From NCBI GenBank assembly GCA_002452215.1, contig DKCO01000043.1, positions 3,406 through 67,405 on the forward strand: a stretch of DNA of 64,000 nucleotides, in the 5' to 3' direction. The notes below the pieces were generated by a model. It saw only the letters and a list, made by a program, of their open reading frames with translations. It ran no database searches and was not told the DNA's origin. The position numbers and the translations under genes were made by a program. The stretch comes from Spirochaetales bacterium UBA6872. Lineage in GTDB: Bacteria; Spirochaetota; Spirochaetia; Sphaerochaetales; Sphaerochaetaceae. This document shows positions 1 through 64,000 of the stretch, piece after piece (position 1 is the stretch's first letter; each line of letters begins with the position of its first letter).

Positions 1-38
1 TTTTATACAAATGTACAGCAGTAAAAATCTGTTTTTAT

Positions 39-66
39 TTGACAATAATATTAGTAGAACTATAAA
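39..66 (+). promoter_or_regulatory. Sigma70-like promoter of the uxaBAC operon (TTGACA, 16 nt, TATAAA)
   Basis: TTGACA at 39-44, a 16-nt spacer, then TATAAA at 61-66, about 58 nt upstream of the uxaB ATG. The GAGGAGAGG RBS lies at 112-120. Confidence 0.5.
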
Positions 67-85
67 ATGAAACTGAGTTTCGTTT
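65..85 (+). promoter_or_regulatory. KdgR-type operator (AAATGAAAC-TGA-GTTTCGTTT)
   Basis: Imperfect palindrome TGAAAC/GTTTCG with a 3-nt centre. It overlaps or follows the -10 hexamer and resembles the TGAAA-N5/6-TTTCA KdgR box known upstream of pectin/hexuronate genes. An IclR regulator is encoded at the operon end. Confidence 0.45.
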
Positions 86-123
86 TTAGCATAACAAGAT
101 AGTTAAAAATAGAGGAGAGGACA

Positions 124-1605
124 ATGAAAACAATACAGGAAACAGTTGAGAAAAAAGAAAGACCAGTGAAAGTATTGCAATATGGAGAAGGAAACTTCCT
201 TAGAGCTTTCGTTGACTGGATTATCGATCAATTGAACGAAAAAAGCGACTTCAATGGAGATGTAATGATGGTGCAGCCTCTTGAGCACGGCATGAGTGAC
301 ATGATCAATGCTCAAAATGGACTCTACACAACAGTCTTGAGAGGAGTACAAAACGGAAAACCAGTCGAAGAGTTCAGAAAAATCACATCTGTAAGGGGAT
401 GTATCAACCCATACAGAGACTATAATGAGTATATCGAGCAAGCAAAGAATCCTGACTTGAGATTCATAATCTCCAACACAACAGAGGCTGGAATTTCATA
501 CCATAAGGGTGACAAGCTTGAAGACAAGCCACAGGTATCATATCCTGGAAAAGTATGCGCATTTTTGTATTCAAGATACAAGGCATTCAATGGCGATGAA
601 AAGAAAGGAATCATCTTCATTCCTTGCGAGCTTATAGACAAGAACGGGGATAATCTAAAGAAAATCGTACTAGAGTATGCATCGGAGTGGAACCTTGAGG
701 AAGGATTTATAAGCTGGGTTGAAAACGCATGCGATTTTTGCAACTCGCTTGTCGACAGAATCGTTCCAGGATACCCAAGAGCAGAAGCTGACAGCATTTG
801 CGAGAAGCTTGGATATAAAGACAACCTCCTTGACTCTGCTGAGATATTCCTTCTGTGGGTAATAGAGTGCCACAAGAAGATGCATGATGACGAATTGCCA
901 ACAGCAAAGGCTGGCGTAAATGTCATTTGGACAGATGATATGTCATTCTACAGAACAAGAAAGGTTCGAATTCTCAATGGAGCACACACAATGACAGTGC
1001 TTGCAGCATACCAGACAGGCTTAAATACAGTCGAAGAGTGCATAAAATCCGATCTTATCTATCCAATGATGAGAAGAGGACTCTTTGAGGAGATCATCCC
1101 TTCAATGGATGGAGACAAGGATCAACTTGTACAATATGCAAACGATGTACTAGAAAGATTTGCAAATCCTTATATCGTTCATCTTCTTTTGTCGATCTCT
1201 TTGAACTCTGTATCCAAATTCAAAACAAGAGACCTCCCTTCCCTATTGGGCTATTACAAGAAAAACGGAAAGCTTCCTGATGTGCTTTCGTTCTCGCTTG
1301 CATCACTGATCAGCTTCTACAATGGAAAGATCAACGAAGACAAGACAGCGCTTGTTGGCAAAAGAGGCGATGAAGAGTACTTGATCAAGGATAGCCCTGA
1401 AATTCTCGAGGTTTTCGACAACCTATACAGCCAGAGCTACAAATGCTCAGGATGCAAATCATCAGCAATTGCAAAAGCTGTCCTCTCGAAAACAGAATGG
1501 TGGGGACAGGACCTTACAGCTATTGCTGGCCTCGAGGAAAAGGTCGCATCATACTTGGCAAAGATCTACGATGATGGAATGACAGAGGCAATAAAGTCTC
1601 TCTAG
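124..1605 (+). CDS. uxaB: Tagaturonate reductase (altronate oxidoreductase), mannitol dehydrogenase family
   Basis: 493-aa ORF. The N-terminus VLQYGEGNFLRAFVDWIIDQ is typical of UxaB. It sits in context with uxaA and uxaC. Confidence 0.85.
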   Translation: MKTIQETVEKKERPVKVLQYGEGNFLRAFVDWIIDQLNEKSDFNGDVMMVQPLEHGMSDMINAQNGLYTTVLRGVQNGKPVEEFRKITSVRGCINPYRDYNEYIEQAKNPDLRFIISNTTEAGISYHKGDKLEDKPQVSYPGKVCAFLYSRYKAFNGDEKKGIIFIPCELIDKNGDNLKKIVLEYASEWNLEEGFISWVENACDFCNSLVDRIVPGYPRAEADSICEKLGYKDNLLDSAEIFLLWVIECHKKMHDDELPTAKAGVNVIWTDDMSFYRTRKVRILNGAHTMTVLAAYQTGLNTVEECIKSDLIYPMMRRGLFEEIIPSMDGDKDQLVQYANDVLERFANPYIVHLLLSISLNSVSKFKTRDLPSLLGYYKKNGKLPDVLSFSLASLISFYNGKINEDKTALVGKRGDEEYLIKDSPEILEVFDNLYSQSYKCSGCKSSAIAKAVLSKTEWWGQDLTAIAGLEEKVASYLAKIYDDGMTEAIKSL

Positions 1606-1626
1606 TTTATTTCGGGGGAATAAGAA

Positions 1627-3141
1627 ATGGAAAACAAGCTAGTAAAAATCAATTCCAATGATAATGTAGCTGTAGCAATCCAATCTCTGTTCAAAGGAGA
1701 TGTTGTCTCTGTAGATGGTGATACATTCACTTTGCTCTCTGATATCCCAGCAGGACATAAAGTTGCGCTGAAGGACATAGATAAAGGCGAGAAGATAATC
1801 AAATATGGTTATCCAATAGGAGAAGCAAAGGATGATATCAAGAAGGGACAACATGTCCATGCATTCAATATCCATACGCTTTTGTCCGAAAACGCAAGCT
1901 ACCACTATGACAAGAAGATAGCGGATGAATATCTAGAAGAGTTCCAAGCTGACCAAAAACGTTGGGAAGAACATGTTCCATTTATCGATGCATATGAGAG
2001 AAAAAACGGGAGAATTGGAATAAGAAACGCTCTATGGATCGTTCCCACAGTCGGATGCGTGAATGGAATTGCAAAAAAACTTGAAGCATGGGGAAACCAA
2101 GAACTTGGCATTGAGGATGGAGTCCATGCATGGACACATCCTTTTGGATGCTCTCAAATGGGTACAGATCACGAGAATACAAGGAAGATACTTGCCGATT
2201 TGGTGCACCATCCAAATGCGGGAGGCGTTTTGGTTTTGGGTCTTGGATGCGAAAACAATACAATGGACTCATTCAAAGAACTCGTTGGAGAGGTGGATCC
2301 ATCAAGAGTAAAGTTCCTTGTTGCCCAAGAGTCAGAAGATGAAATTACTGATGCGCAGAGTCTTATGCGTAAGATTTCAGAGACAATCAAAAACGACAAA
2401 AGAACTCCTCAACCAATGTCAAAACTTGTAGTTGGCTTCAAATGTGGAGGATCTGATGGTCTTTCTGGAATAACAGCGAACCCTCTTGTTGGGCGCTTTT
2501 GCAATGAGCTTACAGCAATGGGTGGAACAGCTATCCTAACAGAAGTTCCTGAGATGTTTGGAGCTGAGCAAATATTGATGAACAGAGCCACAGACGAAAC
2601 TGTTTATAAACAAATCGTTGACTTGATTGACTCATTCAAGGATTACTTTGTGCAACATCATCAAGTAGTTTACGAAAATCCAAGTCCAGGAAACAAAGCT
2701 GGTGGCATCTCCACTTTGGAAGACAAATCTCTCGGATGCGTGCAAAAAGGCGGGAAGGCACCTGTTATAGATGTTTTGAAGTACGGAGAAAGAGTCAAGA
2801 AAAATGGTCTTAACCTTCTTTGGGGACCAGGAAATGATATCGTTTCTACAACAGCTCAAACAGCTGCAGGAGCAAATATAATCCTATTCACAACTGGAAG
2901 AGGAACTCCACTTGGAGCACCTGTTCCAACTGTAAAGATAGCGACTAATGATCATCTTTCATCTTTCAAGACGAACTGGATTGACTATAATGCAGGCAAA
3001 ATGCTCAAAATCGATCCACAAAGCGTTACAAATGAGCTTATAGCTCTGATCACTGCTATCGCAAATGGCGAGAAGCATACAAAGAATGAGATCAATGGAT
3101 ATGCTGAGATCTCATTATTCAAAGATGGAGTAATACTATGA
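1627..3141 (+). CDS. uxaA: Altronate dehydratase
   Basis: 504-aa ORF with a SAF-like N-terminal domain (NDNVAVA...GHKVAL) and a UxaA/GarD-type C-terminal domain. Its stop overlaps the uxaC start. Confidence 0.85.
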   Translation: MENKLVKINSNDNVAVAIQSLFKGDVVSVDGDTFTLLSDIPAGHKVALKDIDKGEKIIKYGYPIGEAKDDIKKGQHVHAFNIHTLLSENASYHYDKKIADEYLEEFQADQKRWEEHVPFIDAYERKNGRIGIRNALWIVPTVGCVNGIAKKLEAWGNQELGIEDGVHAWTHPFGCSQMGTDHENTRKILADLVHHPNAGGVLVLGLGCENNTMDSFKELVGEVDPSRVKFLVAQESEDEITDAQSLMRKISETIKNDKRTPQPMSKLVVGFKCGGSDGLSGITANPLVGRFCNELTAMGGTAILTEVPEMFGAEQILMNRATDETVYKQIVDLIDSFKDYFVQHHQVVYENPSPGNKAGGISTLEDKSLGCVQKGGKAPVIDVLKYGERVKKNGLNLLWGPGNDIVSTTAQTAAGANIILFTTGRGTPLGAPVPTVKIATNDHLSSFKTNWIDYNAGKMLKIDPQSVTNELIALITAIANGEKHTKNEINGYAEISLFKDGVIL

Positions 3142-4544
3142 AACCATTTATGGGACCGGATTTTCTTCTTGAAACAGAGACAGCAAAGAAACTGTTTCAC
3201 AACTTTAGCGCTGATATGCCAATATTCGACTACCATTGCCATTTGATCCCACAAGAGATTGCCAAGAACAAGAGATTCGATAACATCACAGAAATCTGGC
3301 TTGGAGGAGATCACTACAAGTGGAGACAGATGAGAACATGTGGAATCGATGAAAAATACATAACAGGCAATGCAGATCCTTATGAGAAATTCCTTGCATG
3401 GGCTGAAACAATGGAAAACCTTATTGGAAACCCACTCTACCATTGGACCCATCTTGAGTTGCAAAGATACTTCGGAATCTATGATGTGCTCAACAGAAAG
3501 AATGCCAAGAAGATTTTTGACCAATGCAATGAAAAACTAAAGAATGATCCAGATTTGACAGTCTGGGGAATCATGAAGAAATTCAAGGTTTATGCTGTTG
3601 GAACAACAGATGACCCTGCTGATGATTTAAAGTGGCATAAAGTCATAAAGGAAGAAGGAAAGTGCCCTGCAAAGGTAATACCTTCTTACAGACCTGACAA
3701 AGCTCTTAATATCAACAAAGATGATTTCAAAAATTATGTAGATACTCTTGCAAAGAGTGCAAATATGGAGATCAATAGCGCAAACGATCTTGTCAAGGCA
3801 CTGGAAAAGAGACTCGACTTCTTCGTTGAGATGGGTTGCAAGGCATCTGACCATGCACTTGAGACATGCCCTCATACATTCTGGTCCGATGATTGCGTTA
3901 ACAAGATATTTGCAAAGAAGATGAACTCTGAATGCTTGACAGATGAGGAGATTGATGCTTACAGGACTTTTGTACTTGCAAATCTTGCAAAAGCTTACAA
4001 AAAGAGAAATGTAGCAATGCAATGCCACTTTGCATCAATCAGAGACAACAATGCAAAGATGTTCAAGCTGTTGGGACCTGACACAGGATTCGATGCATCT
4101 CATGACAAGGAACTTGCATATGGAGTATCAAAATTCTTCTCAAAGCTATCTGAGACAGATGATATTCCAAAGACAATCTTCTACTCTCTTAATCCTAAAG
4201 ACTACTACTCTCTTGGGACTTTGATGGGATGCTGGCAAGGCGATGGAGTCAAAGGAAAGATCCAGCTAGGCTCGGCGTGGTGGTTCTGCGATCACAAGGA
4301 TGGAATGGAAGAGCAAATGAAAGTCTTGGCAAACATTGGAATGCTCCCAGCTTTCATTGGAATGCTTACCGACTCAAGAAGCTTCCTCTCCTACTCCAGA
4401 CATGAATACTTCAGACGAATACTTTGCAATCTCATTGGATCATGGGTCGAAAACGGCGAAGTTCCAAATGACGAAGAGATGCTTTCAAATGTTGTGAAAG
4501 ATATCTCGTTTACAAACGCAAAGAATTATTTCGAAGGAAAATAA
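3138..4544 (+). CDS. uxaC: Glucuronate isomerase
   Basis: 468-aa ORF. The N-terminus FLLETETAKKLFHNFSADMPIFDYHCHL matches the conserved UxaC N-terminus. Confidence 0.9.
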   Translation: MKPFMGPDFLLETETAKKLFHNFSADMPIFDYHCHLIPQEIAKNKRFDNITEIWLGGDHYKWRQMRTCGIDEKYITGNADPYEKFLAWAETMENLIGNPLYHWTHLELQRYFGIYDVLNRKNAKKIFDQCNEKLKNDPDLTVWGIMKKFKVYAVGTTDDPADDLKWHKVIKEEGKCPAKVIPSYRPDKALNINKDDFKNYVDTLAKSANMEINSANDLVKALEKRLDFFVEMGCKASDHALETCPHTFWSDDCVNKIFAKKMNSECLTDEEIDAYRTFVLANLAKAYKKRNVAMQCHFASIRDNNAKMFKLLGPDTGFDASHDKELAYGVSKFFSKLSETDDIPKTIFYSLNPKDYYSLGTLMGCWQGDGVKGKIQLGSAWWFCDHKDGMEEQMKVLANIGMLPAFIGMLTDSRSFLSYSRHEYFRRILCNLIGSWVENGEVPNDEEMLSNVVKDISFTNAKNYFEGK

Positions 4545-4545
4545 G

Positions 4546-5322
4546 ATGCAACGAGAGAATGATGAGAAGCAAATAAGCGCTGTTGGACGTACGCTTTCAA
4601 TCCTGGAGGCGCTTAGCAAAGAGGAATCAATAAATCTTGAACGTCTTTCCAAGACAACATCCTTGCCAAAAGCAACACTTCTTAGATTTCTCTCAACTCT
4701 TGTTAGCCTTGGCTATGTATTTAGAGACGATGGAGATAACTACCATCTAACCTTAAAGATGTTCTCCATCGGCTCTAGAAGCCTTAATCATATCAACCTT
4801 GTTGATACAGCCCGTCCATTTACCAAAAAGCTATCAAATGAACTGGGAGAGACTGTACATGTTGGAATTCTGGAAGAAGACAAGGCAATCTACATACTCA
4901 AAGACGAATCAAATTACACAATAAGAATGTATTCGAGAGTTGGTAAAGCAATACCTCTATATTGCACAGCAATCGGGAAGATATTCCTATCATATATGAG
5001 CGAGAAGGATCTTGACTCATATCTTGATACACATCCTCTTAGGCCATTTACGCCAAAATCAATAAAGAACGTTGATGCGCTAAAAGAAGAGCTAAGACTA
5101 GTAAGAAAGCGTGGATGGTCGATTGATGATGAAGAGCATGAAGAGAACATAATGTGCATCGGAGCTCCGATTTTTGATTATACGAATTCTGTTGTTGCAG
5201 CCATCTCAGTATCATTTCCTCTCTTCAGATTCGACAAAGAGAACTTTGAATTGATCATAGATAAAATCACAACAACATCGAATGAGATTTCAAAGCTACT
5301 AGGATACGAAAAGGAAGACTAA
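4546..5322 (+). CDS. IclR-family transcriptional regulator (KdgR-like)
   Basis: 258 aa with an N-terminal wHTH (RTLSILEALS...LSKTTSLPKATLLRFLSTL) and an IclR effector domain. It starts 1 nt after the uxaC stop. Confidence 0.8.
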   Translation: MQRENDEKQISAVGRTLSILEALSKEESINLERLSKTTSLPKATLLRFLSTLVSLGYVFRDDGDNYHLTLKMFSIGSRSLNHINLVDTARPFTKKLSNELGETVHVGILEEDKAIYILKDESNYTIRMYSRVGKAIPLYCTAIGKIFLSYMSEKDLDSYLDTHPLRPFTPKSIKNVDALKEELRLVRKRGWSIDDEEHEENIMCIGAPIFDYTNSVVAAISVSFPLFRFDKENFELIIDKITTTSNEISKLLGYEKED

Positions 5323-5942
5323 TTGCTCTCAAGAACCAGAGCAATATAGCCAATATAACTCTCAGCAAGGAATGCTTGGCCACTTTCTGATGTCGGTGCT
5401 GTCAAAGACAAAGATACAGATGCACTTCCTTTAGCATTTCCTGCCAGCTCTCCATTCAAAAGCTCGTAAGTTCTTGCATCGATGTCGATTTTGCCCAATA
5501 TTGCATATCCACTTTCGTTCTTGCATGGTATTCTTGCATTATCGACTGTTATATTAGCCTTATAATTCAATCTAGCATGAGACCCTTCTGTCTCAGTTAC
5601 TCCGGATGATAGAACAAGACAAGAGTCGTTGGAATCGAACGAATCTGTAGCTTTACTTGAAAGCAGAATAAGCTTAAGTGCAATTGAGCTATAATTGCCA
5701 TGTATATCCCAATTAACATAAAACTTCTCGCTTTCAACAGATGTTTGCGAGTTGGATTCAAGAAGTTGGAATCTCACTTCTTTCAAATCTGTAGTAAAGG
5801 AATCTGGGGAACTGTAAAAACCAACTCTCATTGCTTCAGGCTTCTCAAACCAGAGAGCAATACTCGAATTATTCAATGTAGTTGCTCCTAAAGAGAATAA
5901 AGAAAAAACAAGAATAATCAAAGCAATTGACGGTTTCTTCAT
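5319..5942 (-). CDS. Secreted putative fibre subunit S7 (orphan)
   Basis: Best start is the ATG at 5942 (MKKPSIALIILVFSLFSLGA signal peptide); the ORF track extends to 5999. C-terminal strand is ESYIGYIALVLESN. It shares the VGFYSS and FYVNWDI motifs with S4-S6. Confidence 0.6.
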   Translation of the reverse strand: MKKPSIALIILVFSLFSLGATTLNNSSIALWFEKPEAMRVGFYSSPDSFTTDLKEVRFQLLESNSQTSVESEKFYVNWDIHGNYSSIALKLILLSSKATDSFDSNDSCLVLSSGVTETEGSHARLNYKANITVDNARIPCKNESGYAILGKIDIDARTYELLNGELAGNAKGSASVSLSLTAPTSESGQAFLAESYIGYIALVLESN

Positions 5943-5952
5943 ATTAACCACT

Positions 5953-6489
5953 TCATCCTTCATAGCTGATTGTAACTTTGATTGAACCAGAAAACACATT
6001 ATATTTCCCTACGCCTTGTTTCAATTCATTTGATGGGATTTGCAAAACGATATACTGTGAGCCAGCTATTGGATAATCTCGTCCAGATATATAGATTGTT
6101 GCATTTTTGTTTTCTTTTGAAGAGAGTTTTGTCCCATTTATTGCTAAAGGACTTTGCCAATTTATTTCGATTGTCGAATTGTTTGCTTTCAAAGGTTCAA
6201 ATTCCGAGAGAGTTATAGTTATTGCATTTCTTGTATATACTTTCCACCAGATATAGAAACTTGCTTGACGAAAACTACTATTATCTTGCAGAACAAAATC
6301 AACATAATCCAGCTCAATGCTACTAGTGTCATCGTTTATACTTTTGATTTCTTTTGAGCTGACACCAAAATCTATACCGCTTTTTGCGCCAGCGAAAGCT
6401 ACATCGAGAACATCCTCTCCTAGCTGTATTGAATACAACGATATAGGCAAAACAAACAATATGATTAAAGAAAGAACCCTTTTTATCAT
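5953..6489 (-). CDS. Secreted putative fibre subunit S6 (orphan)
   Basis: Signal peptide MIKRVLSLIILFVLPISLYS. C-terminus is GKYNVFSGSIKVTISYEG. The start abuts the S5 stop with no gap. Confidence 0.6.
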   Translation of the reverse strand: MIKRVLSLIILFVLPISLYSIQLGEDVLDVAFAGAKSGIDFGVSSKEIKSINDDTSSIELDYVDFVLQDNSSFRQASFYIWWKVYTRNAITITLSEFEPLKANNSTIEINWQSPLAINGTKLSSKENKNATIYISGRDYPIAGSQYIVLQIPSNELKQGVGKYNVFSGSIKVTISYEG

Positions 6490-7077
6490 TCAATCTCCTG
6501 TAACATATAACAAAGCAAGTTTTCCAGTTTCTTTGTTCGGTAGTTTCGCAATGTCAGAGATAGCTGCAGTAGCATTGACTCCCAACTTGAAAATCTCAGC
6601 ACAAACGATTTCATCTTTATCGGGGATAAAGTATCCAAAATCATAGTCAGAGTCAAAAAAGGAAGAAGGCTCAACTTGAACTATCTCACGCCCATCATTG
6701 AATGAAGGAAAATCAAAACCTAATTCAAGTACAGAATCATCTTGATACTTGAAGTTCTTGCCAAGCAAATATATCTTCACATCATTGCTTGAGTTGATCT
6801 GATAGTAAATCCTTGGTTCTGCAGAAAAAACCAATTTTTCATTCGTAGAAAGATTATCATCTTGAAGCAAACTAATGCTATTTAGCCTATTAAGACCAAC
6901 AGTATCGACAGAAATAGTTGTTATAGTGCTATCAGTAAAACCAACAACCACTTTGGTATTTTTCTCGTTTGACAAATCCAAGCGCAAGTTAATATTCTTG
7001 CTCTCAGTTTTGGCAGCCCCCAAATTGAAGCTGCCAAATGATATCAACAATAAAAAGTACAGACAAATTCTATGCAT
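6490..7077 (-). CDS. Secreted putative fibre subunit S5 (orphan)
   Basis: Signal peptide MHRICLYFLLLISFGSFNLGAA. The N-terminal alternating strand is INLRLDLS. Also has the VVVGFTDS motif and the C-terminus GKLALLYVTGD. Confidence 0.55.
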   Translation of the reverse strand: MHRICLYFLLLISFGSFNLGAAKTESKNINLRLDLSNEKNTKVVVGFTDSTITTISVDTVGLNRLNSISLLQDDNLSTNEKLVFSAEPRIYYQINSSNDVKIYLLGKNFKYQDDSVLELGFDFPSFNDGREIVQVEPSSFFDSDYDFGYFIPDKDEIVCAEIFKLGVNATAAISDIAKLPNKETGKLALLYVTGD

Positions 7078-7093
7078 TTATAGCTCGTAATAA

Positions 7094-7654
7094 TTAATTT
7101 TTTGCTGTAATAGCAACTGTAATGGTATCTGAATATTCAGAAGCAAGTGTTGCTTTCTCGATATCAGCTTTTAAAGCTGTAAAAGTCATAGGCACAGCAC
7201 CATAATATAGAGCCATATTACTTGAGATATCAAAGCTAATGCCATTTTCCAAATCACCACTAGGCGATACAGAATCTATACCACTATTATCTTGAATTGA
7301 GCCCAATTCCCCGGAATAAGCAATAGAGGAATCACCATTTTTCAATTTTCCACTATTTTGCGATGTTATTTTTATAGAATATTTATTGCTATCGCCTTTG
7401 ATTCTCCACCAGACATATGCATCTTGGTAGCTCATATTTTCAGAGCCAGAAAACAAATGTTCTCCACTTACAAAACTATCGCTTTTTGGAGCATTTTCCA
7501 CCAATTTCGAGGCCCCTGTAGCATCTGTAATCCCAAAACTAGCTTCAGTAGGGATTGTCAACTTAACATCAATTGATGCACCGTTTGCTGTTGGAGCAGC
7601 AAATAACGCTGTGCTCAACGCAAAAATCAATAAGACAAAATAAATCCTTTTCAT
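7094..7654 (-). CDS. Secreted putative major fibre subunit S4 (orphan)
   Basis: Best start is the ATG at 7654 (MKRIYFVLLIFALSTALFAAP), preceded by GGAGAAAAA. The ORF track extends to 7726 through a non-signal N-terminus. N-terminal alternating strand is ASIDVKLTIP. The C-terminus SEYSDTITVAITAKN resembles the G-x-Y-x-D-T-h-T-V terminal strand of chaperone-usher/SCPU pilins. It is the only subunit gene with a sizeable upstream gap (99 nt). Confidence 0.6.
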   Translation of the reverse strand: MKRIYFVLLIFALSTALFAAPTANGASIDVKLTIPTEASFGITDATGASKLVENAPKSDSFVSGEHLFSGSENMSYQDAYVWWRIKGDSNKYSIKITSQNSGKLKNGDSSIAYSGELGSIQDNSGIDSVSPSGDLENGISFDISSNMALYYGAVPMTFTALKADIEKATLASEYSDTITVAITAKN

Positions 7655-7753
7655 TTTTTCTCCGTCTTTTGTGTCATGCTCTATAGGATTTTGCCCACTT
7701 TGACACTCAAGTGAGCATCCTACCATATTAATCTATACTTTTAATTCCTCTTT

Positions 7754-9103
7754 TTAAGTTCCTTCGGATGAAACAACATGGATATATACATCTTCTTTAT
7801 ATCGTCCAGACTCCAAATAGCTTGGTGGAGAATCGATCGAGATCTGAATATCTGTTGAAAGAACAAAATATGTAACATATGAACCTGCAGAATGCTTTAT
7901 CGCACCTTCTGAGTTCCATCCTGAAATTACTTCTGGAGATACAGATGCCCCGACAACTCCATCCGCTTGCGAAAAATATGTTGTTCCATCAAATTCCACA
8001 TATTCCTCATCTTTACCTTTCATATACAGATTGAATCCAAGCGAATTTCTCATAGAAACCAAGCCTCCGCTTTCATCTTTTATTCTTTCATTCACAAAAC
8101 GAAAACGTTCGCCTTGAAGCGTTGGCTTGCTACTGGAGGATGCAAAAATATATATAGAATCAGGTATCTTGCTTTGGTCAGTTTCTTTCCCATAGTTAGC
8201 AACAAAATCGAGTTGAGCTATACTGATTCTTAAATTAACATCATTTTGCAAATCAAGATTCGATGCTGCAGGTAAAGGCTTTATAAACAAGCTCGCTTTA
8301 GATGGTGTTTTCAGAGCCTGATGCTCTATGTAGCCAGAAAATGGAATCGTAAATGCCTTCCCACTTCCCAAAGCCTTACCGTCTTTATCCCTAAGTTGAA
8401 TATGTACAGTAACCATCGCAACATAATCATCTTTTTCTGAAAGAATGTATCTCTTGCCATTATATGTAAGGCTCAAATCATTGTTATCTTCAAATCTACC
8501 GGGAAGAGCAAGGATTACATCGAAAAAGACAGCTGAGCCATCATTGCTGTTATCATCATAGGCAAAGGAAAGCTTTTCATATTGCGACTCCTCAAACGTC
8601 TCGTCGATTTCTATAACCTGAATTAGTTTCTCATCTGAAGAATTGCGTGACTGATAGTGTCTGGATGTCTTTACAATAACAAAAAGCTTAAATGGAACTC
8701 GATAAGCATCATTTGATAGTGATGCCATTTCCAATGCTCCAGTACTTGATTCCACATAGATTGAGAGCTCTCCTCCTTCCAAAGCATTTCGTAGACCAAT
8801 ATCGTCTTCAACAGGATCATCCGAATAACCTCCTGTAAGAACAATATTTGGATCATAGTATTTCCAGTTATTTGCTTGTGCTTTTTCCCATGTTGAATAA
8901 GAGTCATCTGACGGGAAATAGTGTCCACTCCATTTTAATGTATTTCCATTTGCAAGATTTGATCTGTCTGGATAGCAAAGACTCCTTAAATTTATGGCTG
9001 AGGACGCTAATGGAACCAAGTAATAGTTTGAATCGTCAAATTCATAAGCGAAAAGAGATGAAATAAAAAAAGCAGATAAAACAATGAGAATTAAACGTTT
9101 CAT
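7754..9103 (-). CDS. Secreted two-domain protein S3, putative tip adhesin
   Basis: 449 aa with signal peptide MKRLILIVLSAFFISSLFA. The pilin-like terminal motif occurs twice: DDYVAMVTVHIQLRD mid-protein and SGRYKEDVYIHVVSSEGT at the C-terminus. ATGA overlap with S2. Confidence 0.55.
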   Translation of the reverse strand: MKRLILIVLSAFFISSLFAYEFDDSNYYLVPLASSAINLRSLCYPDRSNLANGNTLKWSGHYFPSDDSYSTWEKAQANNWKYYDPNIVLTGGYSDDPVEDDIGLRNALEGGELSIYVESSTGALEMASLSNDAYRVPFKLFVIVKTSRHYQSRNSSDEKLIQVIEIDETFEESQYEKLSFAYDDNSNDGSAVFFDVILALPGRFEDNNDLSLTYNGKRYILSEKDDYVAMVTVHIQLRDKDGKALGSGKAFTIPFSGYIEHQALKTPSKASLFIKPLPAASNLDLQNDVNLRISIAQLDFVANYGKETDQSKIPDSIYIFASSSSKPTLQGERFRFVNERIKDESGGLVSMRNSLGFNLYMKGKDEEYVEFDGTTYFSQADGVVGASVSPEVISGWNSEGAIKHSAGSYVTYFVLSTDIQISIDSPPSYLESGRYKEDVYIHVVSSEGT

Positions 9104-9801
9104 TCTTCTGTCCTTATGTGTATTGTTACTCTTGATTTGTATTCTCCTGGTGGTACACTATCGGGATCATTCTTAATTTTATTTGTAGCATCTTCTGTGA
9201 AGCAAAACTTTATATAACCAGATGCATTACCTATAAAACCAGTTCCTGCATTTTCAACAAGCGCCGTCATACTTACGTATTCACCTTCATTTTGAGTTCC
9301 CCAGTCTGGGTATTCCTTGACTCTTGGAATCAAAAGATATGTACCTTTGGATGAACCGTCGTATATAAATAAAGCTTCTTGGCTTAATCTGTTTCCATTC
9401 GAATCCCAATAAGATAGGATAAACTCGAAGCCAAGCGAATATAAAAGCTCAGCTTTTTTATTTGAATCAGACAAAGGCTCGGCTTCTATCATTACAGAAA
9501 ACATTGCATTTGATATGAATTTCCAGTTTGCTATTATTCTTCCGTAGCCGGAACTAAACAGTCTGGTAACATCAATATCTTTATACCAAGTCGATTCGTC
9601 CTCAATATCGAATGGCATCCCCATTCTAAATTCAGGATCGCTTTGTGCTGGAATTCTTTCAATGGATACTTCCGTTATTTCTTTGTAGCCAGCTTGCAAC
9701 GAAAGTGGTTTTGAGACCTCAGTTGTATATATAACAGCTGCAAATATGGAATGAGAAAGGAGAAGAGTCATTATTACCAAATACTTTTTCATATCAATCA
9801 T
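9100..9801 (-). CDS. Secreted putative fibre subunit S2 (orphan)
   Basis: Signal peptide MKKYLVIMTLLLSHSIFAA. C-terminus is PGEYKSRVTIHIRTEE. It overlaps both neighbouring genes, consistent with translational coupling. Confidence 0.55.
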   Translation of the reverse strand: MIDMKKYLVIMTLLLSHSIFAAVIYTTEVSKPLSLQAGYKEITEVSIERIPAQSDPEFRMGMPFDIEDESTWYKDIDVTRLFSSGYGRIIANWKFISNAMFSVMIEAEPLSDSNKKAELLYSLGFEFILSYWDSNGNRLSQEALFIYDGSSKGTYLLIPRVKEYPDWGTQNEGEYVSMTALVENAGTGFIGNASGYIKFCFTEDATNKIKNDPDSVPPGEYKSRVTIHIRTEE

Positions 9802-10645
9802 CAGACCTCAATGTAATTGTCACAGGAAGAACATATACTCCAGGCACAGCTTTGACATAATCCGAAGAGTCAAGCGTAATTCCAACCACTCCAGATGCAG
9901 ACCAAATCCCATCGTCAATATCCTCATTTGGAACAATCTCATTTGCTGCATCAAGTACTTCAAAAGAGAACTTTACATCAAATGATGGAGAGAAATTTGA
10001 TGTTTTTGTTATATTTCCTCTGAGGGTATTTACATCTGAGGCAAAACTATCATCATACCCTGAAAGCTTATACACATAGCCTTTTTTGCCATTGCTATAT
10101 TTAACTTCCTTTATGTCTATTCCAGATTCATTTGACGTCGTAGTTGTCAATGTCTCAGATGGTCGAGAGAAATTATAGTTTATATAGTGCACAGAAAACG
10201 AAAGTCCAACTTGATTTGTATCCGTTGCCTCCGAGTATGTCGGATCCATTAAGTCAATATTATCGATTCCACCTTCTATTCTTGAAAATGGTTTTATCTT
10301 ATTTCCTCCGAATGCAAATGATAACGTGTAACTTCCTTGCGAGCATCCATAGACTCTGTATGAAAAGACAGCATGAGTCGAGAAAAATGTTGTATCACTA
10401 TGAGAAACAACTCCAAGGTAGTTGTCTATCGATGGAGTTATATTTATTTTCGAGTTTTCATTAAGGTTTTCCAATGTATTCGATATTGCATCTGTAATCT
10501 CAAGCTTGACAGGTTGACCATCAAGAAGATCCTTGCCAAGCTTGTATGCTGCAATCTCAAAACCAAAATCATAGTCCTGAGAAAAACAAGGAACAGCTGT
10601 CATGAATATCATACATAATGCTAATGCACAATTTCTTAATTTCAT
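9794..10645 (-). CDS. Secreted putative fibre subunit S1 (orphan)
   Basis: Signal peptide MKLRNCALALCMIFMTAVPCFSQ. C-terminus is PGVYVLPVTITLRSDD. ATGA overlap with the usher stop. Confidence 0.55.
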   Translation of the reverse strand: MKLRNCALALCMIFMTAVPCFSQDYDFGFEIAAYKLGKDLLDGQPVKLEITDAISNTLENLNENSKINITPSIDNYLGVVSHSDTTFFSTHAVFSYRVYGCSQGSYTLSFAFGGNKIKPFSRIEGGIDNIDLMDPTYSEATDTNQVGLSFSVHYINYNFSRPSETLTTTTSNESGIDIKEVKYSNGKKGYVYKLSGYDDSFASDVNTLRGNITKTSNFSPSFDVKFSFEVLDAANEIVPNEDIDDGIWSASGVVGITLDSSDYVKAVPGVYVLPVTITLRSDD

Positions 10646-13600
10646 AAAGCCTCCTTAAATCCAGGATAGAGCAAATCCCAAAATTCATCTGAAGAAAGGG
10701 CTTCAGAAAAAACAAGTCTCTTACAACTGGAGTATTGTTCAGGAAGCTTCATCCCGCTTATTTCATCAATTGCTTCGATATAGACATTCATTTCATTTGG
10801 ACTGTTTTTTTCACTTATCTCTATCAAAGCTAAAGCCCATCCATCATCATTTGGAATATCAAATCCATAGAGCCCTTCAGGAAGGTCTGAAAGGATTATT
10901 CTTCCGCTTTCATCGCTGAAGACATATCCATCTTCATAGAGTTTAACATCAATCTCAAAATCTCCAGATATTGAAACTAGGTAAAGCGGAGATGAGTCAT
11001 TTATCCAAGGATTCCCATTGATATCTGTTACTATAGCAGTCATTGCATAAACTGGGTTTGATTCCAGTGTATAAACAAATCCACGACCATTTGTCTTCGG
11101 TAGATAAAGTGCAAAAGAGCGAGGACCAGAGATTGAATCCTCACTTGTGCTGTATATCATAATTTGGTTGTTCCTTACACTTGAAACAGCTGAATAAAGT
11201 GACGTAGAGAAGAACTTATTAAGTTTTGATGTACCAAATGCCCCACTATATCCAATGCTTAAATCATTCCCTTTCAATTCGCCTTTTTGCTTAATTAGCA
11301 AGTACGATTGTCCGATCGATGAAGAAAGCGCAAAATAACCATCTGCAAAAATAGTGGATGTTGACAATGACAAATTACCACTCAATCTATTCAAATCAAG
11401 AGAGGAAGATATTCCAAACCCGAAATTGAAATAATCTGTAGAAGTTGCATATGATGCATAAAAGTTGCTATTTCTAAAGGATTTCATCTTTTCAAAGCTG
11501 TTATATCCAGGCATGTCGATTGAGCTTGATAAAGAGCTTTTCAACGAATGCATATTGAAATTCACCTTTGTGCTTTTTTCATTCAAAGATGATGATACAT
11601 TCCCTGAACCAAATGAGACTGATGCGTATACACTTGCAGATGCTCCAACGTTGCCCGCAAAATTGCCACTCAAATTAATAGATGTCGATAAATTTATATT
11701 CCTCTGAGGAGAAAACCCCAAAGAAAGATAAGACGTATAAGAACTCGACTTGAACACATCTGTATATAAATTGAAATTCGAACCGATGCCATAGCTGAGC
11801 AAGCCGAGTTTGCCACTTGTTGAAATCCCAACATTAAAAACAAATCGATTGCTATTCAAAATATCAGGAGGTGATGAGAAACCCAAACTTGCATTTATCG
11901 AAGAAATGTGCTTTTTTGACAAATTTGCTTGATGCGATACCCGTACATAAATCTCCGGAAAATGATAGTTACCATCTGATAGCTTTCTCTGATAAAGATT
12001 TAAATTATAACGAGTTGTCCCAATCGAGCTTGCTTGAGTCAGCTCGAAATTAACCTTGCCTTGCATATTCATTTGATTCTTATCTGTTGGCAAATTCGAA
12101 ACAGCGATTGCACCTCGAAGCAGCAAGGAATTCGAAAGTCCATATGAGTAATCAAATGATAAAGAAAGATTCCTCGGATCATATTGATAGTATTTTCCAC
12201 CAAGACTAAAACCAATTGAACCTTCTCTTATTTTATCCTTCGACAAAAGCGTTTCTCTCCCAATTGCCAGACTGAGGTTATAATAGAATTCCCCGGGATA
12301 AAGCAAAGATGAGTAATATGAAAATTCATGTATTATCTCTTTTGGTGCACTTCCATCTGTTGGAGATACTTTAATAAGAACTCTGTTGACGCCTGTATAA
12401 AGAACAAAATCCTCAAGTTTGTACTTTCCAGGGTTCAAGATCTTGCTATACAAAACCCTATCATCGTTTATAACCTCTACAAGCGACTCTTTTTCGACAG
12501 TCAACTCAGCCTCATATGGACTCTTCCTCTCATAGCTATCATTTGAATATGACAAATTCTTTGAAAGTCTTATTCCTATAGGTGTCCCTAGTGGCGAGAT
12601 AATACCTGGCGAGATGCATCCCCAGCTTAAACGAAGCATTTTTTCTTCAAAATCGCGTCTGAAGGTATAACTCGAAAGCGAAAAATCCAAATCCCTATTG
12701 TTGAAATTCAGATAATACGAAAAATCAAGGAATATATCATACATAGACATCGTATTTGTTGAATACAATGAAACATCATAATCCCAGATCTTTTTTTGAT
12801 ATAAATACCAGCCAAAAGATGTGTTATATGAAGATTTGAATGAAAATACAGCAGGACTTATTATCTCAGCTCCAGCTAGCGGTTGTTCATCATATCTTGA
12901 ATAAGATGGTGATAAACTAATCGAAGCAAATGGCATATCATCAAGGTCAAATGATAAGTAAATTTTGTAATTATTTGCTTCAAATGACGACCTGACACCA
13001 AATTTTTCCAAATCTTCAAGAGAATAAGAGCTGCTTTGTGTATTGAAAATCCTCTCATAAGCCTCTTCTGTAAGATTGTTTTCAAGAATAAATCTCAAAT
13101 CATCAATCGCTATATATGGGATTTGGGAAAGCATCTCTACAGAAACAGAGCCTCGATTCTCTCCATTCACGTAAAGATTCATATAGTAGTTTCCGTCCTC
13201 AAAAAGAAGCAAATCCTCACCAGATATATAGAAATCAGCCCAGAAATCATCATCTTGCCAAAGCTCTGTAGTATTGATTTGAAATACCATATTACTATCA
13301 TCTATTGCTTTCTCATCACTCTTGGCAGGGGAAAGAATGGCTTTGTTTTCGTTGCAAAAATTTATCAAAAAAACAAATAGGTCTGCCATTTCATCTTCGC
13401 TGAATGTTTTATCAAAAAGCACTGTAAGTGTCTTTGCATCCAACGAAAAATCAAAACCAGCCGTCTCTGTATAGTATTTTTCTATAAAGCAAGAGACAAA
13501 ATTGCATATCTGGTCATCGGTGCAAAAATGTGGAAATAGAACCAGGAGTTTATCTCTAAAGCCATCAAATAGCAAAACATCATAAGCCAAATCGAGTTCC

Positions 13601-13932
13601 ATGGATACATGGAAAGCAAGAGGCGCGTTTCCTTCATTAACAATCTCACGCTCTTGCGAACTCAAACCCCAGCTCTCCGAATATTCTTCTTCAAGATTGT
13701 TTCCATTGCCATTTCCAGTTGGCTTTTCTAAGGACAGCATCTTAACAGATTTTGCATCAAGAACAGCATTTGATTGAGGAGTTTTTTCTTCATGCGATTC
13801 CATTTCATCTTTTGTAAAGAAAAAAACATCATCTCCCTTTTCATACAAAGCAATAGCAAAGGCAAACACTGTTGAAAGCGCTATTTGAATGCCAAGAAAA
13901 ATGCATAAGAATCCCTCTATTCTCCTTTTCAA
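10642..13932 (-). CDS. Fimbrial usher-like outer-membrane protein with long N-terminal extension
   Basis: 1096 aa, TTG start preceded by AAGGGAGAG. Usher-like landmarks: NLYVNGENRGSVSVEMLSQIPYIAIDDL (the h-VNG-x motif of usher N-terminal domains); LNPGKYKLEDFVLYTGVNRVLIKVSPTDGS (plug-like P-G-x-[FY]-x-h-x-D ... DGS motif); several hundred residues of alternating S/Y/N/G-rich amphipathic strands; and a C-terminal DING...YEDGYVFSDESGRIILSDLPEG Ig-like tail. Confidence 0.65.
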   Translation of the reverse strand: MKRRIEGFLCIFLGIQIALSTVFAFAIALYEKGDDVFFFTKDEMESHEEKTPQSNAVLDAKSVKMLSLEKPTGNGNGNNLEEEYSESWGLSSQEREIVNEGNAPLAFHVSMELDLAYDVLLFDGFRDKLLVLFPHFCTDDQICNFVSCFIEKYYTETAGFDFSLDAKTLTVLFDKTFSEDEMADLFVFLINFCNENKAILSPAKSDEKAIDDSNMVFQINTTELWQDDDFWADFYISGEDLLLFEDGNYYMNLYVNGENRGSVSVEMLSQIPYIAIDDLRFILENNLTEEAYERIFNTQSSSYSLEDLEKFGVRSSFEANNYKIYLSFDLDDMPFASISLSPSYSRYDEQPLAGAEIISPAVFSFKSSYNTSFGWYLYQKKIWDYDVSLYSTNTMSMYDIFLDFSYYLNFNNRDLDFSLSSYTFRRDFEEKMLRLSWGCISPGIISPLGTPIGIRLSKNLSYSNDSYERKSPYEAELTVEKESLVEVINDDRVLYSKILNPGKYKLEDFVLYTGVNRVLIKVSPTDGSAPKEIIHEFSYYSSLLYPGEFYYNLSLAIGRETLLSKDKIREGSIGFSLGGKYYQYDPRNLSLSFDYSYGLSNSLLLRGAIAVSNLPTDKNQMNMQGKVNFELTQASSIGTTRYNLNLYQRKLSDGNYHFPEIYVRVSHQANLSKKHISSINASLGFSSPPDILNSNRFVFNVGISTSGKLGLLSYGIGSNFNLYTDVFKSSSYTSYLSLGFSPQRNINLSTSINLSGNFAGNVGASASVYASVSFGSGNVSSSLNEKSTKVNFNMHSLKSSLSSSIDMPGYNSFEKMKSFRNSNFYASYATSTDYFNFGFGISSSLDLNRLSGNLSLSTSTIFADGYFALSSSIGQSYLLIKQKGELKGNDLSIGYSGAFGTSKLNKFFSTSLYSAVSSVRNNQIMIYSTSEDSISGPRSFALYLPKTNGRGFVYTLESNPVYAMTAIVTDINGNPWINDSSPLYLVSISGDFEIDVKLYEDGYVFSDESGRIILSDLPEGLYGFDIPNDDGWALALIEISEKNSPNEMNVYIEAIDEISGMKLPEQYSSCKRLVFSEALSSDEFWDLLYPGFKEAL

Positions 13933-13954
13933 AACACGACTCTCCCTTTTTCAA

Positions 13955-14695
13955 TCACTTTGAATATGAATAGTCGTATTTTATTTGAACAGTAAAACTA
14001 GATGCCTTCTCTATTTCCTTTGGAATCTCTAAAGAAATGCAAACGGAAGAATCTGTAAGAAGATTCACTCCCTCAACAGAGCTAACATCTTCATCTGATA
14101 GAGTATAGCTAGAACCATCATCTCCTTTTAATGTAACACCCAATGAATTAAGAATCTGGTGCACGCTTCCAGTATTCTTGAGTGTTATAACAAGCCTGTC
14201 GTCAACTTTACTAACATACCCCTCGACTCGCTCTATTACTTTGCTAGGGGCAACATAAGCCGCTGTACTATAAACAAACAGAAAGTTAATCATCTGTCCT
14301 TCTGATGTGACAGATGCACCTCTAGAGTATGGTATTTGCTCAGAAACAATCCTAAACGCCATCTCCTTCGTCACTGTCTTAGGCCCTCTGTATTGAACTC
14401 TGACAATTTGAGTTGTCGCTGGCTTTATAATCATCTTTGAAGGCTGTATTGAGAAATATTGCATAGCTGGTTCTGTATACTCATTTCCGTTTAAATCTAT
14501 ATATCTTTTATTGGCGCTTATTTCGATTGCAATAGGAAAATCCGAATCATTTGTTAGTTTATAAGTTTTTACAGATTCCACTCCGCTCGGATAGTAGGTT
14601 GCATTCAATGGTGACAATTGGTAAGCATGTACATTCGTAGCTAGAAAAAATAATCCGAGCGTAACGATAATTCTATTGAAAACTTTTTTCGTCAT
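13955..14695 (-). CDS. PapD-like periplasmic pilus chaperone
   Basis: Best start is the ATG at 14695 (MTKKVFNRIIVTLGLFFLATNVHA signal). The ORF-track start at 14725 is a TTG inside an inverted repeat. Domain 1 pattern: YKLTNDSDFPIAIEI...FSIQPSKMIIKPATTQIVRVQY...EMAFRIVSEQIP (F-x-h-x-P ... h-x-PG/A-x-x-Q-x-h-R-h ... E-x-x-F-R-h-x-x-x-E-I-P). Domain 2 pattern: LVITLKNTGSVHQIL (h-x-N-x-G-x-x-H). Confidence 0.65.
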   Translation of the reverse strand: MTKKVFNRIIVTLGLFFLATNVHAYQLSPLNATYYPSGVESVKTYKLTNDSDFPIAIEISANKRYIDLNGNEYTEPAMQYFSIQPSKMIIKPATTQIVRVQYRGPKTVTKEMAFRIVSEQIPYSRGASVTSEGQMINFLFVYSTAAYVAPSKVIERVEGYVSKVDDRLVITLKNTGSVHQILNSLGVTLKGDDGSSYTLSDEDVSSVEGVNLLTDSSVCISLEIPKEIEKASSFTVQIKYDYSYSK

Positions 14696-14721
14696 TTCAT
14701 GTTCCCTATAATTAATACTGA

Positions 14722-14751
14722 ACAAAATGTAGTGTATTTTTTACATTTTGT
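14722..14751 (-). promoter_or_regulatory. Perfect 10-bp inverted repeat (ACAAAATGTA-N10-TACATTTTGT) in the 5' leader of the chaperone-usher operon
   Basis: Arms at 14722-14731 and 14742-14751 are exact reverse complements. The repeat sits 27 nt upstream of the chaperone ATG, so it is either an operator or an RNA hairpin. Confidence 0.4.
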
Positions 14752-14834
14752 CTAATTTTGTATTTATGTCAATATAAATCGCAAAAAGATATCCTTTTCA
14801 TGCTATTCAGCATAAAAGGATTGTTGTTATATAT

Positions 14835-14863
14835 ACCTTACCCCCCCCCCATAAAGATGTCAA
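14835..14863 (-). promoter_or_regulatory. Candidate promoter of the chaperone-usher operon with a G10 tract in the spacer
   Basis: The minus strand reads TTGACA (14863-14858), then TCTTTATGGGGGGGGGG (17 nt), then TAAGGT (14840-14835). Confidence 0.5.
14841..14850 (-). repeat. Homopolymeric tract, C10 on plus strand and G10 on the coding strand of the downstream operon
   Basis: Counted directly: 10 consecutive C at 14841-14850. It is the only long G/C homopolymer I noticed in the window. Confidence 0.9.
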
Positions 14864-14990
14864 GAGTCAATAATATGACGCAGTAGAAATGTCAAAAGCA
14901 TCAGATGAAATTTGACCTAAGGCACTTGTAAACAATAGTATTTTCTTTCTTCTATGCAGAATTTGATTGCACATTGCTTGTTTATGACGA

Positions 14991-16025
14991 TTAATGTGAT
15001 GATGGTAATCTAAAACTGAAACTTGTATCAGGTTTTCTGCTTGTATCTTTTGTATACTCAGCAAGATACCCATTGATTGTTATCATACCAGTCTTTGCAT
15101 CAAGAATTGCGTCATAGAAATAGCCTTCTGATTCAAGATCCATTAATGGTGTCTTTCTTTGATGGTATGCAGCAAGATTCAGCTCACCCATATAGTCGTT
15201 CATACGATATTCGATATTGCCTTTATGATGATGGCCAACAAGTACAAGGCCTATCTTATACTCACTCATTATCCTATAAAGCTTGTTTCGCTCTGTTATA
15301 TCAGCAAAGCCAGTAAGAAACAATGATTGATCAAAGGTTCCGCCTGTTGTCATATTATCATGTGCCACGATTATCTTGTATTTGGCTCGATCTGACTTTA
15401 GTGCATTCTCTAAGAATGAAAGCTGAGCTTTCCCAAGTACTCGCATAGAACTGTCGAGCTTATATATAGAAAGAAGATTCCCATACATATAATGCCCCAT
15501 AGTGCCTGCAAAATCCAAAAGATCCCAACCTGTTAAGCCGTTACTATTCTCAGCATTCTCCTCATCCCATTTTGCGTAGTCGAAGATATGCCTCTCATGG
15601 TTTCCTATGCAATAAACAAACCAGCCTTTCTTTGTTCTTTCTGCTGTAGAATCAATAAAGTTCTTCACATTTTGATCATATTGGCCGTCATCAGTCAAAT
15701 CACCAAGGCAAACTAGGAATTCAGGCTTATCAGAATCAAGATAGCTATAAAAATTGTCATGGAAATACTTCACTGAAGAATCATCCCTATCACGTCCCAA
15801 GTGAACATCTGTGATTATTGAAAACCTAATGGAATCAACATTTATGCTTTGCACATCGCTTATCGATACAAGCTCTGTTTTTTCATTTTTTTGTTTTGAT
15901 ATATCATAAACACTCAAAAACGGATTCTCTTCATATTGACTGGCAATAGAATCTGGAAAAGTAATATTGCAAGAAATAGTCGATACAAGTAAAAGCAATA
16001 TCGCAAGTATCTTCATGTTTTCCAC
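14991..16025 (-). CDS. Calcineurin-like metallophosphoesterase lipoprotein
   Basis: Lipobox LLLVSTISC. Metallophosphoesterase motifs are present: ITDVHLG, GDLTDDG, GNHE, VAHD and GHHH. Confidence 0.75.
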   Translation of the reverse strand: MENMKILAILLLLVSTISCNITFPDSIASQYEENPFLSVYDISKQKNEKTELVSISDVQSINVDSIRFSIITDVHLGRDRDDSSVKYFHDNFYSYLDSDKPEFLVCLGDLTDDGQYDQNVKNFIDSTAERTKKGWFVYCIGNHERHIFDYAKWDEENAENSNGLTGWDLLDFAGTMGHYMYGNLLSIYKLDSSMRVLGKAQLSFLENALKSDRAKYKIIVAHDNMTTGGTFDQSLFLTGFADITERNKLYRIMSEYKIGLVLVGHHHKGNIEYRMNDYMGELNLAAYHQRKTPLMDLESEGYFYDAILDAKTGMITINGYLAEYTKDTSRKPDTSFSFRLPSSH

Positions 16026-16681
16026 CTATAAAGATAAGCAAATGATACTCCATAAGCTGTAATCATATGCCATGGATCCATCAAATACTCAGCTTCCCTC
16101 ATGAATGCAGAGACTTCCAATGAATTGGATTCATTGATTTCAACATCAATATAAGCTTGGTAAATTGGAACAGCTTTCCAACTCCTCTCAATTGTGTTGT
16201 TCAAACCCAAGTAAAAACCAAGCGAGACAGCTTTATAGCAAAGCGCAACATCAAGTGCAACCAAAGGTGAAAGAGACCATAGATATTCAACAGAATATGG
16301 CGAATAAGCCAGTCCTAGTTGTAGTCCCAAGCAGTATGAGAACTTCAAACAGCCAGCCTTCAACATTTGCATGAATATATATGAAAGATCTGTAAAGCCA
16401 CCTTCATTTGGCACATAAAGGCTATGCAATAGAAACTGATTATGCAACGTACGTCCTGTCTTCAAATCGTACAAAAGAGAGAATGCAACCTCATCGCACC
16501 CTTGTATTTGCATCTCAAAAGAAATGTCATTATAACCAGCTTTCAACCCAAATATGCTTTTGCAATAGGTAGTACTACTGTTTCTGTATCCAAGGTTCAT
16601 GCCAAGGGAAAAATCTCCGGCAAATAGAGCTGATGAAATCATAGAAAAAACTATTACCAGATACAGTCGCACTTTCCCCAC
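16013..16681 (-). CDS. Small secreted beta-barrel-like protein (hypothetical outer-membrane protein)
   Basis: Signal peptide MGKVRLYLVIVFSMISSALFA followed by alternating amphipathic strands. I recognised no family. Confidence 0.45.
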   Translation of the reverse strand: MGKVRLYLVIVFSMISSALFAGDFSLGMNLGYRNSSTTYCKSIFGLKAGYNDISFEMQIQGCDEVAFSLLYDLKTGRTLHNQFLLHSLYVPNEGGFTDLSYIFMQMLKAGCLKFSYCLGLQLGLAYSPYSVEYLWSLSPLVALDVALCYKAVSLGFYLGLNNTIERSWKAVPIYQAYIDVEINESNSLEVSAFMREAEYLMDPWHMITAYGVSFAYLYRWKT

Positions 16682-16810
16682 AAAGTAATACTACTCAATA
16701 GAAAAATAATTTTCAAGACAGAGAGACATAAGCAAAGCACCCTAGTTTCGCAAATTATCAATCAAATTGGCAGAGAGCCAGCTCTTTTCAATTTAAATTT
16801 ATTGATAAAT

Positions 16811-16850
16811 ATCCTTGCATCCGGCTAAGATACTTTGTGAATGCAAGGAT
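16811..16850 (-). terminator. Possible terminator hairpin after ilvB
   Basis: Perfect 10-bp arms ATCCTTGCAT/ATGCAAGGAT with a 20-nt loop, 34 nt downstream of the ilvB stop. It is followed by an AT-rich stretch with only a weak U tract. Confidence 0.35.
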
Positions 16851-16883
16851 AGATTTTACTCTATTTATACTTCAAGTTCGTTC

Positions 16884-18572
16884 TCAAGCTTCTTTGTCTA
16901 TAGCTCCAATCATATCAGAGATCGATGCACCAGGTGCTACCATAGGAAGGACTTTGTCATCGATTGGAATCTGGCAATCAATTACGACAGGAGAGTTCAA
17001 TTCAACTGCTGCTTTTATCACAGCCTCTGCATCATCTTCAAGCGTAAGGCGCATTCCTTTCACGCCATATGCATTTGCAAGCATAACCCAATCGAGTGGA
17101 GTGTCAAGAGTAGTCTCCGAGTATCTCTTTTCAAAGAAAAGGCTTTGCCATTGCCTGACCATTCCTAGCGTATGATTGTTCATAACAACAATAATAACTG
17201 GAAGATTGTAGCGAGCTATAGTTGCAAGCTCATTGCAATTCATCCTAAATGATCCATCGCCAGCAATGTTGACAACACGCGAGCTAGGGTTTGCAATCTG
17301 CGCACCAATAGCGGCACCAGTTCCATATCCCATTGTGCCTAAGCCACCGGATGTCAAAAAACGCCTAGGCTTGATACCCTTAAGAAATTGTGCAGCCCAC
17401 ATCTGATGCTGTCCGACCTCTGTTGTAATTATCCTGTCCTCCGGAAGAGCTTTCTCCAAAGCATCGATTATCTCTTTTGCCCTATGAGCTTCAGTTGCAA
17501 CCTTTTGAGGGAACCTTATGCGATTCGCATCCAGCATGTTCATCCATTTTCTATGGTCCAACTCCGCTCCCTCTAGCTTTTTGATGAGTAAACCGAGGGC
17601 AGCTTTTATATCAGCAATGATATGTACTTCGCTTTCTATGTTTTTGTTGAACTCAGCTGGATCAACATCGATTTGGATTATTTTTGCCTGGCTAGCGAAT
17701 GTCGAACCCTTCGAAATTACCCTATCAGAGAATCTTGCTCCGATAACAATCAATAGATCGCAACTGTTGATTGTTAGATTTGACAGCTTTGTACCATGCA
17801 TTCCAATCATGCCAGTAAATCTAGGCGAATCGGACGGCATTGCGCCAAGCCCCATCAAGGATGAACCTACAGCACTGTCTATGATTTCAGCAAATAGCTT
17901 GAGTTCCGATGAAGCATCAGCTCTTATAACACCACCTCCTACATAGATCATAGGGCGTTCAGATGATTTTATAAGCGCAACAGCTTTCTCAATATCTTGC
18001 ATCCTCAACCTTGATACCTTTCTCTCAACCGCCTTTATTTCAGTTCTCTCATACTCAAAGCTCTCAGTCTGGATATTCTTTGGAATATCGACAAGAACAG
18101 GCCCAGGCCTTCCCTCTTTTGCAATCTGGAAAGCCTCTCGTATAGTCGAAGCAAGCTCTTTTATGTCCTTAACAATATAGTTGTGCTTTGTAATTGGCAA
18201 TGTAACACCTGTTATATCCACCTCTTGAAAAGAATCCTTTCCGAGAAGAGAGACTGGGACATTGCCTGTTATTGCAACGACAGGAACACTGTCCATATAT
18301 GCTGTTGCAAGCCCAGTAACAAGATTAGTTGCCCCAGGGCCAGATGTTGCTATGCAAACTCCAACTTTTCCTGTAGAGCGAGCATATCCATCAGATGCAT
18401 GGCTTGCCCCTTGCTCATGTGCTGTCAATATATGCTTTATACGATCCTTGTTTCTGTAAAGAGCATCATAAAGTGGGATAACCTGTCCTCCTGGATAACC
18501 AAAAACACGGTCCACTCCCTCCTCTATCAAACATTCTACAATTATATCAGCACCAGTAATATTCATTAGCAT
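16884..18572 (-). CDS. ilvB: Acetolactate synthase large (catalytic) subunit
   Basis: 562 aa. The N-terminus [23 protein letters not shown]...[31 protein letters not shown] and the GDGSF TPP motif are present. Confidence 0.9.
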
Positions 18573-20242
18573 CCCTCTGTGTTTATAGCTCCCTCTGCCG
18601 CTGAGGAAACATGCTTTGCATATCTTGCAAGATAGCCTTTCGTGATCTTAGGCTCTTTTGGCTTGAACATGGCTCTTCTCTTTGCAAGTTCATCTTCATC
18701 GACAATGAGATCAAGCTTTCCTTCCTCGATATCGATTGAAATAGTATCACCTTCGCAAACGAGTGCAATAGGACCCATATCAGCAGCCTCTGGCGACACA
18801 TGCCCTATCGAGGCACCTCTAGTTGCTCCAGAAAAACGGCCATCTGTGATAAGCGCAACAGACTTATCAAGCCCCATTCCAGCAATAGCTGATGTAGGAG
18901 AAAGCATCTCTCTCATTCCTGGGCCACCCTTTGGGCCTTCGTATCTGATGATTATCACATCGCCAGCATTGATTTTGTTTGCAAAGATTGCACTAATTGC
19001 ATCCTCTTCAGAGTCAAAGACACGAGCGGGCCCTGAGTGCTTGTACATCTCTTTCGCTACCGCAGATTTCTTCACAACAGCACCATTAGGAGCAAGCGAA
19101 CCTTGCAATACCATAATTCCACCTGTTGGCATAAATGGACGCTCAATTGGCCTGATCACTTCCTCATCATAGTTTCTTGCCTTCTCAATCGATGCGCCAA
19201 TTGATTCTCCTGTGACAGTCAAGCAATCGAGATTCAAAAGGTTTTTCTTGCTCATCTCTTTCATTACAGCCATCACACCACCTGCAAGGTTCAAATCTTC
19301 CATATGAGCAGGCCCTGCTGGAGCAAGATGGCAAAGATTAGGAACCTCTTTCGAGTGTTTATTTGCATCGAATATATCTATTTTGATACCAGCTTCATGG
19401 GCAATAGCAGGAATATGCAACATCGTATTCGTAGAACATCCAAGTGCCATATCGACCTTGAGAGCATTCTCCAATGATTTGCTATTGATGATATCTCGGG
19501 CCTTTATATCTTTCTTCAAAAGGTCCATGATTCTGTAACCAGATTCCTTCGCAAGTCTCAATCTTTCAGAGTACACAGCCGGAATCGTGCCATTTCCCGC
19601 AAGTGCAATTCCAACAGCTTCGCAAAGGCAATTCATCGAATTTGCTGTATACATTCCAGAGCAAGAGCCACAGGAAGGGCATGCACTATTCTCCCACTGT
19701 AAGAACTCCTCATCCCCCATTGTCCCAGATGCATGTTTCCCAACAGCTTCGAACATAGACGAAAGAGACATGCCTCTCTTGTCGCCACCCTTTACATGGC
19801 CAGCAAGCATAGGACCGCCTGAGACAAATATCGATGGAAGATTCAAACGAAGTGCAGCCATAAGCATTCCCGGAACAATCTTATCGCAATTCGGAATAAA
19901 GACCAAAGCATCAAATGGATGCGCTGTCGCCATCACCTCAATCGAATCAGCTATAAGCTCACGCGATGCAAGCGAGTATTTCATGCCTGTATGGCCCATT
20001 GCTATTCCATCGCATACTCCGATTGTTGGAAACATTACAGGATTCCCTCCTGCTTCTCTTATGCCAGCCTTTACAGCTTCTCCTATTTTATTAAGCTCCA
20101 TATGGCCAGGGATGATTTCATTGAAAGCGCATACAACACCGATTGTAGGCTTTTGTATCTCGCTATCGGTCCATCCTAAAGCTTTCATCAACGATCTATG
20201 TGGAGCTTTTTCGTCTCCCTTCTTCATCAAGTCAGATCTCAT
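18566..20242 (-). CDS. ilvD: Dihydroxy-acid dehydratase
   Basis: 558 aa with the IlvD/Edd signatures [16 protein letters not shown] and [14 protein letters not shown]-like ([14 protein letters not shown]). Confidence 0.9.
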
Positions 20243-21303
20243 TTGGAAATTCTCCTAACAATTTCATTGCCACACTCCTCTGTAGAGGAATATTTATCAT
20301 TATCACCTTTTATATCAAATGTCCTTATGCCATCAGCCAACGCTCTTTCAACAGCTTTCTCTACAGCCTTCGCTTCACTCTCGAGAGCAAACGAGTAGCG
20401 TAGCATCATTGCAAGAGACAATATAGTCGCGATAGGATTTGCAATTCCTTTTCCTGCTATGTCTGGAGCAGAGCCATGGATCGGCTCGTAAAGTCCAAAC
20501 TTGTCCTCTCTAAGTGATGCAGATGGAAGCATTCCTATTGATCCTGTAATTATAGATGCCTCGTCAGAAAGAATATCGCCGAACATATTCTCTGTAAGAA
20601 TTACATCAAAGCTAGCAGGATTCTTCACAAGTTGCATTGCAGCATTGTCTATGTACATAAAATCCAATGAGATATCATCATATTCTTTCGCAACCTCTGA
20701 TGTAACATCCCTCCATAGTCTTGATGACTCCAAGACATTTGCTTTATCGACAACAGTTACATGTTTTTTTCTCAAGCGAGCACAATCAAATGCCTTCCTC
20801 GAGATTCTTTCAATCTCGCTTTTGTTGTAACTAAGTACATCATAAGCACTGTCATAAGAACGCTCTTTCTTTCCAAAATATATTCCACCAGTAAGCTCTC
20901 TTACTACGAGTATATCCACTCCATTGGCAATCACTTGATCCTTCAATGGAGATGCTGATACGAGCTCTGGATAGATTATTGCAGGGCGCAGATTGCAAAA
21001 AAGGCCAAGCCCACTTCTAAGTCCAAGGATAGCCTTCTCTGGTCTGTTGCCGCTAGGCTCGTTGTCCCACTTAGGGCCTCCGACTGCACCTAAAAGCACA
21101 GAATCACAACTTCTTGCTCTTTCAAGAGTATCTTCAGTCAAAGGCTTTCCAAACTTGTCAATCGATATTCCTCCCGCAAGCAAATTCACATATTCGACAT
21201 TGTGTCCATAGAGGCTTGCGATTCTATCTAAGACTCTAACAGCTTCATTGACTATCTCTGGCCCAATTCCATCACCTGGAATGAGAGCAATTTTCATATC
21301 CAT
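20239..21303 (-). CDS. leuB: 3-isopropylmalate dehydrogenase
   Basis: 354 aa. Motifs [25 protein letters not shown] and [14 protein letters not shown] are present. Confidence 0.9.
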
Positions 21304-21791
21304 TAAAACTTCTCCTTTATGTATGGTGCAAGACCTCCGGCTTTTATCAACTCCTGCATAAAAGGAGGAAATGGCTCAGCTCTATATTCCTTGCCAGTCG
21401 TTTCATCCTTAATCAAACCTGATGAGAAATCCACTGAAACTATATCAGATTGGGAAATTCCTGCAACAGCATCTGGACATTCCAAGATTGCAAGTCCAAT
21501 ATTCAATGAGTTGCGATAAAAAATACGTGCAAATGATGATGCTATTACAAGGCTTACTCCTGACGCTTTTAGAGCAATAGGGGCATGCTCTCTAGATGAT
21601 CCACAACCAAAGTTCTTGCCAGCAACAATGATATCACCTGGATGAACCTTGTGTATGAAATCGGGATCAATGTCCTCCATTGCATGGCTTGCAAGTTCCT
21701 TTGGATCAGATGTGTTTAGATACCTCGCTGGAATGATTACATCTGTATCAACGTTGTCTTTGTATTTGAATACTCTTCCTTTAGCGTTCAT
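21303..21791 (-). CDS. leuD: 3-isopropylmalate dehydratase small subunit
   Basis: 162 aa with [12 protein letters not shown], adjacent to leuC. Confidence 0.85.
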
Positions 21792-23050
21792 ACCATCTCC
21801 CTTGGATCTGTGATATAACCTGTGATCGCACTGGATGCGGCAACAGCAGGAGACGAAAGATAAACCTCGCTCTTTATATGTCCCATCCTTCCCACGAAGT
21901 TTCTATTTGTGGTACTTATGCATCTTTCTCCCTCTGCAAGGATTCCCATATAACCACCAAGGCATGGGCCACATGTTGGTGTTGATACGACACATCCAGC
22001 ATCTATGAAGATATCAAATAGTCCTTCTTCCATTGCTTCCTTCCAAATCTTCTGCGTGGCTGGTATCACTATGCATCTGACATCTTTTGCGACATTATGA
22101 CCTTTTAGGATCCTAGCAGCTGCTCGAAGATCTGATATTCTTCCATTTGTGCATGATCCAATCACAACTTGATCGATTGATATATCTCTAGCATCCTTTG
22201 CAAGATGTGTATTCTCAGGAAGATGGGGATAAGATACTGTAGGCTCCAATGAAGAAAGATCCACTTCGATAACTTGATCATATTCAGCATCTTTGTCAGA
22301 GGCGAAAATCAAAGGCTCTTTCGCTCCAGCTTCCTTCAAATAAGAGAGAGTCTTGTCATCTACTGGGAATATTCCGTTTTTAGCACCAGCCTCTATTGCC
22401 ATATTGGAAACTGTGAACCTATCATCCATTGATAAAGATGATACACCATCTCCAGAGAATTCCATTGCTTTATAAAGAGCGCCATCTACTCCTATTTTGC
22501 CTATTATGTGCAAAATCAGATCCTTTCCAGAGACATATTCAGCCATTTTCCCGATAAGATTGAACTTTATGGATGATGGCACTTTGAACCATGCTTTTCC
22601 TATTGCCATACCGGCAGCCATATCGGTAGAACCAACACCTGTTGAGAATGCACCAAGCGCTCCATATGTACATGTATGGCTATCGGCTCCTATAACGACA
22701 TCACCAGCTGTGACAAGGCCTTTTTCTGGCAATAGTGCATGTTCTATTCCAACTCTTCCTACCTCAAAATAATTCTCTATCTCTTCTTTCTTTGCAAAAT
22801 TTCGAACACATAGGCATTGCTCAGCTGCCTTTATGTCCTTATTGGGAGTAAAATGATCTGGGACGAGAGCAATCTTCTTCTTGTCAAAGACTCTCTCTTT
22901 TCCAAACTTTGCAAATTCCTTTATCGCAACTGGACTTGTTATATCATTTCCAAGCACCAATGACAAATTAGCCATGATAAGCTGTCCAGGGTGCACTTCC
23001 TTCTCTCCTGATGCATGAGAGAGGATCTTCTCTGTCATAGTCATTGCCAT
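21788..23050 (-). CDS. leuC: 3-isopropylmalate dehydratase large subunit
   Basis: 420 aa aconitase-family protein with the motifs DSHT and GSCTNGR. Confidence 0.85.
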
Positions 23051-24646
23051 TTATTTGTTCCTTTTATCTGTATGGTCCATTAGCATATCATTCTCAAATG
23101 ACATAGAGCTTGCATTTATTCCGCCAGCAATTGATGTAGATGACTCATCAAGCATCTTGTTGACAGCATTAAGACATGCAAGGATTGAAGCCTCGATGAT
23201 GTCTGTGGAAAGGCCTCTTCCCCTGAAGACACCTTTTTGATCTGATATCTTCACCAAAGCCTCTCCAAGAGCGTCTCTATGCTCTGTGACAGCTGAAAGT
23301 TGATAGTCTTCCAGCGAAAATGGATGCTTTATTATCTTCTCTATTGTCCTTAGTGATGCATACACTGGTCCTGTTCCAGTCGAAACATCTTGATAACTCT
23401 TCCCATTCTTCTTCAGTGTTATGACAGCCGATGATGTCATAGTGTTTCCACTGTTGATAACAAAATCCTCAAGCGTCCAGGTCTGGTTCTCAACAATGTC
23501 TGTTGACTCCACAAGTGCGATAATATCCCTATCTGTTACATTCTTTTTCCTATCGCACAGTTTTTTGAAACTAGAGAAAAGCCTTGAGCACTCATCCTTG
23601 TCCAGCTTATAGCCAAGCTCCTCGAGTTTTTTCTCGAAAGCATGTTGCCCTGAGTGCTTGCCCAGGACAAGATTTGTCTTCACGACTCCAACAGACTCAG
23701 GATTCATTATCTCATATGTTTTTGCATTCGCTAAAATACCATGCTGATGGATTCCTGACTCATGCGCAAAAGCATTGTCTCCGACAATCGCCTTAGACGG
23801 ATTTATCTTGACTCCAGTTATCGTCGAAAGGAGCTTCGCTGTTCTATAAATCTGCTCTGTCTTTATGCCTGTTGTGAAATCAAACTTATCAGAGCGAGTC
23901 TTCATCGCCATGACAATCTCCTCCAGAGCAGCATTGCCAGCCCTCTCTCCAATTCCACAAATAGTGCATTCAACTTGCCTTGCACCAGCTTCCAATCCTG
24001 AGATTGTGTTTGCAACAGCCAGCCCAAGGTCATTGTGATTATGCATTGATATTATGGCTTTATCTATATTAGGGACATTGTTCCTGACATAGCTTACCAT
24101 CTCGAAGATCTCATTTGGAGTCGAATAGCCAACAGTATCGGGCAAATTTATTGTCCTAGCACCCTTATCAATAGCTGTCTCGACAACCTTGCACATGAAA
24201 TCCTTATCCGTTCTAGTAGCATCCTCAAGAGAAAACTCAACATCAGGACAGAGCGAACTTGCGTAAGAAACATTCTCAGCAATTCGCTCTAGTGCTGTCT
24301 TCCTGTCCATCTTGAGCTTGTACTCGAGATGCAAATCAGATGTTGCAAGAAAGAGATGTATCCTAGGTCGTGAGGCTTTTTTTACAGCATTCCAAGCTGC
24401 ATCTATATCCTTTTTCAAGGCTCGAGCAAGAGAGGCAACTGTGACATCCTTCACAGCTGTGCTTATCGCCTCTACACTCTCAAAATCTCCAGGAGACGAT
24501 ATAGCAAAACCAGCTTCAATGATATCTACTCCAAGGCATTCTAGCTGTTTTGCCATTCGGATCTTCTCTTCTAGATTCATTGAATATCCTGGTGCCTGTT
24601 CCCCATCCCTCAAAGTAGTATCAAATATATAGACACGCTCTGCCAT
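23051..24646 (-). CDS. leuA: 2-isopropylmalate synthase (citramalate synthase not excluded)
   Basis: 531 aa. N-terminus is IFDTTLRDGEQAPG, with HNHNDLGLAVAN and a C-terminal LeuA-dimer regulatory region. Confidence 0.8.
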   Translation of the reverse strand: MAERVYIFDTTLRDGEQAPGYSMNLEEKIRMAKQLECLGVDIIEAGFAISSPGDFESVEAISTAVKDVTVASLARALKKDIDAAWNAVKKASRPRIHLFLATSDLHLEYKLKMDRKTALERIAENVSYASSLCPDVEFSLEDATRTDKDFMCKVVETAIDKGARTINLPDTVGYSTPNEIFEMVSYVRNNVPNIDKAIISMHNHNDLGLAVANTISGLEAGARQVECTICGIGERAGNAALEEIVMAMKTRSDKFDFTTGIKTEQIYRTAKLLSTITGVKINPSKAIVGDNAFAHESGIHQHGILANAKTYEIMNPESVGVVKTNLVLGKHSGQHAFEKKLEELGYKLDKDECSRLFSSFKKLCDRKKNVTDRDIIALVESTDIVENQTWTLEDFVINSGNTMTSSAVITLKKNGKSYQDVSTGTGPVYASLRTIEKIIKHPFSLEDYQLSAVTEHRDALGEALVKISDQKGVFRGRGLSTDIIEASILACLNAVNKMLDESSTSIAGGINASSMSFENDMLMDHTDKRNK

Positions 24647-24667
24647 ATCATATCTCCCATCTTTTCT

Positions 24668-25687
<1,020 letters not shown>

Positions 25688-25695
25688 TCATATAT

Positions 25696-26220
25696 TCAAT
25701 CTTCAAATGAGATTTCAGCTAAAGCTCTATGACCGCGCTCAAGCGCTGTCATTCCCGTTCTTACCAACTCGACAATGCCATATTGCCTCGCAAGGGCCAA
25801 AAACGAATCGATCTTATCTACATTGCCAACAATCTGGAAAGAAACAGTCTCTGGTGTAACATCTATGATCTTTGCCTTGAATATCTCTCCTAGTGTTATT
25901 ATGTCTGCTCGATTTACGCTATCAGCCTTTATCTTTATCATCACAAGCTCTGCACTAACAGATCCTGATGGCGTCATCTCATAGACTCTGATCACATCAA
26001 CAAGCTTCTCAACCTGTCTGATTATTTGTTCAACAATATTCCTGTCACCAGCAACCACAATGGTTATACGGCTTTTGCCAGGGTCTTCAGTCTCACCTAC
26101 TGAAAGCGAGTCGATATTGTAGCCTCTGCGGGAAAAGAGAGCGACAACTCTCATCAATACGCCAGCTTTGTTGTTTACCAAAATCGCCAATGTATAACGC
26201 TCTTTATTGCTATTGTCCAT
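25696..26220 (-). CDS. ilvN: Acetolactate synthase small (regulatory) subunit
   Basis: 174 aa. The ACT domain starts YTLAILVNNKAGVLMRVVALFSRRGYNIDSLSVG. Confidence 0.85.
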   Translation of the reverse strand: MDNSNKERYTLAILVNNKAGVLMRVVALFSRRGYNIDSLSVGETEDPGKSRITIVVAGDRNIVEQIIRQVEKLVDVIRVYEMTPSGSVSAELVMIKIKADSVNRADIITLGEIFKAKIIDVTPETVSFQIVGNVDKIDSFLALARQYGIVELVRTGMTALERGHRALAEISFED

Positions 26221-26231
26221 AGCCCACTCCT

Positions 26232-26284
26232 AAAAAAACAACCCGCGATTCTTGACCACGGGTTTATGCTCTAGCTAAACCGTG
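26232..26284 (-). terminator. Attenuator: mutually exclusive antiterminator and Rho-independent terminator upstream of ilvN
   Basis: RNA reads CACGGUUU-AGCUAGAGCAU-AAACCCGUG-GUCAAGAAUCG-CGGGUU-G-UUUUUUU. The terminator stem AACCCG/CGGGUU plus U7 ends 11 nt before the ilvN ATG, abutting its AGGAG RBS. The alternative stem CACGG(UUU)/(AAA)CCCGUG uses the same ACCCG bases. Confidence 0.6.
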
Positions 26285-26288
26285 AATC

Positions 26289-26351
26289 TCAGGCTAGTAC
26301 TAGGATAGAAAAAACGAGGACTGAAAATACACAAATCAAAACATCTTCCAT
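26289..26351 (-). CDS. Branched-chain amino acid leader peptide (20 aa, MEDVLICVFSVLVFSILVLA)
   Basis: ATG at 26351 follows GAGGAGAGCGAGGATA. 11 of 20 codons are Val, Leu or Ile. The stop lies 4 nt before the antiterminator arm. The ORF is too short to appear in the ORF track. Confidence 0.55.
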   Translation of the reverse strand: MEDVLICVFSVLVFSILVLA

Positions 26352-26386
26352 TATCCTCGCTCTCCTCTACGTTTTGTTATGTTTGC

Positions 26387-26415
26387 AATATATAGATTTA
26401 TAAATTTGCTGTCAA
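26387..26415 (-). promoter_or_regulatory. Sigma70-like promoter of the ilv-leu operon
   Basis: The minus strand has TTGACA (26415-26410), a 17-nt spacer, then TATATT (26392-26387), about 35 nt upstream of the leader-peptide ATG. Confidence 0.5.
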
Positions 26416-26474
26416 TATTTACTTTTCAAATATCAGATAATAACATATAATATTCGCAAATATTCGATAATACG

Positions 26475-27545
26475 ATGATTAATATTAACAACATAACTAT
26501 AACAGAAGAACTATTGAATTCAATTTGCAAAATAGAACTGTTTCGTGGAGCATGGAGCTTCATGACCAAAGACAAAGACTCGTTGATGACTATACTCAGA
26601 GCCCAAGCAAAGATAGCATCCACAGGCTCATCAAGCAGAATAGAAGGAAGCTTGTTAAAGGATTATGAAGTCGAAAAGGTCCTGGCTGGCGTATCATCAC
26701 CTTCTTTCAGGCAAAGAGATGTGCGTGAAGCTCGTGGCTATGCTAGAGCGCTTTCATTGATAAATGATGATTATGAAGTGATGCAATTGTCAGAGCAAGA
26801 GATAAAAAACTTGCATTCGATACTCATATCGGATAAAACAAGGGATGAGTACAGAAAGACAGCAAAACCTGAACAGAACATTCTAAGCGACGAGCCTACA
26901 ATCGAAAATGCATCAGCTTTGGATGCACCAGCAATGCTTGATGAGCTTATAGCAAGAACAAATACACAGATAAAGAGCGAAATGTACCATCCTTTGCTGA
27001 TTGCTGCTGTCTTCATGGAGAACTTCCTATCAATTAACCCATTCGGCGAAGGAAACGGAAGAATGGCTAGGCTTCTTTCGATGTTGATTCTATTGAAAAA
27101 GGGATACTACTTTATCTCATACTACCCATTCGAGACTATCTTTGAAGAGACAAGAAAAAGCTATCTTACAGCATTGAAGAAAAGCCAAAGCCAAAACGAC
27201 AGCGACTCTTGGCTGTCATATTTTGTAAAAGTCTTCGAAAAAGTCTCTTTAAGACTCTCATCGAGGATAATGAAAGACAATTCAACATCGGAAGAGGACA
27301 GGTATATAAACCTTTCGCCGATCGAGAGAGATATCTTAAAATGCATCTTGGACAGGGATTCGATCTATACAACAGAATTGATTGCATTGTTGCCAAACTA
27401 TAAAGTCCCAACATTGAAGAAAGCACTGAAATCCCTTGTCGAAAAAAAAGAGCTGGCAATGCTTGGCGTTGGTCGCGGAACTTATTACAAGGATATTGAA
27501 AAATTCTCCCATACCGACGATATGGGAGCAAATCCCAAGAGTTAG
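26475..27545 (+). CDS. Fic-family protein with C-terminal winged-helix domain and a degenerate active-site motif
   Basis: 356 aa. It has the N-terminal SSRIEG inhibitory-helix-type motif. The Fic motif reads NPFGEGNGRMAR, against the canonical HPFx(D/E)GNGRxxR. A C-terminal wHTH follows (ERDILKCILDR...TTELIALL). Confidence 0.75.
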   Translation: MININNITITEELLNSICKIELFRGAWSFMTKDKDSLMTILRAQAKIASTGSSSRIEGSLLKDYEVEKVLAGVSSPSFRQRDVREARGYARALSLINDDYEVMQLSEQEIKNLHSILISDKTRDEYRKTAKPEQNILSDEPTIENASALDAPAMLDELIARTNTQIKSEMYHPLLIAAVFMENFLSINPFGEGNGRMARLLSMLILLKKGYYFISYYPFETIFEETRKSYLTALKKSQSQNDSDSWLSYFVKVFEKVSLRLSSRIMKDNSTSEEDRYINLSPIERDILKCILDRDSIYTTELIALLPNYKVPTLKKALKSLVEKKELAMLGVGRGTYYKDIEKFSHTDDMGANPKS

Positions 27546-29281
27546 TATTTGATGCTAGTTCCAAATGAAAGTTGTAAGTCATAGCAATTGACATAAGCTT
27601 TGTTATGCAAGTTTGCCTTTGATACCAAATATGCGCTGAAATTCAAATCAAGCCATGAAAGAGGAGAATATTCAACCTCTGCGCCAAGTGCAAATGTATA
27701 TTCGATTTCACCACTCTCATCTTTATCAAATGGATTTATCGTACTTGGCGCTGTTGTCAATTCCCCATTGCCAAGTTTGTTTGTCTCTCCATACCAAGAT
27801 GTAACAGAGAATTTATCAATAACTCCATGGGCCAAGACAAACATATTACCAGTCACATCAAATACTCCAGGCTTTTTGTATCCTACAGACAAGAGAGATG
27901 CTATTGCATCTGAGCCAAATGGGAATGAAAGATATCTGTATATTCCAGAAACATTTTTCTGATCACGATACCTGATTGATGAGATGAAACTGAAATCATA
28001 GCCACCGGCTGTTCCATTGCCATTTGCTCTATGGTAGATAAAAGGTGATGTGTATACAATTTCCATGTTTCCATGTAGATATCCTTTAGCAAGGGGTTTT
28101 CTGAATCTCAAGCCTCCCATTATGCCAAACGCATTTGCTGTAGCCCCATCATTTGGTGGTTGTGGCTCACCAGGAAGAGCCCAATCATCCAATCCAAACT
28201 GCGCATAGATAGAGAAATTATTGACCGGAGCATACTCGATTTCCATTGCCGCAAAGGAATTTGAATGGCCTGCTATATAGCCATTATGCAAGAATGCCAT
28301 TGGATTAAGAACTTGCGGATCGATATACATATCATTCGAGGCATACATAATGGAATCGATCAATGCAAGCTGGAGTTTTCCAGAGAAAAGCGAGAACTCG
28401 AATCTATGAGCAAGCAAAAATCTTATTCCATTCATTGTACCTCGGTCACCTGCACCTCCTTCACCATAGAGATTTTCAAATGGAGTAAAGAAATCAACAA
28501 GCATTTGGTAGTTGAACCACTTAGAACCTGTGAATGACATAGAGAGCATGTTATGGAATGGAAGAGTATCGCCTAAGAGCATATTACCCATAACGCCATT
28601 GCCCCACTCTATCCTATCTTTTCCTGCATAGAGCCTAAATGCATCAAATCCTAGAACAAAATACGCCCTGTCAGGGAAATTCATCGAATCCAATCTTCCT
28701 GGCAAAAATGGGATATTCGATGCATATTGAGAGGAGAAAACATCTGTCACATACTTATTGCTGATTCTTTTTGTATTTTCATCCAAAGTTATATATTCAA
28801 TATCGGCAATCTCAGATGAAAGAGACGCATTCATGAAAAGCGCAATGTTATCTGAGTAGGAAAATCCAATTCCAAGATTCAAGAGTTTTCTATCCAAGGT
28901 ATTGGAGAGCAAAATATCATCGCTTTTATCAAGGTTCTCATTTGTGTGGTAGATAATATTTGGCTCTATCGTTGCACTGAACTCAAACCTGGCTTCATCG
29001 ATCTTCTCTGAAAGCTCCGATTCAATCCTTTCCTTTAGAACCTTGCCCATATCAGTCTTTGGATCGATTCTATCCAACAGATGCTGTACATCAAGTTCAG
29101 ACCATGGTTTTGCACCCATCGGGGATGCCTTTCCCTCAAGGATATACAGATCCTCCATCTCGCTATATATTGAGCTATCCATATCAATCATCATCAAAGT
29201 CGACGAAAAGACATTTGGCAAAAGAAGAACAAAAGCCAAGAAAGACAGAAAAACCCTTCTCATTCTATAGATTCCCTCCAT
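27542..29281 (-). CDS. Putative outer-membrane beta-barrel protein (hypothetical)
   Basis: 579 aa with signal peptide MRRVFLSFLAFVLLLPNVFS. It has a long run of amphipathic strands and ends in an aromatic residue (...SFGTSIKY), as many OMPs do. I am not confident of the family. Confidence 0.5.
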   Translation of the reverse strand: MEGIYRMRRVFLSFLAFVLLLPNVFSSTLMMIDMDSSIYSEMEDLYILEGKASPMGAKPWSELDVQHLLDRIDPKTDMGKVLKERIESELSEKIDEARFEFSATIEPNIIYHTNENLDKSDDILLSNTLDRKLLNLGIGFSYSDNIALFMNASLSSEIADIEYITLDENTKRISNKYVTDVFSSQYASNIPFLPGRLDSMNFPDRAYFVLGFDAFRLYAGKDRIEWGNGVMGNMLLGDTLPFHNMLSMSFTGSKWFNYQMLVDFFTPFENLYGEGGAGDRGTMNGIRFLLAHRFEFSLFSGKLQLALIDSIMYASNDMYIDPQVLNPMAFLHNGYIAGHSNSFAAMEIEYAPVNNFSIYAQFGLDDWALPGEPQPPNDGATANAFGIMGGLRFRKPLAKGYLHGNMEIVYTSPFIYHRANGNGTAGGYDFSFISSIRYRDQKNVSGIYRYLSFPFGSDAIASLLSVGYKKPGVFDVTGNMFVLAHGVIDKFSVTSWYGETNKLGNGELTTAPSTINPFDKDESGEIEYTFALGAEVEYSPLSWLDLNFSAYLVSKANLHNKAYVNCYDLQLSFGTSIKY

Positions 29282-29485
29282 TTATCCTATATAGCATAAC
29301 AGATGAAATGCATCGCTAGAAAGCCAGTTAAGTGTTATTGCATCCAATTTCTTGTCTATGTTTTTCCAATACCTTGTCGTCCATACCCATATTGCAACTA
29401 ATTTTCCTTATGCATGCTTTTTGATAACAATTGCTTCTATTTGTGTGTACTCCATACAGCAATAGGCAAAAGAAAGCAAAATTTA

Positions 29486-30589
29486 TCACATGCGTATATA
29501 AAAATCGGAATTGTCTTTAATCGAGAAGTTATCAAAATACCTTTCTTCCATAGGAATCCACTTGCTGATAAACGTTTTCAGCATCTTCTCTCCATTTCGT
29601 TTGCGAATACGATCTATCTGTTTTTCAGGCATAACATCGCAAAAGATGGTTATAGTCGCATATTTTCCGAATTTCGGATGATGGCTGTATGATCCTTCAA
29701 CGATGCGAAATTGCTTATCTCTGATTTCACGCATGCCGGCAAAATCCATAACACTACAATCGAAAAAACGATAAGAAAACGGCTTCTTCTCAAAAAGAAA
29801 TGGAATAACTTCATTTGAAAATCTTTCATAATGGATATTGCCACCTATTTCATTCAAACGCTCTTCTGTTCGCAAAATGGGTGGCAAAAAGAAATCATCC
29901 ATCGAAATGACATCTGAATCAAGAACACTTTTTAGGCAATTTGCAAGCGTTGTTTTGCCAGAAGCGGCTCTGCCATCGATGGCAATAATGCACGTCTTAT
30001 TGTCATTTAAATATTCCTTTGCCTTTTTGAGAATAGGAAGTATTTTGCAAAAAGTGCTATCGACGACCCTGTATGCTGGGCTCTCATTTTCCTTGTAGTA
30101 CTTACTGTGGCTAACAGGAGGCATACCGTTCTTTTTATATTCGGCAATGTATCTATCCCATTCGTCTTTTCCAAAGCCCATCGCATCAAAGCAACACTCG
30201 GCATCTTCTAGATACTCTGAAAACTTTTCCTTGCCATCTTGCTCTAACTTGCAAGAACATACAAACATGCGATACAGCCATTGGAGTGGAAGGTTCGAAG
30301 CTTTCCAAACAGAAAGATTCACACGACAAACAGTATCAGAGATCTCTTCATATAATTCACCATCTGTCGGAACAACCTTTGCATATTCCTTATCAAGGCA
30401 ACTCTTCGCACTGTCAAGATCTGACAATAAATGCTCGGCACCAAATGCAGCTTGATAACACATTTTCACAACATCCTGTGGCTTAATCGATGGATGTTTT
30501 TTTATTTGCATTCTCAAAAATGTCTCAAAGCACATTGCTCGGGCCTCAGTTGAAGAAAGTTTCGGTATCAATCTTTTGATAGCCACCAA
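29486..30589 (-). CDS. P-loop kinase (uridine-kinase-like) with an uncharacterised N-terminal domain
   Basis: Walker A motif IIAIDGRAASGKTTLAN sits mid-protein. The start is more likely M19 (30535), which would avoid a 44-nt overlap with the upstream gene. Confidence 0.55.
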   Translation of the reverse strand: MVAIKRLIPKLSSTEARAMCFETFLRMQIKKHPSIKPQDVVKMCYQAAFGAEHLLSDLDSAKSCLDKEYAKVVPTDGELYEEISDTVCRVNLSVWKASNLPLQWLYRMFVCSCKLEQDGKEKFSEYLEDAECCFDAMGFGKDEWDRYIAEYKKNGMPPVSHSKYYKENESPAYRVVDSTFCKILPILKKAKEYLNDNKTCIIAIDGRAASGKTTLANCLKSVLDSDVISMDDFFLPPILRTEERLNEIGGNIHYERFSNEVIPFLFEKKPFSYRFFDCSVMDFAGMREIRDKQFRIVEGSYSHHPKFGKYATITIFCDVMPEKQIDRIRKRNGEKMLKTFISKWIPMEERYFDNFSIKDNSDFYIRM

Positions 30590-31706
30590 AGCTCGATGGA
30601 TAAGAGAAAATCTCTTCTGTCATCTCCTGATTTAAGAACATCTTGCAAACCTCATTGGTCTTTGCTCTCATATCAATGTCCTCGAACAAGTCAGGGTAAA
30701 CAGTCTTGGCAACAAACCAAGTATTGATCAAAGCGATTTCGTAGTTGGTATAGTAAGCGTTGTAAGCCATCTGCAGATACACATTTGCATCATTCCATGC
30801 CTTGCAAGTGTCAAACATCGTATTGTCCTCTCGATAGAGTGGAATGATATTTTTAACTGCGGCAGCATCAATGATCATAATATCAATATCATTTCCAATA
30901 TCGACAAACTTCTCAGACTCGATTTTTTGTACTCCAGGAGCTAGCAAACCGGTAACAGCATTCTTTACGTTGGCAATATCAAATACAATATAGTCTCCAG
31001 ATGTCATCAGGTGATTTGCAGTTCCCCAATTGCCAAGGCCGCATATATAAACGCTTGGCTTATCGTCGCCAGCAATATTTTCAGTTCGAGATGCAATTTC
31101 AGCAGCTTCATTCTCAATGAATGAAATCAGAAGAGAAGCCCTTTCCTCCTCTCCGAAGAGCTTGCCAAGCAAAATCATGGATGCCTTGAAGGAATCATCA
31201 AAAACACCATCCGGACCCGATTTCAAAGTGATAACAGGAACGCCAAGCTGCTCTTGAAGGGCATTGGCTTTGTCTACATCCTCGAATTCGGAAATAACGA
31301 TATCCGGATTGCATGAAAGAATTTTCTCAGCTTCGGCCGTCTGGGCCATCGGGCCACCGACACCACAAGAGTTCAGCTTGCTAAAGACATCGCCATAAGC
31401 AATCACATAAGGTCGGGCAACAGAGTCAAACATCCTGGGTCTTTCGACCAGTTTGGTATTATCGATATCCTCGACGCCACAGAGAAGATCAACGCTTGCG
31501 ATGTAGCTATACATACGTAGAGCACCAGCACCAACACAGACAACTCTTTCATAGCTTCCTGGTATTACATCAACCTTACGACCAATCATATCTGTAACTG
31601 TTATCGACTCCGGTTCCCCTTTCAAGTTTTCTTCATTGTTGCCACTAGCGTACAGTGAAAAAAACATGACCAATGCAAACACAAACGCCAAAATCCTCTT
31701 ATTCAT
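30546..31706 (-). CDS. ABC transporter substrate-binding protein, iron-siderophore/cobalamin (FecB/BtuF) type
   Basis: 386 aa with a signal peptide. It sits in context with a FecCD permease and a FepC-like ATPase. Confidence 0.7.
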   Translation of the reverse strand: MNKRILAFVFALVMFFSLYASGNNEENLKGEPESITVTDMIGRKVDVIPGSYERVVCVGAGALRMYSYIASVDLLCGVEDIDNTKLVERPRMFDSVARPYVIAYGDVFSKLNSCGVGGPMAQTAEAEKILSCNPDIVISEFEDVDKANALQEQLGVPVITLKSGPDGVFDDSFKASMILLGKLFGEEERASLLISFIENEAAEIASRTENIAGDDKPSVYICGLGNWGTANHLMTSGDYIVFDIANVKNAVTGLLAPGVQKIESEKFVDIGNDIDIMIIDAAAVKNIIPLYREDNTMFDTCKAWNDANVYLQMAYNAYYTNYEIALINTWFVAKTVYPDLFEDIDMRAKTNEVCKMFLNQEMTEEIFSYPSSFGGYQKIDTETFFN

Positions 31707-32467
31707 TTTCTATTTCCTCCAATGATAATTTTCTGATTTTCTATCTCGACAATCCTTACATCAATTCCAAAAGTGTCTTTAATCGCAGTCTCATTCATAG
31801 CATCCTTTCCACCGTGATGCTTTATCACACCATCTTGCATGAAAAAGAATTTATCACCAAAATCGAGTGCCCGGTTCAAATCATGAATCGAGCTTAATAT
31901 GGCAATATTCCTATTCTTTGCCAGATTTTTCGCCTCCTCTATGATAAGTTCTTCATTTGCGATGTCCAGATTGCCAGTAGGCTCATCAAACACAAGCAAT
32001 TTAGGTTCCTGCGCTATAGCTCTAGCAATAGCAACCTTCTGCCTTTCGCCACCAGAAAGCTCATCCACATCTTTCATGGCATATCCTTCAAGTTGCATAT
32101 CCATAAGTATTTTTTCTACAGCTTCATAGTCTCTGGCATTTGCCTTCAGTCCAAAATAAGAGACTCTTCCCATTAGAACAGAATCAAATACAGTCAATGC
32201 GCCGAATTTAATGTCTTGCGGAACATAAGCAATCAGTCTCGCGCGATCCCGGCGTGGCATCTTCGATATATTCTCGCCATCAAAGCAAATGTGGCCGGCT
32301 GTGGGAGACAATATGCCTAAGATGTTTTTGAACAACGTTGTTTTACCTGAGCCGTTTTTTCCTAGCAAAATCCCGATTTCACCTGCATTTAATTTGAGGT
32401 TTACACCATTCAAAACAAACGGAGAGCTTTTTCCGTAGCGAAAGCAAAGGTTTTCAATCTCTAGCAT
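31703..32467 (-). CDS. ABC transporter ATP-binding protein (FepC/FecE type)
   Basis: Walker A motif GKNGSGKTT, signature motif LSGGERQ and Walker B motif LLVFDEPT are present. Confidence 0.85.
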   Translation of the reverse strand: MLEIENLCFRYGKSSPFVLNGVNLKLNAGEIGILLGKNGSGKTTLFKNILGILSPTAGHICFDGENISKMPRRDRARLIAYVPQDIKFGALTVFDSVLMGRVSYFGLKANARDYEAVEKILMDMQLEGYAMKDVDELSGGERQKVAIARAIAQEPKLLVFDEPTGNLDIANEELIIEEAKNLAKNRNIAILSSIHDLNRALDFGDKFFFMQDGVIKHHGGKDAMNETAIKDTFGIDVRIVEIENQKIIIGGNRK

Positions 32468-33585
32468 CGACTCATCCCCTTTCGCGAAAAGATAAGAGCG
32501 ACAAAGAAGGGCGCGCCAAGCAAGGAAGTAAGCGCACCAACAGGTAAGGAAGAGCCGTTTCCAATGCTACGAGAAAGTGCATCAGATACCAAGAGAAGCA
32601 AACTTCCGCAAAGTGCAGACATCGGTATCGAAAATCGATGGTCCTGTCCAAGCATCCTCTTTGCAACATGAGGGCAAATAAGGCCGACAAAACCAATAAT
32701 CCCCAAAAATGAAACACATGCAGCACAAATCATGGAAGCCAATAGCATCGATAAAAACCGTAGCTTTGCTACATGCACACCCATGCTTCTGGCCGTTTGA
32801 TCACCGCTTAACAATGCATTGAATCGCCAAGACATAACCTGAAAGAAAATCATACCCAAAAGCACGAGTACAAACATAATGGCATTAGTTTTGTAAGTAG
32901 CTCTGCCAAGATCGCCAAAACTCCAGACAACAGCAGCAGAAAGCCCTACATCGGTTGCAAAGAATTGCAAAATAGCGGTTGCCGCAGTCCATACAGAGCC
33001 GACAGCTATACCGGCAAGCACCACTACACTTGGCGAGAATGACCGTATTTTACATAATCCTAAAATCAGCAGAACAGATGCCGTTGAGAATATAAAGGCC
33101 ATTAGGCTTGTCGAATACGGATTTGCGCCCACAGAAAAATTATTCACATTGCCACCGACTGAGAGAAATCCTCCCGCAAATGCAATAATGGACAAATTCG
33201 CACCAAATACAGCCGCATTTGAAACACCCAACGTAGTTGGAGATGCCATAGTGTTATCCAATGTCGTTTGCATGATAAGGCCAGAAACAGATAGCCCTGC
33301 TCCAGCGATAATAGCCGCCAGGACTCTCGGGATTCGAATACTCCAAATGATTCTTTGCTGAGCTTTCGTTCCGTTGAGCATCAATGCCTTCAATGTCTCG
33401 TCGAATGTCATAGCTGACGAGCCAACAAACATGGATGATACGGCCATGGCAACAACTGCAGCAAGCATTGCCATAATAATCAACCCAGACTTTCTGTTTT
33501 TCTTTTTAATATCTATTTGTCTGTTCATCTTCCAATAAAAATAGGCTGTCGCATCCATCTTCTGACAGATAACAACAGCCTTCAT
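32461..33585 (-). CDS. FecCD-family ABC permease
   Basis: Polytopic membrane protein with a typical FecCD C-terminus (VGALTSLLGAPFFVALI). The real start is probably M20 at 33528. Confidence 0.8.
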   Translation of the reverse strand: MKAVVICQKMDATAYFYWKMNRQIDIKKKNRKSGLIIMAMLAAVVAMAVSSMFVGSSAMTFDETLKALMLNGTKAQQRIIWSIRIPRVLAAIIAGAGLSVSGLIMQTTLDNTMASPTTLGVSNAAVFGANLSIIAFAGGFLSVGGNVNNFSVGANPYSTSLMAFIFSTASVLLILGLCKIRSFSPSVVVLAGIAVGSVWTAATAILQFFATDVGLSAAVVWSFGDLGRATYKTNAIMFVLVLLGMIFFQVMSWRFNALLSGDQTARSMGVHVAKLRFLSMLLASMICAACVSFLGIIGFVGLICPHVAKRMLGQDHRFSIPMSALCGSLLLLVSDALSRSIGNGSSLPVGALTSLLGAPFFVALIFSRKGMSRC

Positions 33586-33705
33586 GACCGTAATTTAGCA
33601 ATATGGATAATATAAATCCGAACAAAAACTTATCGGCTTCTGCCGATTTAAGCCGAGTAGGCTCGACCATTGACTAGATTTTTGTATCACAGCTTGCACT
33701 GTTTT

Positions 33706-34122
33706 TCAAGGTTTTTGAGAAAGTATTTCACGAATCTTTATAATGCAATCATCAAGAATACCTGATGTATTTATCCTATCGACTCCGGCAATATAGTTGT
33801 CGCATAAGTTCATCGGCAAAAGAATACGAACAGCATTGCTACGTCCAACAGCCAATGCCATATCTGGTGTTATTTCACCCCACAGGGAATCGGCAATGGC
33901 TATGCCAATCGGCCCGATGATAATGTCTGCTGTACGACATCCAACCACAACCGCATTTTCGCCAGTTGCCGTTCGATCCGCTCCGGCTTTAAGCATCGCT
34001 TGGGATGCAAGCGCATTTGTACCTACAGCTGTTATAATCTGCTCCGGAAAGTTTTTCTTGATATTCTCTACAAGCTTGCGGCCAACACCACCGCCTTGTC
34101 CATCTATGATTAGTATATTCAT
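33706..34122 (-). CDS. DUF3842-like small protein
   Basis: 138 aa. The N-terminus MNILIIDGQGGGVGRKLVE... recalls the DUF3842 family. It is the first gene of the ABC operon. Confidence 0.5.
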   Translation of the reverse strand: MNILIIDGQGGGVGRKLVENIKKNFPEQIITAVGTNALASQAMLKAGADRTATGENAVVVGCRTADIIIGPIGIAIADSLWGEITPDMALAVGRSNAVRILLPMNLCDNYIAGVDRINTSGILDDCIIKIREILSQKP

Positions 34123-34451
34123 GTTACTGTCCTTTCAAATACAAAGCATATCTGCCAAGCAAATAGTCCTTGATTTTCTATCTCGTTTCTCTCTTTTAGG
34201 CATCGATATACTACCAAGAAAACAAACATAGCGCTATATACATCTTTAGCCAAACTCAGATAGTGGTTGGAACATAGATCTGATTGTCTTGAGATGCAGA
34301 GTGCAAATCCAGAGCTCGAAAAGAGCGATTTCATGAGATTCTGCCTTTTGTATGAATGCTCATTACTTGACTTCCATTCCTCAATGCTGTGCTACCCACT
34401 ACTGTGATGAAGACTATCAACAATCAAATGTGCAAAAAATGTTTTAAAGAA

Positions 34452-34556
34452 CTGAAAGCTCCAGATGCAACTAGAGCCTTCAGTTATCGGCTGTTAGAGA
34501 ATATGCAAAGCATCAAAATCAATCAAAAGATGGCACTTGTCGCCAACATTGTAGAC
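34452..34556. repeat. Direct repeat copy 1: orphan duplicate of the 3' end and downstream hairpin of the ABC ATPase gene at 35422-36507
   Basis: 34471-34556 matches 35399-35484 at 85 of 86 nt. The preceding 19 nt match at 14 of 19. Confidence 0.9.
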
Positions 34557-34637
34557 GTTAATGCATCTTACATAATGACAGCATGTTGATATTAGACTAA
34601 CATTTGCGCATACTAGACTTAACAGAAGGTGTTCTAT

Positions 34638-34910
34638 ATGGCAACAACTAATTTAAATATTCGCACAGACAAGACAATCAAAAATCAAGCAGAACAAATC
34701 TTCAATGAACTCGGTCTGAATATGACAACTGCTGTAAATATTTTCCTAAGAGCCACTATCCGTGAGCATGGTATTCCTTTTGAATTGAAATTGGAAACAC
34801 CGAATGACACTACAGTCGCTGCAATTGAGGAAGGCAGAAAGATGATGGATGATCCTTCTGCTCCACGATATTCCAACATAGATGAACTTAAGGCAGCATT
34901 GGACATATGA
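34638..34910 (+). CDS. dinJ: RelB/DinJ-family antitoxin
   Basis: MATTNLNIRTDKTIKNQAEQIFNELGLNMTTAVNIFLRATIRE... is a typical DinJ N-terminus. The ATG at 34638 follows AGAAGGTG; the ORF-track start at 34629 is a GTG. ATGA overlap with the toxin gene. Confidence 0.85.
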   Translation: MATTNLNIRTDKTIKNQAEQIFNELGLNMTTAVNIFLRATIREHGIPFELKLETPNDTTVAAIEEGRKMMDDPSAPRYSNIDELKAALDI

Positions 34911-35188
34911 AATATGATATTCAGTTTACCAATCAGTTCAAAAAAGATTTGAAGCTTGCAAGAAAGCAAAAGAAAAATCTTGATAAGCTGTTTGAAGTAG
35001 TCGACATTCTGGCAAATGGTGGTAAGCTGGAAGCAAAATACAGGGATCATGATCTTGCAGGCGATTATAAAGGCACGCATGAATGTCACATTGAGCCAGA
35101 CTGGTTGTTTATTTATGAGATTCAGAGCAATGCTTTAGTTTTAATGCTTTACAGACTTGGTACACACTCAGAACTATTCAAAAAGTAA
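34907..35188 (+). CDS. yafQ: YafQ-family type II toxin (mRNA interferase)
   Basis: 93 aa. MKYDIQFTNQFKKDLKLARKQ...DHDLAGDYKGTHECHIEPDWLFIY...LGTHSELF matches the YafQ pattern. Confidence 0.85.
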   Translation: MKYDIQFTNQFKKDLKLARKQKKNLDKLFEVVDILANGGKLEAKYRDHDLAGDYKGTHECHIEPDWLFIYEIQSNALVLMLYRLGTHSELFKK

Positions 35189-35379
35189 GTTCAGGAACAA
35201 AATAGAAATTTGAAAAGAATCTATGCCTAAATTGCTCGTAAAAGTATAGCAAAAACTGACAAGACTGACATCAAAATATCAATAGCCTTTGGCTATACAA
35301 TCACCACCTCTCAAGGTTTTCTCTACTTATCAAGCTCTAGCCACAACAATACATGGAGCCTTGAAATGTTTGCATATAT

Positions 35380-35484
35380 CTGAAAGCCCTAGAAAAAACT
35401 AGAGCCTTCAGCTATCGGCTGTTAGAGAATATGCAAAGCATCAAAATCAATCAAAAGATGGCACTTGTCGCCAACATTGTAGAC
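35380..35484. repeat. Direct repeat copy 2: the functional 3' end of the ABC ATPase gene plus its downstream hairpin
   Basis: See copy 1. 35422-35484 encodes the last 20 codons plus the stop codon of the ATPase gene. Confidence 0.9.
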
Positions 35485-36507
35485 TTTTCTATTCTTCGGA
35501 TTGTGATCCTCAAGCTTCACAAGCGTATCACCAAGCATGACATGGTAATTTTGATATGCACCCATGAAGCAAGACAGTACTACTTTGCACTCAAATCCTC
35601 CCGATTCAGCAAGGCTTGAGGCTTCAGGGCGCAAAACAATTGTATATTCCTTACCAATTTCAAGATTATTTTTCCTTGGAGCTAGAAGCTTATTGCCTTC
35701 AAAATCGAACAATGAATAGTCACCATCATCTCCGATGTACTTGCCTTTAAGGAAATTGGCTTCTCCGATGAAATCAGCAACAAATTCATCAACAGGATGA
35801 TAGTATACATCTTTTGGTGTACCCATTTGGGCTACTACGCCTTTGTTCATGATAATGATTTTATCAGATATAGCCATAGCTTCCGACTGATCATGTGTTA
35901 CATAGATTGCTGTTATGCCGACCTCTTGTTGTATACGTCGAATCTCGGTTCTCATTTGCACTCTAAGCTTTGCATCTAGATTCGACAATGGCTCATCGAA
36001 AAGAAGGACAGATGGCTCGATTACCAAAGCACGCGCAAGTGCAACCCTTTGTTGCTGGCCTCCTGAAAGCTGGTTTGTCATCCTATCTTCCATTCCTGAA
36101 AGCTCAACAAGGTCCAATATCTTCATTACTTTTTCTCTTATCACATCCTTCGGAAGTTTTCTCAGCTTCAAACCATATGCAACATTGTCGAAAATATTGT
36201 AATGAGGAAGAAGAGCATAGCTTTGGAAGACCATTGCTGTATCACGCTTGTTTGGCGTAAGACTGTTTATCGGCTCATTGCCGAGATATATTTCTCCTTC
36301 ATCAGGACTCTCAAAGCCCGCAATCATTCTCAAAGTCGTTGTCTTTCCACATCCAGAAGGTCCAAGAAGCGTCACAAAAGACCCTGCCTCTATCTCAAGA
36401 GATGTATCCTTCACAGCGTAAAAATCCTTCTTTGTCTTTGGATCTGTATATATCTTTGAGATATGTTCTAGACGAACACCTTTCTTTGTTTTCTCCATAT
36501 TATTCAC
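35422..36507 (-). CDS. ABC transporter ATP-binding protein (PotA/FbpC type)
   Basis: 361 aa with GPSGCGKTT, LSGGQQQRVALARAL, LLFDEPLS and a C-terminal TOBE-like domain. Confidence 0.85.
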   Translation of the reverse strand: MNNMEKTKKGVRLEHISKIYTDPKTKKDFYAVKDTSLEIEAGSFVTLLGPSGCGKTTTLRMIAGFESPDEGEIYLGNEPINSLTPNKRDTAMVFQSYALLPHYNIFDNVAYGLKLRKLPKDVIREKVMKILDLVELSGMEDRMTNQLSGGQQQRVALARALVIEPSVLLFDEPLSNLDAKLRVQMRTEIRRIQQEVGITAIYVTHDQSEAMAISDKIIIMNKGVVAQMGTPKDVYYHPVDEFVADFIGEANFLKGKYIGDDGDYSLFDFEGNKLLAPRKNNLEIGKEYTIVLRPEASSLAESGGFECKVVLSCFMGAYQNYHVMLGDTLVKLEDHNPKNRKVYNVGDKCHLLIDFDALHIL

Positions 36508-38212
36508 TCTCCTTGAGTTTTCTGCTAGTTCCGAAGTACTTGATGAATAGATCCATCAAAAGCACGGATCCATAAGTTATAGCAATGAGTATAGTTGCAA
36601 ACGCACAAGCCAGACCATATGAGCCTTTCTCTGCAAACTCGTTGATTTGCACAGTAATAAGAAGGAACTCTGGTGTGACAAGAAGTATAATTGCCGATAT
36701 AGCTGTTATGCTTCTTACAAAAGCTGTCACAAGACCGCTTAAGAAAGAGTCCTTGATCAAAGGCAATGTGACAGTCGTGAAGACCTTGAAGCTGTTCGCT
36801 CCCATGTCATATGCCGATTCTTCTATCGACTTATCGATTTGCCTTAATGCCGATATTCCGCTTCTTGTTCCTGTTGGAAGAGATCTGACTACGAAAACAA
36901 TGATCAAAATCAGTGCATAACCGTATAAACCTTGTAAAAAGCCAGTATGGAAAACCCCGCTTGAGAATCCTCTTATGTAACCTACACCTAAAACTGTGCC
37001 TGGCACAGCCATTGCAAGCATGGAAACAGCTTCTATGAAACCTTTTGACTTGAATTTCTTCTTCACAACCAGATATGAGATTATCATTGACAAAAGAGCT
37101 GTAATTGGAGATGCAATCAATGATAACGTAAATGAATCGGTGAACGCCTTTAAGCCCTTATATCGAGTAAATACAAGCTTGAACCATTTTCCAGTAAGCG
37201 GGAAGAACTTATAACCCCAAGTAGGAAATAGTGCCCCTATTGGAACACACGCGTACATGAGTATTACAAAAATAGCAATTGCAGAGCATAATGCAACAAG
37301 AGGAATCTTCACGCTCTTGTCTTCAATTGGCATTCTTGCTCTAGATGCTTTTCCCGTCAACGTTGCTGCAGTTTTCTTCTCAAGAACGTACTTTTGCACC
37401 CAGAACATAACAAGAGTTATAGATAGAAGCACAACAGCCATTGCTGCAGCACCTGGCTTATCATATGCTCCTGTGATTTGCAAATAAATCGTGGTAGCAA
37501 GTGTATCATAAGAGCCACCGATGAGCATTGGGTTTGCAAAATCAGCAATCGATTCGATGAAAGTAACTAAAAATGCATTGCCAAGACCAGGAAGCACAAG
37601 AGGTAGTGTCACACTTGTGAATACCTTGAAGCGAGATGCTCCCATATCACGAGCAGCTTCTTCCAGCGATGGATCTATATTCTTCAAGAGCCCTTTAAGC
37701 ATCATATAGCATACTGGGAAGAATGTAAGTGATTGCACAATTGCAATTCCCCAAAAGCCATAAACGGAATTATCATAGATGCCTAGGATATGCCTTGTTA
37801 TTATGCCTGACTTTCCAAAAAGCATTATCATTGACAATGAAAGCACAAATGGAGGAGAAACAACAGGAAGCATAGATACCAACTTGAACAGCCCTCCAGA
37901 GAATCTTCCCATCTTCAAATAGACTTCAACATATGCGAACAAAAGCCCAACAAGCGTAGAGATTATGCCAACCAGAAAACCGACTTTCAAGGTATTTGCA
38001 ATTGCCGTAGTAAAAGTAGGAATCTTGAATATACGCCTAAAGACTGAAAACCCGAAGCCCCCATCGCCAACAAATGAGTCAACTAGCAATATTGCTAGCG
38101 GATAAAGTATAAAAAGAGTAAGGAAAGCAATTAATACGACAATAGTTGTGACCATAATTGGATCAGCCATTAGCTTTTTCCTATCCAATGCGGCACTCTG
38201 TGCTTTTAACAT
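36500..38212 (-). CDS. ABC permease, duplicated-domain (FbpB/ThiP-like)
   Basis: 570 aa with two tandem BPD-type transmembrane domains, each carrying an EAA-like loop (EEAARDMGASRF and EESAYDMGANSF). Confidence 0.8.
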   Translation of the reverse strand: MLKAQSAALDRKKLMADPIMVTTIVVLIAFLTLFILYPLAILLVDSFVGDGGFGFSVFRRIFKIPTFTTAIANTLKVGFLVGIISTLVGLLFAYVEVYLKMGRFSGGLFKLVSMLPVVSPPFVLSLSMIMLFGKSGIITRHILGIYDNSVYGFWGIAIVQSLTFFPVCYMMLKGLLKNIDPSLEEAARDMGASRFKVFTSVTLPLVLPGLGNAFLVTFIESIADFANPMLIGGSYDTLATTIYLQITGAYDKPGAAAMAVVLLSITLVMFWVQKYVLEKKTAATLTGKASRARMPIEDKSVKIPLVALCSAIAIFVILMYACVPIGALFPTWGYKFFPLTGKWFKLVFTRYKGLKAFTDSFTLSLIASPITALLSMIISYLVVKKKFKSKGFIEAVSMLAMAVPGTVLGVGYIRGFSSGVFHTGFLQGLYGYALILIIVFVVRSLPTGTRSGISALRQIDKSIEESAYDMGANSFKVFTTVTLPLIKDSFLSGLVTAFVRSITAISAIILLVTPEFLLITVQINEFAEKGSYGLACAFATILIAITYGSVLLMDLFIKYFGTSRKLKESE

Positions 38213-38297
38213 AGCTTTTCCTCCTTGTAGTTAGTTAAGAAATCCCAAAAATAGGGATGATTTGCTTTTAACCATCCCTATCCTTTTTCAATATTTG

Positions 38298-39416
38298 TTA
38301 TTTTACTTGGAAACGAGTTGTATCATCTGTCTTGGCTCCAGATGCGGCTAGAGCTGCCATAACCTCTGATACATACCTTTTTATGTTCGCTGTTGCATCT
38401 TCGAAGTCATAATCGATAACATTTGATGGATCAAGACCGAATTCGTAAGCAATCTCAGGCTGTTCTGCATTGTCCAATACCAAGAATTGATATGAGCCAT
38501 TGTCCTTTGCAATATTAACGCAATCCGGCGACAACGCATATTCAATCCACAGTTTTGCTGCGTTTGGATGCTTTGCACCCTTGAAGATTGCTGTTGCTCC
38601 AATTTCGCATGTAGTTCCGCTAGATGGGACTACAAGTCCGATGTTGTCATAGCCATTGTCGACGATTTGTGCAATTCCGTCATGCAAGAAGCCAAGGCCA
38701 ATAACGCACTCACCTGTTCCAACATTCTTCGATGGGCCAGATCCTGATTTTGTATAGACTTGCACATTCTTATCGAGATCAACGAGATACTGGATTCCAG
38801 CATCATGCCCATACTTTTGGATTGCTGTATTGATTATAAGCTTTGCTGTTCCAGCTGTGTTGTAATTGGATGTCCAAATAAGGCCTTTGTATACAGGATT
38901 TGTCAAGTCAGCGAAATCCTCTGGAACTGGAACTCCAAGTCTCTCAACTTCATCCTTGTTATACATTATGCCTAGAATACCAGTGTAGATTCCATGCCAA
39001 TAATGGTTCTTGTCCATATAAACAGGTTTTGTTATATGAACAGCATTTTCTGCAGCGTAAGCTTCCAAAAGCCCTTCAGATGCCAATACATTGTACGGGT
39101 CTGTTGTTCCGCCAAACCAGACATCAGCTGATGGATTGCCATTTTCTTCTTCAATCTTGGCTTGTACCTCGCCTGTTGATAGTCTTTGGTACTTGACTTC
39201 TATTCCATACATCTTCTGGAATTTTTCACAGGCAGCAGCAAGATATTCTTCTTCGCATGAGCCATAAACGATAAGCTCTCCCTCTGCTTTAGCTGCAGCT
39301 ACAAGAGGTGACTCATCAGTTGCATTTTGCGCTATAGATACGTCCTTTGCTCCATTTGCAAATGCAGATGAAAGCACAACAAAGACAACGAGCAATAATA
39401 TGAATGCCTTTTTCAT
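38298..39416 (-). CDS. ABC substrate-binding protein (family 1; Fe3+/polyamine/thiamine-like)
   Basis: 372 aa with signal peptide MKKAFILLLVVFVVLSSAFA. It is the first gene of the transporter operon. Confidence 0.7.
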   Translation of the reverse strand: MKKAFILLLVVFVVLSSAFANGAKDVSIAQNATDESPLVAAAKAEGELIVYGSCEEEYLAAACEKFQKMYGIEVKYQRLSTGEVQAKIEEENGNPSADVWFGGTTDPYNVLASEGLLEAYAAENAVHITKPVYMDKNHYWHGIYTGILGIMYNKDEVERLGVPVPEDFADLTNPVYKGLIWTSNYNTAGTAKLIINTAIQKYGHDAGIQYLVDLDKNVQVYTKSGSGPSKNVGTGECVIGLGFLHDGIAQIVDNGYDNIGLVVPSSGTTCEIGATAIFKGAKHPNAAKLWIEYALSPDCVNIAKDNGSYQFLVLDNAEQPEIAYEFGLDPSNVIDYDFEDATANIKRYVSEVMAALAASGAKTDDTTRFQVK

Positions 39417-39611
39417 TCATTCCTCCCTTTTTAGATAAAATCAATGTAATTATATTCTATAAATAAAAAGGGTGTATATTTTTTTATCTCAAATTCTCTG
39501 ATTTAGATCAACGATACATTGTACCGTAAAGATCCATCTTCGAAAGACTGTTGTTATAGAATACATCGCAACTAGATTTTTGCAATTATTTAAGTTAGTA
39601 TACGCTAACAA

Positions 39612-40238
39612 ATGAATAAGATTTCAAACTCCAACTTCTGGGACAGATACGCAAGAATATATAACAAATTCATGCAAAAAGACAAAAAAGCGTATGAACA
39701 AATGTATGTGCTACTGAGACCCATTGTCAACTCGAAAAATGTGTTGGAAGTTGCTACAGGAACAGCATTGATTGCAAATAACATTGCAAAATATGCAAAG
39801 CAAGTTGAAGCTATAGACTCATCAGAGCAGATGATAAGAATAGCTCAAAAAGACAACAAAAATGCAAATCTGCATTTCAGCGTTGCTGATATGTTCAATT
39901 TGCCATACATCTCAAATTCCTTTGATGTTGTTATAGTTGCAAACGCTCTTCATGTTGTGCCACAGCCAGAAAAAGCCCTTAGCGAAATAAAACGTGTGCT
40001 AAAAGATGATGGCATTTTAGTTGCACCCACCTTCACTCATGCCGATAATCGCACAAAAAGCAAAGCGAGATTAGCCATCATGAAAATCCTAGGTTTCCCA
40101 CTGAAAAGCAAATGGTCCAATGATGAATATTTGACATTTCTTGAGAAAAACGGTTGGATTGTGAATAAAAACGTAATACTTAACGCTTCATTTCCGTTAA
40201 GCTATGTTGAATGCTCTCCAAAAGACAAAAAGAGATGA
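39612..40238 (+). CDS. Class I SAM-dependent methyltransferase
   Basis: 208 aa. Motif I is VLEVATGTA, and the Methyltransf_11-type pattern FDVVIVANALHVV is present. Confidence 0.75.
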   Translation: MNKISNSNFWDRYARIYNKFMQKDKKAYEQMYVLLRPIVNSKNVLEVATGTALIANNIAKYAKQVEAIDSSEQMIRIAQKDNKNANLHFSVADMFNLPYISNSFDVVIVANALHVVPQPEKALSEIKRVLKDDGILVAPTFTHADNRTKSKARLAIMKILGFPLKSKWSNDEYLTFLEKNGWIVNKNVILNASFPLSYVECSPKDKKR

Positions 40239-40539
40239 ATCAAAAAAACAATGAAAGACAAAGACCTTGAGTTCAACAAGGAATGCCATGTTTTGAACTA
40301 CGATCTGGTGCCGGGGCTAAGGAAATGCGAGGCGCTGTCGCTAGGAACTCGACCAACTCTGGTATCTCGCCTCTTTTGATGCTTAATGCTCTCTCGCCAC
40401 ACCTGTGCTGCTCCTTGATTTCTAGGATCCGGTCCAATTTAATCATCTCCTTCCTTCTCCTATCATTTGAATATAGGAGAAGATTCTTTCACTTAGTACC
40501 TCAAAAAACAGTACGCCTGGGATGATTTCTATTTGACTG

Positions 40540-40758
40540 TCATATTATGGAATTCCTGAATATCATCTTCGGTAATTTTAGAGTATCAAATACACACTTC
40601 CTGCCGCATATCGGGCCCCTGCGGGAATCCTTCTTGTAAGCCTTCACCTCGACTATGACCTTATCCAGCCCGTTTCTGCCTGCCTCTATTCGAACATTTG
40701 CAACTCTTGCGTTCTTGACATTGAGCGCCAACTTGAACAATCTATTGATACTAGTCAT
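40540..40758 (-). mobile_element. Truncated transposase N-terminal fragment (ISL3-like zinc-finger region), IS debris
   Basis: The 72-aa ORF ...LNVKNARVANVRIEAGRNGLDKVIVEVKAYKKDSRRGPICGRKC... resembles the N-terminal region of ISL3-family transposases. No DDE domain follows. The neighbouring 40273-40446 stretch looks GC-richer and carries another short HTH-like ORF. Confidence 0.3.
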
Positions 40759-40870
40759 CTCTTCTCCTTATTTGGTTTTTTGCAATTACACAATAAAAGA
40801 AAAGAGATGGCTTTTTCAATTGTATGCCATCTCCCAAAACTTCTATTTTTATCAAGTCTTACCCACAACT

Positions 40871-41439
40871 ATGCATGAAGCCTCGAAAAATATGTCGATT
40901 TCCTTTCAACATGGAGAGAGGATCTTGGAGGCAATAAAAACTTCCATAACAAAAGGCGGAACATACGATTGTATAGCAATCTTGAACTATTATAGCGTAT
41001 GTAAGTCAGCTACCTCATTTCGAGAAATAGAGGAGAATTTGATCATTCCTTCATTTAGAAAGCTGAAATTCGTAAATATAGACAAGCCGTTTTTTACAAG
41101 GCTGATGTATATGGCATTTTGTTTAGCAAAGAAAAGATGCGACAGATGTAATGATTACAAAATGGATGTTGTTCCATATGAGAAAGGCAAGCCAATTTAC
41201 TATAAGCTCACTTCATGTCCTGTTGCTGAATTTGCAAAAAACACAATCTTGAAGAGATTATGGGAGCTCTTTGTAATGTAGACTATGCTTCAATTAAATT
41301 GCTTAATGCTCGCCTGGTTCGGACTTCGACATGCATAAATGGAGACAAATGCGACTATGCAATATATGGCGATAAGGATCCTAAATTGAAATATCATCCT
41401 GAATTTCGCAACAGTGATGGATATAGAAGAAACATCTAG
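40871..41439 (+). pseudogene. Frameshifted ATC-hydrolase-family gene (L-2-amino-thiazoline-4-carboxylic acid hydrolase-like)
   Basis: Frame A (MHEASKN...CPVAEFAKNTILKRLWELFVM*) stops at 41281. The +1 frame continues HNLEEIMGALCNVDYASIKLLNARLVRTSTCINGDKCDYAIYGDKDP... to 41439. The switch maps to the A6 run at 41236-41241. Confidence 0.5.
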
Positions 41440-41690
41440 CTTGACAACAACCTTCAGAGCAAGCTGTCCAATGCTGAATCCTGTTCAAAGTGTTGTTTTC
41501 CAACTAGACTTTGACCTATTTTCAGGCAAAAAACAGAATTTTCCTAAGCAAAAAGAAAGCACAAATCGTTTATGTGCAACCGATGCTTTCCTGTAATATT
41601 GATGAATAATGACATTAGATGCACAAAAACCATCTCAACTATGGCGAATGGGAGTATGTTTTCCTATTCTTCAAACCGAATTTTCTATCG

Positions 41691-42227
41691 TTATCGTTTG
41701 GACTTCCATCTTTTTGCTTCTTCAAGGATCTCGAAAACCAGTTTTTGCTTTCCTTTTGTATAGCTAATGCGATTCTGAGGAAACTGTTTTGCCAGATTCA
41801 ATTTGCACATATCATATGCCTCGGCCTTTTCTGGAAAAGCGTTTAGATAATCACGAAAATTGATATAGCTCTTCCACTCGACTCCATTCCATTTGACCAC
41901 ATGGATATGGTGTGTACGGATATCTTTCTCAAAATCACCCTTTACAAATAAGATTTGGCCAGGAACATCTTCCCCTCGGAAAATATATTGCCGGTTCTTT
42001 AGTATTTCAACATAAGGTATGATGTCATCCAAATCGTGAACTCCAACTGCAATATCAACAATCGGTTTGGCATGGATAAAAGAAATGGCTGTGCTTCCGA
42101 TATGCTGAATATCGATGGCTACATCGTGCAAAAGACTCTTTAGCTCAGCAATCGTTTGTTCAGCTTCAACTTTCCATGCATCTTGATACTCTTCCAGCTT
42201 AACAATGCCTCTTTTTAATCCCACCAT
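41691..42227 (-). CDS. GrpB-family protein (UPF0157)
   Basis: 178 aa. IQHIGSTAISFIHAKPIVDIAVGV...THHIHVV...FRDYL matches the GrpB pattern. Confidence 0.75.
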   Translation of the reverse strand: MVGLKRGIVKLEEYQDAWKVEAEQTIAELKSLLHDVAIDIQHIGSTAISFIHAKPIVDIAVGVHDLDDIIPYVEILKNRQYIFRGEDVPGQILFVKGDFEKDIRTHHIHVVKWNGVEWKSYINFRDYLNAFPEKAEAYDMCKLNLAKQFPQNRISYTKGKQKLVFEILEEAKRWKSKR

Positions 42228-42256
42228 GTAAAAGCTTCTCCTATAAAAACTGGAAT

Positions 42257-42781
42257 TTATCGAGTTTCATCTACAATTTGTTTCAGCGAATCATAGTCGA
42301 CAAAATCCACTTTTTTGTTGTAGGTTTCCATCAGTGCCATATCTTCTTGCGTAAGGCTTTCAACTGGCTTGCTTTTAAGAGAATGGTGTAGCATTTTCAT
42401 CATAGTCTTGTGCTTGAAATTCAATTTGCTATAATCTATGCCACCTCTTAAATGAAAAACAGATGAAGCTTCCAGCAAATGCTCCGGCACTTGTTTTCTT
42501 ATGGATTTTCTGATATTGCTTACATTTGCTTTATCATGTACATCTGCTAATCCCACAGTCACGATTATCAGCTTTGCATTTGGAGATATTTGTTTAACTG
42601 TACTCTTCAACCCTTTTACGCCTCCTGCATATAAAGCGCCAAAATAGATGATTCGCTCATAATCCATTATATCTTTTATATCTTCATAGCTGATAACTGG
42701 GCAATGAGTCATTTCTGCAAATTTCTCTGCATATCGCTTTGTTGTGCCATACTGACTGCCATATATGATTAAAGTATCCAT
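42257..42781 (-). CDS. Flavodoxin-domain protein
   Basis: 174 aa with N-terminus MDTLIIYGSQYGTTKRYAEKFAE. Confidence 0.7.
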   Translation of the reverse strand: MDTLIIYGSQYGTTKRYAEKFAEMTHCPVISYEDIKDIMDYERIIYFGALYAGGVKGLKSTVKQISPNAKLIIVTVGLADVHDKANVSNIRKSIRKQVPEHLLEASSVFHLRGGIDYSKLNFKHKTMMKMLHHSLKSKPVESLTQEDMALMETYNKKVDFVDYDSLKQIVDETR

Positions 42782-42844
42782 GTATTTATTCCTCTACAAT
42801 TTCCGATTCAGCCAATGCCCATTGTCATCCATTTCACAGCCTAC

Positions 42845-42911
42845 AAACTTGCTTTTTTGCAAGTTTTCAATCCTTTTTGAACTGATTGGCAAACTGCACA
42901 TCGTATTTCAT
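42845..42911 (-). pseudogene. Decayed yafQ-like toxin 5' remnant
   Basis: The minus strand reads ATGAAATACGATGTGCAGTTTGCCAATCAGTTCAAAAAGGATTGA (MKYDVQFANQFKKD*). It is about 85% identical over about 65 nt to the start of yafQ at 34907, with a 1-nt deletion creating the stop. Broken DinJ-like C-terminal codons (...ANFKTILEL*, ATGA overlap) lie just upstream. Confidence 0.6.
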
Positions 42912-43250
42912 AATTCTAATATCGTCTTGAAATTAGCCGTGCTGGAATGCGCTTATATGCCTCAGGCATTTTGCTGTACATATCAAGGAGCGTGCCTATC
43001 GTCAGCAGCTCCATCTCGTTCCTGACGATGAAGGAAAGGCTCTCAGATCTGTCACGCCTGGCTTCATATAGATATTGTCATCGATGATTATTCCTCATAG
43101 CTCGGATATAGTCTACTCTATGGCAAGAACATTTTCCTTGGCGTTTTATTTTACGCTTATAATGATTTCTAAAAAAATTGTGATTGAACATTAATAAGCA
43201 CCGAAAACCAAGAGAGCGCAAAGACAATTTCTTGCGCTCTTTCAGATAAT

Positions 43251-44537
43251 TTATTTATTGTTTCTGATTGGAATTATCAGATTCAGTACAATACCTACCA
43301 AAGTTGAAAGTGCAACTGAGCCAAGAGAGAACTCGAGCGATGGGCCCATATTGAATTTCAACAAGCCGCCTCCTATGCCAATGACAAGGATAATCGATGA
43401 TATAGTCAGATTGCGCTTGTCTTGGTAATCAACTCCTGATTCAACAAGCGTTCTAAGCCCAGAAGAGGCTATTACTCCGAACAATAGCATCGATATGCCT
43501 CCAAGAACAGGATTTGGAATAGTTTGGATCAAAGCACCAAATTTTGGAAAGAGAGAAAGGAGAACAGCAATCACCGCAGCCCCTCCTGTGACCCAAACGC
43601 TATATACTCCAGTAATAGCTAAAACTCCTACATTCTCACCATATGTTGTATTAGGAGGTCCTCCCCACAAAGATGCCCATGTCGTTGCAAGTCCGTCTCC
43701 AAGCAGCGTCCTTTTCAATCCTGGATCCTCATAATAGTTCTTTCCAACAACCCTTGATATCACCAAAGTATCTCCAAGATGCTCACAAATTGTTGCAAAA
43801 GAGACAATAACGAATGTAAGAATCGGTACTATCTTGAACTTTGGCAGAGCAAAGTGAGGGAATCCAAACCAACTTGCAGATGAAACTATCGAGAAATCTA
43901 TAATATTGTATTGAGGAAAGAAGAATCCCATTATCAATGTAAAAAGATAGCCAGATACAAGACCAAACAGAATTGGAATCACAGAGAAAAATCCGCTGAA
44001 GAATACATTTGCAACAACTGTGACAGCAAGTGTTACTAGAGCAATTGACAGATAAACAAGGCTATATGTTGAGGTGTCAGAAGTATTTGTATACATAGCC
44101 ATATTCATTGCTGTCGGTGCAAGATTAAGGCCTATTACAATGATTACGGAGCCAATGACAACCGGTGGCAATGCCCTGTGGATCCAATCAGAGCCAACTC
44201 TTGAGATAATGAAGGCCACAATACAATACACAATTCCAGATATGAATGCACCGCCCATCGCATAGGGCCACCCATATTGGCTTGATATTGCAATAAGAGG
44301 CGTGATAAACGCGAACGACGAGCCGATAAAAGCGGGAACCATTGCCTTTGTCATAAGGATGTAGATTAGTGTTCCTGTTCCTGCCGTAAACAATGCCGTC
44401 GTAGGCTCAAGTCCAACTAGGATAGGGACAAGAATTGTCGATCCAAACATAGCAAAAACATGCTGAATAGAGAGAGGAATCCATTCTTTTAGTGGTGGCT
44501 TATCAGCCGGACCATAGTGCAATGCTGTTTTTTTCAT
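43251..44537 (-). CDS. NCS2-family uracil/xanthine permease
   Basis: 428 aa polytopic protein with an N-terminus and motifs typical of UraA/PyrP (QHVFAMFGSTILVP, GDGLAT, ENVGV). Confidence 0.8.
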   Translation of the reverse strand: MKKTALHYGPADKPPLKEWIPLSIQHVFAMFGSTILVPILVGLEPTTALFTAGTGTLIYILMTKAMVPAFIGSSFAFITPLIAISSQYGWPYAMGGAFISGIVYCIVAFIISRVGSDWIHRALPPVVIGSVIIVIGLNLAPTAMNMAMYTNTSDTSTYSLVYLSIALVTLAVTVVANVFFSGFFSVIPILFGLVSGYLFTLIMGFFFPQYNIIDFSIVSSASWFGFPHFALPKFKIVPILTFVIVSFATICEHLGDTLVISRVVGKNYYEDPGLKRTLLGDGLATTWASLWGGPPNTTYGENVGVLAITGVYSVWVTGGAAVIAVLLSLFPKFGALIQTIPNPVLGGISMLLFGVIASSGLRTLVESGVDYQDKRNLTISSIILVIGIGGGLLKFNMGPSLEFSLGSVALSTLVGIVLNLIIPIRNNK

Positions 44538-44733
44538 TTTAACTCCTTGCAGCTATATTATAGAAATGCAAGACGAAAGAAAATAGAAAATCGAAAACTA
44601 AACTTTTATATTGCGAGTGCAATCACCATCTTTTGCATAATCGAATAATTCACATTTATTTTACTTTTGTCACCACTATTCTTTACCTTCAATACTTATG
44701 CTTTAGAAAAATCCGAAGGAAATGAGGTAACAG

Positions 44734-47370
44734 ATGAAGAAAAAGACATCATGCTTTTCGTTGATGCTAATGATGCTAGTGCTAGTACTCAGCGCATGTG
44801 CAACAAAATCGCTTTGCAAAGGAAAAGCGAAAGTTGTAATCAATGAGATAGACACAAACAGTGATTGGGTCGAATTAACGAACATAGGAGACAATGAAAT
44901 CTCTCTTGACGCCTACTACATCACAGATGACAAGGGCAATGAGAGATTAACTGAAAAAAAGACATTCCCACTAGGGGAAAATATCATTCTGAAGCCAAAT
45001 GAATATATAGTCTTGGAGAAAGGGAAAGACTTTGATTTTGGGCTAGGAAAAAGCGACACAGTCATGCTATTCGATGGCAATGCAAAACTTGTTGATGAAT
45101 ATTCATACTCATCTCCAGCTGATGGGACATGGTCAAGGCAAGAAAATGGAACATTCATGGATAGCACTCCAACAAAAGATGCGAAAAACTCATCAGTAAG
45201 CACTAAAGCAGAACAGAATCCTATATCAATCAACGAGATCAACTCAAGCCCAGATGATTGGGTTGAAATCATGAATGCAAGCAATGAAGATAAGGACATC
45301 TCTGGATATGAGCTTAGAGATAACTCAGATGACCACAGATGGAGGTTCCCAGAAGGCTCTACAATAGAAGCTCAAGGCTTTTTTGCCATTGATGCAAAAA
45401 CATCAGGAACTGTATATGACGATCAGACAAAAGAATACAAAGCGGGTACTTTCGAAGAGGCAATTGGGATAGGAAGCGGAGACTCGATAAGGCTCTACGA
45501 TAAAAAAGGCACTTTGATTGACTCCTACTCTTGGACCAAGCATGCATCATTTGATGGAGATAATCAAAAGGCATCCTATGGTCGCTATCCTGATGGGAGT
45601 GGCGCTTTCACTTTGACAAAAGAAACAAAAGGCAAGAAAAACGAAGCAATCAAAAGCAACGTTGTTATAAACGAAATAGAGTCCAATGGAGATAGTACTG
45701 ACTGGGTGGAGATAATCAATAATGATACAAGAGATGTAGATATATCAGGCTGGTACATACTCGATAGTGATCCCGCAGGACACAAAAGCGAAACCTCGCC
45801 ACTCAAGGACGGAACAGTTCTCAAAAGCGGGGAGATCTATGTCTTTGACCAGAACAAGGATTTCACATTCGGACTTGGCAAGGACGATAGCGTAACTCTA
45901 TATGATGCGAGTGGAAATATCGTAGATACTTTCTGCTGGACAGGACACGCGAATGGTGTATATGCAAGAATCCCGGATGGAAGTGGAAATCTAGTGCAAT
46001 TCCCTACTTCCACAAAAGGAAGAAAGAACAAGATTATCAATCCTGTCGTGATAAATGAAGTACAATCAAATGACCCAAACAACGGCCCAGATTGGATAGA
46101 ACTTGCAAATCCAACAGATAGCGATATAGATGTATCGAACATCATTATAAAAGATAGCAAGGACAAAAATCCCTACACAATCAAAGAAGGCACAACGATC
46201 AAAGCAGGAGAATTCCTTGTTATCTATGGCGATGAGACAGGAACCAATGGCTTTGCTTTTGGACTTGGAAAAGGCGACAGTGTAAGGCTGTTTGAAAATG
46301 GAGAGCTCATTGCCGAAGCAAAATGGCCTCAAGATCAACATACATCCCCTACTTGGGGCCTATACCCAGATGCAAATGGAAAGGAATACAGAAACACAGA
46401 TGAAGCAACTCCAAATGGAGCTAACAGCTTTGCCGATATTCCAAAGACAATCTCTTGGCCAGGATCTGATAATAGCATTGTATTTGACACTACAGCTACA
46501 TTCCTAGAAGATTCATCAGGATTGGATTTCGCATCAGGAAAACTCTACGCTGTCGACAATGGAACAGCTAAATTCTGGATTTTGGACGAAGACAGAGCAA
46601 CAGGGAAATTAACGTTTTCAAAAGGATTTGAGAATGGAAAGAGTGTTTCATTCATCAAAGACAAAGACAATGCTAGCGCAAAAGGACCAGACAGTGAGGG
46701 AATAACTGTTGATGATGATGGTTTTATATATATTGCATCTGAGCGCGACAATTCCAATAAAGCTGTAAACTACAATACAATTCTGATGGTAGATCCAAAT
46801 TCCAAGGAAGATCGAATCGCTACAACAAAAGAATGGGATTTGACAAAGCTATTGCCACAAGTTTCAGCAAACATGGGAATAGAATCTGTCGAATGGATCT
46901 CATCAAATGATGCAAAAGCGCTTGTTGACAAAAACACAAACAAGGCTTTCGATATCACAAATTATCCAAACAGCATCAATAAAGGAGTATTCTTCGTGGC
47001 ACTAGAGGACAATGGACACGTGTATGCATTTGTCTTGAACAAAGACCAGAGCGCAATACTTATCTCTGACATAGACTCGCGTCTCGGAGGAGCTATGGCT
47101 CTGGATTTTGATACAAAAGAAAAGGTCTTGTGGGTTGCATCAGATGATGGTTATGGCAACAAAATGGCTCAGATACGATTCAATGGCACGAACAAGCCGG
47201 ATATAGTTTTTGTCGAACCTGCAAGTTCTGTTGATAAGAGTGCAAACAATGAAGGATTTGCAATCTCTAGAGACAATTACGTAGCTGATGAAAAGAGAGC
47301 TGTCTATCGTTTCAGGGATGGCGTTAATAAAGGCGCATTGACAATAGGCTTTATCAATGACAACTACTGA
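44734..47370 (+). CDS. Lipoprotein with four lamin-tail-domain (LTD) repeats and a C-terminal phytase-like/SdiA-regulated-type beta-propeller region
   Basis: Lipobox VLVLSAC. The repeats begin VVINEIDTNSDWVELTN (44833), ISINEINSSPDDWVEIMN (45223), VVINEIESNGDSTDWVEIIN (45661) and VVINEVQSNDPNNGPDWIELAN (46045). The C-terminus has PDSEGITVDDDGFIYIASERDN and NEGFAI. Confidence 0.7.
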   Translation: MKKKTSCFSLMLMMLVLVLSACATKSLCKGKAKVVINEIDTNSDWVELTNIGDNEISLDAYYITDDKGNERLTEKKTFPLGENIILKPNEYIVLEKGKDFDFGLGKSDTVMLFDGNAKLVDEYSYSSPADGTWSRQENGTFMDSTPTKDAKNSSVSTKAEQNPISINEINSSPDDWVEIMNASNEDKDISGYELRDNSDDHRWRFPEGSTIEAQGFFAIDAKTSGTVYDDQTKEYKAGTFEEAIGIGSGDSIRLYDKKGTLIDSYSWTKHASFDGDNQKASYGRYPDGSGAFTLTKETKGKKNEAIKSNVVINEIESNGDSTDWVEIINNDTRDVDISGWYILDSDPAGHKSETSPLKDGTVLKSGEIYVFDQNKDFTFGLGKDDSVTLYDASGNIVDTFCWTGHANGVYARIPDGSGNLVQFPTSTKGRKNKIINPVVINEVQSNDPNNGPDWIELANPTDSDIDVSNIIIKDSKDKNPYTIKEGTTIKAGEFLVIYGDETGTNGFAFGLGKGDSVRLFENGELIAEAKWPQDQHTSPTWGLYPDANGKEYRNTDEATPNGANSFADIPKTISWPGSDNSIVFDTTATFLEDSSGLDFASGKLYAVDNGTAKFWILDEDRATGKLTFSKGFENGKSVSFIKDKDNASAKGPDSEGITVDDDGFIYIASERDNSNKAVNYNTILMVDPNSKEDRIATTKEWDLTKLLPQVSANMGIESVEWISSNDAKALVDKNTNKAFDITNYPNSINKGVFFVALEDNGHVYAFVLNKDQSAILISDIDSRLGGAMALDFDTKEKVLWVASDDGYGNKMAQIRFNGTNKPDIVFVEPASSVDKSANNEGFAISRDNYVADEKRAVYRFRDGVNKGALTIGFINDNY

Positions 47371-47391
47371 CTAATACAGTAAAAGAAGTTC

Positions 47392-47430
47392 AAAACCCCA
47401 CTAACTTGGACTGCCAGTGGGGTTTTCTGT
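47392..47430 (+). terminator. Rho-independent terminator after the LTD lipoprotein gene
   Basis: The stem pairs AAAACCCCACT with AGTGGGGTTTT around a 13-nt loop, followed by a T-rich tail. Confidence 0.75.
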
Positions 47431-47489
47431 TGAATTTTATAATGCAACGATTGCGATGAAACCATATAATGGTGCAAAGAGGATCACAA

Positions 47490-48179
47490 ATGAATTTAAC
47501 AGTATTATCGGTTGGAGGCTCTATTATTGCGCCAGAGAAAGTCAATACAGGATTTTTGAAAGAATTTAGAAATGCGATAGTTGATTACTTAGAGAAAAAC
47601 AAGCAAGAAAAACTTATTCTTGTTTGCGGAGGTGGTGCACCGGCACGAATTTGGCAAAGTGCTTTCAGGGAAGCTCGAGGCGATATAGATGCAAATATGC
47701 AAGATTGGATTGGGATCAAAGCAACGCACCTCAATGGAATGCTTATAAAAGCTCTTTTTTCAGATTTTTGCAAAGATGAGCTTGTCACAGATCCGACAAT
47801 CGATATTCCATTTTCTGGACGAATCCTTGTAGCAGCTGGATGGAAGCCTGGCTTTTCCACAGATACAGATGCTGTCTTCCTTGCAAAGAAATTTGGAGGA
47901 AAACTTATCATCAACCTCTCAAACATAGCAAAAGTCTATACAGATGACCCAAAAAAGAACCCTGATGCAAAACCAATTGACAATATTTCATGGAAAGAAT
48001 TCAGAAATATGGTTGGAGATGAATGGATTCCTGGGAGAAATACACCTTTCGATCCAATTGCTTCCAAGATTGCGCAAGATGAACAGATGAAAGTAATATG
48101 CGCTGATGGTCGCGATATCAAGAATACAATCGCAATTCTGGAAGGAAAGCCATTCTCAGGAACTATTATTGGAGGCTAG
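47490..48179 (+). CDS. Amino-acid-kinase-family protein, UMP-kinase-like (archaeal type)
   Basis: MNLTVLSVGGSII...LILVCGGGAPAR... The ATG at 47490 follows AAAGAGGA; the ORF track starts at 47469. Confidence 0.6.
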   Translation: MNLTVLSVGGSIIAPEKVNTGFLKEFRNAIVDYLEKNKQEKLILVCGGGAPARIWQSAFREARGDIDANMQDWIGIKATHLNGMLIKALFSDFCKDELVTDPTIDIPFSGRILVAAGWKPGFSTDTDAVFLAKKFGGKLIINLSNIAKVYTDDPKKNPDAKPIDNISWKEFRNMVGDEWIPGRNTPFDPIASKIAQDEQMKVICADGRDIKNTIAILEGKPFSGTIIGG

Positions 48180-49137
48180 CTCTCTTTATAGAAAGAAAAT
48201 AGGGGCTTGGATCAGCAAAAGGCTGAGGAAACGGAACATCCTTCGAGAAGTCTGGAATCCATAGTATGTCATCCTCCCCTTTTTCTTGGGCAAACCCATC
48301 TTCGATATCCAAATCTTCAAGAAGCTCTATCAAGCTATCATATTCGTCATCAGATATTCCAAGAAGCGAAGGATCTTCCTTTGGTGGAACGAATTGAACC
48401 ATCAATGATAGAAAGAAGCTATCCTTGTAATGCTTTGCATAGTATCTAAGAAAATCCTTGCTTGCCTCGATACATCCTGGAAATACAAGATGGCGCAAAA
48501 TAGTGCCCTTCATTTTATCGAGATTTGTGATTGGATGTTTTTCCTTTATGTAATCCATCACAGGTATTATCACATCTGCATACTTGGCTCGTCCGCAAAA
48601 TTTAGTTGCAACATGCTTTGAAAGCGTCTTTCCGTCCAATAGATACACATCTATGTATGAATCGATCAAATCCAATGCTTCTATCTTTTCATAGCCAGAA
48701 CTGTTCCATACAACAGGAAGAGAAAAGCCCTTTGCCTTGGCTATATCCAATGCCTCTATTATTGATGGGATAAAATGGGTTCCTGTAACAAGATTCAAGC
48801 TCGTTGCCTTCATGCGTTGAAGATCAAGCATTATTCTCGCCAGCTCATCTATCGATACATCCAGCCCATAGTTCTCTCCATCAGAGCCCGATATTTGCCT
48901 ATTTTGGCAATAATGGCAATGCAGAGGGCAGCCTGTAAAGAAAATCATTCCAGAACCATGCTCTCCAGAAATAGGGGGCTCCTCGCCTCTATGAAGACCA
49001 GCCCATGCTACTTTGACTTTATCGCTTTGCCTGCATATTCCAAAATCGCCACTTGTTCGATTCGATGCGCACTCGTTTGGACAGAGTGTACATCTTGAAT
49101 AATATTCTTGGTTGACCATCGGATATGAATATATCAA
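48166..49137 (-). CDS. Radical SAM protein (PflX/PFL-activase-like)
   Basis: 323 aa with the CX3CX2C cluster GCPLHCHYCQN. Confidence 0.7.
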   Translation of the reverse strand: MIYSYPMVNQEYYSRCTLCPNECASNRTSGDFGICRQSDKVKVAWAGLHRGEEPPISGEHGSGMIFFTGCPLHCHYCQNRQISGSDGENYGLDVSIDELARIMLDLQRMKATSLNLVTGTHFIPSIIEALDIAKAKGFSLPVVWNSSGYEKIEALDLIDSYIDVYLLDGKTLSKHVATKFCGRAKYADVIIPVMDYIKEKHPITNLDKMKGTILRHLVFPGCIEASKDFLRYYAKHYKDSFFLSLMVQFVPPKEDPSLLGISDDEYDSLIELLEDLDIEDGFAQEKGEDDILWIPDFSKDVPFPQPFADPSPYFLSIKRASLQ

Positions 49138-50312
49138 AATCCATTATTATGGGTAAGTGGAATTTGCTTAACTTTTGGGCCAAAGAGAAAAAAAAGAAAG
49201 AAGTAAGATATATTCTCTCTCTAGACGGAGGAGGAATGCGCGGGATAATTCCATCTTACATACTTTCAAGAATAGAGGATGATTTAAAGCGCACTTTCAA
49301 TGACAAACGACCGTTATATTCTCATTTCGACTTAATTGCTGGCACAAGCACAGGAGCCTTGATAGCAATTGCAATGACAGCTCCAGTTACAGGTTATTAC
49401 TTTGAAGAGAAAAATGGCCACTACCCTGTCTATGACAAAATAACAAGAGGAAAACTAATCAAGAAAGAGAGCGTTGTCTTCAGAGGCGAAATCGAAGAAC
49501 TTGCAAGTGCAAAGGAGATCCTTGATCTATATCTTGAGCATGGCAGCGAGATCTTCAAATCACCAAAAGGGCTGAAAAATCTCTTCGGACCAATATTCAA
49601 TGATCGCTATGATGGAAATGCATTCGACTCATTTCTCTTGAAGATTCTTTCACAAACAAAGCTATCTGAATGCAAAGTGCCTACGATAGCTGTCTCATTT
49701 GACACAAATACCTCCTCTCCTTACATATTCTCTTCAGAGGATAGCCATGGCATTCTTGCTTGGGAAGCGGCAAGAGCCTCGTCTGCGGCTCCAACATATT
49801 TTCCACCAGTCGTATTGGTCGACAGGGAAAATGGCAACAACTTGAATTTAATCGATGGTGGAGTTGCCGCGAACAATCCATCGCTTCTTGCTTACAAAGA
49901 GGCACGAAAACTATATCCAGATGCAGATGAATTCAGGATTTTATCGTTATCAACATGTGCTCCAAAACACTCGATTGATGTCGAAAATGCATCATCGGGT
50001 GCCGTCGGATGGGCAAACCCTTTGTTCAAAGCATACTCAGAAGCACAGCTTGCTGTTGCTGATATCGTCGCTCAATCGATAAAAGATGTCTTCTATACAA
50101 GAATATGGGCGCCTGTTCTTGGAAAGAAGATCAAGCTCGATGATTACTCCCAAGGCTCTATCGATACTTTGATGGACGTTGCGGAGAAAACCTATACAGA
50201 ATGCAAAAAAGAGATTGATGCATTTGTAAAAGAAATCGCCATGGAAGAAACGCATGAGTGCGTAAAGCTAGTCAACAAGCCAGAACTAATAGAGGATCGA
50301 AGAGACCTTTGA
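49125..50312 (+). CDS. Patatin-like phospholipase
   Basis: Motifs LSLDGGGMRG, AGTSTGALIA (GxSxG) and IDGGVAANNP (the DGG catalytic Asp) are present. The start may be M9 at 49149. Confidence 0.8.
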   Translation: MNISKSIIMGKWNLLNFWAKEKKKKEVRYILSLDGGGMRGIIPSYILSRIEDDLKRTFNDKRPLYSHFDLIAGTSTGALIAIAMTAPVTGYYFEEKNGHYPVYDKITRGKLIKKESVVFRGEIEELASAKEILDLYLEHGSEIFKSPKGLKNLFGPIFNDRYDGNAFDSFLLKILSQTKLSECKVPTIAVSFDTNTSSPYIFSSEDSHGILAWEAARASSAAPTYFPPVVLVDRENGNNLNLIDGGVAANNPSLLAYKEARKLYPDADEFRILSLSTCAPKHSIDVENASSGAVGWANPLFKAYSEAQLAVADIVAQSIKDVFYTRIWAPVLGKKIKLDDYSQGSIDTLMDVAEKTYTECKKEIDAFVKEIAMEETHECVKLVNKPELIEDRRDL

Positions 50313-50858
50313 TATAAGCATCTCCCGACCGTCTCTCAGATTGAATTGTATCTTTCCAATCTGCGTTTTCTCTCCTACTTTATCTGTTATAAGCTTCACA
50401 GCATAAAAAGGCACTCCTTGTTTTTTGCATGCAAGAGCAACTGAATATGCCTCCATGTCACAAGCATCAGCTTTAAGCACCTCTTGCCAAGGCATTATAA
50501 CATTTGAAAATGTGCCTGAAGTTGCAAGCGTATATCTTGATTGCATATCATTTGTCTCTATTGCACCAAAAGTTGTGCGGTTGCTGTCCAATGTAGAGCC
50601 TAGTGCTATATGGAAGGCTGTAAGATTCTGGTCCGGAGTCACGACAGTTGAAAAAGAGTATGCTTTTCCAACCTCAAGCTCGTCTGATATTGAACCAGCA
50701 CTACCTATCGAGAAAACAACATCAGGCTTGCTTTCTACGATGGCAATCGATGACGATATTGCAGCCATTATCGGCCCGACACCACAAACAATTTTCATAT
50801 ATGACTGGTCAAAACCTTTAAGTTCAGCTTTATCAGATGCAACAAGCAAGACTTTCAA
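50286..50858 (-). CDS. PNP/UDP-family nucleosidase (MTA/SAH nucleosidase-like)
   Basis: 190 aa with SIGSAGSI and CDMEAYSVA motifs reminiscent of Pfs/futalosine hydrolase. Confidence 0.5.
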   Translation of the reverse strand: MKVLLVASDKAELKGFDQSYMKIVCGVGPIMAAISSSIAIVESKPDVVFSIGSAGSISDELEVGKAYSFSTVVTPDQNLTAFHIALGSTLDSNRTTFGAIETNDMQSRYTLATSGTFSNVIMPWQEVLKADACDMEAYSVALACKKQGVPFYAVKLITDKVGEKTQIGKIQFNLRDGREMLISKVSSILY

Positions 50859-51703
50859 AGCATTCTCCTTTTTATTTCCTTGAAGACGGGTGCAAGATCC
50901 ACTCCTCTTCTTCTCTCTCTTCCTTCTTTAAGTGCATATGACACGCTCTCCGATGCTATCTCAGTCGCAATATGGCTTGATGAAAAGAAAGAGTGCCCTC
51001 CAAGATATAGAGAGAACAAAATCGAAGCAAACAAATCCCCGGCCCCTGGATACGAAATGCCAAGGTCGTCGAAATGGAAAATACGCATTCCCTCTTCGCT
51101 ATATGCAATATTCGCATAAGATCCAAGCTTAAGAGGAACACTGGTTATGACACCTTTTCCAGGGCCAAGTGCTTTTACCTTAGATAATAAGACATCTATA
51201 TCTCCCATCGATAGCTCATTTTTGTATTCAGAAGACGTTAACATAATTGCTTCTGTATAGTTAGGAGTAATTATATCTGCTCGTTTTACAAGCTTTTTCA
51301 TGTTATCGATATGCTCTTTGCTCATCGTTTTATAAAGCATACCATTATCGCCCAGAACAGGGTCGACGAGATTCAAAGCTGAAAAGCTATTCATTACACT
51401 CTCTACGATCTCCATTTGCTTAACAGAGCCAAGAAAGCCAGAATATATCCCGTCATAGACAATTCCCAGTGAGCGATGTTTTTCGAAAATCGCTTCCATG
51501 GAATCGGTCTCATCTTGAAAGTAAATCGAGTCATATCCATCTGTCTGAGTCGAAATCAATGCTGTAGGAAGCACAGCGCACTCTACATTCAAAGCCTCTA
51601 GAACAGGCAGAACAACTGTCAATGACGATTTTGCAAAACATGAAAGATCATGAATAGCCAATGCAACTTTACCCATAGCAAAGAGAATACTTGAAAAGCA
51701 CAT
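50855..51703 (-). CDS. Pyridoxal/pyridoxamine kinase (PfkB ribokinase superfamily)
   Basis: KVALAIHDLSCFAKSSLTVVLPVLEAL...DPVLGDNG...PGAGDLFAS. The start is probably M10 at 51676. Confidence 0.65.
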   Translation of the reverse strand: MCFSSILFAMGKVALAIHDLSCFAKSSLTVVLPVLEALNVECAVLPTALISTQTDGYDSIYFQDETDSMEAIFEKHRSLGIVYDGIYSGFLGSVKQMEIVESVMNSFSALNLVDPVLGDNGMLYKTMSKEHIDNMKKLVKRADIITPNYTEAIMLTSSEYKNELSMGDIDVLLSKVKALGPGKGVITSVPLKLGSYANIAYSEEGMRIFHFDDLGISYPGAGDLFASILFSLYLGGHSFFSSSHIATEIASESVSYALKEGRERRRGVDLAPVFKEIKRRML

Positions 51704-51915
51704 TCTCTTCTAGAGATATTATGTCAATCAAATTGTACAAAATGATATCTCCAACTAAAGAAAAAGCTGATATCTGATTTGAAAGAATGTGCGGAAATTT
51801 TCAACAGCTACAAAGTAGCCCTACTGAAAACAAAACAACTGTTCTCGTTTTCAAAAACAATCCATGTAGTGATTGATGCTTTTCACTCTCCAAATCATGC
51901 CACTTTATAGTAATT

Positions 51916-52794
51916 CTATTTTTTCGAATAGCAAGAGATAAAATCCTTTAGTGCAACCACTTCAGGAATCCTATTTTTCTCAACAAAAGACAATGATGGC
52001 CCTTTGTATATTGGAAAATCCATGGAAAGATTTCGTCCAGAAACAAATATATAAATCTTACCTTGGTGTAATCTTATAAATAAATGCAAGTCTTTTCCTA
52101 AAATCGAATCAACAATTGATCTTGCCTGTCTCAAGAAGTATTTCAAATCATCAAGAGATATATTTTTGCAATAAACATTGTATTCATCCCACCATCCACT
52201 TACATTTTGCGATTTGCACTCCATATTCTGCTTAATATAAAAAAGATCCTCGATGCTCTTGTGCAAAGAATTCTTTCTCTCTATTGCTATTTCAGCATCA
52301 GCTGGAAGAGCATCGAAATCAGAAGAGAGCCAAAGACCTTTAAGCAATGCAACTTTATGCTTATCGACACCTCGAGCAAGCGGATAGTATGCAATAATGT
52401 TGCTGACAAGAATATCGATACCATCTTTTTCAAGATAAAGCGTTGGGCCTGAAACAACCTCATTGCCTTCTTCCTCTTTAGTTGGCAACATTCCAGACTC
52501 CCTTATATCGGACCTTTCAACTCCCCCCTTGTCTTTGTAAACACACTTATCAAAGAGATTACCAGTACCAACTATGAGATTCATCTTGACAACCGTCTTG
52601 CTATAAGCCTTATCAACTCTTAACACGACAATCCAATAAAACAACAAAGCCACAATTATAGATGGAAAAGCCATTGTTCTATATTTGAAAAAGAATGCTA
52701 TAGCCAATACAAGAAGCATTATCTCAACAATATAAACTCCGAGAGCGAGAATCCTGACACTTTCTATCTTTCTATGAGCAACTTTGGTATTCAT
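51916..52794 (-). CDS. Hypothetical membrane protein (two N-terminal TM helices)
   Basis: 292-aa ORF with hydrophobic helices at residues about 15-60. I recognised no family. Confidence 0.4.
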   Translation of the reverse strand: MNTKVAHRKIESVRILALGVYIVEIMLLVLAIAFFFKYRTMAFPSIIVALLFYWIVVLRVDKAYSKTVVKMNLIVGTGNLFDKCVYKDKGGVERSDIRESGMLPTKEEEGNEVVSGPTLYLEKDGIDILVSNIIAYYPLARGVDKHKVALLKGLWLSSDFDALPADAEIAIERKNSLHKSIEDLFYIKQNMECKSQNVSGWWDEYNVYCKNISLDDLKYFLRQARSIVDSILGKDLHLFIRLHQGKIYIFVSGRNLSMDFPIYKGPSLSFVEKNRIPEVVALKDFISCYSKK

Positions 52795-52803
52795 TCATAT
52801 CCT

Positions 52804-53625
52804 CTATTTGAAATATGTTTTCATAAAAGCCAAAGCCTTTGGTGCTTGCGTCTCAAAATCCGGATCCAAACCTGCCTCTAAGCTAACCGTGCCATTATAA
52901 CCGCTTTTTTTCAAAGCCTCGATAAATGGCATATATTCGAATTCGTTTATATCCTCTGGATAAATCCTCCCCTTTGAAGAAGAAAGATTTGGGTTAGCAA
53001 AATGTACATGCCTAAGATATTCTTTATATTCTACAAGAACAGATGGACTCTCTTTTTCCCATGTCATATGGTAGAAATCAACAAGGACCTTCACATTTGG
53101 CAAATCAACGTTTTTTGCAAGCTCAACACCCTCTTTGAATGTATTGATTATATTGCATTCTGGCTTTCTAATAGGTTCAATGACTACTGTTATTCCATAT
53201 TTCTTTGCAATAGATGCAACCATCTTTGTTTCTTCAATAACTTGCAAATAGGCTTTATCAATAGGAAAACCATCAGGGACATTCTTGGCCCCACCAGAAC
53301 CAAATACAACAGTGCCGACGTTCAAACGATGAGCACGATCCAATGCCTTTTCTAAATACTCTTCGACAATTGATAAATCCACATTATCGCCAGTTAATCT
53401 AATCGATGATGGAAAAAGATTATTGCAAACTTCGCACTTAATTCCGCTTCTTTCAATTCTTTTTTCAATAATATCAAAATCCGTGGCCGAAAGAGCTGTC
53501 ATTTCAGCAATAGGAAGCTCGATATAATCAAATCCAAACCTTGCCGCATCTTCAATTATCTCTATTCCAATTCCATCTGGGTGCGTCGATGCCAGATTTC
53601 CACAACAACCAAACCTCATTATCAT
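52804..53625 (-). CDS. Sugar phosphate isomerase/epimerase (xylose-isomerase-like TIM barrel)
   Basis: 273 aa with the AP_endonuc_2-type pattern (FDYIELP, VVFGSGG, VVIEPI, VDFYHM). Confidence 0.7.
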   Translation of the reverse strand: MIMRFGCCGNLASTHPDGIGIEIIEDAARFGFDYIELPIAEMTALSATDFDIIEKRIERSGIKCEVCNNLFPSSIRLTGDNVDLSIVEEYLEKALDRAHRLNVGTVVFGSGGAKNVPDGFPIDKAYLQVIEETKMVASIAKKYGITVVIEPIRKPECNIINTFKEGVELAKNVDLPNVKVLVDFYHMTWEKESPSVLVEYKEYLRHVHFANPNLSSSKGRIYPEDINEFEYMPFIEALKKSGYNGTVSLEAGLDPDFETQAPKALAFMKTYFK

Positions 53626-53679
53626 TCCTCCATTAAAATTCTCACCACAAAGAAGGAATCCTTGCGGTGAGACAGAAAT

Positions 53680-55077
53680 TTAGAATATTAGATTCAATAT
53701 GCTGAGCAAACCAAATCCTACCCAAGACCAAATAAACTGAATTCCTTCATATCCCAAGACCTGCACATCGAGTTTGTCAAACTTGAATGTTCTTGTAAGA
53801 ACCCAGAAGAAACTGTCATTATGAAGAGAGAACATTTGAGATCCAATACAAGCCGCATATGCTGCAAACATATAATTGACACCAGTCATCTGAAGAAGAA
53901 TCGGTGCACATATTGTTGCTGTCGTTGTCATTGCAACGGTTCCAGACCCAAGAACAAGCTTCAATATACCAGCCATCAAGAAAGGAAGAAGAAGCACTGG
54001 AAGATTTGTAGATGCAAGCCCGCCAGCTATGACATTGCCTATTCCACTGGATTTGATAATGTTACCAAAAGCACCACCAGCACCTGTAATAAGAATTACC
54101 GTACCACAGCTTTGAACACCACGCTCAAGACACTCCAGAACTTCTTTCCTTGACTTGTTTCGGGCAAGGCCATAGATTGCAATTAAAAGCGCAATAGATA
54201 TAGCAATTACAGGGCTTCCAATGAATTCGATTATTTGTGTTGCAAGATTCGAAGTGTCAGGGAAAAGCATACTTGTAACAGTATCAGCGAGAATCAAGAT
54301 AACTGGAACCAAAATAGGTGCAAACGATAGCCATGCAGACGGGTATGTCTCATTTGGATCCAATTGTGGAATATTTGCAACATTCGACTCTTTTGCATAT
54401 TGTTTTGCAAGAGCTGGTTCGACATCAATAATTTCTCCAGATTCGTCAACAATCTTGTACCACTTATTGCCAGCAATACGGGCAAGAATTGTGATAAGAA
54501 CCATCAAAGGAATGCCCATTGCAATACCAAACAGTATATATGTACCAAGATTAATAGCATCTCCAAATTGTGCTATAACAGCAAGAGGACCCGGCGTGGG
54601 CGGTACACTTGTATGAGTTATATTCAAGCAACATGCTGTAGCAAGCGCTAGAGCTGTAAGAGACTTCTTCTTGACTTGAGAAATAGACTTGACAAGTGGC
54701 GCAATAATAATCAAAGCTGAGTCAGCAAAAATTGGGATGGAAACAAGAAAACCCGTAATTCCAAGAGCAATATCCTCATTCTTTCCACCTAATGCTTTAA
54801 TAAATGTATGTGCCATTTTCTTGGCAGCATTGGACTCCTCCATTATCTGGCCCATCATACAGCCGAAAGCTATTACAAGACCAATACTGGAAAGAGTGTT
54901 TCCAAAGCCTGATGTGATAAGCCCTGGAATAGAATTCAATTTTACACCAGAGATGATACCAACTACACATGCACCAGTGACAAGTGCAAGTGCTGGATGA
55001 AACTTAGTCTTCATTATAAGGAAGATAAGAACAGCCATTCCGACAGCAAGAGCAATTAGCGATTGCGCCACATTCAT
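53680..55077 (-). CDS. GntP-family sugar-acid permease
   Basis: 465 aa polytopic protein with a typical GntP N-terminus and length. Confidence 0.8.
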   Translation of the reverse strand: MNVAQSLIALAVGMAVLIFLIMKTKFHPALALVTGACVVGIISGVKLNSIPGLITSGFGNTLSSIGLVIAFGCMMGQIMEESNAAKKMAHTFIKALGGKNEDIALGITGFLVSIPIFADSALIIIAPLVKSISQVKKKSLTALALATACCLNITHTSVPPTPGPLAVIAQFGDAINLGTYILFGIAMGIPLMVLITILARIAGNKWYKIVDESGEIIDVEPALAKQYAKESNVANIPQLDPNETYPSAWLSFAPILVPVILILADTVTSMLFPDTSNLATQIIEFIGSPVIAISIALLIAIYGLARNKSRKEVLECLERGVQSCGTVILITGAGGAFGNIIKSSGIGNVIAGGLASTNLPVLLLPFLMAGILKLVLGSGTVAMTTTATICAPILLQMTGVNYMFAAYAACIGSQMFSLHNDSFFWVLTRTFKFDKLDVQVLGYEGIQFIWSWVGFGLLSILNLIF

Positions 55078-55144
55078 TTTTTACTTCTCCTATTTTTTTA
55101 TTTCTCTATCCAGAATCGAACAGAGTAAAATTGCAATAAATCGA

Positions 55145-56017
55145 TTAAAGACAACCATTTTGCTCTAATGCTGTCTTCTGTGTTATATAGGCATTTTCAA
55201 TCACCCAATGAGGTGTTTTTTGCCAATATTCAGGGCGGAAAGTCTCAACTGATACCATTGAATCATATCCAATATCCTTTAATGTCCTTAAGAATAAATC
55301 GGTATCGACGACACCTCTTCCACAAAAACATCTCTTGTCTTGCCCCATTTCAGATTGATCTACATCGTCAGCACTCATCATATGGATTGCAAAGATTTTT
55401 TCCTTTTGGACACTTTTAAGCTTTTCAAAGTCGTTTTTACCGCCATTCAAATAAATGTTATAGGAATCAAAGACAAAGCCAACATTGCTTCTATCTACAG
55501 CACGAACTATTTTGTCTGCATCCTCAATACTTCTAACACTTGAACGCTCGAAGCCAACAAGCTCAAAGCAAAGATTCATGTCATATTTGTATGCAATATC
55601 AGAAAGCGATTTTAAAATCCTTACACATGAATTGAACGTTTGTTCCCAACTTCCTCTATATGGGCCACCTTTCGGGTCTCTTTGTAATGGTGGAACTATG
55701 ATGAAATAATGACTTCCTATTGCCTTTCCTACCATGCACCCAATGAGAAACTCATTCATTAACGCTCTTTGTTTCTCTTCATCATCATCCTCGGAAAGAA
55801 ACTCAGGATATAGATATAGCGCATTAAGTGCATGAGGTTTTATTCTATTTGTCTTGAAGAAGGAAGCCAATTCATCAACAGAATGCTTTTCAAGGTACTT
55901 TACAAGCATATCCAAGCGAATTTCTATGTAATCAAATCCAACCTTTTCGCATAGCTCAAGATCTTGCTCGAGAGTAGAGCAATCTCGTGCGCATGCTTCA
56001 TTATATGAAATCTTCAT
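55145..56017 (-). CDS. Sugar phosphate isomerase/epimerase (xylose-isomerase-like TIM barrel), second paralogue
   Basis: 290 aa with FDYIEIRLD and LCFELVGF motifs. Confidence 0.65.
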   Translation of the reverse strand: MKISYNEACARDCSTLEQDLELCEKVGFDYIEIRLDMLVKYLEKHSVDELASFFKTNRIKPHALNALYLYPEFLSEDDDEEKQRALMNEFLIGCMVGKAIGSHYFIIVPPLQRDPKGGPYRGSWEQTFNSCVRILKSLSDIAYKYDMNLCFELVGFERSSVRSIEDADKIVRAVDRSNVGFVFDSYNIYLNGGKNDFEKLKSVQKEKIFAIHMMSADDVDQSEMGQDKRCFCGRGVVDTDLFLRTLKDIGYDSMVSVETFRPEYWQKTPHWVIENAYITQKTALEQNGCL

Positions 56018-56027
56018 TCAACACCCT

Positions 56028-57113
56028 TTATTTAAGTGGAAACTTCACGACAGTACCTGTTGATGTTGCACGATAGATTGCTTCAATGAGTTCAACAGTT
56101 CTTCTCCCTTCTCTTCCATCGACCAATGGCTTTGTTCCATTTTGAACAGCATCAATAAAATCCTTGATTTGCATATTGTGGTAGTAGTACATAGAGTCAA
56201 CACTGTTGAAGAAATCACTATCGTCCTTCTTCCAGACATCAAGCATTTCCTCTTCACCTCTGATTGTCCACAAATCATTGACTGGAGGCTCTGTAATTGT
56301 AGACATACCAGCTACAAACATTGCACCACCATCCGTCTGAACACCAATTGATGCTCCATTGTCGCCAAAAATATGGACTTTTCCATAAAGAGCTGGATTC
56401 TGGCTATTGCTAACAACAACACTTGCAAGTGCACCACTTTTGAACTGGATTGTGGCAACAGCTGTATCCTCAACCTCAATATAAGGATGGTTCAGATTCT
56501 TCCAAACGCCATATACGCTATCAACTTCGCCCATGTACCAAAGAAGAAGGTCAAGCTGATGCGGAGCCTGATTGACCAAAACTCCACCACCTTCGCCCTT
56601 CCAAGTTCCTCTCCATGGATCGGAGTCATAATATGCTTTATCTCTCCAACCAAGCATAGTAACCATGCCAAGTATAGGCTTTCCGATTTTACCGTCATCG
56701 ATTGCTTTTTGCATTCGCATGCATGGGCGATAAAACCTTCTTTGCACCATAGTCCCAATCTGAACATGGTTTCTATCTCCTGCCTCGATTATTGCGTCAG
56801 CATCTTTAAGGTTCGATGCAAGAGGCTTCTCTACAAGTACATTGCAACCACATTCGGCAGCTGTTATTGCTGGATTTCTATGAATAGGATGTGGCGTACA
56901 TATGCTTACAACATCTAAGTTCTCTTTTTTGCACATCTGCTCGACATCTGAATATGCATTTACTGAATATCTTTCAGCAAAAGCCCTTGCTCTATCGATG
57001 TTTGAGTCACAAACAGCCGTAAAGTTGCTATTTTCCAGAGACGAATAAGCCTTTGCATGGAAATCGCCAACCTTTCCGCATCCTATGATTCCAGTCTTTA
57101 ACTTTCTATCCAT
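56028..57113 (-). CDS. Gfo/Idh/MocA-family NAD(P)-dependent oxidoreductase
   Basis: Rossmann N-terminus KTGIIGCGKVG, plus an EKPLA motif. Confidence 0.8.
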   Translation of the reverse strand: MDRKLKTGIIGCGKVGDFHAKAYSSLENSNFTAVCDSNIDRARAFAERYSVNAYSDVEQMCKKENLDVVSICTPHPIHRNPAITAAECGCNVLVEKPLASNLKDADAIIEAGDRNHVQIGTMVQRRFYRPCMRMQKAIDDGKIGKPILGMVTMLGWRDKAYYDSDPWRGTWKGEGGGVLVNQAPHQLDLLLWYMGEVDSVYGVWKNLNHPYIEVEDTAVATIQFKSGALASVVVSNSQNPALYGKVHIFGDNGASIGVQTDGGAMFVAGMSTITEPPVNDLWTIRGEEEMLDVWKKDDSDFFNSVDSMYYYHNMQIKDFIDAVQNGTKPLVDGREGRRTVELIEAIYRATSTGTVVKFPLK

Positions 57114-57125
57114 GTAATCCCTCCA

Positions 57126-58844
57126 TTATTCCATATATCCGCCCTTCATCGGGCTTACAGCATGTTCTGAGTAGAACTTAAGAACACCACTCTTGTATCT
57201 GGATTTTTTAGGTTTCCAGCTTTTTTTTCTATTCTCAAGAATCTTCTCCATATCTTCTTCGGAAAGCTTTTCCCCTTTTACTCCGACTATTGAAAGTTTT
57301 CGCTCTGGGATATTGATTTCAATTAAATCTCCTTCTTCTACAAGTGCAATCGGCCCACCTGATGCAGCCTCTGGAGACACATGTCCTATAGCTGGACCTT
57401 TCGAGGCTCCGGAGAAACGACCATCTGTGATAAGAGCTATTGATTTCCCAAGCTCTGGATCAGATGAAATTGCTTCTGTTGTATAGAACATTTCTGGCAT
57501 TCCAGACCCTTTGGGACCTTCGTATCGAATAAAGACAGCATCTCCAGGGTTGATCTTATGATGCAATATAGCCTCTATCGCATCCTCTTCGCAATCAAAC
57601 GGACGTGCATTCAAAAGTGCACAAAACATCTCTTTAGGAACAGCAGAGTGTTTAACAACAGCTCCCTCTGGAGCCAGATTGCCTTTCAATATAGCAATTG
57701 TTCCATCTTTTCCGATTGGATCCGAGTAAGATCGAATAATATCTCTCTTTTTAAGACCTGTAGTCTTCAAGTATTCATCACATTTTTCGTAGTAGCCACT
57801 CTTTTTTATATCCTCAAGATTTTCACCAAGTGTCTTACCTGTAACAGTCATACAATCAAGGTGCAAAAAGTGCTTAACTTCCTCCATGATTGCAGGTACC
57901 CCACCGGCATAATAAACATATTCAGATGGCCACCTACCAGCAGGTCTAACATCCAAGATATAATGTGCATCTTTATGTATGCGCTCAAATGTCTCGGCAT
58001 CGATTTCTATACCAAACTCGTGAGCTATTGCTGGCAAATGCAACAAAGCATTTGTAGAACCTGAAATGGCTGCATGTATTATGATTGCATTTTCAAAACT
58101 GTTTTTCGTCACGATATCTCTTGCCATAAGACCGCTTTGTGCAAGTTTTACAGCCTGAAGACCGGACTTGTATGCAAATGTTTTCAAATCTTCACTTGTT
58201 GCAGGAAGAAGCGCTGAGCCAGGAAGAGTAAGGCCAAGCGCCTCGCTCATAACTTGCATCGTGCCAGCTGTTCCCATAAAGCTACATGCACCACAAGAAG
58301 GACATGCATTATGCTTATAGTATGTTAATTGGTCTTTGCTTATCTCGCCTCTTTCATACATCGCACTATAAGCTCCAATTTGCTCAAGAGTAAGAAGATT
58401 TGGTCCAGCCTTCATCACTCCACCTGTGACAATAATGGTAGGAAGATTTGTTCTACCAATTGCCATTAGCATTGCTGGAAGCCCTTTGTCGCAACTTGCA
58501 ATAAACACACCAGAGTCAAACGGTGTTGCATTTTCATGGATTTCAACCAAATCCGCAATAATCTCACGACTTGCAAGAGAGAAGTTTATCCCATCATGTC
58601 CTTGAGCCTGGCCATCACAAATATCAGTGGCGAAATACTTAGCACCTTTTCCTCCTCCATCTGAAATACCTTTTTCAACCATCTCGGCCAGATTTAAAAG
58701 ATGGACAGAGCCCGGATGGCTATCACCATATGTGCTTTCAATCAAGACTTTGGGCTTATCAAGATCGCTTACTTTCCATCCCATTCCAATCCTTAAAGGA
58801 TCCATTTCCGGTGCAAGGCGACGCACCTCTTCACTTCTTAGCAT
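57126..58844 (-). CDS. IlvD/Edd-family sugar-acid dehydratase (paralogue of ilvD)
   Basis: 572 aa with the motifs CDGQAQGH, CDKGLPAM and [13 protein letters not shown]. It sits among sugar-acid genes rather than branched-chain amino acid genes. Confidence 0.8.
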   Translation of the reverse strand: MLRSEEVRRLAPEMDPLRIGMGWKVSDLDKPKVLIESTYGDSHPGSVHLLNLAEMVEKGISDGGGKGAKYFATDICDGQAQGHDGINFSLASREIIADLVEIHENATPFDSGVFIASCDKGLPAMLMAIGRTNLPTIIVTGGVMKAGPNLLTLEQIGAYSAMYERGEISKDQLTYYKHNACPSCGACSFMGTAGTMQVMSEALGLTLPGSALLPATSEDLKTFAYKSGLQAVKLAQSGLMARDIVTKNSFENAIIIHAAISGSTNALLHLPAIAHEFGIEIDAETFERIHKDAHYILDVRPAGRWPSEYVYYAGGVPAIMEEVKHFLHLDCMTVTGKTLGENLEDIKKSGYYEKCDEYLKTTGLKKRDIIRSYSDPIGKDGTIAILKGNLAPEGAVVKHSAVPKEMFCALLNARPFDCEEDAIEAILHHKINPGDAVFIRYEGPKGSGMPEMFYTTEAISSDPELGKSIALITDGRFSGASKGPAIGHVSPEAASGGPIALVEEGDLIEINIPERKLSIVGVKGEKLSEEDMEKILENRKKSWKPKKSRYKSGVLKFYSEHAVSPMKGGYME

Positions 58845-58875
58845 GACTACTCCAAATCTAAAACATCAAATCTAT

Positions 58876-58902
58876 GACATACGTCGTAAGACGTCTGATG
58901 TC
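58876..58902. promoter_or_regulatory. Palindrome GACATACGTC-GTAA-GACGT(ctg)ATGTC, candidate operator for the adjacent GntR/FadR regulator
   Basis: The core ACGTC-GTAA-GACGT has perfect 5-bp arms. The outer GACAT/ATGTC arms pair if a 3-nt bulge is allowed. The site is 32-58 nt upstream of the dehydratase ATG. Confidence 0.3.
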
Positions 58903-59040
58903 TTAAACGATTGTAATAATCCATCATAGAGCTGTCAATACTTTTTAAATTAAGAGAGAATAAATCAAATTGCTTGTAAAATAGCTATATAACAAACCCG
59001 TAATGAATCGCACTATGAATTTGAAGAGAGAAACTATGTA

Positions 59041-59712
59041 CTATACGTATTTTTTAATGTACTCAATATTGAATTCTATATGTTGACGCATATAGTCTGC
59101 TGCTTTTTCTGGCTCTCTTTCTTTTATAGCGTCAACAATTGCTTGATGGTATATGATTGTTTGTTCAGTCAATGCTCTATTAGTAACCGAGACATTTAGT
59201 GATATTCCGTCCATCAATATCGGAATAAGCTTTGACAAGACCTGATTATGAGTGCAATTTGCCCAGAAAACATGCAAGTCTATATCTTCTTGAAAATGAT
59301 CCTCTCCCTTTTTTATCTTCTCAGCAACCTTATCACATAAAAGTTGCATTTTATTAATATCATCATCAGTTGCAAGAAGTGATGCCTTTTTTACAAGTTC
59401 TGGCTCTATCATTTTCCTAACTTCGCACAGATCCAAGGCTCGTTTTTTTTCGTCTGAGAGAAACTCAAGTCCGATTGGGTCGTTGCTAACACCCACCGAA
59501 GAACAAACATATGTGCCATTACCCCTATGAATTTCGAGTATATTACGACTAACCAGTTGTTTTATCGCTTCTCTTATCGTACTTCGACTGACTGAAAACT
59601 TGGCAGCAAGATCCATTTCGTTAGGAATCTTTGAGCCAATCTCATATTCGCCGTTTTTTATACTTTCTATAAGTTTCTCTGCTACTTCTATACTAAGGGG
59701 TTTTCTTTTCAT
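59041..59712 (-). CDS. GntR-family (FadR subfamily) transcriptional regulator
   Basis: N-terminal wHTH (PNEMDLAAKFSVSRSTIREAIKQL) followed by an FCD domain. Confidence 0.8.
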   Translation of the reverse strand: MKRKPLSIEVAEKLIESIKNGEYEIGSKIPNEMDLAAKFSVSRSTIREAIKQLVSRNILEIHRGNGTYVCSSVGVSNDPIGLEFLSDEKKRALDLCEVRKMIEPELVKKASLLATDDDINKMQLLCDKVAEKIKKGEDHFQEDIDLHVFWANCTHNQVLSKLIPILMDGISLNVSVTNRALTEQTIIYHQAIVDAIKEREPEKAADYMRQHIEFNIEYIKKYV

Positions 59713-59799
59713 AAACAGAACAATTTTCCTATTTCAAGCCAAAGTCGTCAACTACAGTAAAAATATTCAGTCTTGCTCATTGCTTTTTATAGCTGATGA

Positions 59800-59821
59800 A
59801 ATGGGCGAATAATCGCCCATT
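59800..59821 (-). terminator. Hairpin immediately after the hexokinase gene
   Basis: Perfect 9-bp stem AATGGGCGA/TCGCCCATT with a 4-nt loop, ending 2 nt before the stop codon's position. The trailing U tract is weak. Confidence 0.45.
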
Positions 59822-59823
59822 GT

Positions 59824-61116
59824 TTAAAGTCCCAATCCAGCTATAGCAGCTCCAATTGTCGGAGATGAGTCTACATTTACTATCTTGAAATAACGAGAGA
59901 ATCTCTTTTCGAGAATCAAGTCAAGGTACATTCTTGTATAGAACTCAAGGAATTCAGTTTTGTAGAAAGTAGTACCATCAGCATTTATCACAACTGGATA
60001 GCGGGGATTTGTTCCAGAGCCAGAGGCTAGGATTGCAGCAGTAAGATTTATTGCTGTAAGCTTTGCGGCCCTTTCTATTATTGCTTTTATTATTCTGTAA
60101 AGAGCTATTGCATCATCCTCATTTCTCTCAACGCACCTTACAAGGTCGTAGTCTTGATTATTAGGCATCTCAAGGTAGTTTGACATTCGAGTCGTGTTCA
60201 AGTGCTCTATTTTCGAATAGCGCTCAGCAAAAGCCTTTGAAAGAATACCCTCCTCGATTGCTTTTTCAATTACTAGAGCAGCAAAGCCTCCAAGATAAGC
60301 ACCCGATATCTTCTTCTCAAAGTGGTAGTTGTTCGGATCCTTTGTAGTCTTCATGAAAAGATCGTCAAGATCACCCAACTCGAGCTTCAAGCAACCAGAT
60401 TCCACATTTATAACTTGCTTATCATCATCTGGCCTATTTAGCTTTTTTATATTCCTATCGATTTCGCAATAAGCTGTATTGGTACCAGTTCCAAGAATAA
60501 ATCCTATATATCCAGATGCATTATCTGCAAAGGCACTCTTTGCAGCAAGAAGTGTCGCAACAGTGTCATTCACAATCGACACTCTCTTCTTTGATACATC
60601 ATGGCCACGCCTTTTCAGTTCTGCAAGCAAATTCTCTCCGAGTGGCTTTCCAATGACTTCCGGAGCCTTTATCTCCTTAGAAAACAAAAGAGGAATGCCA
60701 TCATGGTTCTCGAGTATTTTGGCAGCATATGAGAAACAGAAGCCGATTTTATCGGACTTGTCTATAAGCCTCTCCACATTGTCAGCAAGTATTGAGAAGA
60801 ACTCTTTTGCAGAAACCTCTCTATCAACACCGGGCATTCCAGTTTTCTTGAAATCAGAAATCACAGCCTTCTTGTTTTCATCAAATGTCACTAGACATGT
60901 CCTGAAATTCGTTCCCCCTGCATCCAGAACTATAACACTCTCTCCCGGGATTATCTTTGCATCTGGCGAGACATAAGTCGCAATCATTTGTAAAGATGAG
61001 CCAGAACCTGACAGCCCATTTTCCATCTCGCCCTTAAAAAGAGCAAGCAACTTATCTTCATCAACTGACTTTGCCGAAAGCATATGCCTCGAGAGAAAAT
61101 CATCTATTCTGTCCAT
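59824..61116 (-). CDS. Eukaryote-type hexokinase-family sugar kinase
   Basis: 430 aa with VLDAGGTNFR, GFCFSYAA, VNDTVATLLA and FILGTGTNTAY, which parallel the LDLGGTNFR, FTFSFP, NDTVGT and GTGxNxxY hexokinase motifs. Confidence 0.75.
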   Translation of the reverse strand: MDRIDDFLSRHMLSAKSVDEDKLLALFKGEMENGLSGSGSSLQMIATYVSPDAKIIPGESVIVLDAGGTNFRTCLVTFDENKKAVISDFKKTGMPGVDREVSAKEFFSILADNVERLIDKSDKIGFCFSYAAKILENHDGIPLLFSKEIKAPEVIGKPLGENLLAELKRRGHDVSKKRVSIVNDTVATLLAAKSAFADNASGYIGFILGTGTNTAYCEIDRNIKKLNRPDDDKQVINVESGCLKLELGDLDDLFMKTTKDPNNYHFEKKISGAYLGGFAALVIEKAIEEGILSKAFAERYSKIEHLNTTRMSNYLEMPNNQDYDLVRCVERNEDDAIALYRIIKAIIERAAKLTAINLTAAILASGSGTNPRYPVVINADGTTFYKTEFLEFYTRMYLDLILEKRFSRYFKIVNVDSSPTIGAAIAGLGL

Positions 61117-61133
61117 CAGAACCTCCTTAGTCT

Positions 61134-61763
61134 CTAGAATGATACTATAATCGGTTCAATCGAAACAGTGCTTCCGTTTATATTGCACTCTGCTATATCG
61201 ATATTTATCTTCTTATCACCACTGGATTCGATCTCAATCTTAAATGCAATAACAAGCTCTTCCTTCAGAGTATCGCCTGAAAGTATCAAATTGCCATTCG
61301 ATTGGACAAATAGATCCGACAGTCCCTTTCCAAGCATCAGATTAGAAAGCGAGATGTCATCTCCACCTGATATGTAGATATCTCCATCGACAACAAAGTC
61401 TCCATGTTTAAAATCCAATTCGACGAGCTTTTCTTTTGCTTTTTTCATAAATGGCGATATCTCAGATGACAGCTTTGCAAAAAAAGAAAGAATCGAATTA
61501 TCTGACTTCGGATTCGATAGCGAGATGTAATAACTTGAGACATCGGAGGAATCAAAATGAATACTCCTAGGAAAAGCACCTCTTCCATCTTCAAACAAGA
61601 CACCGTCCAAACTTATCTTTGGCACGTTTACATAAGCTGCTGAAACTGAAAGAACCAATGCCGTCACAGGATCTTTTATTGCGATAACATCATTTGCTGT
61701 AACAGACGAAAAAACAGGCAATACCAAACATAGGGATAATAAAACAGCAATTATTTTTTTCAT
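61134..61763 (-). CDS. Hypothetical secreted protein
   Basis: Best start is the ATG at 61763 (MKKIIAVLLSLCLVLPVFSS signal). The ORF track extends to 61901. Confidence 0.45.
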   Translation of the reverse strand: MKKIIAVLLSLCLVLPVFSSVTANDVIAIKDPVTALVLSVSAAYVNVPKISLDGVLFEDGRGAFPRSIHFDSSDVSSYYISLSNPKSDNSILSFFAKLSSEISPFMKKAKEKLVELDFKHGDFVVDGDIYISGGDDISLSNLMLGKGLSDLFVQSNGNLILSGDTLKEELVIAFKIEIESSGDKKINIDIAECNINGSTVSIEPIIVSF

Positions 61764-61890
61764 TTTCGTACCATTCGAACTAATTCTACCATTGCAAAAG
61801 TTATAGAGACAAGAAGAAACCATTTGCTTGATATCGCATGCATTGTTGTTAGCCCAATTGCTTAGACTGTCCCAAGGACATCCCTTGTAC

Positions 61891-62202
61891 TCACTCATCA
61901 ACCCACTCTACATTTTTCTCGATATCCATAAATGTTTTGCCATTCCAGATCGAAGCATTTAGAAACTCATTGACAGGATATAGTCTTTCTCCTCCTTTAT
62001 AGACCCCAAAATATCCATCAACAGGTGGCTCCAATTGAGACAAATACAAAATACATTTGCCATCCACATCATTTTCCCTATAACCTTGAATGAAGAATTT
62101 TTTTCCTTGATACGTAAAGATTACCTCATCTCCATATGTAATCTTGTCAATAAAATCGTTGATATTACCATTTATCATAAGCAACTCCCCTAGCATAGTC
62201 AT
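61891..62202 (-). CDS. Hypothetical small cytoplasmic protein
   Basis: 103-aa ORF with no recognisable motif. The coding call rests only on ORF length and operon position. Confidence 0.35.
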   Translation of the reverse strand: MTMLGELLMINGNINDFIDKITYGDEVIFTYQGKKFFIQGYRENDVDGKCILYLSQLEPPVDGYFGVYKGGERLYPVNEFLNASIWNGKTFMDIEKNVEWVDE

Positions 62203-62444
62203 TTTATTCTGAACTGCTGAAGTCTTTATGTTGACCTATTTTTTTCTCTATCTTATTATTTAATTAATTTATAAAGCATCTATCTGATGCAAAGGATTAT
62301 TGTGGACGACAGCCCCAGTGGTAATAAACGCAAAAAAACAAAGAAAGAAGAGGTGCCTCCCTCTTACGATTGCATAGAAAACTACTTTCTCCTGCTTTGA
62401 AAAGAGAAAAAGAAAAAGCAAACAATATGAAATAGGAGAAAGGA

Positions 62445-63785
62445 ATGTCAGTAGCAACAGTAATAGCAATACAAATAATCATGATTTTCATAAATGCTTT
62501 CTTTGCGGGTACAGAGATTGCAGTCATTTCATTGAACCAGACAAGGCTTAGAAAAGATGCAGAGGATGGCGATAAGATTGCAACAAAGCTCGTTGCAATG
62601 GTCGACAATCCGTCATCATTTCTATCAACAATACAGATATGTATAACGCTTGCGGGTTTCTTAGGAGCAGCATTTTCCGCCAATGTGCTTTCAGATCACT
62701 TGGTTAGTATATTCGTAAAGCTTGGACTAAATTGGAACATAGCTTTGCTCAATACGATATCTGTCGTATTGATTACAATCATAATATCGTTTTTCACGCT
62801 TATCCTCGGCGAACTGGTTCCAAAACGTATTGCACAGCAAAAGCCAATGGGATGGGCCAGAGCCGCGATAAGAGTGCTTGGCGTACTTGCTGTTTTCTTC
62901 AAGCCGATGATCTGGCTTTTGGCAGCATGCACAAATCTCATCTTGAAGCTATTGCACCTAAAGACAAACGGATCTGAGGAAACAGTCACAGAGGAAGATA
63001 TCCGCCTCATGGTTGAGTCTTCAGGAGAAAATGGCGCTATAGAAGAAGATGAGAAGGAATGGATCCAAAATGTCTTCGACTTCAATGACATAGCTGTCGA
63101 TGACGTAATGACACGAGTCGGTGATGTAACAGCAATCCAAGAAGATATTCCTGAAAGAGAGTTTTTAGAGATAATAAAATCAACTGGATTTTCCCGTTTT
63201 CCTGTCTACGGCGAAGACATCAACGATATAAAAGGAATAATGTTCGCAAAAGAATTTCTTTTAAACTTGTCAGACAAAAACAGAAAGCCATTCAAAGAAA
63301 TCATCAGGCCAGCATATCTTGTACCTGACTCGATACATGCAGACAAGCTCTTGAGCAATATGCAAGAGAATTCAGTGCATATGGCTCTTGTAATCGATGA
63401 ATATGGCCAATTTGTAGGCATAATAACAATGGAAGATCTTCTTGAGGAACTTGTAGGCAATATATACGATGAATTCGATAAAAAAGAAGAAGAAGAAATA
63501 CAAAAAATCGATGATAGCACTTGGAAAGTCACAGGCGATACTACAATAGAGGACTTCAATGAAGCAACAGAAGTATATGATATCCCTGAAAGCGAGGATT
63601 ACGACACAATAGGAGGCCTTGTGTTGTCGACTCTTTCAACGTTCCCAGAGGATGGAACTGAGATAGAAGTAGAAAAGGATGGCTTCTCTTTCCATGTTAC
63701 AAAAATTGAAGACAGGAAGATAATCACAGTAATAGTAAAGAAACTGCCTGAGCAAAAAGAAAGCTCAGAGGAAAAAGAAGAGTAG
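62445..63785 (+). CDS. CNNM/TlyC/CorC-family protein (DUF21 TM domain, CBS pair, CorC_HlyC domain)
   Basis: 446 aa. The N-terminus FINAFFAGTEIAVISL, a CBS region, and a C-terminal TIGGLVL...PEDG transporter-associated domain are present. Confidence 0.8.
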   Translation: MSVATVIAIQIIMIFINAFFAGTEIAVISLNQTRLRKDAEDGDKIATKLVAMVDNPSSFLSTIQICITLAGFLGAAFSANVLSDHLVSIFVKLGLNWNIALLNTISVVLITIIISFFTLILGELVPKRIAQQKPMGWARAAIRVLGVLAVFFKPMIWLLAACTNLILKLLHLKTNGSEETVTEEDIRLMVESSGENGAIEEDEKEWIQNVFDFNDIAVDDVMTRVGDVTAIQEDIPEREFLEIIKSTGFSRFPVYGEDINDIKGIMFAKEFLLNLSDKNRKPFKEIIRPAYLVPDSIHADKLLSNMQENSVHMALVIDEYGQFVGIITMEDLLEELVGNIYDEFDKKEEEEIQKIDDSTWKVTGDTTIEDFNEATEVYDIPESEDYDTIGGLVLSTLSTFPEDGTEIEVEKDGFSFHVTKIEDRKIITVIVKKLPEQKESSEEKEE

Positions 63786-63809
63786 CTATTCAACCATTTG
63801 CAATACGAG

Positions 63810-63838
63810 CCCTCTGATTATGAATCGGAGGGTTTTTT
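63810..63838 (+). terminator. Rho-independent terminator after the CNNM/TlyC gene
   Basis: CCCTCTGA-TTATGAA-TCGGAGGG forms 8 bp (one G-U pair) followed by TTTTTT. Confidence 0.7.
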
Positions 63839-64000
63839 CAAATCCAGGAATTCTATCAGCATGCAAAAGGATATACATAACAGCTCCAAATCCATCGGAA
63901 AATGATGAGATATCGCTATCATCATCTATCGAAAAATATGAAAATAGGTTCTTGAGCATCTCCTTCCTCATAAGATTTGCATTCTCAACACTTTTATCAT

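Follow-up and report, generated by a model that had tools for sequence, protein, structure and literature searches.

The CU (chaperone-usher) systems closest to the locus analysed here are the class 5 (alpha) fimbriae of Beta- and Gammaproteobacteria (CFA/I, CS1, CS4, CS14, CS17, CS19 and Tcf; cfaABCE / cooBACD), with the gene order chaperone-pilin-usher-adhesin; the archaic (sigma) pili such as Acinetobacter Csu and Pseudomonas CupE; and the classical type 1 and P pili with their ushers FimD and PapC. The archaic family is phyletically widespread, and its operons hold several pilin genes (PMC4654587). For the promoter region the nearest described counterparts are the phase-variable poly-G promoters of Treponema pallidum outer-membrane protein genes (tprE/G/J/F/I/L and tp0126); in tp0126 the G tract determines how far the -35 and -10 elements lie apart, 17 nt being the optimum (PMC7864442). 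The literature searched contains no account of spirochaete CU pili, in line with a sequence-only reading of this DNA that had suggested a poorly described or undescribed pilus class for that lineage; no CU pilus cluster seems to have been described before in Spirochaetota.

The window, a 64-kb stretch of DNA, contains nine co-directional minus-strand ORFs, located where the sequence-only reading had drawn a single operon (Table 1). Neighbouring genes overlap or are separated by 0-22 nt, except for a gap of 99 nt ahead of S4. The order chaperone-usher-S1-S2-S3 recurs in ~20 gut Spirochaetales MAGs, where this conserved five-gene block is followed by 2 to >10 paralogous pilin-like genes of ~190 aa each. 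Since the gene order is kept in ~20 other genomes, the cluster is far beyond chance. The carriers are Spirochaetales, Sphaerochaetaceae or Ornithospirochaeta-like MAGs, which bears out the spirochaete part of the earlier guess at a spirochaete-like diderm host; every carrier is a MAG, and the fibre is here a prediction from genes. We consider it very likely that the region is a non-classical, very divergent CU operon carried by an uncultured spirochaete of the gut, a judgement that covers the whole of the explanation given below, namely the CU operon, the thin surface fibre that it would build and the on/off switching of its expression through a G10 tract.

Table 1. Features of the operon and its upstream region (positions in the window)
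Feature	Position	Strand	Basis
S7, 207 aa from likely ATG 5942, small subunit paralogue	5319-5942 (ORF 5319-5999)	-	hhalign 97.9%, family F03
S6, 178 aa, small subunit paralogue	5953-6489	-	hhalign 97.6% to family F05
S5, 195 aa, small subunit paralogue	6490-7077	-	hhalign 94% to paralogue family F10
S4, 186 aa from likely ATG 7654, small pilin-like subunit	7094-7654 (ORF 7094-7726)	-	small-subunit superfamily
S3, 449 aa, large conserved subunit	7754-9103	-	orthologues in ~17 loci
S2, 233 aa, best conserved subunit	9100-9801	-	17-orthologue alignment
S1, 283 aa, secreted subunit	9794-10645	-	family clustering, position after usher
Outer-membrane usher, 1096 aa, TTG start	10642-13932	-	AF2 model, Foldseek, family profile
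Usher C-terminal beta-sandwich domains, residues 878-1088	10669-11301	-	model elements
Usher beta-barrel, residues 363-870	11323-12846	-	DSSP on model, Foldseek
Plug domain, residues 476-536, between barrel strands 6 and 7	12325-12507	-	model topology
Usher N-terminal (chaperone-subunit docking) domain, residues 247-342	12907-13194	-	model, Foldseek, invariant residues
Usher N-terminal extension, residues 1-245	13198-13932	-	AF2 secondary structure, pLDDT, hydropathy
PapD-like periplasmic chaperone, 246 aa, ATG start	13955-14695	-	Pfam, AF2 model, Foldseek
Chaperone G1 donor strand I-x-F-x-F-x-Y, residues 136-142	14270-14290	-	homologue alignment
Second promoter-like site TTGACA-16-CAAAAT, 10/12	14745-14772	-	consensus scan
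Promoter-like TTGACA (14858-14863), 17-nt spacer TCTTTAT+G10, TAAGGT (14835-14840)	14835-14863	-	sequence
G10 homopolymer (C10 on + strand), candidate slipped-strand phase-variation tract	14841-14850	-	sequence

Chaperone. The first gene had been read as a PapD-like pilus chaperone, and the model agrees. Its product (as long as database entry P0012) has a signal peptide ending ...TNVHA, with the mature protein starting at YQLSPL, and matches Pfam PapD_N at 25.3 bits (cut-off 23); of the 120 listed among its 289 homologues most carry PF00345, and one homologue is named 'molecular chaperone' at NCBI. The AF2 model (pLDDT 77) consists of two beta domains, as expected of the PapD fold. In Foldseek its best match is CfaA (1.2e-9), with CsuC and EcpB, then Caf1M, PapD and FimC; the top matches span both domains, and all are pilus chaperones except one protein, WxLIP. 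The residues of the G1 motif are unchanged in 52 homologues, and in a weak, sub-threshold HMM match they align with V110, F112, M114 and Y116 of CsuC, its donor residues (PMC4654587). Confidence is low over the G1 segment in this model of the free chaperone.

Usher. The product of the second gene, identical to database entry P0001, had been called an usher from the motifs LYVNG, P-G-x-Y-x-L-x-D and DGS, and it models as one. The top 19 PDB matches of the model in Foldseek are all FimD or PapC (E 8e-30, for FimD, to 1.5e-8), with alignments of up to 926 columns that in full length take in the N-terminal domain; the porins that come next trail the top usher match by ~20 orders of magnitude. The predicted architecture is an N-terminal domain, a ~24-strand barrel with a plug after strand 6 (DSSP gives six strands, the plug, then ~18-20 further strand elements) and C-terminal beta domains, and the barrel matches the PapC/FimD translocation pores 2vqi (E 2.6e-16) and 3ohn (E 6.4e-15). 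Model confidence is moderate (pLDDT 67.5), and the unmatched extension depresses TM-scores. By sequence, the 1096-aa protein has no direct Usher, PapC_N or PapC_C match in Pfam, and neither sequence nor HMM searches link it to PDB ushers; the usher-family profile reaches PF00577-positive ushers of ~820 aa (E 1e-23 to 1e-17). Across 10 homologues the invariant residues include L253, Y254 and N256 of LYVNG (residues 253-257), and in the plug G502, Y504 and D508 of P-G-x-Y-x-L-x-D, D526 and G527 of DGS (with S528), F509 and P524. A TcfC E-set match on residues 478-526 is weak and sub-threshold (13.9 bits against a cut-off of 29.4), and the C-terminal region of the homologues gives weak CarboxypepD_reg-like matches. 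Fold and profile together show homology to ushers.

Usher extension. The protein had been described as giant, and its 1096 aa stand, but the core (residues 247-1096) is of ordinary size, and the excess length comes solely from an N-terminal extension of ~245 aa. This opens with a basic N-terminus and a hydrophobic helix (residues 2-31), followed by a disordered stretch (32-117), a small alpha/beta domain (119-202) and a disordered linker that holds an invariant DFWADFY (229-235). A hydropathy scan of 43 family members finds typically about three strongly hydrophobic helices, with one in the window usher; in the relatives the helices are followed by a 150-350-residue acidic or Pro-rich linker, conserved in kind, with repeated (I/V)PxxPxF. 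The extensions of the family have no Pfam match. The resemblance of this segment to a membrane anchor is odd for an usher. The nature of the extension was missed in the sequence-only reading.

Subunits. All seven remaining genes encode signal peptides, as had been noted, and are orphans in Pfam; a pilin-type terminal strand, claimed for every subunit, is found in six as x-Y-x-x-x-h-x-h-x-h and is absent from S5. Related operons show a strong enrichment of the C-terminal Y-strand motif: 129 of their 161 subunit ORFs have it, compared with 24 of the 248 ORFs used as controls. S1 homologues (one family, 19 members) directly follow the usher in most loci; in S1 an h-x-I-x-A-Y-K strand follows the signal peptide and the C-terminus is PGVYVLPVTITL. 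The orthologues of S2 share an invariant GMPF and a C-terminal P-x-G-x-Y-x-A-x-V-T-h-x-h, and the S2 profile has its C-terminal 21 residues in common with S1 (95.6%) and a weak link to the small subunits. S3 carries a Y-x-x-x-V-x-V-H-h motif twice, in mid-protein (DDYVAMVTVHI) and at the C-terminus (GRYKEDVYIHVV), and is a candidate two-domain tip adhesin; internal duplication within S3 lacks statistical support. S1 is unmatched in Pfam, sequence searches of Pfam and the PDB bring up nothing for S2 or S3, and none of the three has detectable similarity to any pilin.

The small subunits S4-S7 are paralogues, and the sequence-only reading had put S4 forward as a candidate major subunit. The mature N-terminus of S4, ...ASIDVKLTIPTEASFGI, resembles the CsuA/B donor strand QVDVKLNISTGCTVGG (7zl4; local hhalign match), and its C-terminus is SEYSDTITVAIT. 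S5 has an N-terminal strand NINLRLDLS, S6 ends in GKYNVFSGSIKVTISY, and S7, whose family members are often last in the array, ends in ESYIGYIALVL. In the PDB the small-subunit profile matches CU pilins best (FimG, E 0.0025; CooA, 0.056; CfaB, 0.067), and an 88-column hhalign match to a set of nine class 5 pilins reaches 57.8% (reversed control 0.2%), the pilin links of the small subunits (E about 0.06, hhalign 58%) being sub-significant. Genomic context, the common terminal motifs and this weak profile link to class 5 pilins are the basis on which we infer that S1-S7 have the incomplete Ig fold of pilins, undergo donor-strand exchange and form a fibre.

Upstream region. The G10 tract, missed in the sequence-only reading, is the sole G/C run of at least 8 in the window. 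It forms part of the spacer of a TTGACA-17-TAAGGT element ~140 nt upstream of the chaperone ATG, whose poor -10 hexamer agrees with TATAAT at only 3/6 positions, so that a consensus promoter scan does not list it; the second site, TTGACA-16-CAAAAT, is a better consensus and lies downstream of the tract. Tracts of G8-G12 occur upstream of the operon in 12 related loci/species whose flanks have fully diverged, each the sole such run in up to 22 kb; in L010 what lies downstream of the tract is the usher together with a remnant ORF resembling a chaperone. In other species TAnnnT-like hexamers directly follow it, 57-82 nt before the chaperone ATG, and an element T(A/T)TGACATAAATA recurs downstream of it in L007 and L010. 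In one species a G9 tract lies instead within the signal-peptide codons of a subunit gene. Near-identical contigs of the window's own species have G9, G10, G11 or an extra T, with G10 in 11 of 13; the G9 and G11 contigs are of low coverage (~7x) and could be assembly errors. Retention across species and length variation within one suggest that the operon is phase-variable.

By the assembly route that we propose, Sec would export S1-S7 and the periplasmic chaperone would capture them, its G1 strand entering a groove beside their common C-terminal strand. The complexes would dock on the usher N-terminal domain, perhaps aided by the adjacent upstream DFWADFY, and subunits would then pass through the plugged barrel while the N-terminal alternating-hydrophobic strand of each displaces the chaperone strand, giving a thin surface fibre. 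S1-S3 may be a conserved core of adaptors and a probable large tip subunit, and the variable array of ~190-aa paralogues (S4-S7 here, up to >10 elsewhere) may supply alternative or mixed shaft pilins. Slipped-strand length changes in the promoter G10 tract probably toggle expression on and off.

The same machinery might instead build no discrete pili, yielding an amorphous coat or capsule-like polymer (cf. Caf1, Yersinia) or separate surface proteins, with the small paralogues as alternative coat antigens. Subunit genes that are unusually many and variable in number (2 to >10) and strongly divergent (mean column identity 13%) would fit, and an immunodominant surface layer would suit phase-variable expression; however, capsule-type CU systems have a single subunit as a rule, the conserved large S3 with S1 and S2 beside the usher resembles the tip-and-adaptor set of an ordered fibre, and CFA/I, CS1 and Csu, the closest systems by chaperone and pilin, are all pilus builders, so that we regard a coat as quite improbable beside a fibre. 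The choice is evenly balanced for the usher extension, whose helices may be no more than an export leader, unusually long or complex, which is removed by cleavage, leaving an ordinary outer-membrane protein and giving the extension no architectural role. A barrel bound for the outer membrane has to pass through the periplasm in an unfolded state, which speaks against an anchor kept in the inner membrane, and the window usher carries just one helix, preceded by a KRR n-region, with a possible A-I-A/L cleavage site (between A and L); yet about three helices in most members and the 150-350-residue linker far exceed the needs of a leader, and related normal-length PF00577 ushers show a plain signal peptide directly ahead of the N-terminal domain.

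The G tract, too, could be a neutral or structural promoter feature, its length differences sequencing or assembly noise and the operon under conventional regulation. The prevalence of G10 among the contigs, the ~7x coverage of the exceptions and the better promoter downstream all speak for this. We nevertheless think it rather unlikely, given a run without equal in 64 kb, its retention in 12 other species despite complete divergence of the flanks, the G9 tract within subunit signal-peptide codons and the spirochaete precedent for functional poly-G promoters (PMC7864442). Phase variation thus remains the preferred reading, the regulatory effect itself being one that we infer.

Like the T. pallidum promoters, that of the operon places a tract in the ~8-12 G range before surface-protein genes of a spirochaete, and the 17 nt between TTGACA and TAAGGT, G10 included, equal the tp0126 optimum. 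The locus differs in its weak -10 hexamer, in an influence on transcription that is a candidate one and in the pilus genes under its control, whereas the T. pallidum promoters drive porin-like Tpr proteins.

Classical FimD and PapC have the same N-terminal domain, 24-strand-type barrel, plug after strand 6 and C-terminal domains as the spirochaete usher, whose LYVNG and PGxYxLxD...DGS motifs fall in the corresponding domains, and they give its best Foldseek matches (E 8e-30 to 1e-16); identity is 12-16%, and FimD/PapC lack the N-terminal helices and the linker. Archaic systems share with the locus several pilin genes per operon, a chaperone (CsuC) among the top structural matches and a G1 donor motif with a conserved Tyr at its end. 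The low-confidence A1 and G1 regions of the free-chaperone model are consistent with the disordered G1 reported for subunit-free EcpB, and S4 resembles CsuA/B at its N-terminus (IDVKLTIPT, VDVKLNIST) and C-terminus (EYSDTITVAIT, DYKDTLLVTV). However, hhalign to CsuA/B gives only 0.9%, the SCPU domain is matched by 0 of 96 spirochaete small subunits, the reportedly invariant cysteines of archaic pilins are absent from S4 and S6, and gene order and the usher extension differ.

Class 5 fimbriae differ in host phylum, in gene order (here chaperone-usher-subunits), in having 2 subunit genes against 7 to >13 and in lacking the ~245-aa usher extension; CfaC has no detectable sequence similarity to the spirochaete usher (hhalign 0.4%), and counterparts of S1-S3 are not detectable by sequence. 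They nevertheless supply the best structural match of the chaperone (CfaA), the weak TcfC E-set signal in the usher plug and, once signal-peptide matches are set aside, the top PDB matches of the small-subunit profile (CooA and CfaB, aligned at the C-terminal ...aGxYxGxhxLhh), and they combine, as the spirochaete operon does, a large tip-like subunit with small pilins.

Nine co-directional ORFs fill the minus strand at 5319-14725, with the coordinates of the sequence-only reading, in the order chaperone, usher and secreted subunits S1 to S7. They overlap by 4-8 nt at the usher/S1, S1/S2 and S2/S3 junctions and are 0-22 nt apart elsewhere, the exception being the 99 nt from S3 to the probable S4 start at 7654; G+C content (0.36) is slightly below that of the flanks (0.39-0.45). 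Our analysis supports a chaperone-usher (CU) system in which fold confirms the chaperone and usher, while the subunits are sequence orphans that resemble pilins at their termini and show a weak signal of class 5. The CU-like character proposed earlier holds up because both predicted folds match pilus machinery.

Features of the operon and its flanks (window positions unless residues are stated)
Feature	Position	Strand	Remarks
IclR-type regulator (IclR/KdgR-like) and hexuronate genes (uxaA-like, uxaC-like)	1627-5322		Downstream of operon; regulator convergent
S3	7754-9103	-	449 aa
Usher	10642-13932	-	1096 aa
Usher extension	residues 1-245, 13198-13932	-	Basic N-terminus and 22-residue hydrophobic helix, disordered stretch, small domain, linker
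Small alpha/beta domain of usher extension	residues 119-202		Common only to the two closest homologues
Disordered linker of usher extension			Invariant DFWADFY immediately before NTD
Chaperone	13955-14695	-
Second candidate promoter, TTGACA-16-CAAAAT	14772-14745		Better consensus match; downstream of G tract; part conserved in two other loci
Imperfect inverted repeat, 13-14 bp	14791-14821		ATCCTTTTATGCT ... AGCATGAAAAGGAT; between G tract and second TTGACA
G10 tract	14841-14850	-	Upstream of chaperone
Secreted calcineurin-like metallophosphoesterase	within 14991-16681	-	Upstream, same strand as operon; Pfam Metallophos E 2.8e-15
222-aa ORF with signal peptide	within 14991-16681		Resembles small beta-barrel OMP; overlaps metallophosphoesterase ORF; upstream, same strand as operon

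The chaperone scores 25.3 bits against Pfam PapD_N (E 1.6e-5), just above the curated cut-off of 23. Its 289 homologues are about 55-67% identical to it; PF00345 is present in most of the 120 listed, and NCBI names one 'molecular chaperone'. A direct sequence search of the PDB returned no pilus proteins, while the best matches of the family profile there were EcpB (E 0.027) and CsuC (E about 0.6; 0.63 for the whole protein). An AlphaFold2 model from an alignment of 52 sequences has two beta domains and a mean pLDDT of 77. Among its best 50 Foldseek matches in the PDB, WxLIP is the only protein that is not a pilus chaperone; the ranking is CfaA (1.2e-9), CsuC and EcpB, then CupB2, Caf1M, FaeE, PapD and FimC, and the top alignments, of about 190-260 columns, cover both domains. 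WxLIP (9i1y, 9i25), a two-domain Ig-like partner protein from the monoderm Enterococcus faecium, ranks among the pilus chaperones.

Model confidence is low over residues 21-32 and 133-141, which correspond to the A1 and G1 edge strands. An invariant G1 sequence, I-x-F-x-F-x-Y, aligns with V110, F112, M114 and Y116 of CsuC, in a weak alignment (whole-protein E 0.63); these are the donor residues of CsuC, in the register-shifted motif of non-classical chaperones (PMC4654587). The window chaperone has this shifted G1 donor motif ending in a conserved Tyr, as in archaic and alternative chaperones, and hhalign against three class 5 chaperones gave 18%. Together, the PapD_N score, homologues, profile, Foldseek ranking and G1 motif confirm the predicted product as a PapD-like periplasmic chaperone with two Ig-like domains, in keeping with the original call of a pilus chaperone, and place it with the non-classical (alternative or archaic) chaperones.

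The usher is more remote. It has no match to Pfam Usher (PF00577), PapC_N or PapC_C even at E up to 1, none of its homologues has a precomputed assignment to these families, and neither the sequence nor the family profile matched an usher in the PDB. Its sole Pfam signal is a sub-threshold TcfC E-set at 478-526 (13.9 bits, cut-off 29.4). A word-indexed search found 11 relatives, all without a Pfam domain, and a profile of ten of them was used for an exhaustive search of 1.84 billion representatives. This yielded 632 proteins, about 110 of them full-length relatives of 1000-1500 aa. Among lower-ranked matches (E 1e-23 to 1e-17) were proteins of about 820 aa above the Pfam Usher gathering score (P0256, P0259, P0266, P0269, P0270 and P0275), with weak NCBIfam usher matches, so the sequence link to the usher superfamily is transitive only.

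The AlphaFold2 model of the usher (pLDDT 67.5 overall, about 80 in the barrel) runs from an NTD (247-342) through six long strands, a beta-sandwich insert (476-536) and some 18-20 further strand elements to residue 870, ending in beta domains at 878-1088. The top 19 Foldseek matches are all FimD or PapC (E 8e-30 to 1.5e-8, up to 926 aligned columns), followed by porins at E 1e-6 or weaker. The hallmark motifs cited originally, LYVNG and P-G-x-Y-x-L-x-D ... D-G-S, do not vary across the family and map to the NTD and plug. By predicted fold and transitive homology the product is confirmed as an outer-membrane usher; that part of the earlier assignment stands, with no direct match to Pfam Usher, PapC_N or PapC_C.

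It had also been called a giant usher. The extra length is real, but the core (247-1096, 850 aa) is of normal size and the surplus 245 residues are all N-terminal. A crude hydropathy scan of 43 relatives (including P0002-P0010 and P0132-P0164, which have the extension) found one to at least five strongly hydrophobic helices, usually three, after a basic N-terminus, and then 150-350 residues that are acidic or rich in Pro/Ser/Thr, with repeated (I/V)PxxPxF motifs. A Pfam scan of the extensions gave no match. Related PF00577 ushers of normal length have a plain signal peptide directly before the NTD. The helices, which may be cleaved off or kept as an inner-membrane anchor, and the linker are the most unusual feature of the locus and have no counterpart in studied ushers.

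All seven subunits have signal peptides, and no source gives any of them a name. S1-S7 match nothing in Pfam or NCBIfam, the latter having nothing for any of the nine operon proteins, which bears out their description as secreted orphans. The motif x-Y-x-x-x-h-x-h-x-h falls within the last 24 residues of 129 of 161 subunit ORFs, against 24 of 248 control ORFs, and is common to otherwise unrelated subunit families, as expected if one chaperone recognizes all subunits. An alternating-hydrophobic strand soon after the signal peptide, previously noticed in several subunits, is present in S1 (h-x-I-x-A-Y-K) and most small subunits (IDVKLTIPT, NINLRLDLS, VNLKLNM, AKLDLT). With these termini and the weak pilin matches described below, the subunits may have an incomplete Ig fold and be joined by donor-strand exchange; the putative product, with candidate roles for the subunits, would be a surface fibre dependent on the usher. 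All carriers of the operon are MAGs.

In profile-profile comparison S4, S5, S6, S7 and nearly all the 150-230 aa proteins of related loci form one paralogous superfamily (probabilities 90-98%, mostly full length). S2 is tied to it more weakly and shares its last 21 residues with S1, while S3 stands alone. S2 had no match but itself in a word-indexed homologue search, and the S2 and S3 family profiles had no matches in the PDB or Pfam. Within S3, Y-x-x-x-V-x-V-H-h occurs twice, as DDYVAMVTVHI in mid-protein and as GRYKEDVYIHVV at the end, and each half opens with a similar L-x-P-x-x-x-S-x-(I/L)N/D-L motif. Origin of S3 by tandem duplication, as a pair of pilin-like domains, had no statistical support (hhalign probability 2.4%) and is a hint only.

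Kinship of the subunits to known pilins could be sought in class 5 or in archaic systems. Against all PDB sequences (hmmsearch), a profile of 96 small subunits ranked FimG top (E 0.0025, partly via the signal peptide), and the top matches not owed to signal peptides were CS1 CooA (E 0.056) and CFA/I CfaB (E 0.067), with alignments that span the greater part of the pilin and reach the terminal strand (lpagtYsgtltLel against PTAGNYSGVVSLVM). In hhalign against nine class 5 major pilins from ETEC, Salmonella and E. coli plasmid records, the small subunits reached a probability of 57.8% (E 1e-4, 88 columns), compared with 0.2% for reversed sequences and, as a yardstick, 0.2% for class 5 pilins against CsuA/B. 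From the CooA and CfaB matches and this hhalign score, the small subunits are probably related to class 5 pilins, though very distantly and at a level of sequence similarity below proof; this agrees with CfaA as the best structural match of the chaperone. When the 96 were searched singly against Pfam at E up to 10, no family came up repeatedly and neither SCPU nor Fimbrial was matched.

The archaic alternative draws on S4, both termini of which resemble the pilin CsuA/B (sequence 100% identical to PDB 7zl4), with no significance overall. Kinship of the subunit families to CsuA/B was not supported, since hhalign, run on every family, was not significant (0.9%) and aligned the terminal strands alone. 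Class 5 kinship does not extend to the usher: a CfaC/TcfC type was rejected on the TcfC E-set score (13.9 vs 29.4 bits) and on hhalign to CfaC-type ushers (0.4%).

The coding-strand sequence upstream of the chaperone is TTGACA-TCTTTAT-G10-TAAGGT (14863-14835), with a 17-nt spacer that includes the G tract, the sole G/C run of at least 8 in the 64-kb window. Twelve related loci (L002-L007, L010, L015, L018-L020 and L022) also have a G8-G12 tract upstream of the operon, the sole such run in up to 22 kb. Nine of the 12 tracts are 22-166 nt upstream of the chaperone ATG, 57-82 nt being the commonest distance, and most of these nine have a TAnnnT-like hexamer immediately after them; the surrounding sequence is not conserved among loci. 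Among 13 near-identical contigs of the window's species from different samples, 11 have G10 (three of them with an extra T), one G9 and one G11; the last two may be errors, given the low coverage (about 7x) of their contigs. Poly-G tracts in OMP-gene promoters of Treponema pallidum vary in length in vivo and control transcription, and one sets the -35/-10 spacing, for which 17 nt is optimal (PMC7864442). The window tract may likewise act as an expression switch, although its exact role is less certain because a better consensus promoter lies downstream. The inverted repeat between them could be an operator or a leader RNA hairpin. The only G tract of locus L001 (G9, 11525-11533) falls among codons for the signal peptide of an S4-like subunit (MKKTLLLCLVFVMCWGGVFAAEVKLTYTPV), and a change in its length would put that single subunit out of frame.

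Scanning 185,579 species, each represented by one genome, gave 22 related loci. Nearly all carriers are MAGs labelled Spirochaetales, Spirochaetaceae, Sphaerochaetaceae or Candidatus Ornithospirochaeta, from human, chicken and other guts, as the guess at a spirochaete host had anticipated. The few matches with Firmicutes-type labels (Lachnospiraceae, Clostridium, Anaerovoracaceae) are short contigs in MAG bins, which we read as probable mis-binning and not as a sign of Firmicutes hosts. The window's own proteins recur unchanged in dozens of metagenome contigs and two UBA MAGs. About 20 loci keep the order chaperone, usher, S1, S2, S3, then 2 to >10 genes of 150-230 aa; gene order and subunit number are indeed unlike those of classical clusters. 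L010 is rearranged (7048-7600 and 14176-14934): its G12 tract is followed by a small ORF with a chaperone-like start (signal peptide and AYQLSSLD) and then a Cys-rich peptide, by the usher and by five small subunits, after which come a complete chaperone gene in mid-operon and S1-S3.

Genes flanking the window operon are not kept beside it in related loci and are thus not part of it; the metallophosphoesterase and OMP-like genes were rejected as system parts on this ground. A class 5-type fimbrial operon of E. coli (L049, a comparison record, 3033-10177) sits between exuR and exuT, and the proximity to hexuronate genes that it has in common with the window operon is probably coincidence.

Because the operon family is invisible to Pfam usher and pilin models, standard annotation misses it. 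A conserved CU operon in gut spirochaetes widens the known range of these systems and offers a candidate adhesin for uncultured commensals of humans, poultry and other animals. The expandable pilin-paralogue array and the putative poly-G switch suggest that the pilus of a commensal spirochaete undergoes antigenic and phase variation, parallel to the surface-protein strategy of T. pallidum. If the N-terminal helices are retained as an anchor, the pilus assembly site would be tethered to the cytoplasmic membrane or something periplasmic, and a retained extension would be relevant to the way in which an assembly platform in the outer membrane, itself energy-free, can be coupled to the inner membrane. 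The joint reading, in which an envelope-spanning usher (retained inner-membrane anchor and linker) together with orphan subunits and a poly-G switch would define a new CU clade, the first in Spirochaetota, is tentative and rather unlikely.

A review confines CU pili to Proteobacteria, except for archaic systems in Cyanobacteria and Deinococcus-Thermus (PMC4654587), and the literature searched contained no report of them in spirochaetes. Like the poly-G promoters of T. pallidum surface-protein genes, the promoter region of the window operon contains or adjoins a homopolymeric tract. Archaic (sigma) fimbriae have SCPU (PF05229) pilins with invariant cysteines, whereas none of the 96 small subunits nor S1-S3 match SCPU and mature S4 and S6 lack cysteine. 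Class 5 operons run chaperone-pilin-usher-adhesin, in contrast to chaperone-usher-subunits here. From all described CU classes the system differs in five respects: the order of its genes, how many pilin paralogues it has and how these turn over, its distance in sequence, the usher helices and linker, and host phylum.

Follow-up and report, generated by a model that had tools for sequence, protein, structure and literature searches.

The window, that is, the whole 64-kb stretch of DNA that was analyzed, carried a nine-gene operon on the minus strand headed by a gene for a periplasmic pilus chaperone. The operon and its upstream neighbor were as follows:

13955..14695, minus strand: chaperone, gene 1 of the operon, encoding a periplasmic pilus chaperone of the PapD type (246 aa, including a signal peptide)
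10642..13932, minus strand: predicted outer-membrane usher of 1096 aa, highly divergent in sequence, with a ~245-aa N-terminal extension
5319..10645, minus strand: seven further genes encoding proteins of 283, 233, 449, 210, 195, 178, and 226 aa, from the ORF list
14991..16016, minus strand: upstream neighbor, a metallophosphoesterase of 341 aa, outside the conserved operon

The chaperone narrowly passed the Pfam threshold for PapD_N (25.5 bits against a cutoff of 23), and its alignment profile gave weak matches to EcpB and CsuC. When its AF2 model (pLDDT 70) was compared with the PDB using Foldseek, the matches were essentially all pilus chaperones. CsuC, from the archaic (sigma-clade) Csu pili of Acinetobacter, was the closest, followed by FimC, CupB2, Caf1M, and CfaA, and PapD was also matched; the probability was 1.0, but the TM-scores were low, at about 0.3. 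Judged from this model, the protein would be a PapD-like chaperone with two Ig-like domains. The 1096-aa protein had no Pfam match and no usable sequence match in the PDB, even when searched as a 14-sequence profile, and one of its homologues showed a weak match to PF00577 (Usher). Its AF2 model (pLDDT 67.5) aligned to full-length FimD (3rfz, E = 8e-30) and PapC (7lhg, E = 3e-23) over ~900 columns each. The modeled fold is that of an usher, a relationship that the sequence of the window protein does not reveal.

The seven downstream genes shared the strand of the first two and followed one another almost or entirely without gaps, and the N-termini of their products were all signal-peptide-like. 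The 210-, 195-, and 178-aa proteins were weakly paralogous (E about 0.003–0.005), and the 233- and 449-aa proteins had a C-terminal stretch in common, while Pfam gave no match for any of the seven; they are plausible candidates for pilus subunits or adhesins. The preliminary description of this DNA, made from the letters alone, had spoken of a surface-fiber operon, and the structural models point the same way: chaperone, usher, and seven secreted proteins together appear to constitute a highly divergent chaperone-usher pilus system, with a surface fiber as its probable product. The abundance of small secreted proteins in the gene neighborhood is a further likeness to known chaperone-usher pili. 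The system differs from these in its sequence similarity, which is at or below detection for both the usher and the chaperone, in the N-terminal extension of the usher, in its gene order (chaperone-usher-subunits), and in its host, a member of the Spirochaetota. A literature search for chaperone-usher pili or fimbriae in spirochaetes or Sphaerochaeta found nothing relevant, and the family is one that sequence-based annotation has missed.

Proteins of the window organism were found in metagenome assemblies and MAGs only. Gut samples (human, chicken, and other) were the source of the nearest named relatives, namely entries labeled 'MAG: Spirochaetes bacterium', Candidatus Ornithospirochaeta spp., and Sphaerochaetaceae. 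Among the Spirochaetota, the host falls within a gut clade without cultured members. The gene upstream of the operon varied by species, being elsewhere a tRNA_edit protein, a LytTR response regulator, a WYL protein, or a Crp/Fnr-like regulator.

Putative promoter elements upstream of the chaperone gene

Between the metallophosphoesterase and the chaperone lay a homopolymeric G tract flanked by promoter-like hexamers:

14858..14863, minus strand: -35 hexamer TTGACA, 6/6 consensus (sequence reading)
14851..14857, minus strand: TCTTTAT, fixed part of the spacer (sequence reading)
14841..14850, minus strand: G10 homopolymer GGGGGGGGGG (C10 on the plus strand), the proposed slippage-prone spacer element
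14835..14840, minus strand: candidate -10 hexamer TAAGGT (TAnnnT), 3/6 match to TATAAT

The preliminary description had read this as TTGACA-TCTTTAT-G10-TAAGGT, with a perfect -35, a 17-nt spacer of which 10 are G, and a TAnnnT -10, about 140 nt upstream of the chaperone ATG. Each of these elements was recovered on the minus strand at 14863-14835: the spacer was exactly 17 nt, with G at 10 of the 17 positions, and 139 nt lay between the -10 and the ATG (14695). TAAGGT agrees with TATAAT only at positions 1, 2, and 6 (T1, A2, and T6), which are the three most conserved. A second -35-like hexamer, TTGACT, overlaps the -35 region 7 nt upstream (14865-14870, minus strand). The tract was the only G/C run of at least 7 in the 64-kb window; at a GC content of ~40%, base composition predicts ~0.01 runs of its length per window.

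The G-tract promoter was absent from the output of a generic promoter scan, which required at least 4/6 matches per hexamer, because TAAGGT falls below that threshold. The window nevertheless has the arrangement of the porA/tp0126 class, a homopolymer of at least ~8 between recognizable hexamers, with a -10 that is weak (3/6). The preliminary description had further suggested that TATATATAAC, which starts at the final T of TAAGGT, 5 nt past the tract, could become the -10 at shorter tract lengths. This idea was dropped because a tract of about G5 would be needed with the present -35. Sigma-54 and sigma-28 promoters were considered, by comparison with their consensus sequences, and set aside. 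An ECF-type promoter (GAAA-N16-GTA) may be present in some relatives and would leave the spacer logic unaffected.

The tract and its surroundings in related species

A species scan with one genome per species yielded 80 loci encoding relatives of the chaperone. Forty-one of these formed the closest set (L011-L051), with chaperones 50–62% identical to that of the window and a locus GC of 35–55%. At 29 of the 41 loci, the coding strand had a pure G8-G12 tract no more than 200 nt upstream of the chaperone. The 336 kb of closest loci contained 32 G/C runs of at least 8, and 29 of the 32 fell inside this 200-nt stretch, which makes up 2.4% of the sequence. Among the 39 more distant loci, none had a tract at that position. 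One MAG carried both an orthologous operon with G9 (L019) and a paralogous second operon without the tract (L078). Tract lengths in the 29 species and the window were G8 (five), G9 (nine), G10 (ten), G11 (five), and G12 (one). At two loci, L024 and L033, the nearest tract was a C8 or C9 within the last codons of a divergent Crp/Fnr-like regulator gene.

Alignment of the 30 loci on the tract showed that the only strongly conserved flanking positions were those directly 3' of it, T in 28/30 and A in 25/30, with a less conserved T at position 6 and, 7–11 nt 5' of the tract, a patch rich in A. This pattern fits a -10 (TAnnnT) abutting the tract and a degenerate TTGAAA/TTGACA-type -35 a few bases upstream. 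Across species, no TTGACA-like consensus was found at a fixed distance from the tract, only the A-rich patch. The -35 was mostly poor and its distance to the tract variable. Some of these promoters may be governed by an activator instead of by the spacing of the hexamers. Where the -35 was good, spacers were 16–17 nt despite a differing division between fixed bases and G, as listed here with the partition given as 5' fixed bases + tract + 3' fixed bases:

Window: 7+10+0, spacer 17
L133: 6+8+3, spacer 17
L023: 1+10+6, spacer 17
L027: 1+9+6, spacer 16
L014 and L016: 8+9+0, spacer 17

L133 represents a sister species, with a chaperone 67% identical to that of the window and a shared gene order of ilvB, a 222-aa gene, metallophosphoesterase, and chaperone. 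Its promoter, TTGACA-17-TAAAAT, matched at 11/12 positions, had an extended -10 TG, and contained G8 in the spacer; in the 315-nt intergenic region of L133, the G8 site was the sole promoter-like site. In most relatives, the distance from tract to ATG was only 59–87 nt, and since this leader includes a conserved transcribed stem, there is hardly a place for their promoter other than the tract.

The conserved 5'UTR structure of the relatives begins 25–40 nt past the tract. All 8 pairs of the leader stem were kept in 11/11 species, with one-sided changes only. In many relatives, CAUGUCUU pairs with RRGACRUG just 5' of the AUG and covers the 3' part of the Shine-Dalgarno sequence; many also share a box, CAGCGTTTAGRGAA, located 10–24 nt past the tract. 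The pairing suggests that the leader stem may provide a second, translational layer of control.

Contingency repeats that have become locked usually end up interrupted. Several of the lineages without a pure tract had interrupted remnants at the same spot, with TAC still following them (GGGGAGGGG-TACTAT, GGGAGGGGG-TACTAT, GGGTGGG-TACTTC, and GGGCG-TACCAT). The interrupted-tract lineage also had a Pho-box-like direct repeat, TTGTCATACTTTTGTCAA, whose end lies 11 nt upstream of the -10 of that lineage. When metagenomes were scanned for a pattern of the two flanks separated by a gap of variable length, a single additional locus emerged.

In the window itself, the leader between the tract and the chaperone gene contained three further elements:

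14791..14821, minus strand: stem-loop of 13 pairs and one bulge, followed by AUAUCUUUUUG (U run) (leader folding)
14745..14772, minus strand: second sigma-70-like site, TTGACA-16-CAAAAT, 10/12 (generic promoter scan)
14737..14742, minus strand: A6 run of the leader (A7 in samples L004 and L009)

The leader had a minimum free energy of -27.3 kcal/mol (z = -4.1 against shuffled sequences). The predicted transcript would begin at the stem-loop or close to it, and the structure could serve as a stabilizing hairpin at the 5' terminus, as an attenuator, or as a terminator for the gene upstream; the generic terminator scan did not call it. L133 had a comparable hairpin immediately 3' of its -10, and since this one lacks a U run, it fits a 5'-terminal stabilizing stem-loop. 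The second sigma-70-like site, a putative rival or additional promoter, sits 90 nt nearer to the gene than the G-tract site and was scored better by the scan.

It is thus necessary to ask whether the proximal site at 14772-14745 drives the operon in the window species, with the G-tract promoter being vestigial or yielding a ~40-nt RNA that ends at the hairpin and U run, or with the hairpin serving as the metallophosphoesterase terminator. The match of the proximal site is good (10/12). Transcripts from the G tract might end early in the window species because the stable hairpin, followed by AUAUCUUUUUG, separates the two promoter sites, and no other terminator-like structure was evident from the upstream stop codon (14991) to the tract. 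On the other hand, no counterpart of the proximal site was found in the syntenic sister species L133, where the G-tract promoter is the only candidate, and the short leaders of the relatives leave no room for one. Conservation across species belongs to the tract and not to the proximal site, the window hairpin went uncalled as a terminator, and that of L133 occupies the same position without a U run. We therefore consider it quite unlikely that the proximal site, rather than the promoter at the tract, is the one that matters.

Still less probable, to a degree that we would call remote, is a mode of action at the level of the RNA or of elongation, with transcription beginning further upstream and running through the tract, by way of polymerase slippage, pausing, or a G-rich 5'UTR element. 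Poly-G tracts can work in other modes, as with tprL of Treponema pallidum, whose tract has an effect that is not exerted via spacing (PMC7864442). Against such an action here, the relatives had no conserved promoter-like sequence upstream of the tract, the conserved T-A directly 3' of it suits a -10 start, and the tracts of the window and the sister species sit precisely within 17-nt spacers. The region also lacked an Rfam match: no family was found for the whole window at gathering thresholds, nor for the intergenic region at E up to 1, and therefore no known riboswitch or leader is present.

Length variation within species

Variation within species was assessed from contigs that encoded an identical chaperone protein and came from independent samples. 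All length calls are short-read assembly consensus, which is error-prone at G homopolymers. The following alleles were found:

Window species (n = 16): T-G10 in eleven, TT-G10 in four, G9 in one, giving spacers of 17, 18, and 16 nt, respectively
Ca. Ornithospirochaeta stercoripullorum (n = 8): G7 in two (maybe the same reads assembled twice), G8 in one, G9 in four, G10 in one
P0104 species (n = 6): G9 in one, G10 in three, G11 in one, G12 in one, with identical flanks
P0120 species (n = 9): G9 in eight, G10 in one

The preliminary description had proposed to look for differences in tract length within a culture and between strains. In the assemblies, such differences were present between samples of one species whose flanks were nearly identical (G7-G10, G9-G12, and G9/G10). 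In the window species, the four samples with the extra T had TCTTTATT and an 18-nt spacer, and the G9 allele came from sample L007. The -35 TTGACA was kept in 15/16 assemblies, L010 having TTGGCA. The count of ten G residues, first read from a single sequence, was reproduced at the assembly level in 15/16 independent assemblies, and therefore any switching is too rare to shift most consensus calls.

Controls behaved differently from the G tract. A/T runs of 6–8 in the same contigs were invariant save for two exceptions, which were also in these regulatory regions. The P0070, P0044, and P0073 species, with interrupted or absent tracts, were used as negative controls: interrupted tracts (GGGAGGGGG and variants) were a constant 9 nt in 10 samples, and the two tract-less species showed no length change. 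The G tract is a hypervariable site at the level of assembly consensus, because its lengths differ while the control runs stay fixed. The length polymorphism that characterizes the porA/tp0126 class was accordingly seen here, at the assembly-consensus level. Four contigs of the P0104 and P0120 species (L117, L118, L138, and L140) started at or just past the tract, which is no more than suggestive of mixed tract lengths within a population. Assemblies of these genomes are prone to break or miscount at the tract.

Since assemblies err at homopolymers, a chance run or an assembly artefact without function was also considered. This reading is effectively refuted already, and we give it next to no weight: such runs are hardly expected by chance in a window of this composition, the tract was recovered in 16 independent assemblies, and an equivalent tract occupies the same position in 29 other species.

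A more serious alternative, though an unlikely one, is that the tract is a conserved static element of a promoter or operator, either a GC-rich spacer that tunes melting or the site of a regulator, and that the length differences represent noise or neutral drift. The poor -35 across species hints at dependence on an activator, and a LytTR response regulator, a WYL protein, or a Crp/Fnr-like protein adjoins the operon in several species. The Pho-box-like direct repeat upstream in the interrupted-tract lineage and the consensus G10 in 15/16 samples of the window species speak for the same reading. However, the ranges within species extend over four steps (G7-G10 and G9-G12), while A/T runs and interrupted tracts hold steady in the same contigs. 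A protein-binding site should keep its length and flanks, whereas only the homopolymeric nature is conserved here, and a pure run of 8–12 nt would be hard to keep over ~30 diverged species without selection on the run itself.

A proposed promoter-spacer switch and its relation to known systems

Promoter-spacer homopolymer switches are textbook devices in a handful of pathogens. The G10 of the window is probably a device of this kind, namely the slippage-variable part of the spacer in a sigma-70-type promoter that heads the chaperone-usher operon, similar to porA and tp0126; its effect on transcription is predicted from promoter geometry. A candidate slipped-strand switch in the operon promoter had already been proposed in the preliminary description, and retention in ~30 species, the promoter of L133, and the variation between samples all lend support to it.

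In the proposed mechanism, G10 would place TTGACA and TAAGGT 17 bp apart, the distance that suits RNA polymerase best. A G would be gained or lost through slipped-strand mispairing as the DNA is replicated, giving a spacer of 16, 18, or beyond, and the altered spacer would change both the distance between the hexamers and their rotational phasing. Transcription of the operon would then be lowered or off, in a heritable yet reversible manner, and the population would always be a mixture of piliated cells and cells with fewer or no pili. We infer a transcription start just 3' of TAAGGT, activity that depends on tract length, switching within populations, and a surface fiber as the product.

The closest precedent is also from a spirochaete. 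T. pallidum tp0126, which encodes an OmpW homologue, has a poly-G tract between the -35 and -10, with transcription optimal at a 17-nt spacer (Giacani et al., 2015, as described in PMC7864442); the poly-G precedent in T. pallidum invoked by the preliminary description was accurate. Tract lengths in T. pallidum vary from about 7 to 12 (PMC7864442). Both tp0126 and the present locus belong to Spirochaetota and have poly-G in a sigma-70 spacer ahead of a gene whose product is a component of the envelope or surface. However, T. pallidum is a pathogen of another family, in contrast to the uncultured gut commensal clade with ~40% GC considered here. Poly-G tracts are common in the GC-rich T. pallidum, whereas the window tract is the sole G/C run of its kind in 64 kb. 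The tract in T. pallidum precedes a single OMP gene and that of the window a nine-gene chaperone-usher operon, and here the tract is kept across ~30 species and known from sequence alone.

In Neisseria meningitidis porA, a poly-G tract lies between the -10 and -35, and the loss or gain of one G alters transcription via spacing (PMC3899988, PMC7864442). Unlike the present locus, porA is a porin gene of a proteobacterial pathogen, and the two have no homology in sequence or context. Simple repeats in chaperone-usher fimbrial promoters, a feature shared with the present operon, cause phase variation via promoter geometry in Bordetella pertussis (fim2/fim3) and Haemophilus influenzae (hifA/hifB) (PMC3899988). 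The H. influenzae promoter is a divergent one with a dinucleotide repeat, TA (van Ham 1993), in contrast to the mononucleotide G ahead of a whole chaperone-first operon. In Bordetella, the poly-C tract reportedly separates the binding site of an activator, BvgA, from the -10 of major-subunit genes that are unlinked (Willems 1990).

By analogy with tp0126 and porA, the spacer homopolymer would be a device of a type already known. What is new is the host, a commensal and uncultured member of the Spirochaetota; the cargo, a chaperone-usher system that is an orphan in sequence; the breadth of ~30 species; and the presence of a lone tract in a genome of 40% GC. Taken together, the observations may be read as follows, with a chance that we put at about even. 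A clade of gut spirochaetes (Ornithospirochaeta/Sphaerochaetaceae-like, uncultured, and non-pathogenic) would have kept a poly-G contingency switch across ~30 species on sequence-orphan chaperone-usher pili, the first in Spirochaetota. Control of these pili would be layered, combining the promoter geometry set by the G tract with a 5'UTR stem that hides the ribosome-binding site in many species and with a C tract in the adjacent Crp/Fnr-like regulator gene in one lineage, and selection would act on mutability itself in commensals.

The same device would thus operate on one operon in dozens of species of commensal gut spirochaetes known only from metagenomes. For work on phase variation in metagenomes at the level of reads, the tract offers a ready marker, and the predicted phenotype is variable piliation in organisms that are not yet culturable. 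The retention of the tract across species provides unusually clean comparative evidence for selection on the repeat itself.

Length and sequence changes between samples

The window species carried a G10 tract in the spacer of the putative promoter of the chaperone-usher operon, and L007 was the only sample of this species with a G9 tract. This contig also had a 1-nt insertion at about position 4161 in the usher gene, at a non-repeat site, which split the usher into ORFs of 139 and 772 aa. Coverage of the L007 contig was about 7x, so the insertion could be an artefact of assembly, or the operon could truly be inactivated in this sample. In L010, another sample of the window species, both -35-like copies were altered (TTGACT to TTGTCT, and TTGACA to TTGGCA). 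The second hexamer and an A run in the leader, the stretch between the tract and the chaperone ATG, are located as follows:

Window 14865-14870, - strand: second -35-like hexamer, TTGACT, 7 nt upstream of TTGACA and within TTGACTcTTGACA
Window 14737-14742, - strand: A run in the leader, A6 or A7 among samples

Length differences were also found in the P0120 species (L109-L116), a relative sampled repeatedly, in which the A run adjoining the G tract on its 5' side was A7, A8, or A10 between samples. Unlike these two regulatory-region runs, A/T runs of 6–8 in coding regions were invariant between samples. Four metagenome contigs from two species (L117, L118, L138, and L140) began exactly at the poly-G tract or no more than about 10 nt after it, which fits a break in assembly, either because tract lengths were mixed or because the homopolymer was poorly covered.

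Leaders and tracts in relatives

A common 5'UTR architecture was found in the leaders of relatives (L016, L017, L020, L030, L036, L038, L040, L043, L045, L048, and L051), for example:

L016 3877-3946: leader, between tract and ATG
L017 3925-4009: leader, between tract and ATG

In these leaders a box, CAGCGTTTAGRGAA, lay 10–24 nt 3' of the tract and was followed by CAUGUCUU, which pairs with RRGACRUG immediately 5' of the AUG, enclosing a variable inner hairpin and covering the 3' part of the Shine-Dalgarno sequence. All 8 pairs of the stem were retained in 11 of 11 species, and the arrangement may serve in translational control. Neither the window species nor L133, its syntenic sister species, had this architecture.

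A further lineage carried interrupted tracts (GGGAGGGGG, GGGGAGGGG, or TAGAGGGGG), in every case 9 nt long, together with a direct repeat ending 11 nt 5' of TACTAT/TACCAT. This repeat looks like a Pho box, or like a site bound by an OmpR-family regulator, that takes the place of a -35.

L025 about 3860-3910, also L074 and L091-L100: direct repeat TTGTCAT-ACTT-TTGTCAA, about 60–95 nt upstream of the chaperone ATG

In two other species, L033 (G9) and L024 (G8; both counted on the operon strand), the sole nearby tract lay inside a divergent regulator gene, in its final codons (...STPPHSV*), ∼895 nt upstream of the chaperone. The tract there could mediate translational phase variation of the regulator, instead of acting on a promoter.

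L033 3095-3796, - strand: Crp/Fnr-like regulator gene, tract at about 3106-3114; arrangement repeated in L024

The usher

Window 10642-13932, - strand: usher, 1096 aa

Pfam and PDB sequence searches with the usher returned no match, and the protein was identified by the fold of its AlphaFold model, to which the full-length ushers FimD (E = 8e-30) and PapC (E = 3e-23) aligned. It has an extra N-terminal region of ∼245 aa, comprising a TM helix (residues 2-31), a small alpha/beta domain (residues 119-202), and a disordered stretch rich in Pro and Glu. Chaperone-usher pili seem not to have been described previously in the Spirochaetota.
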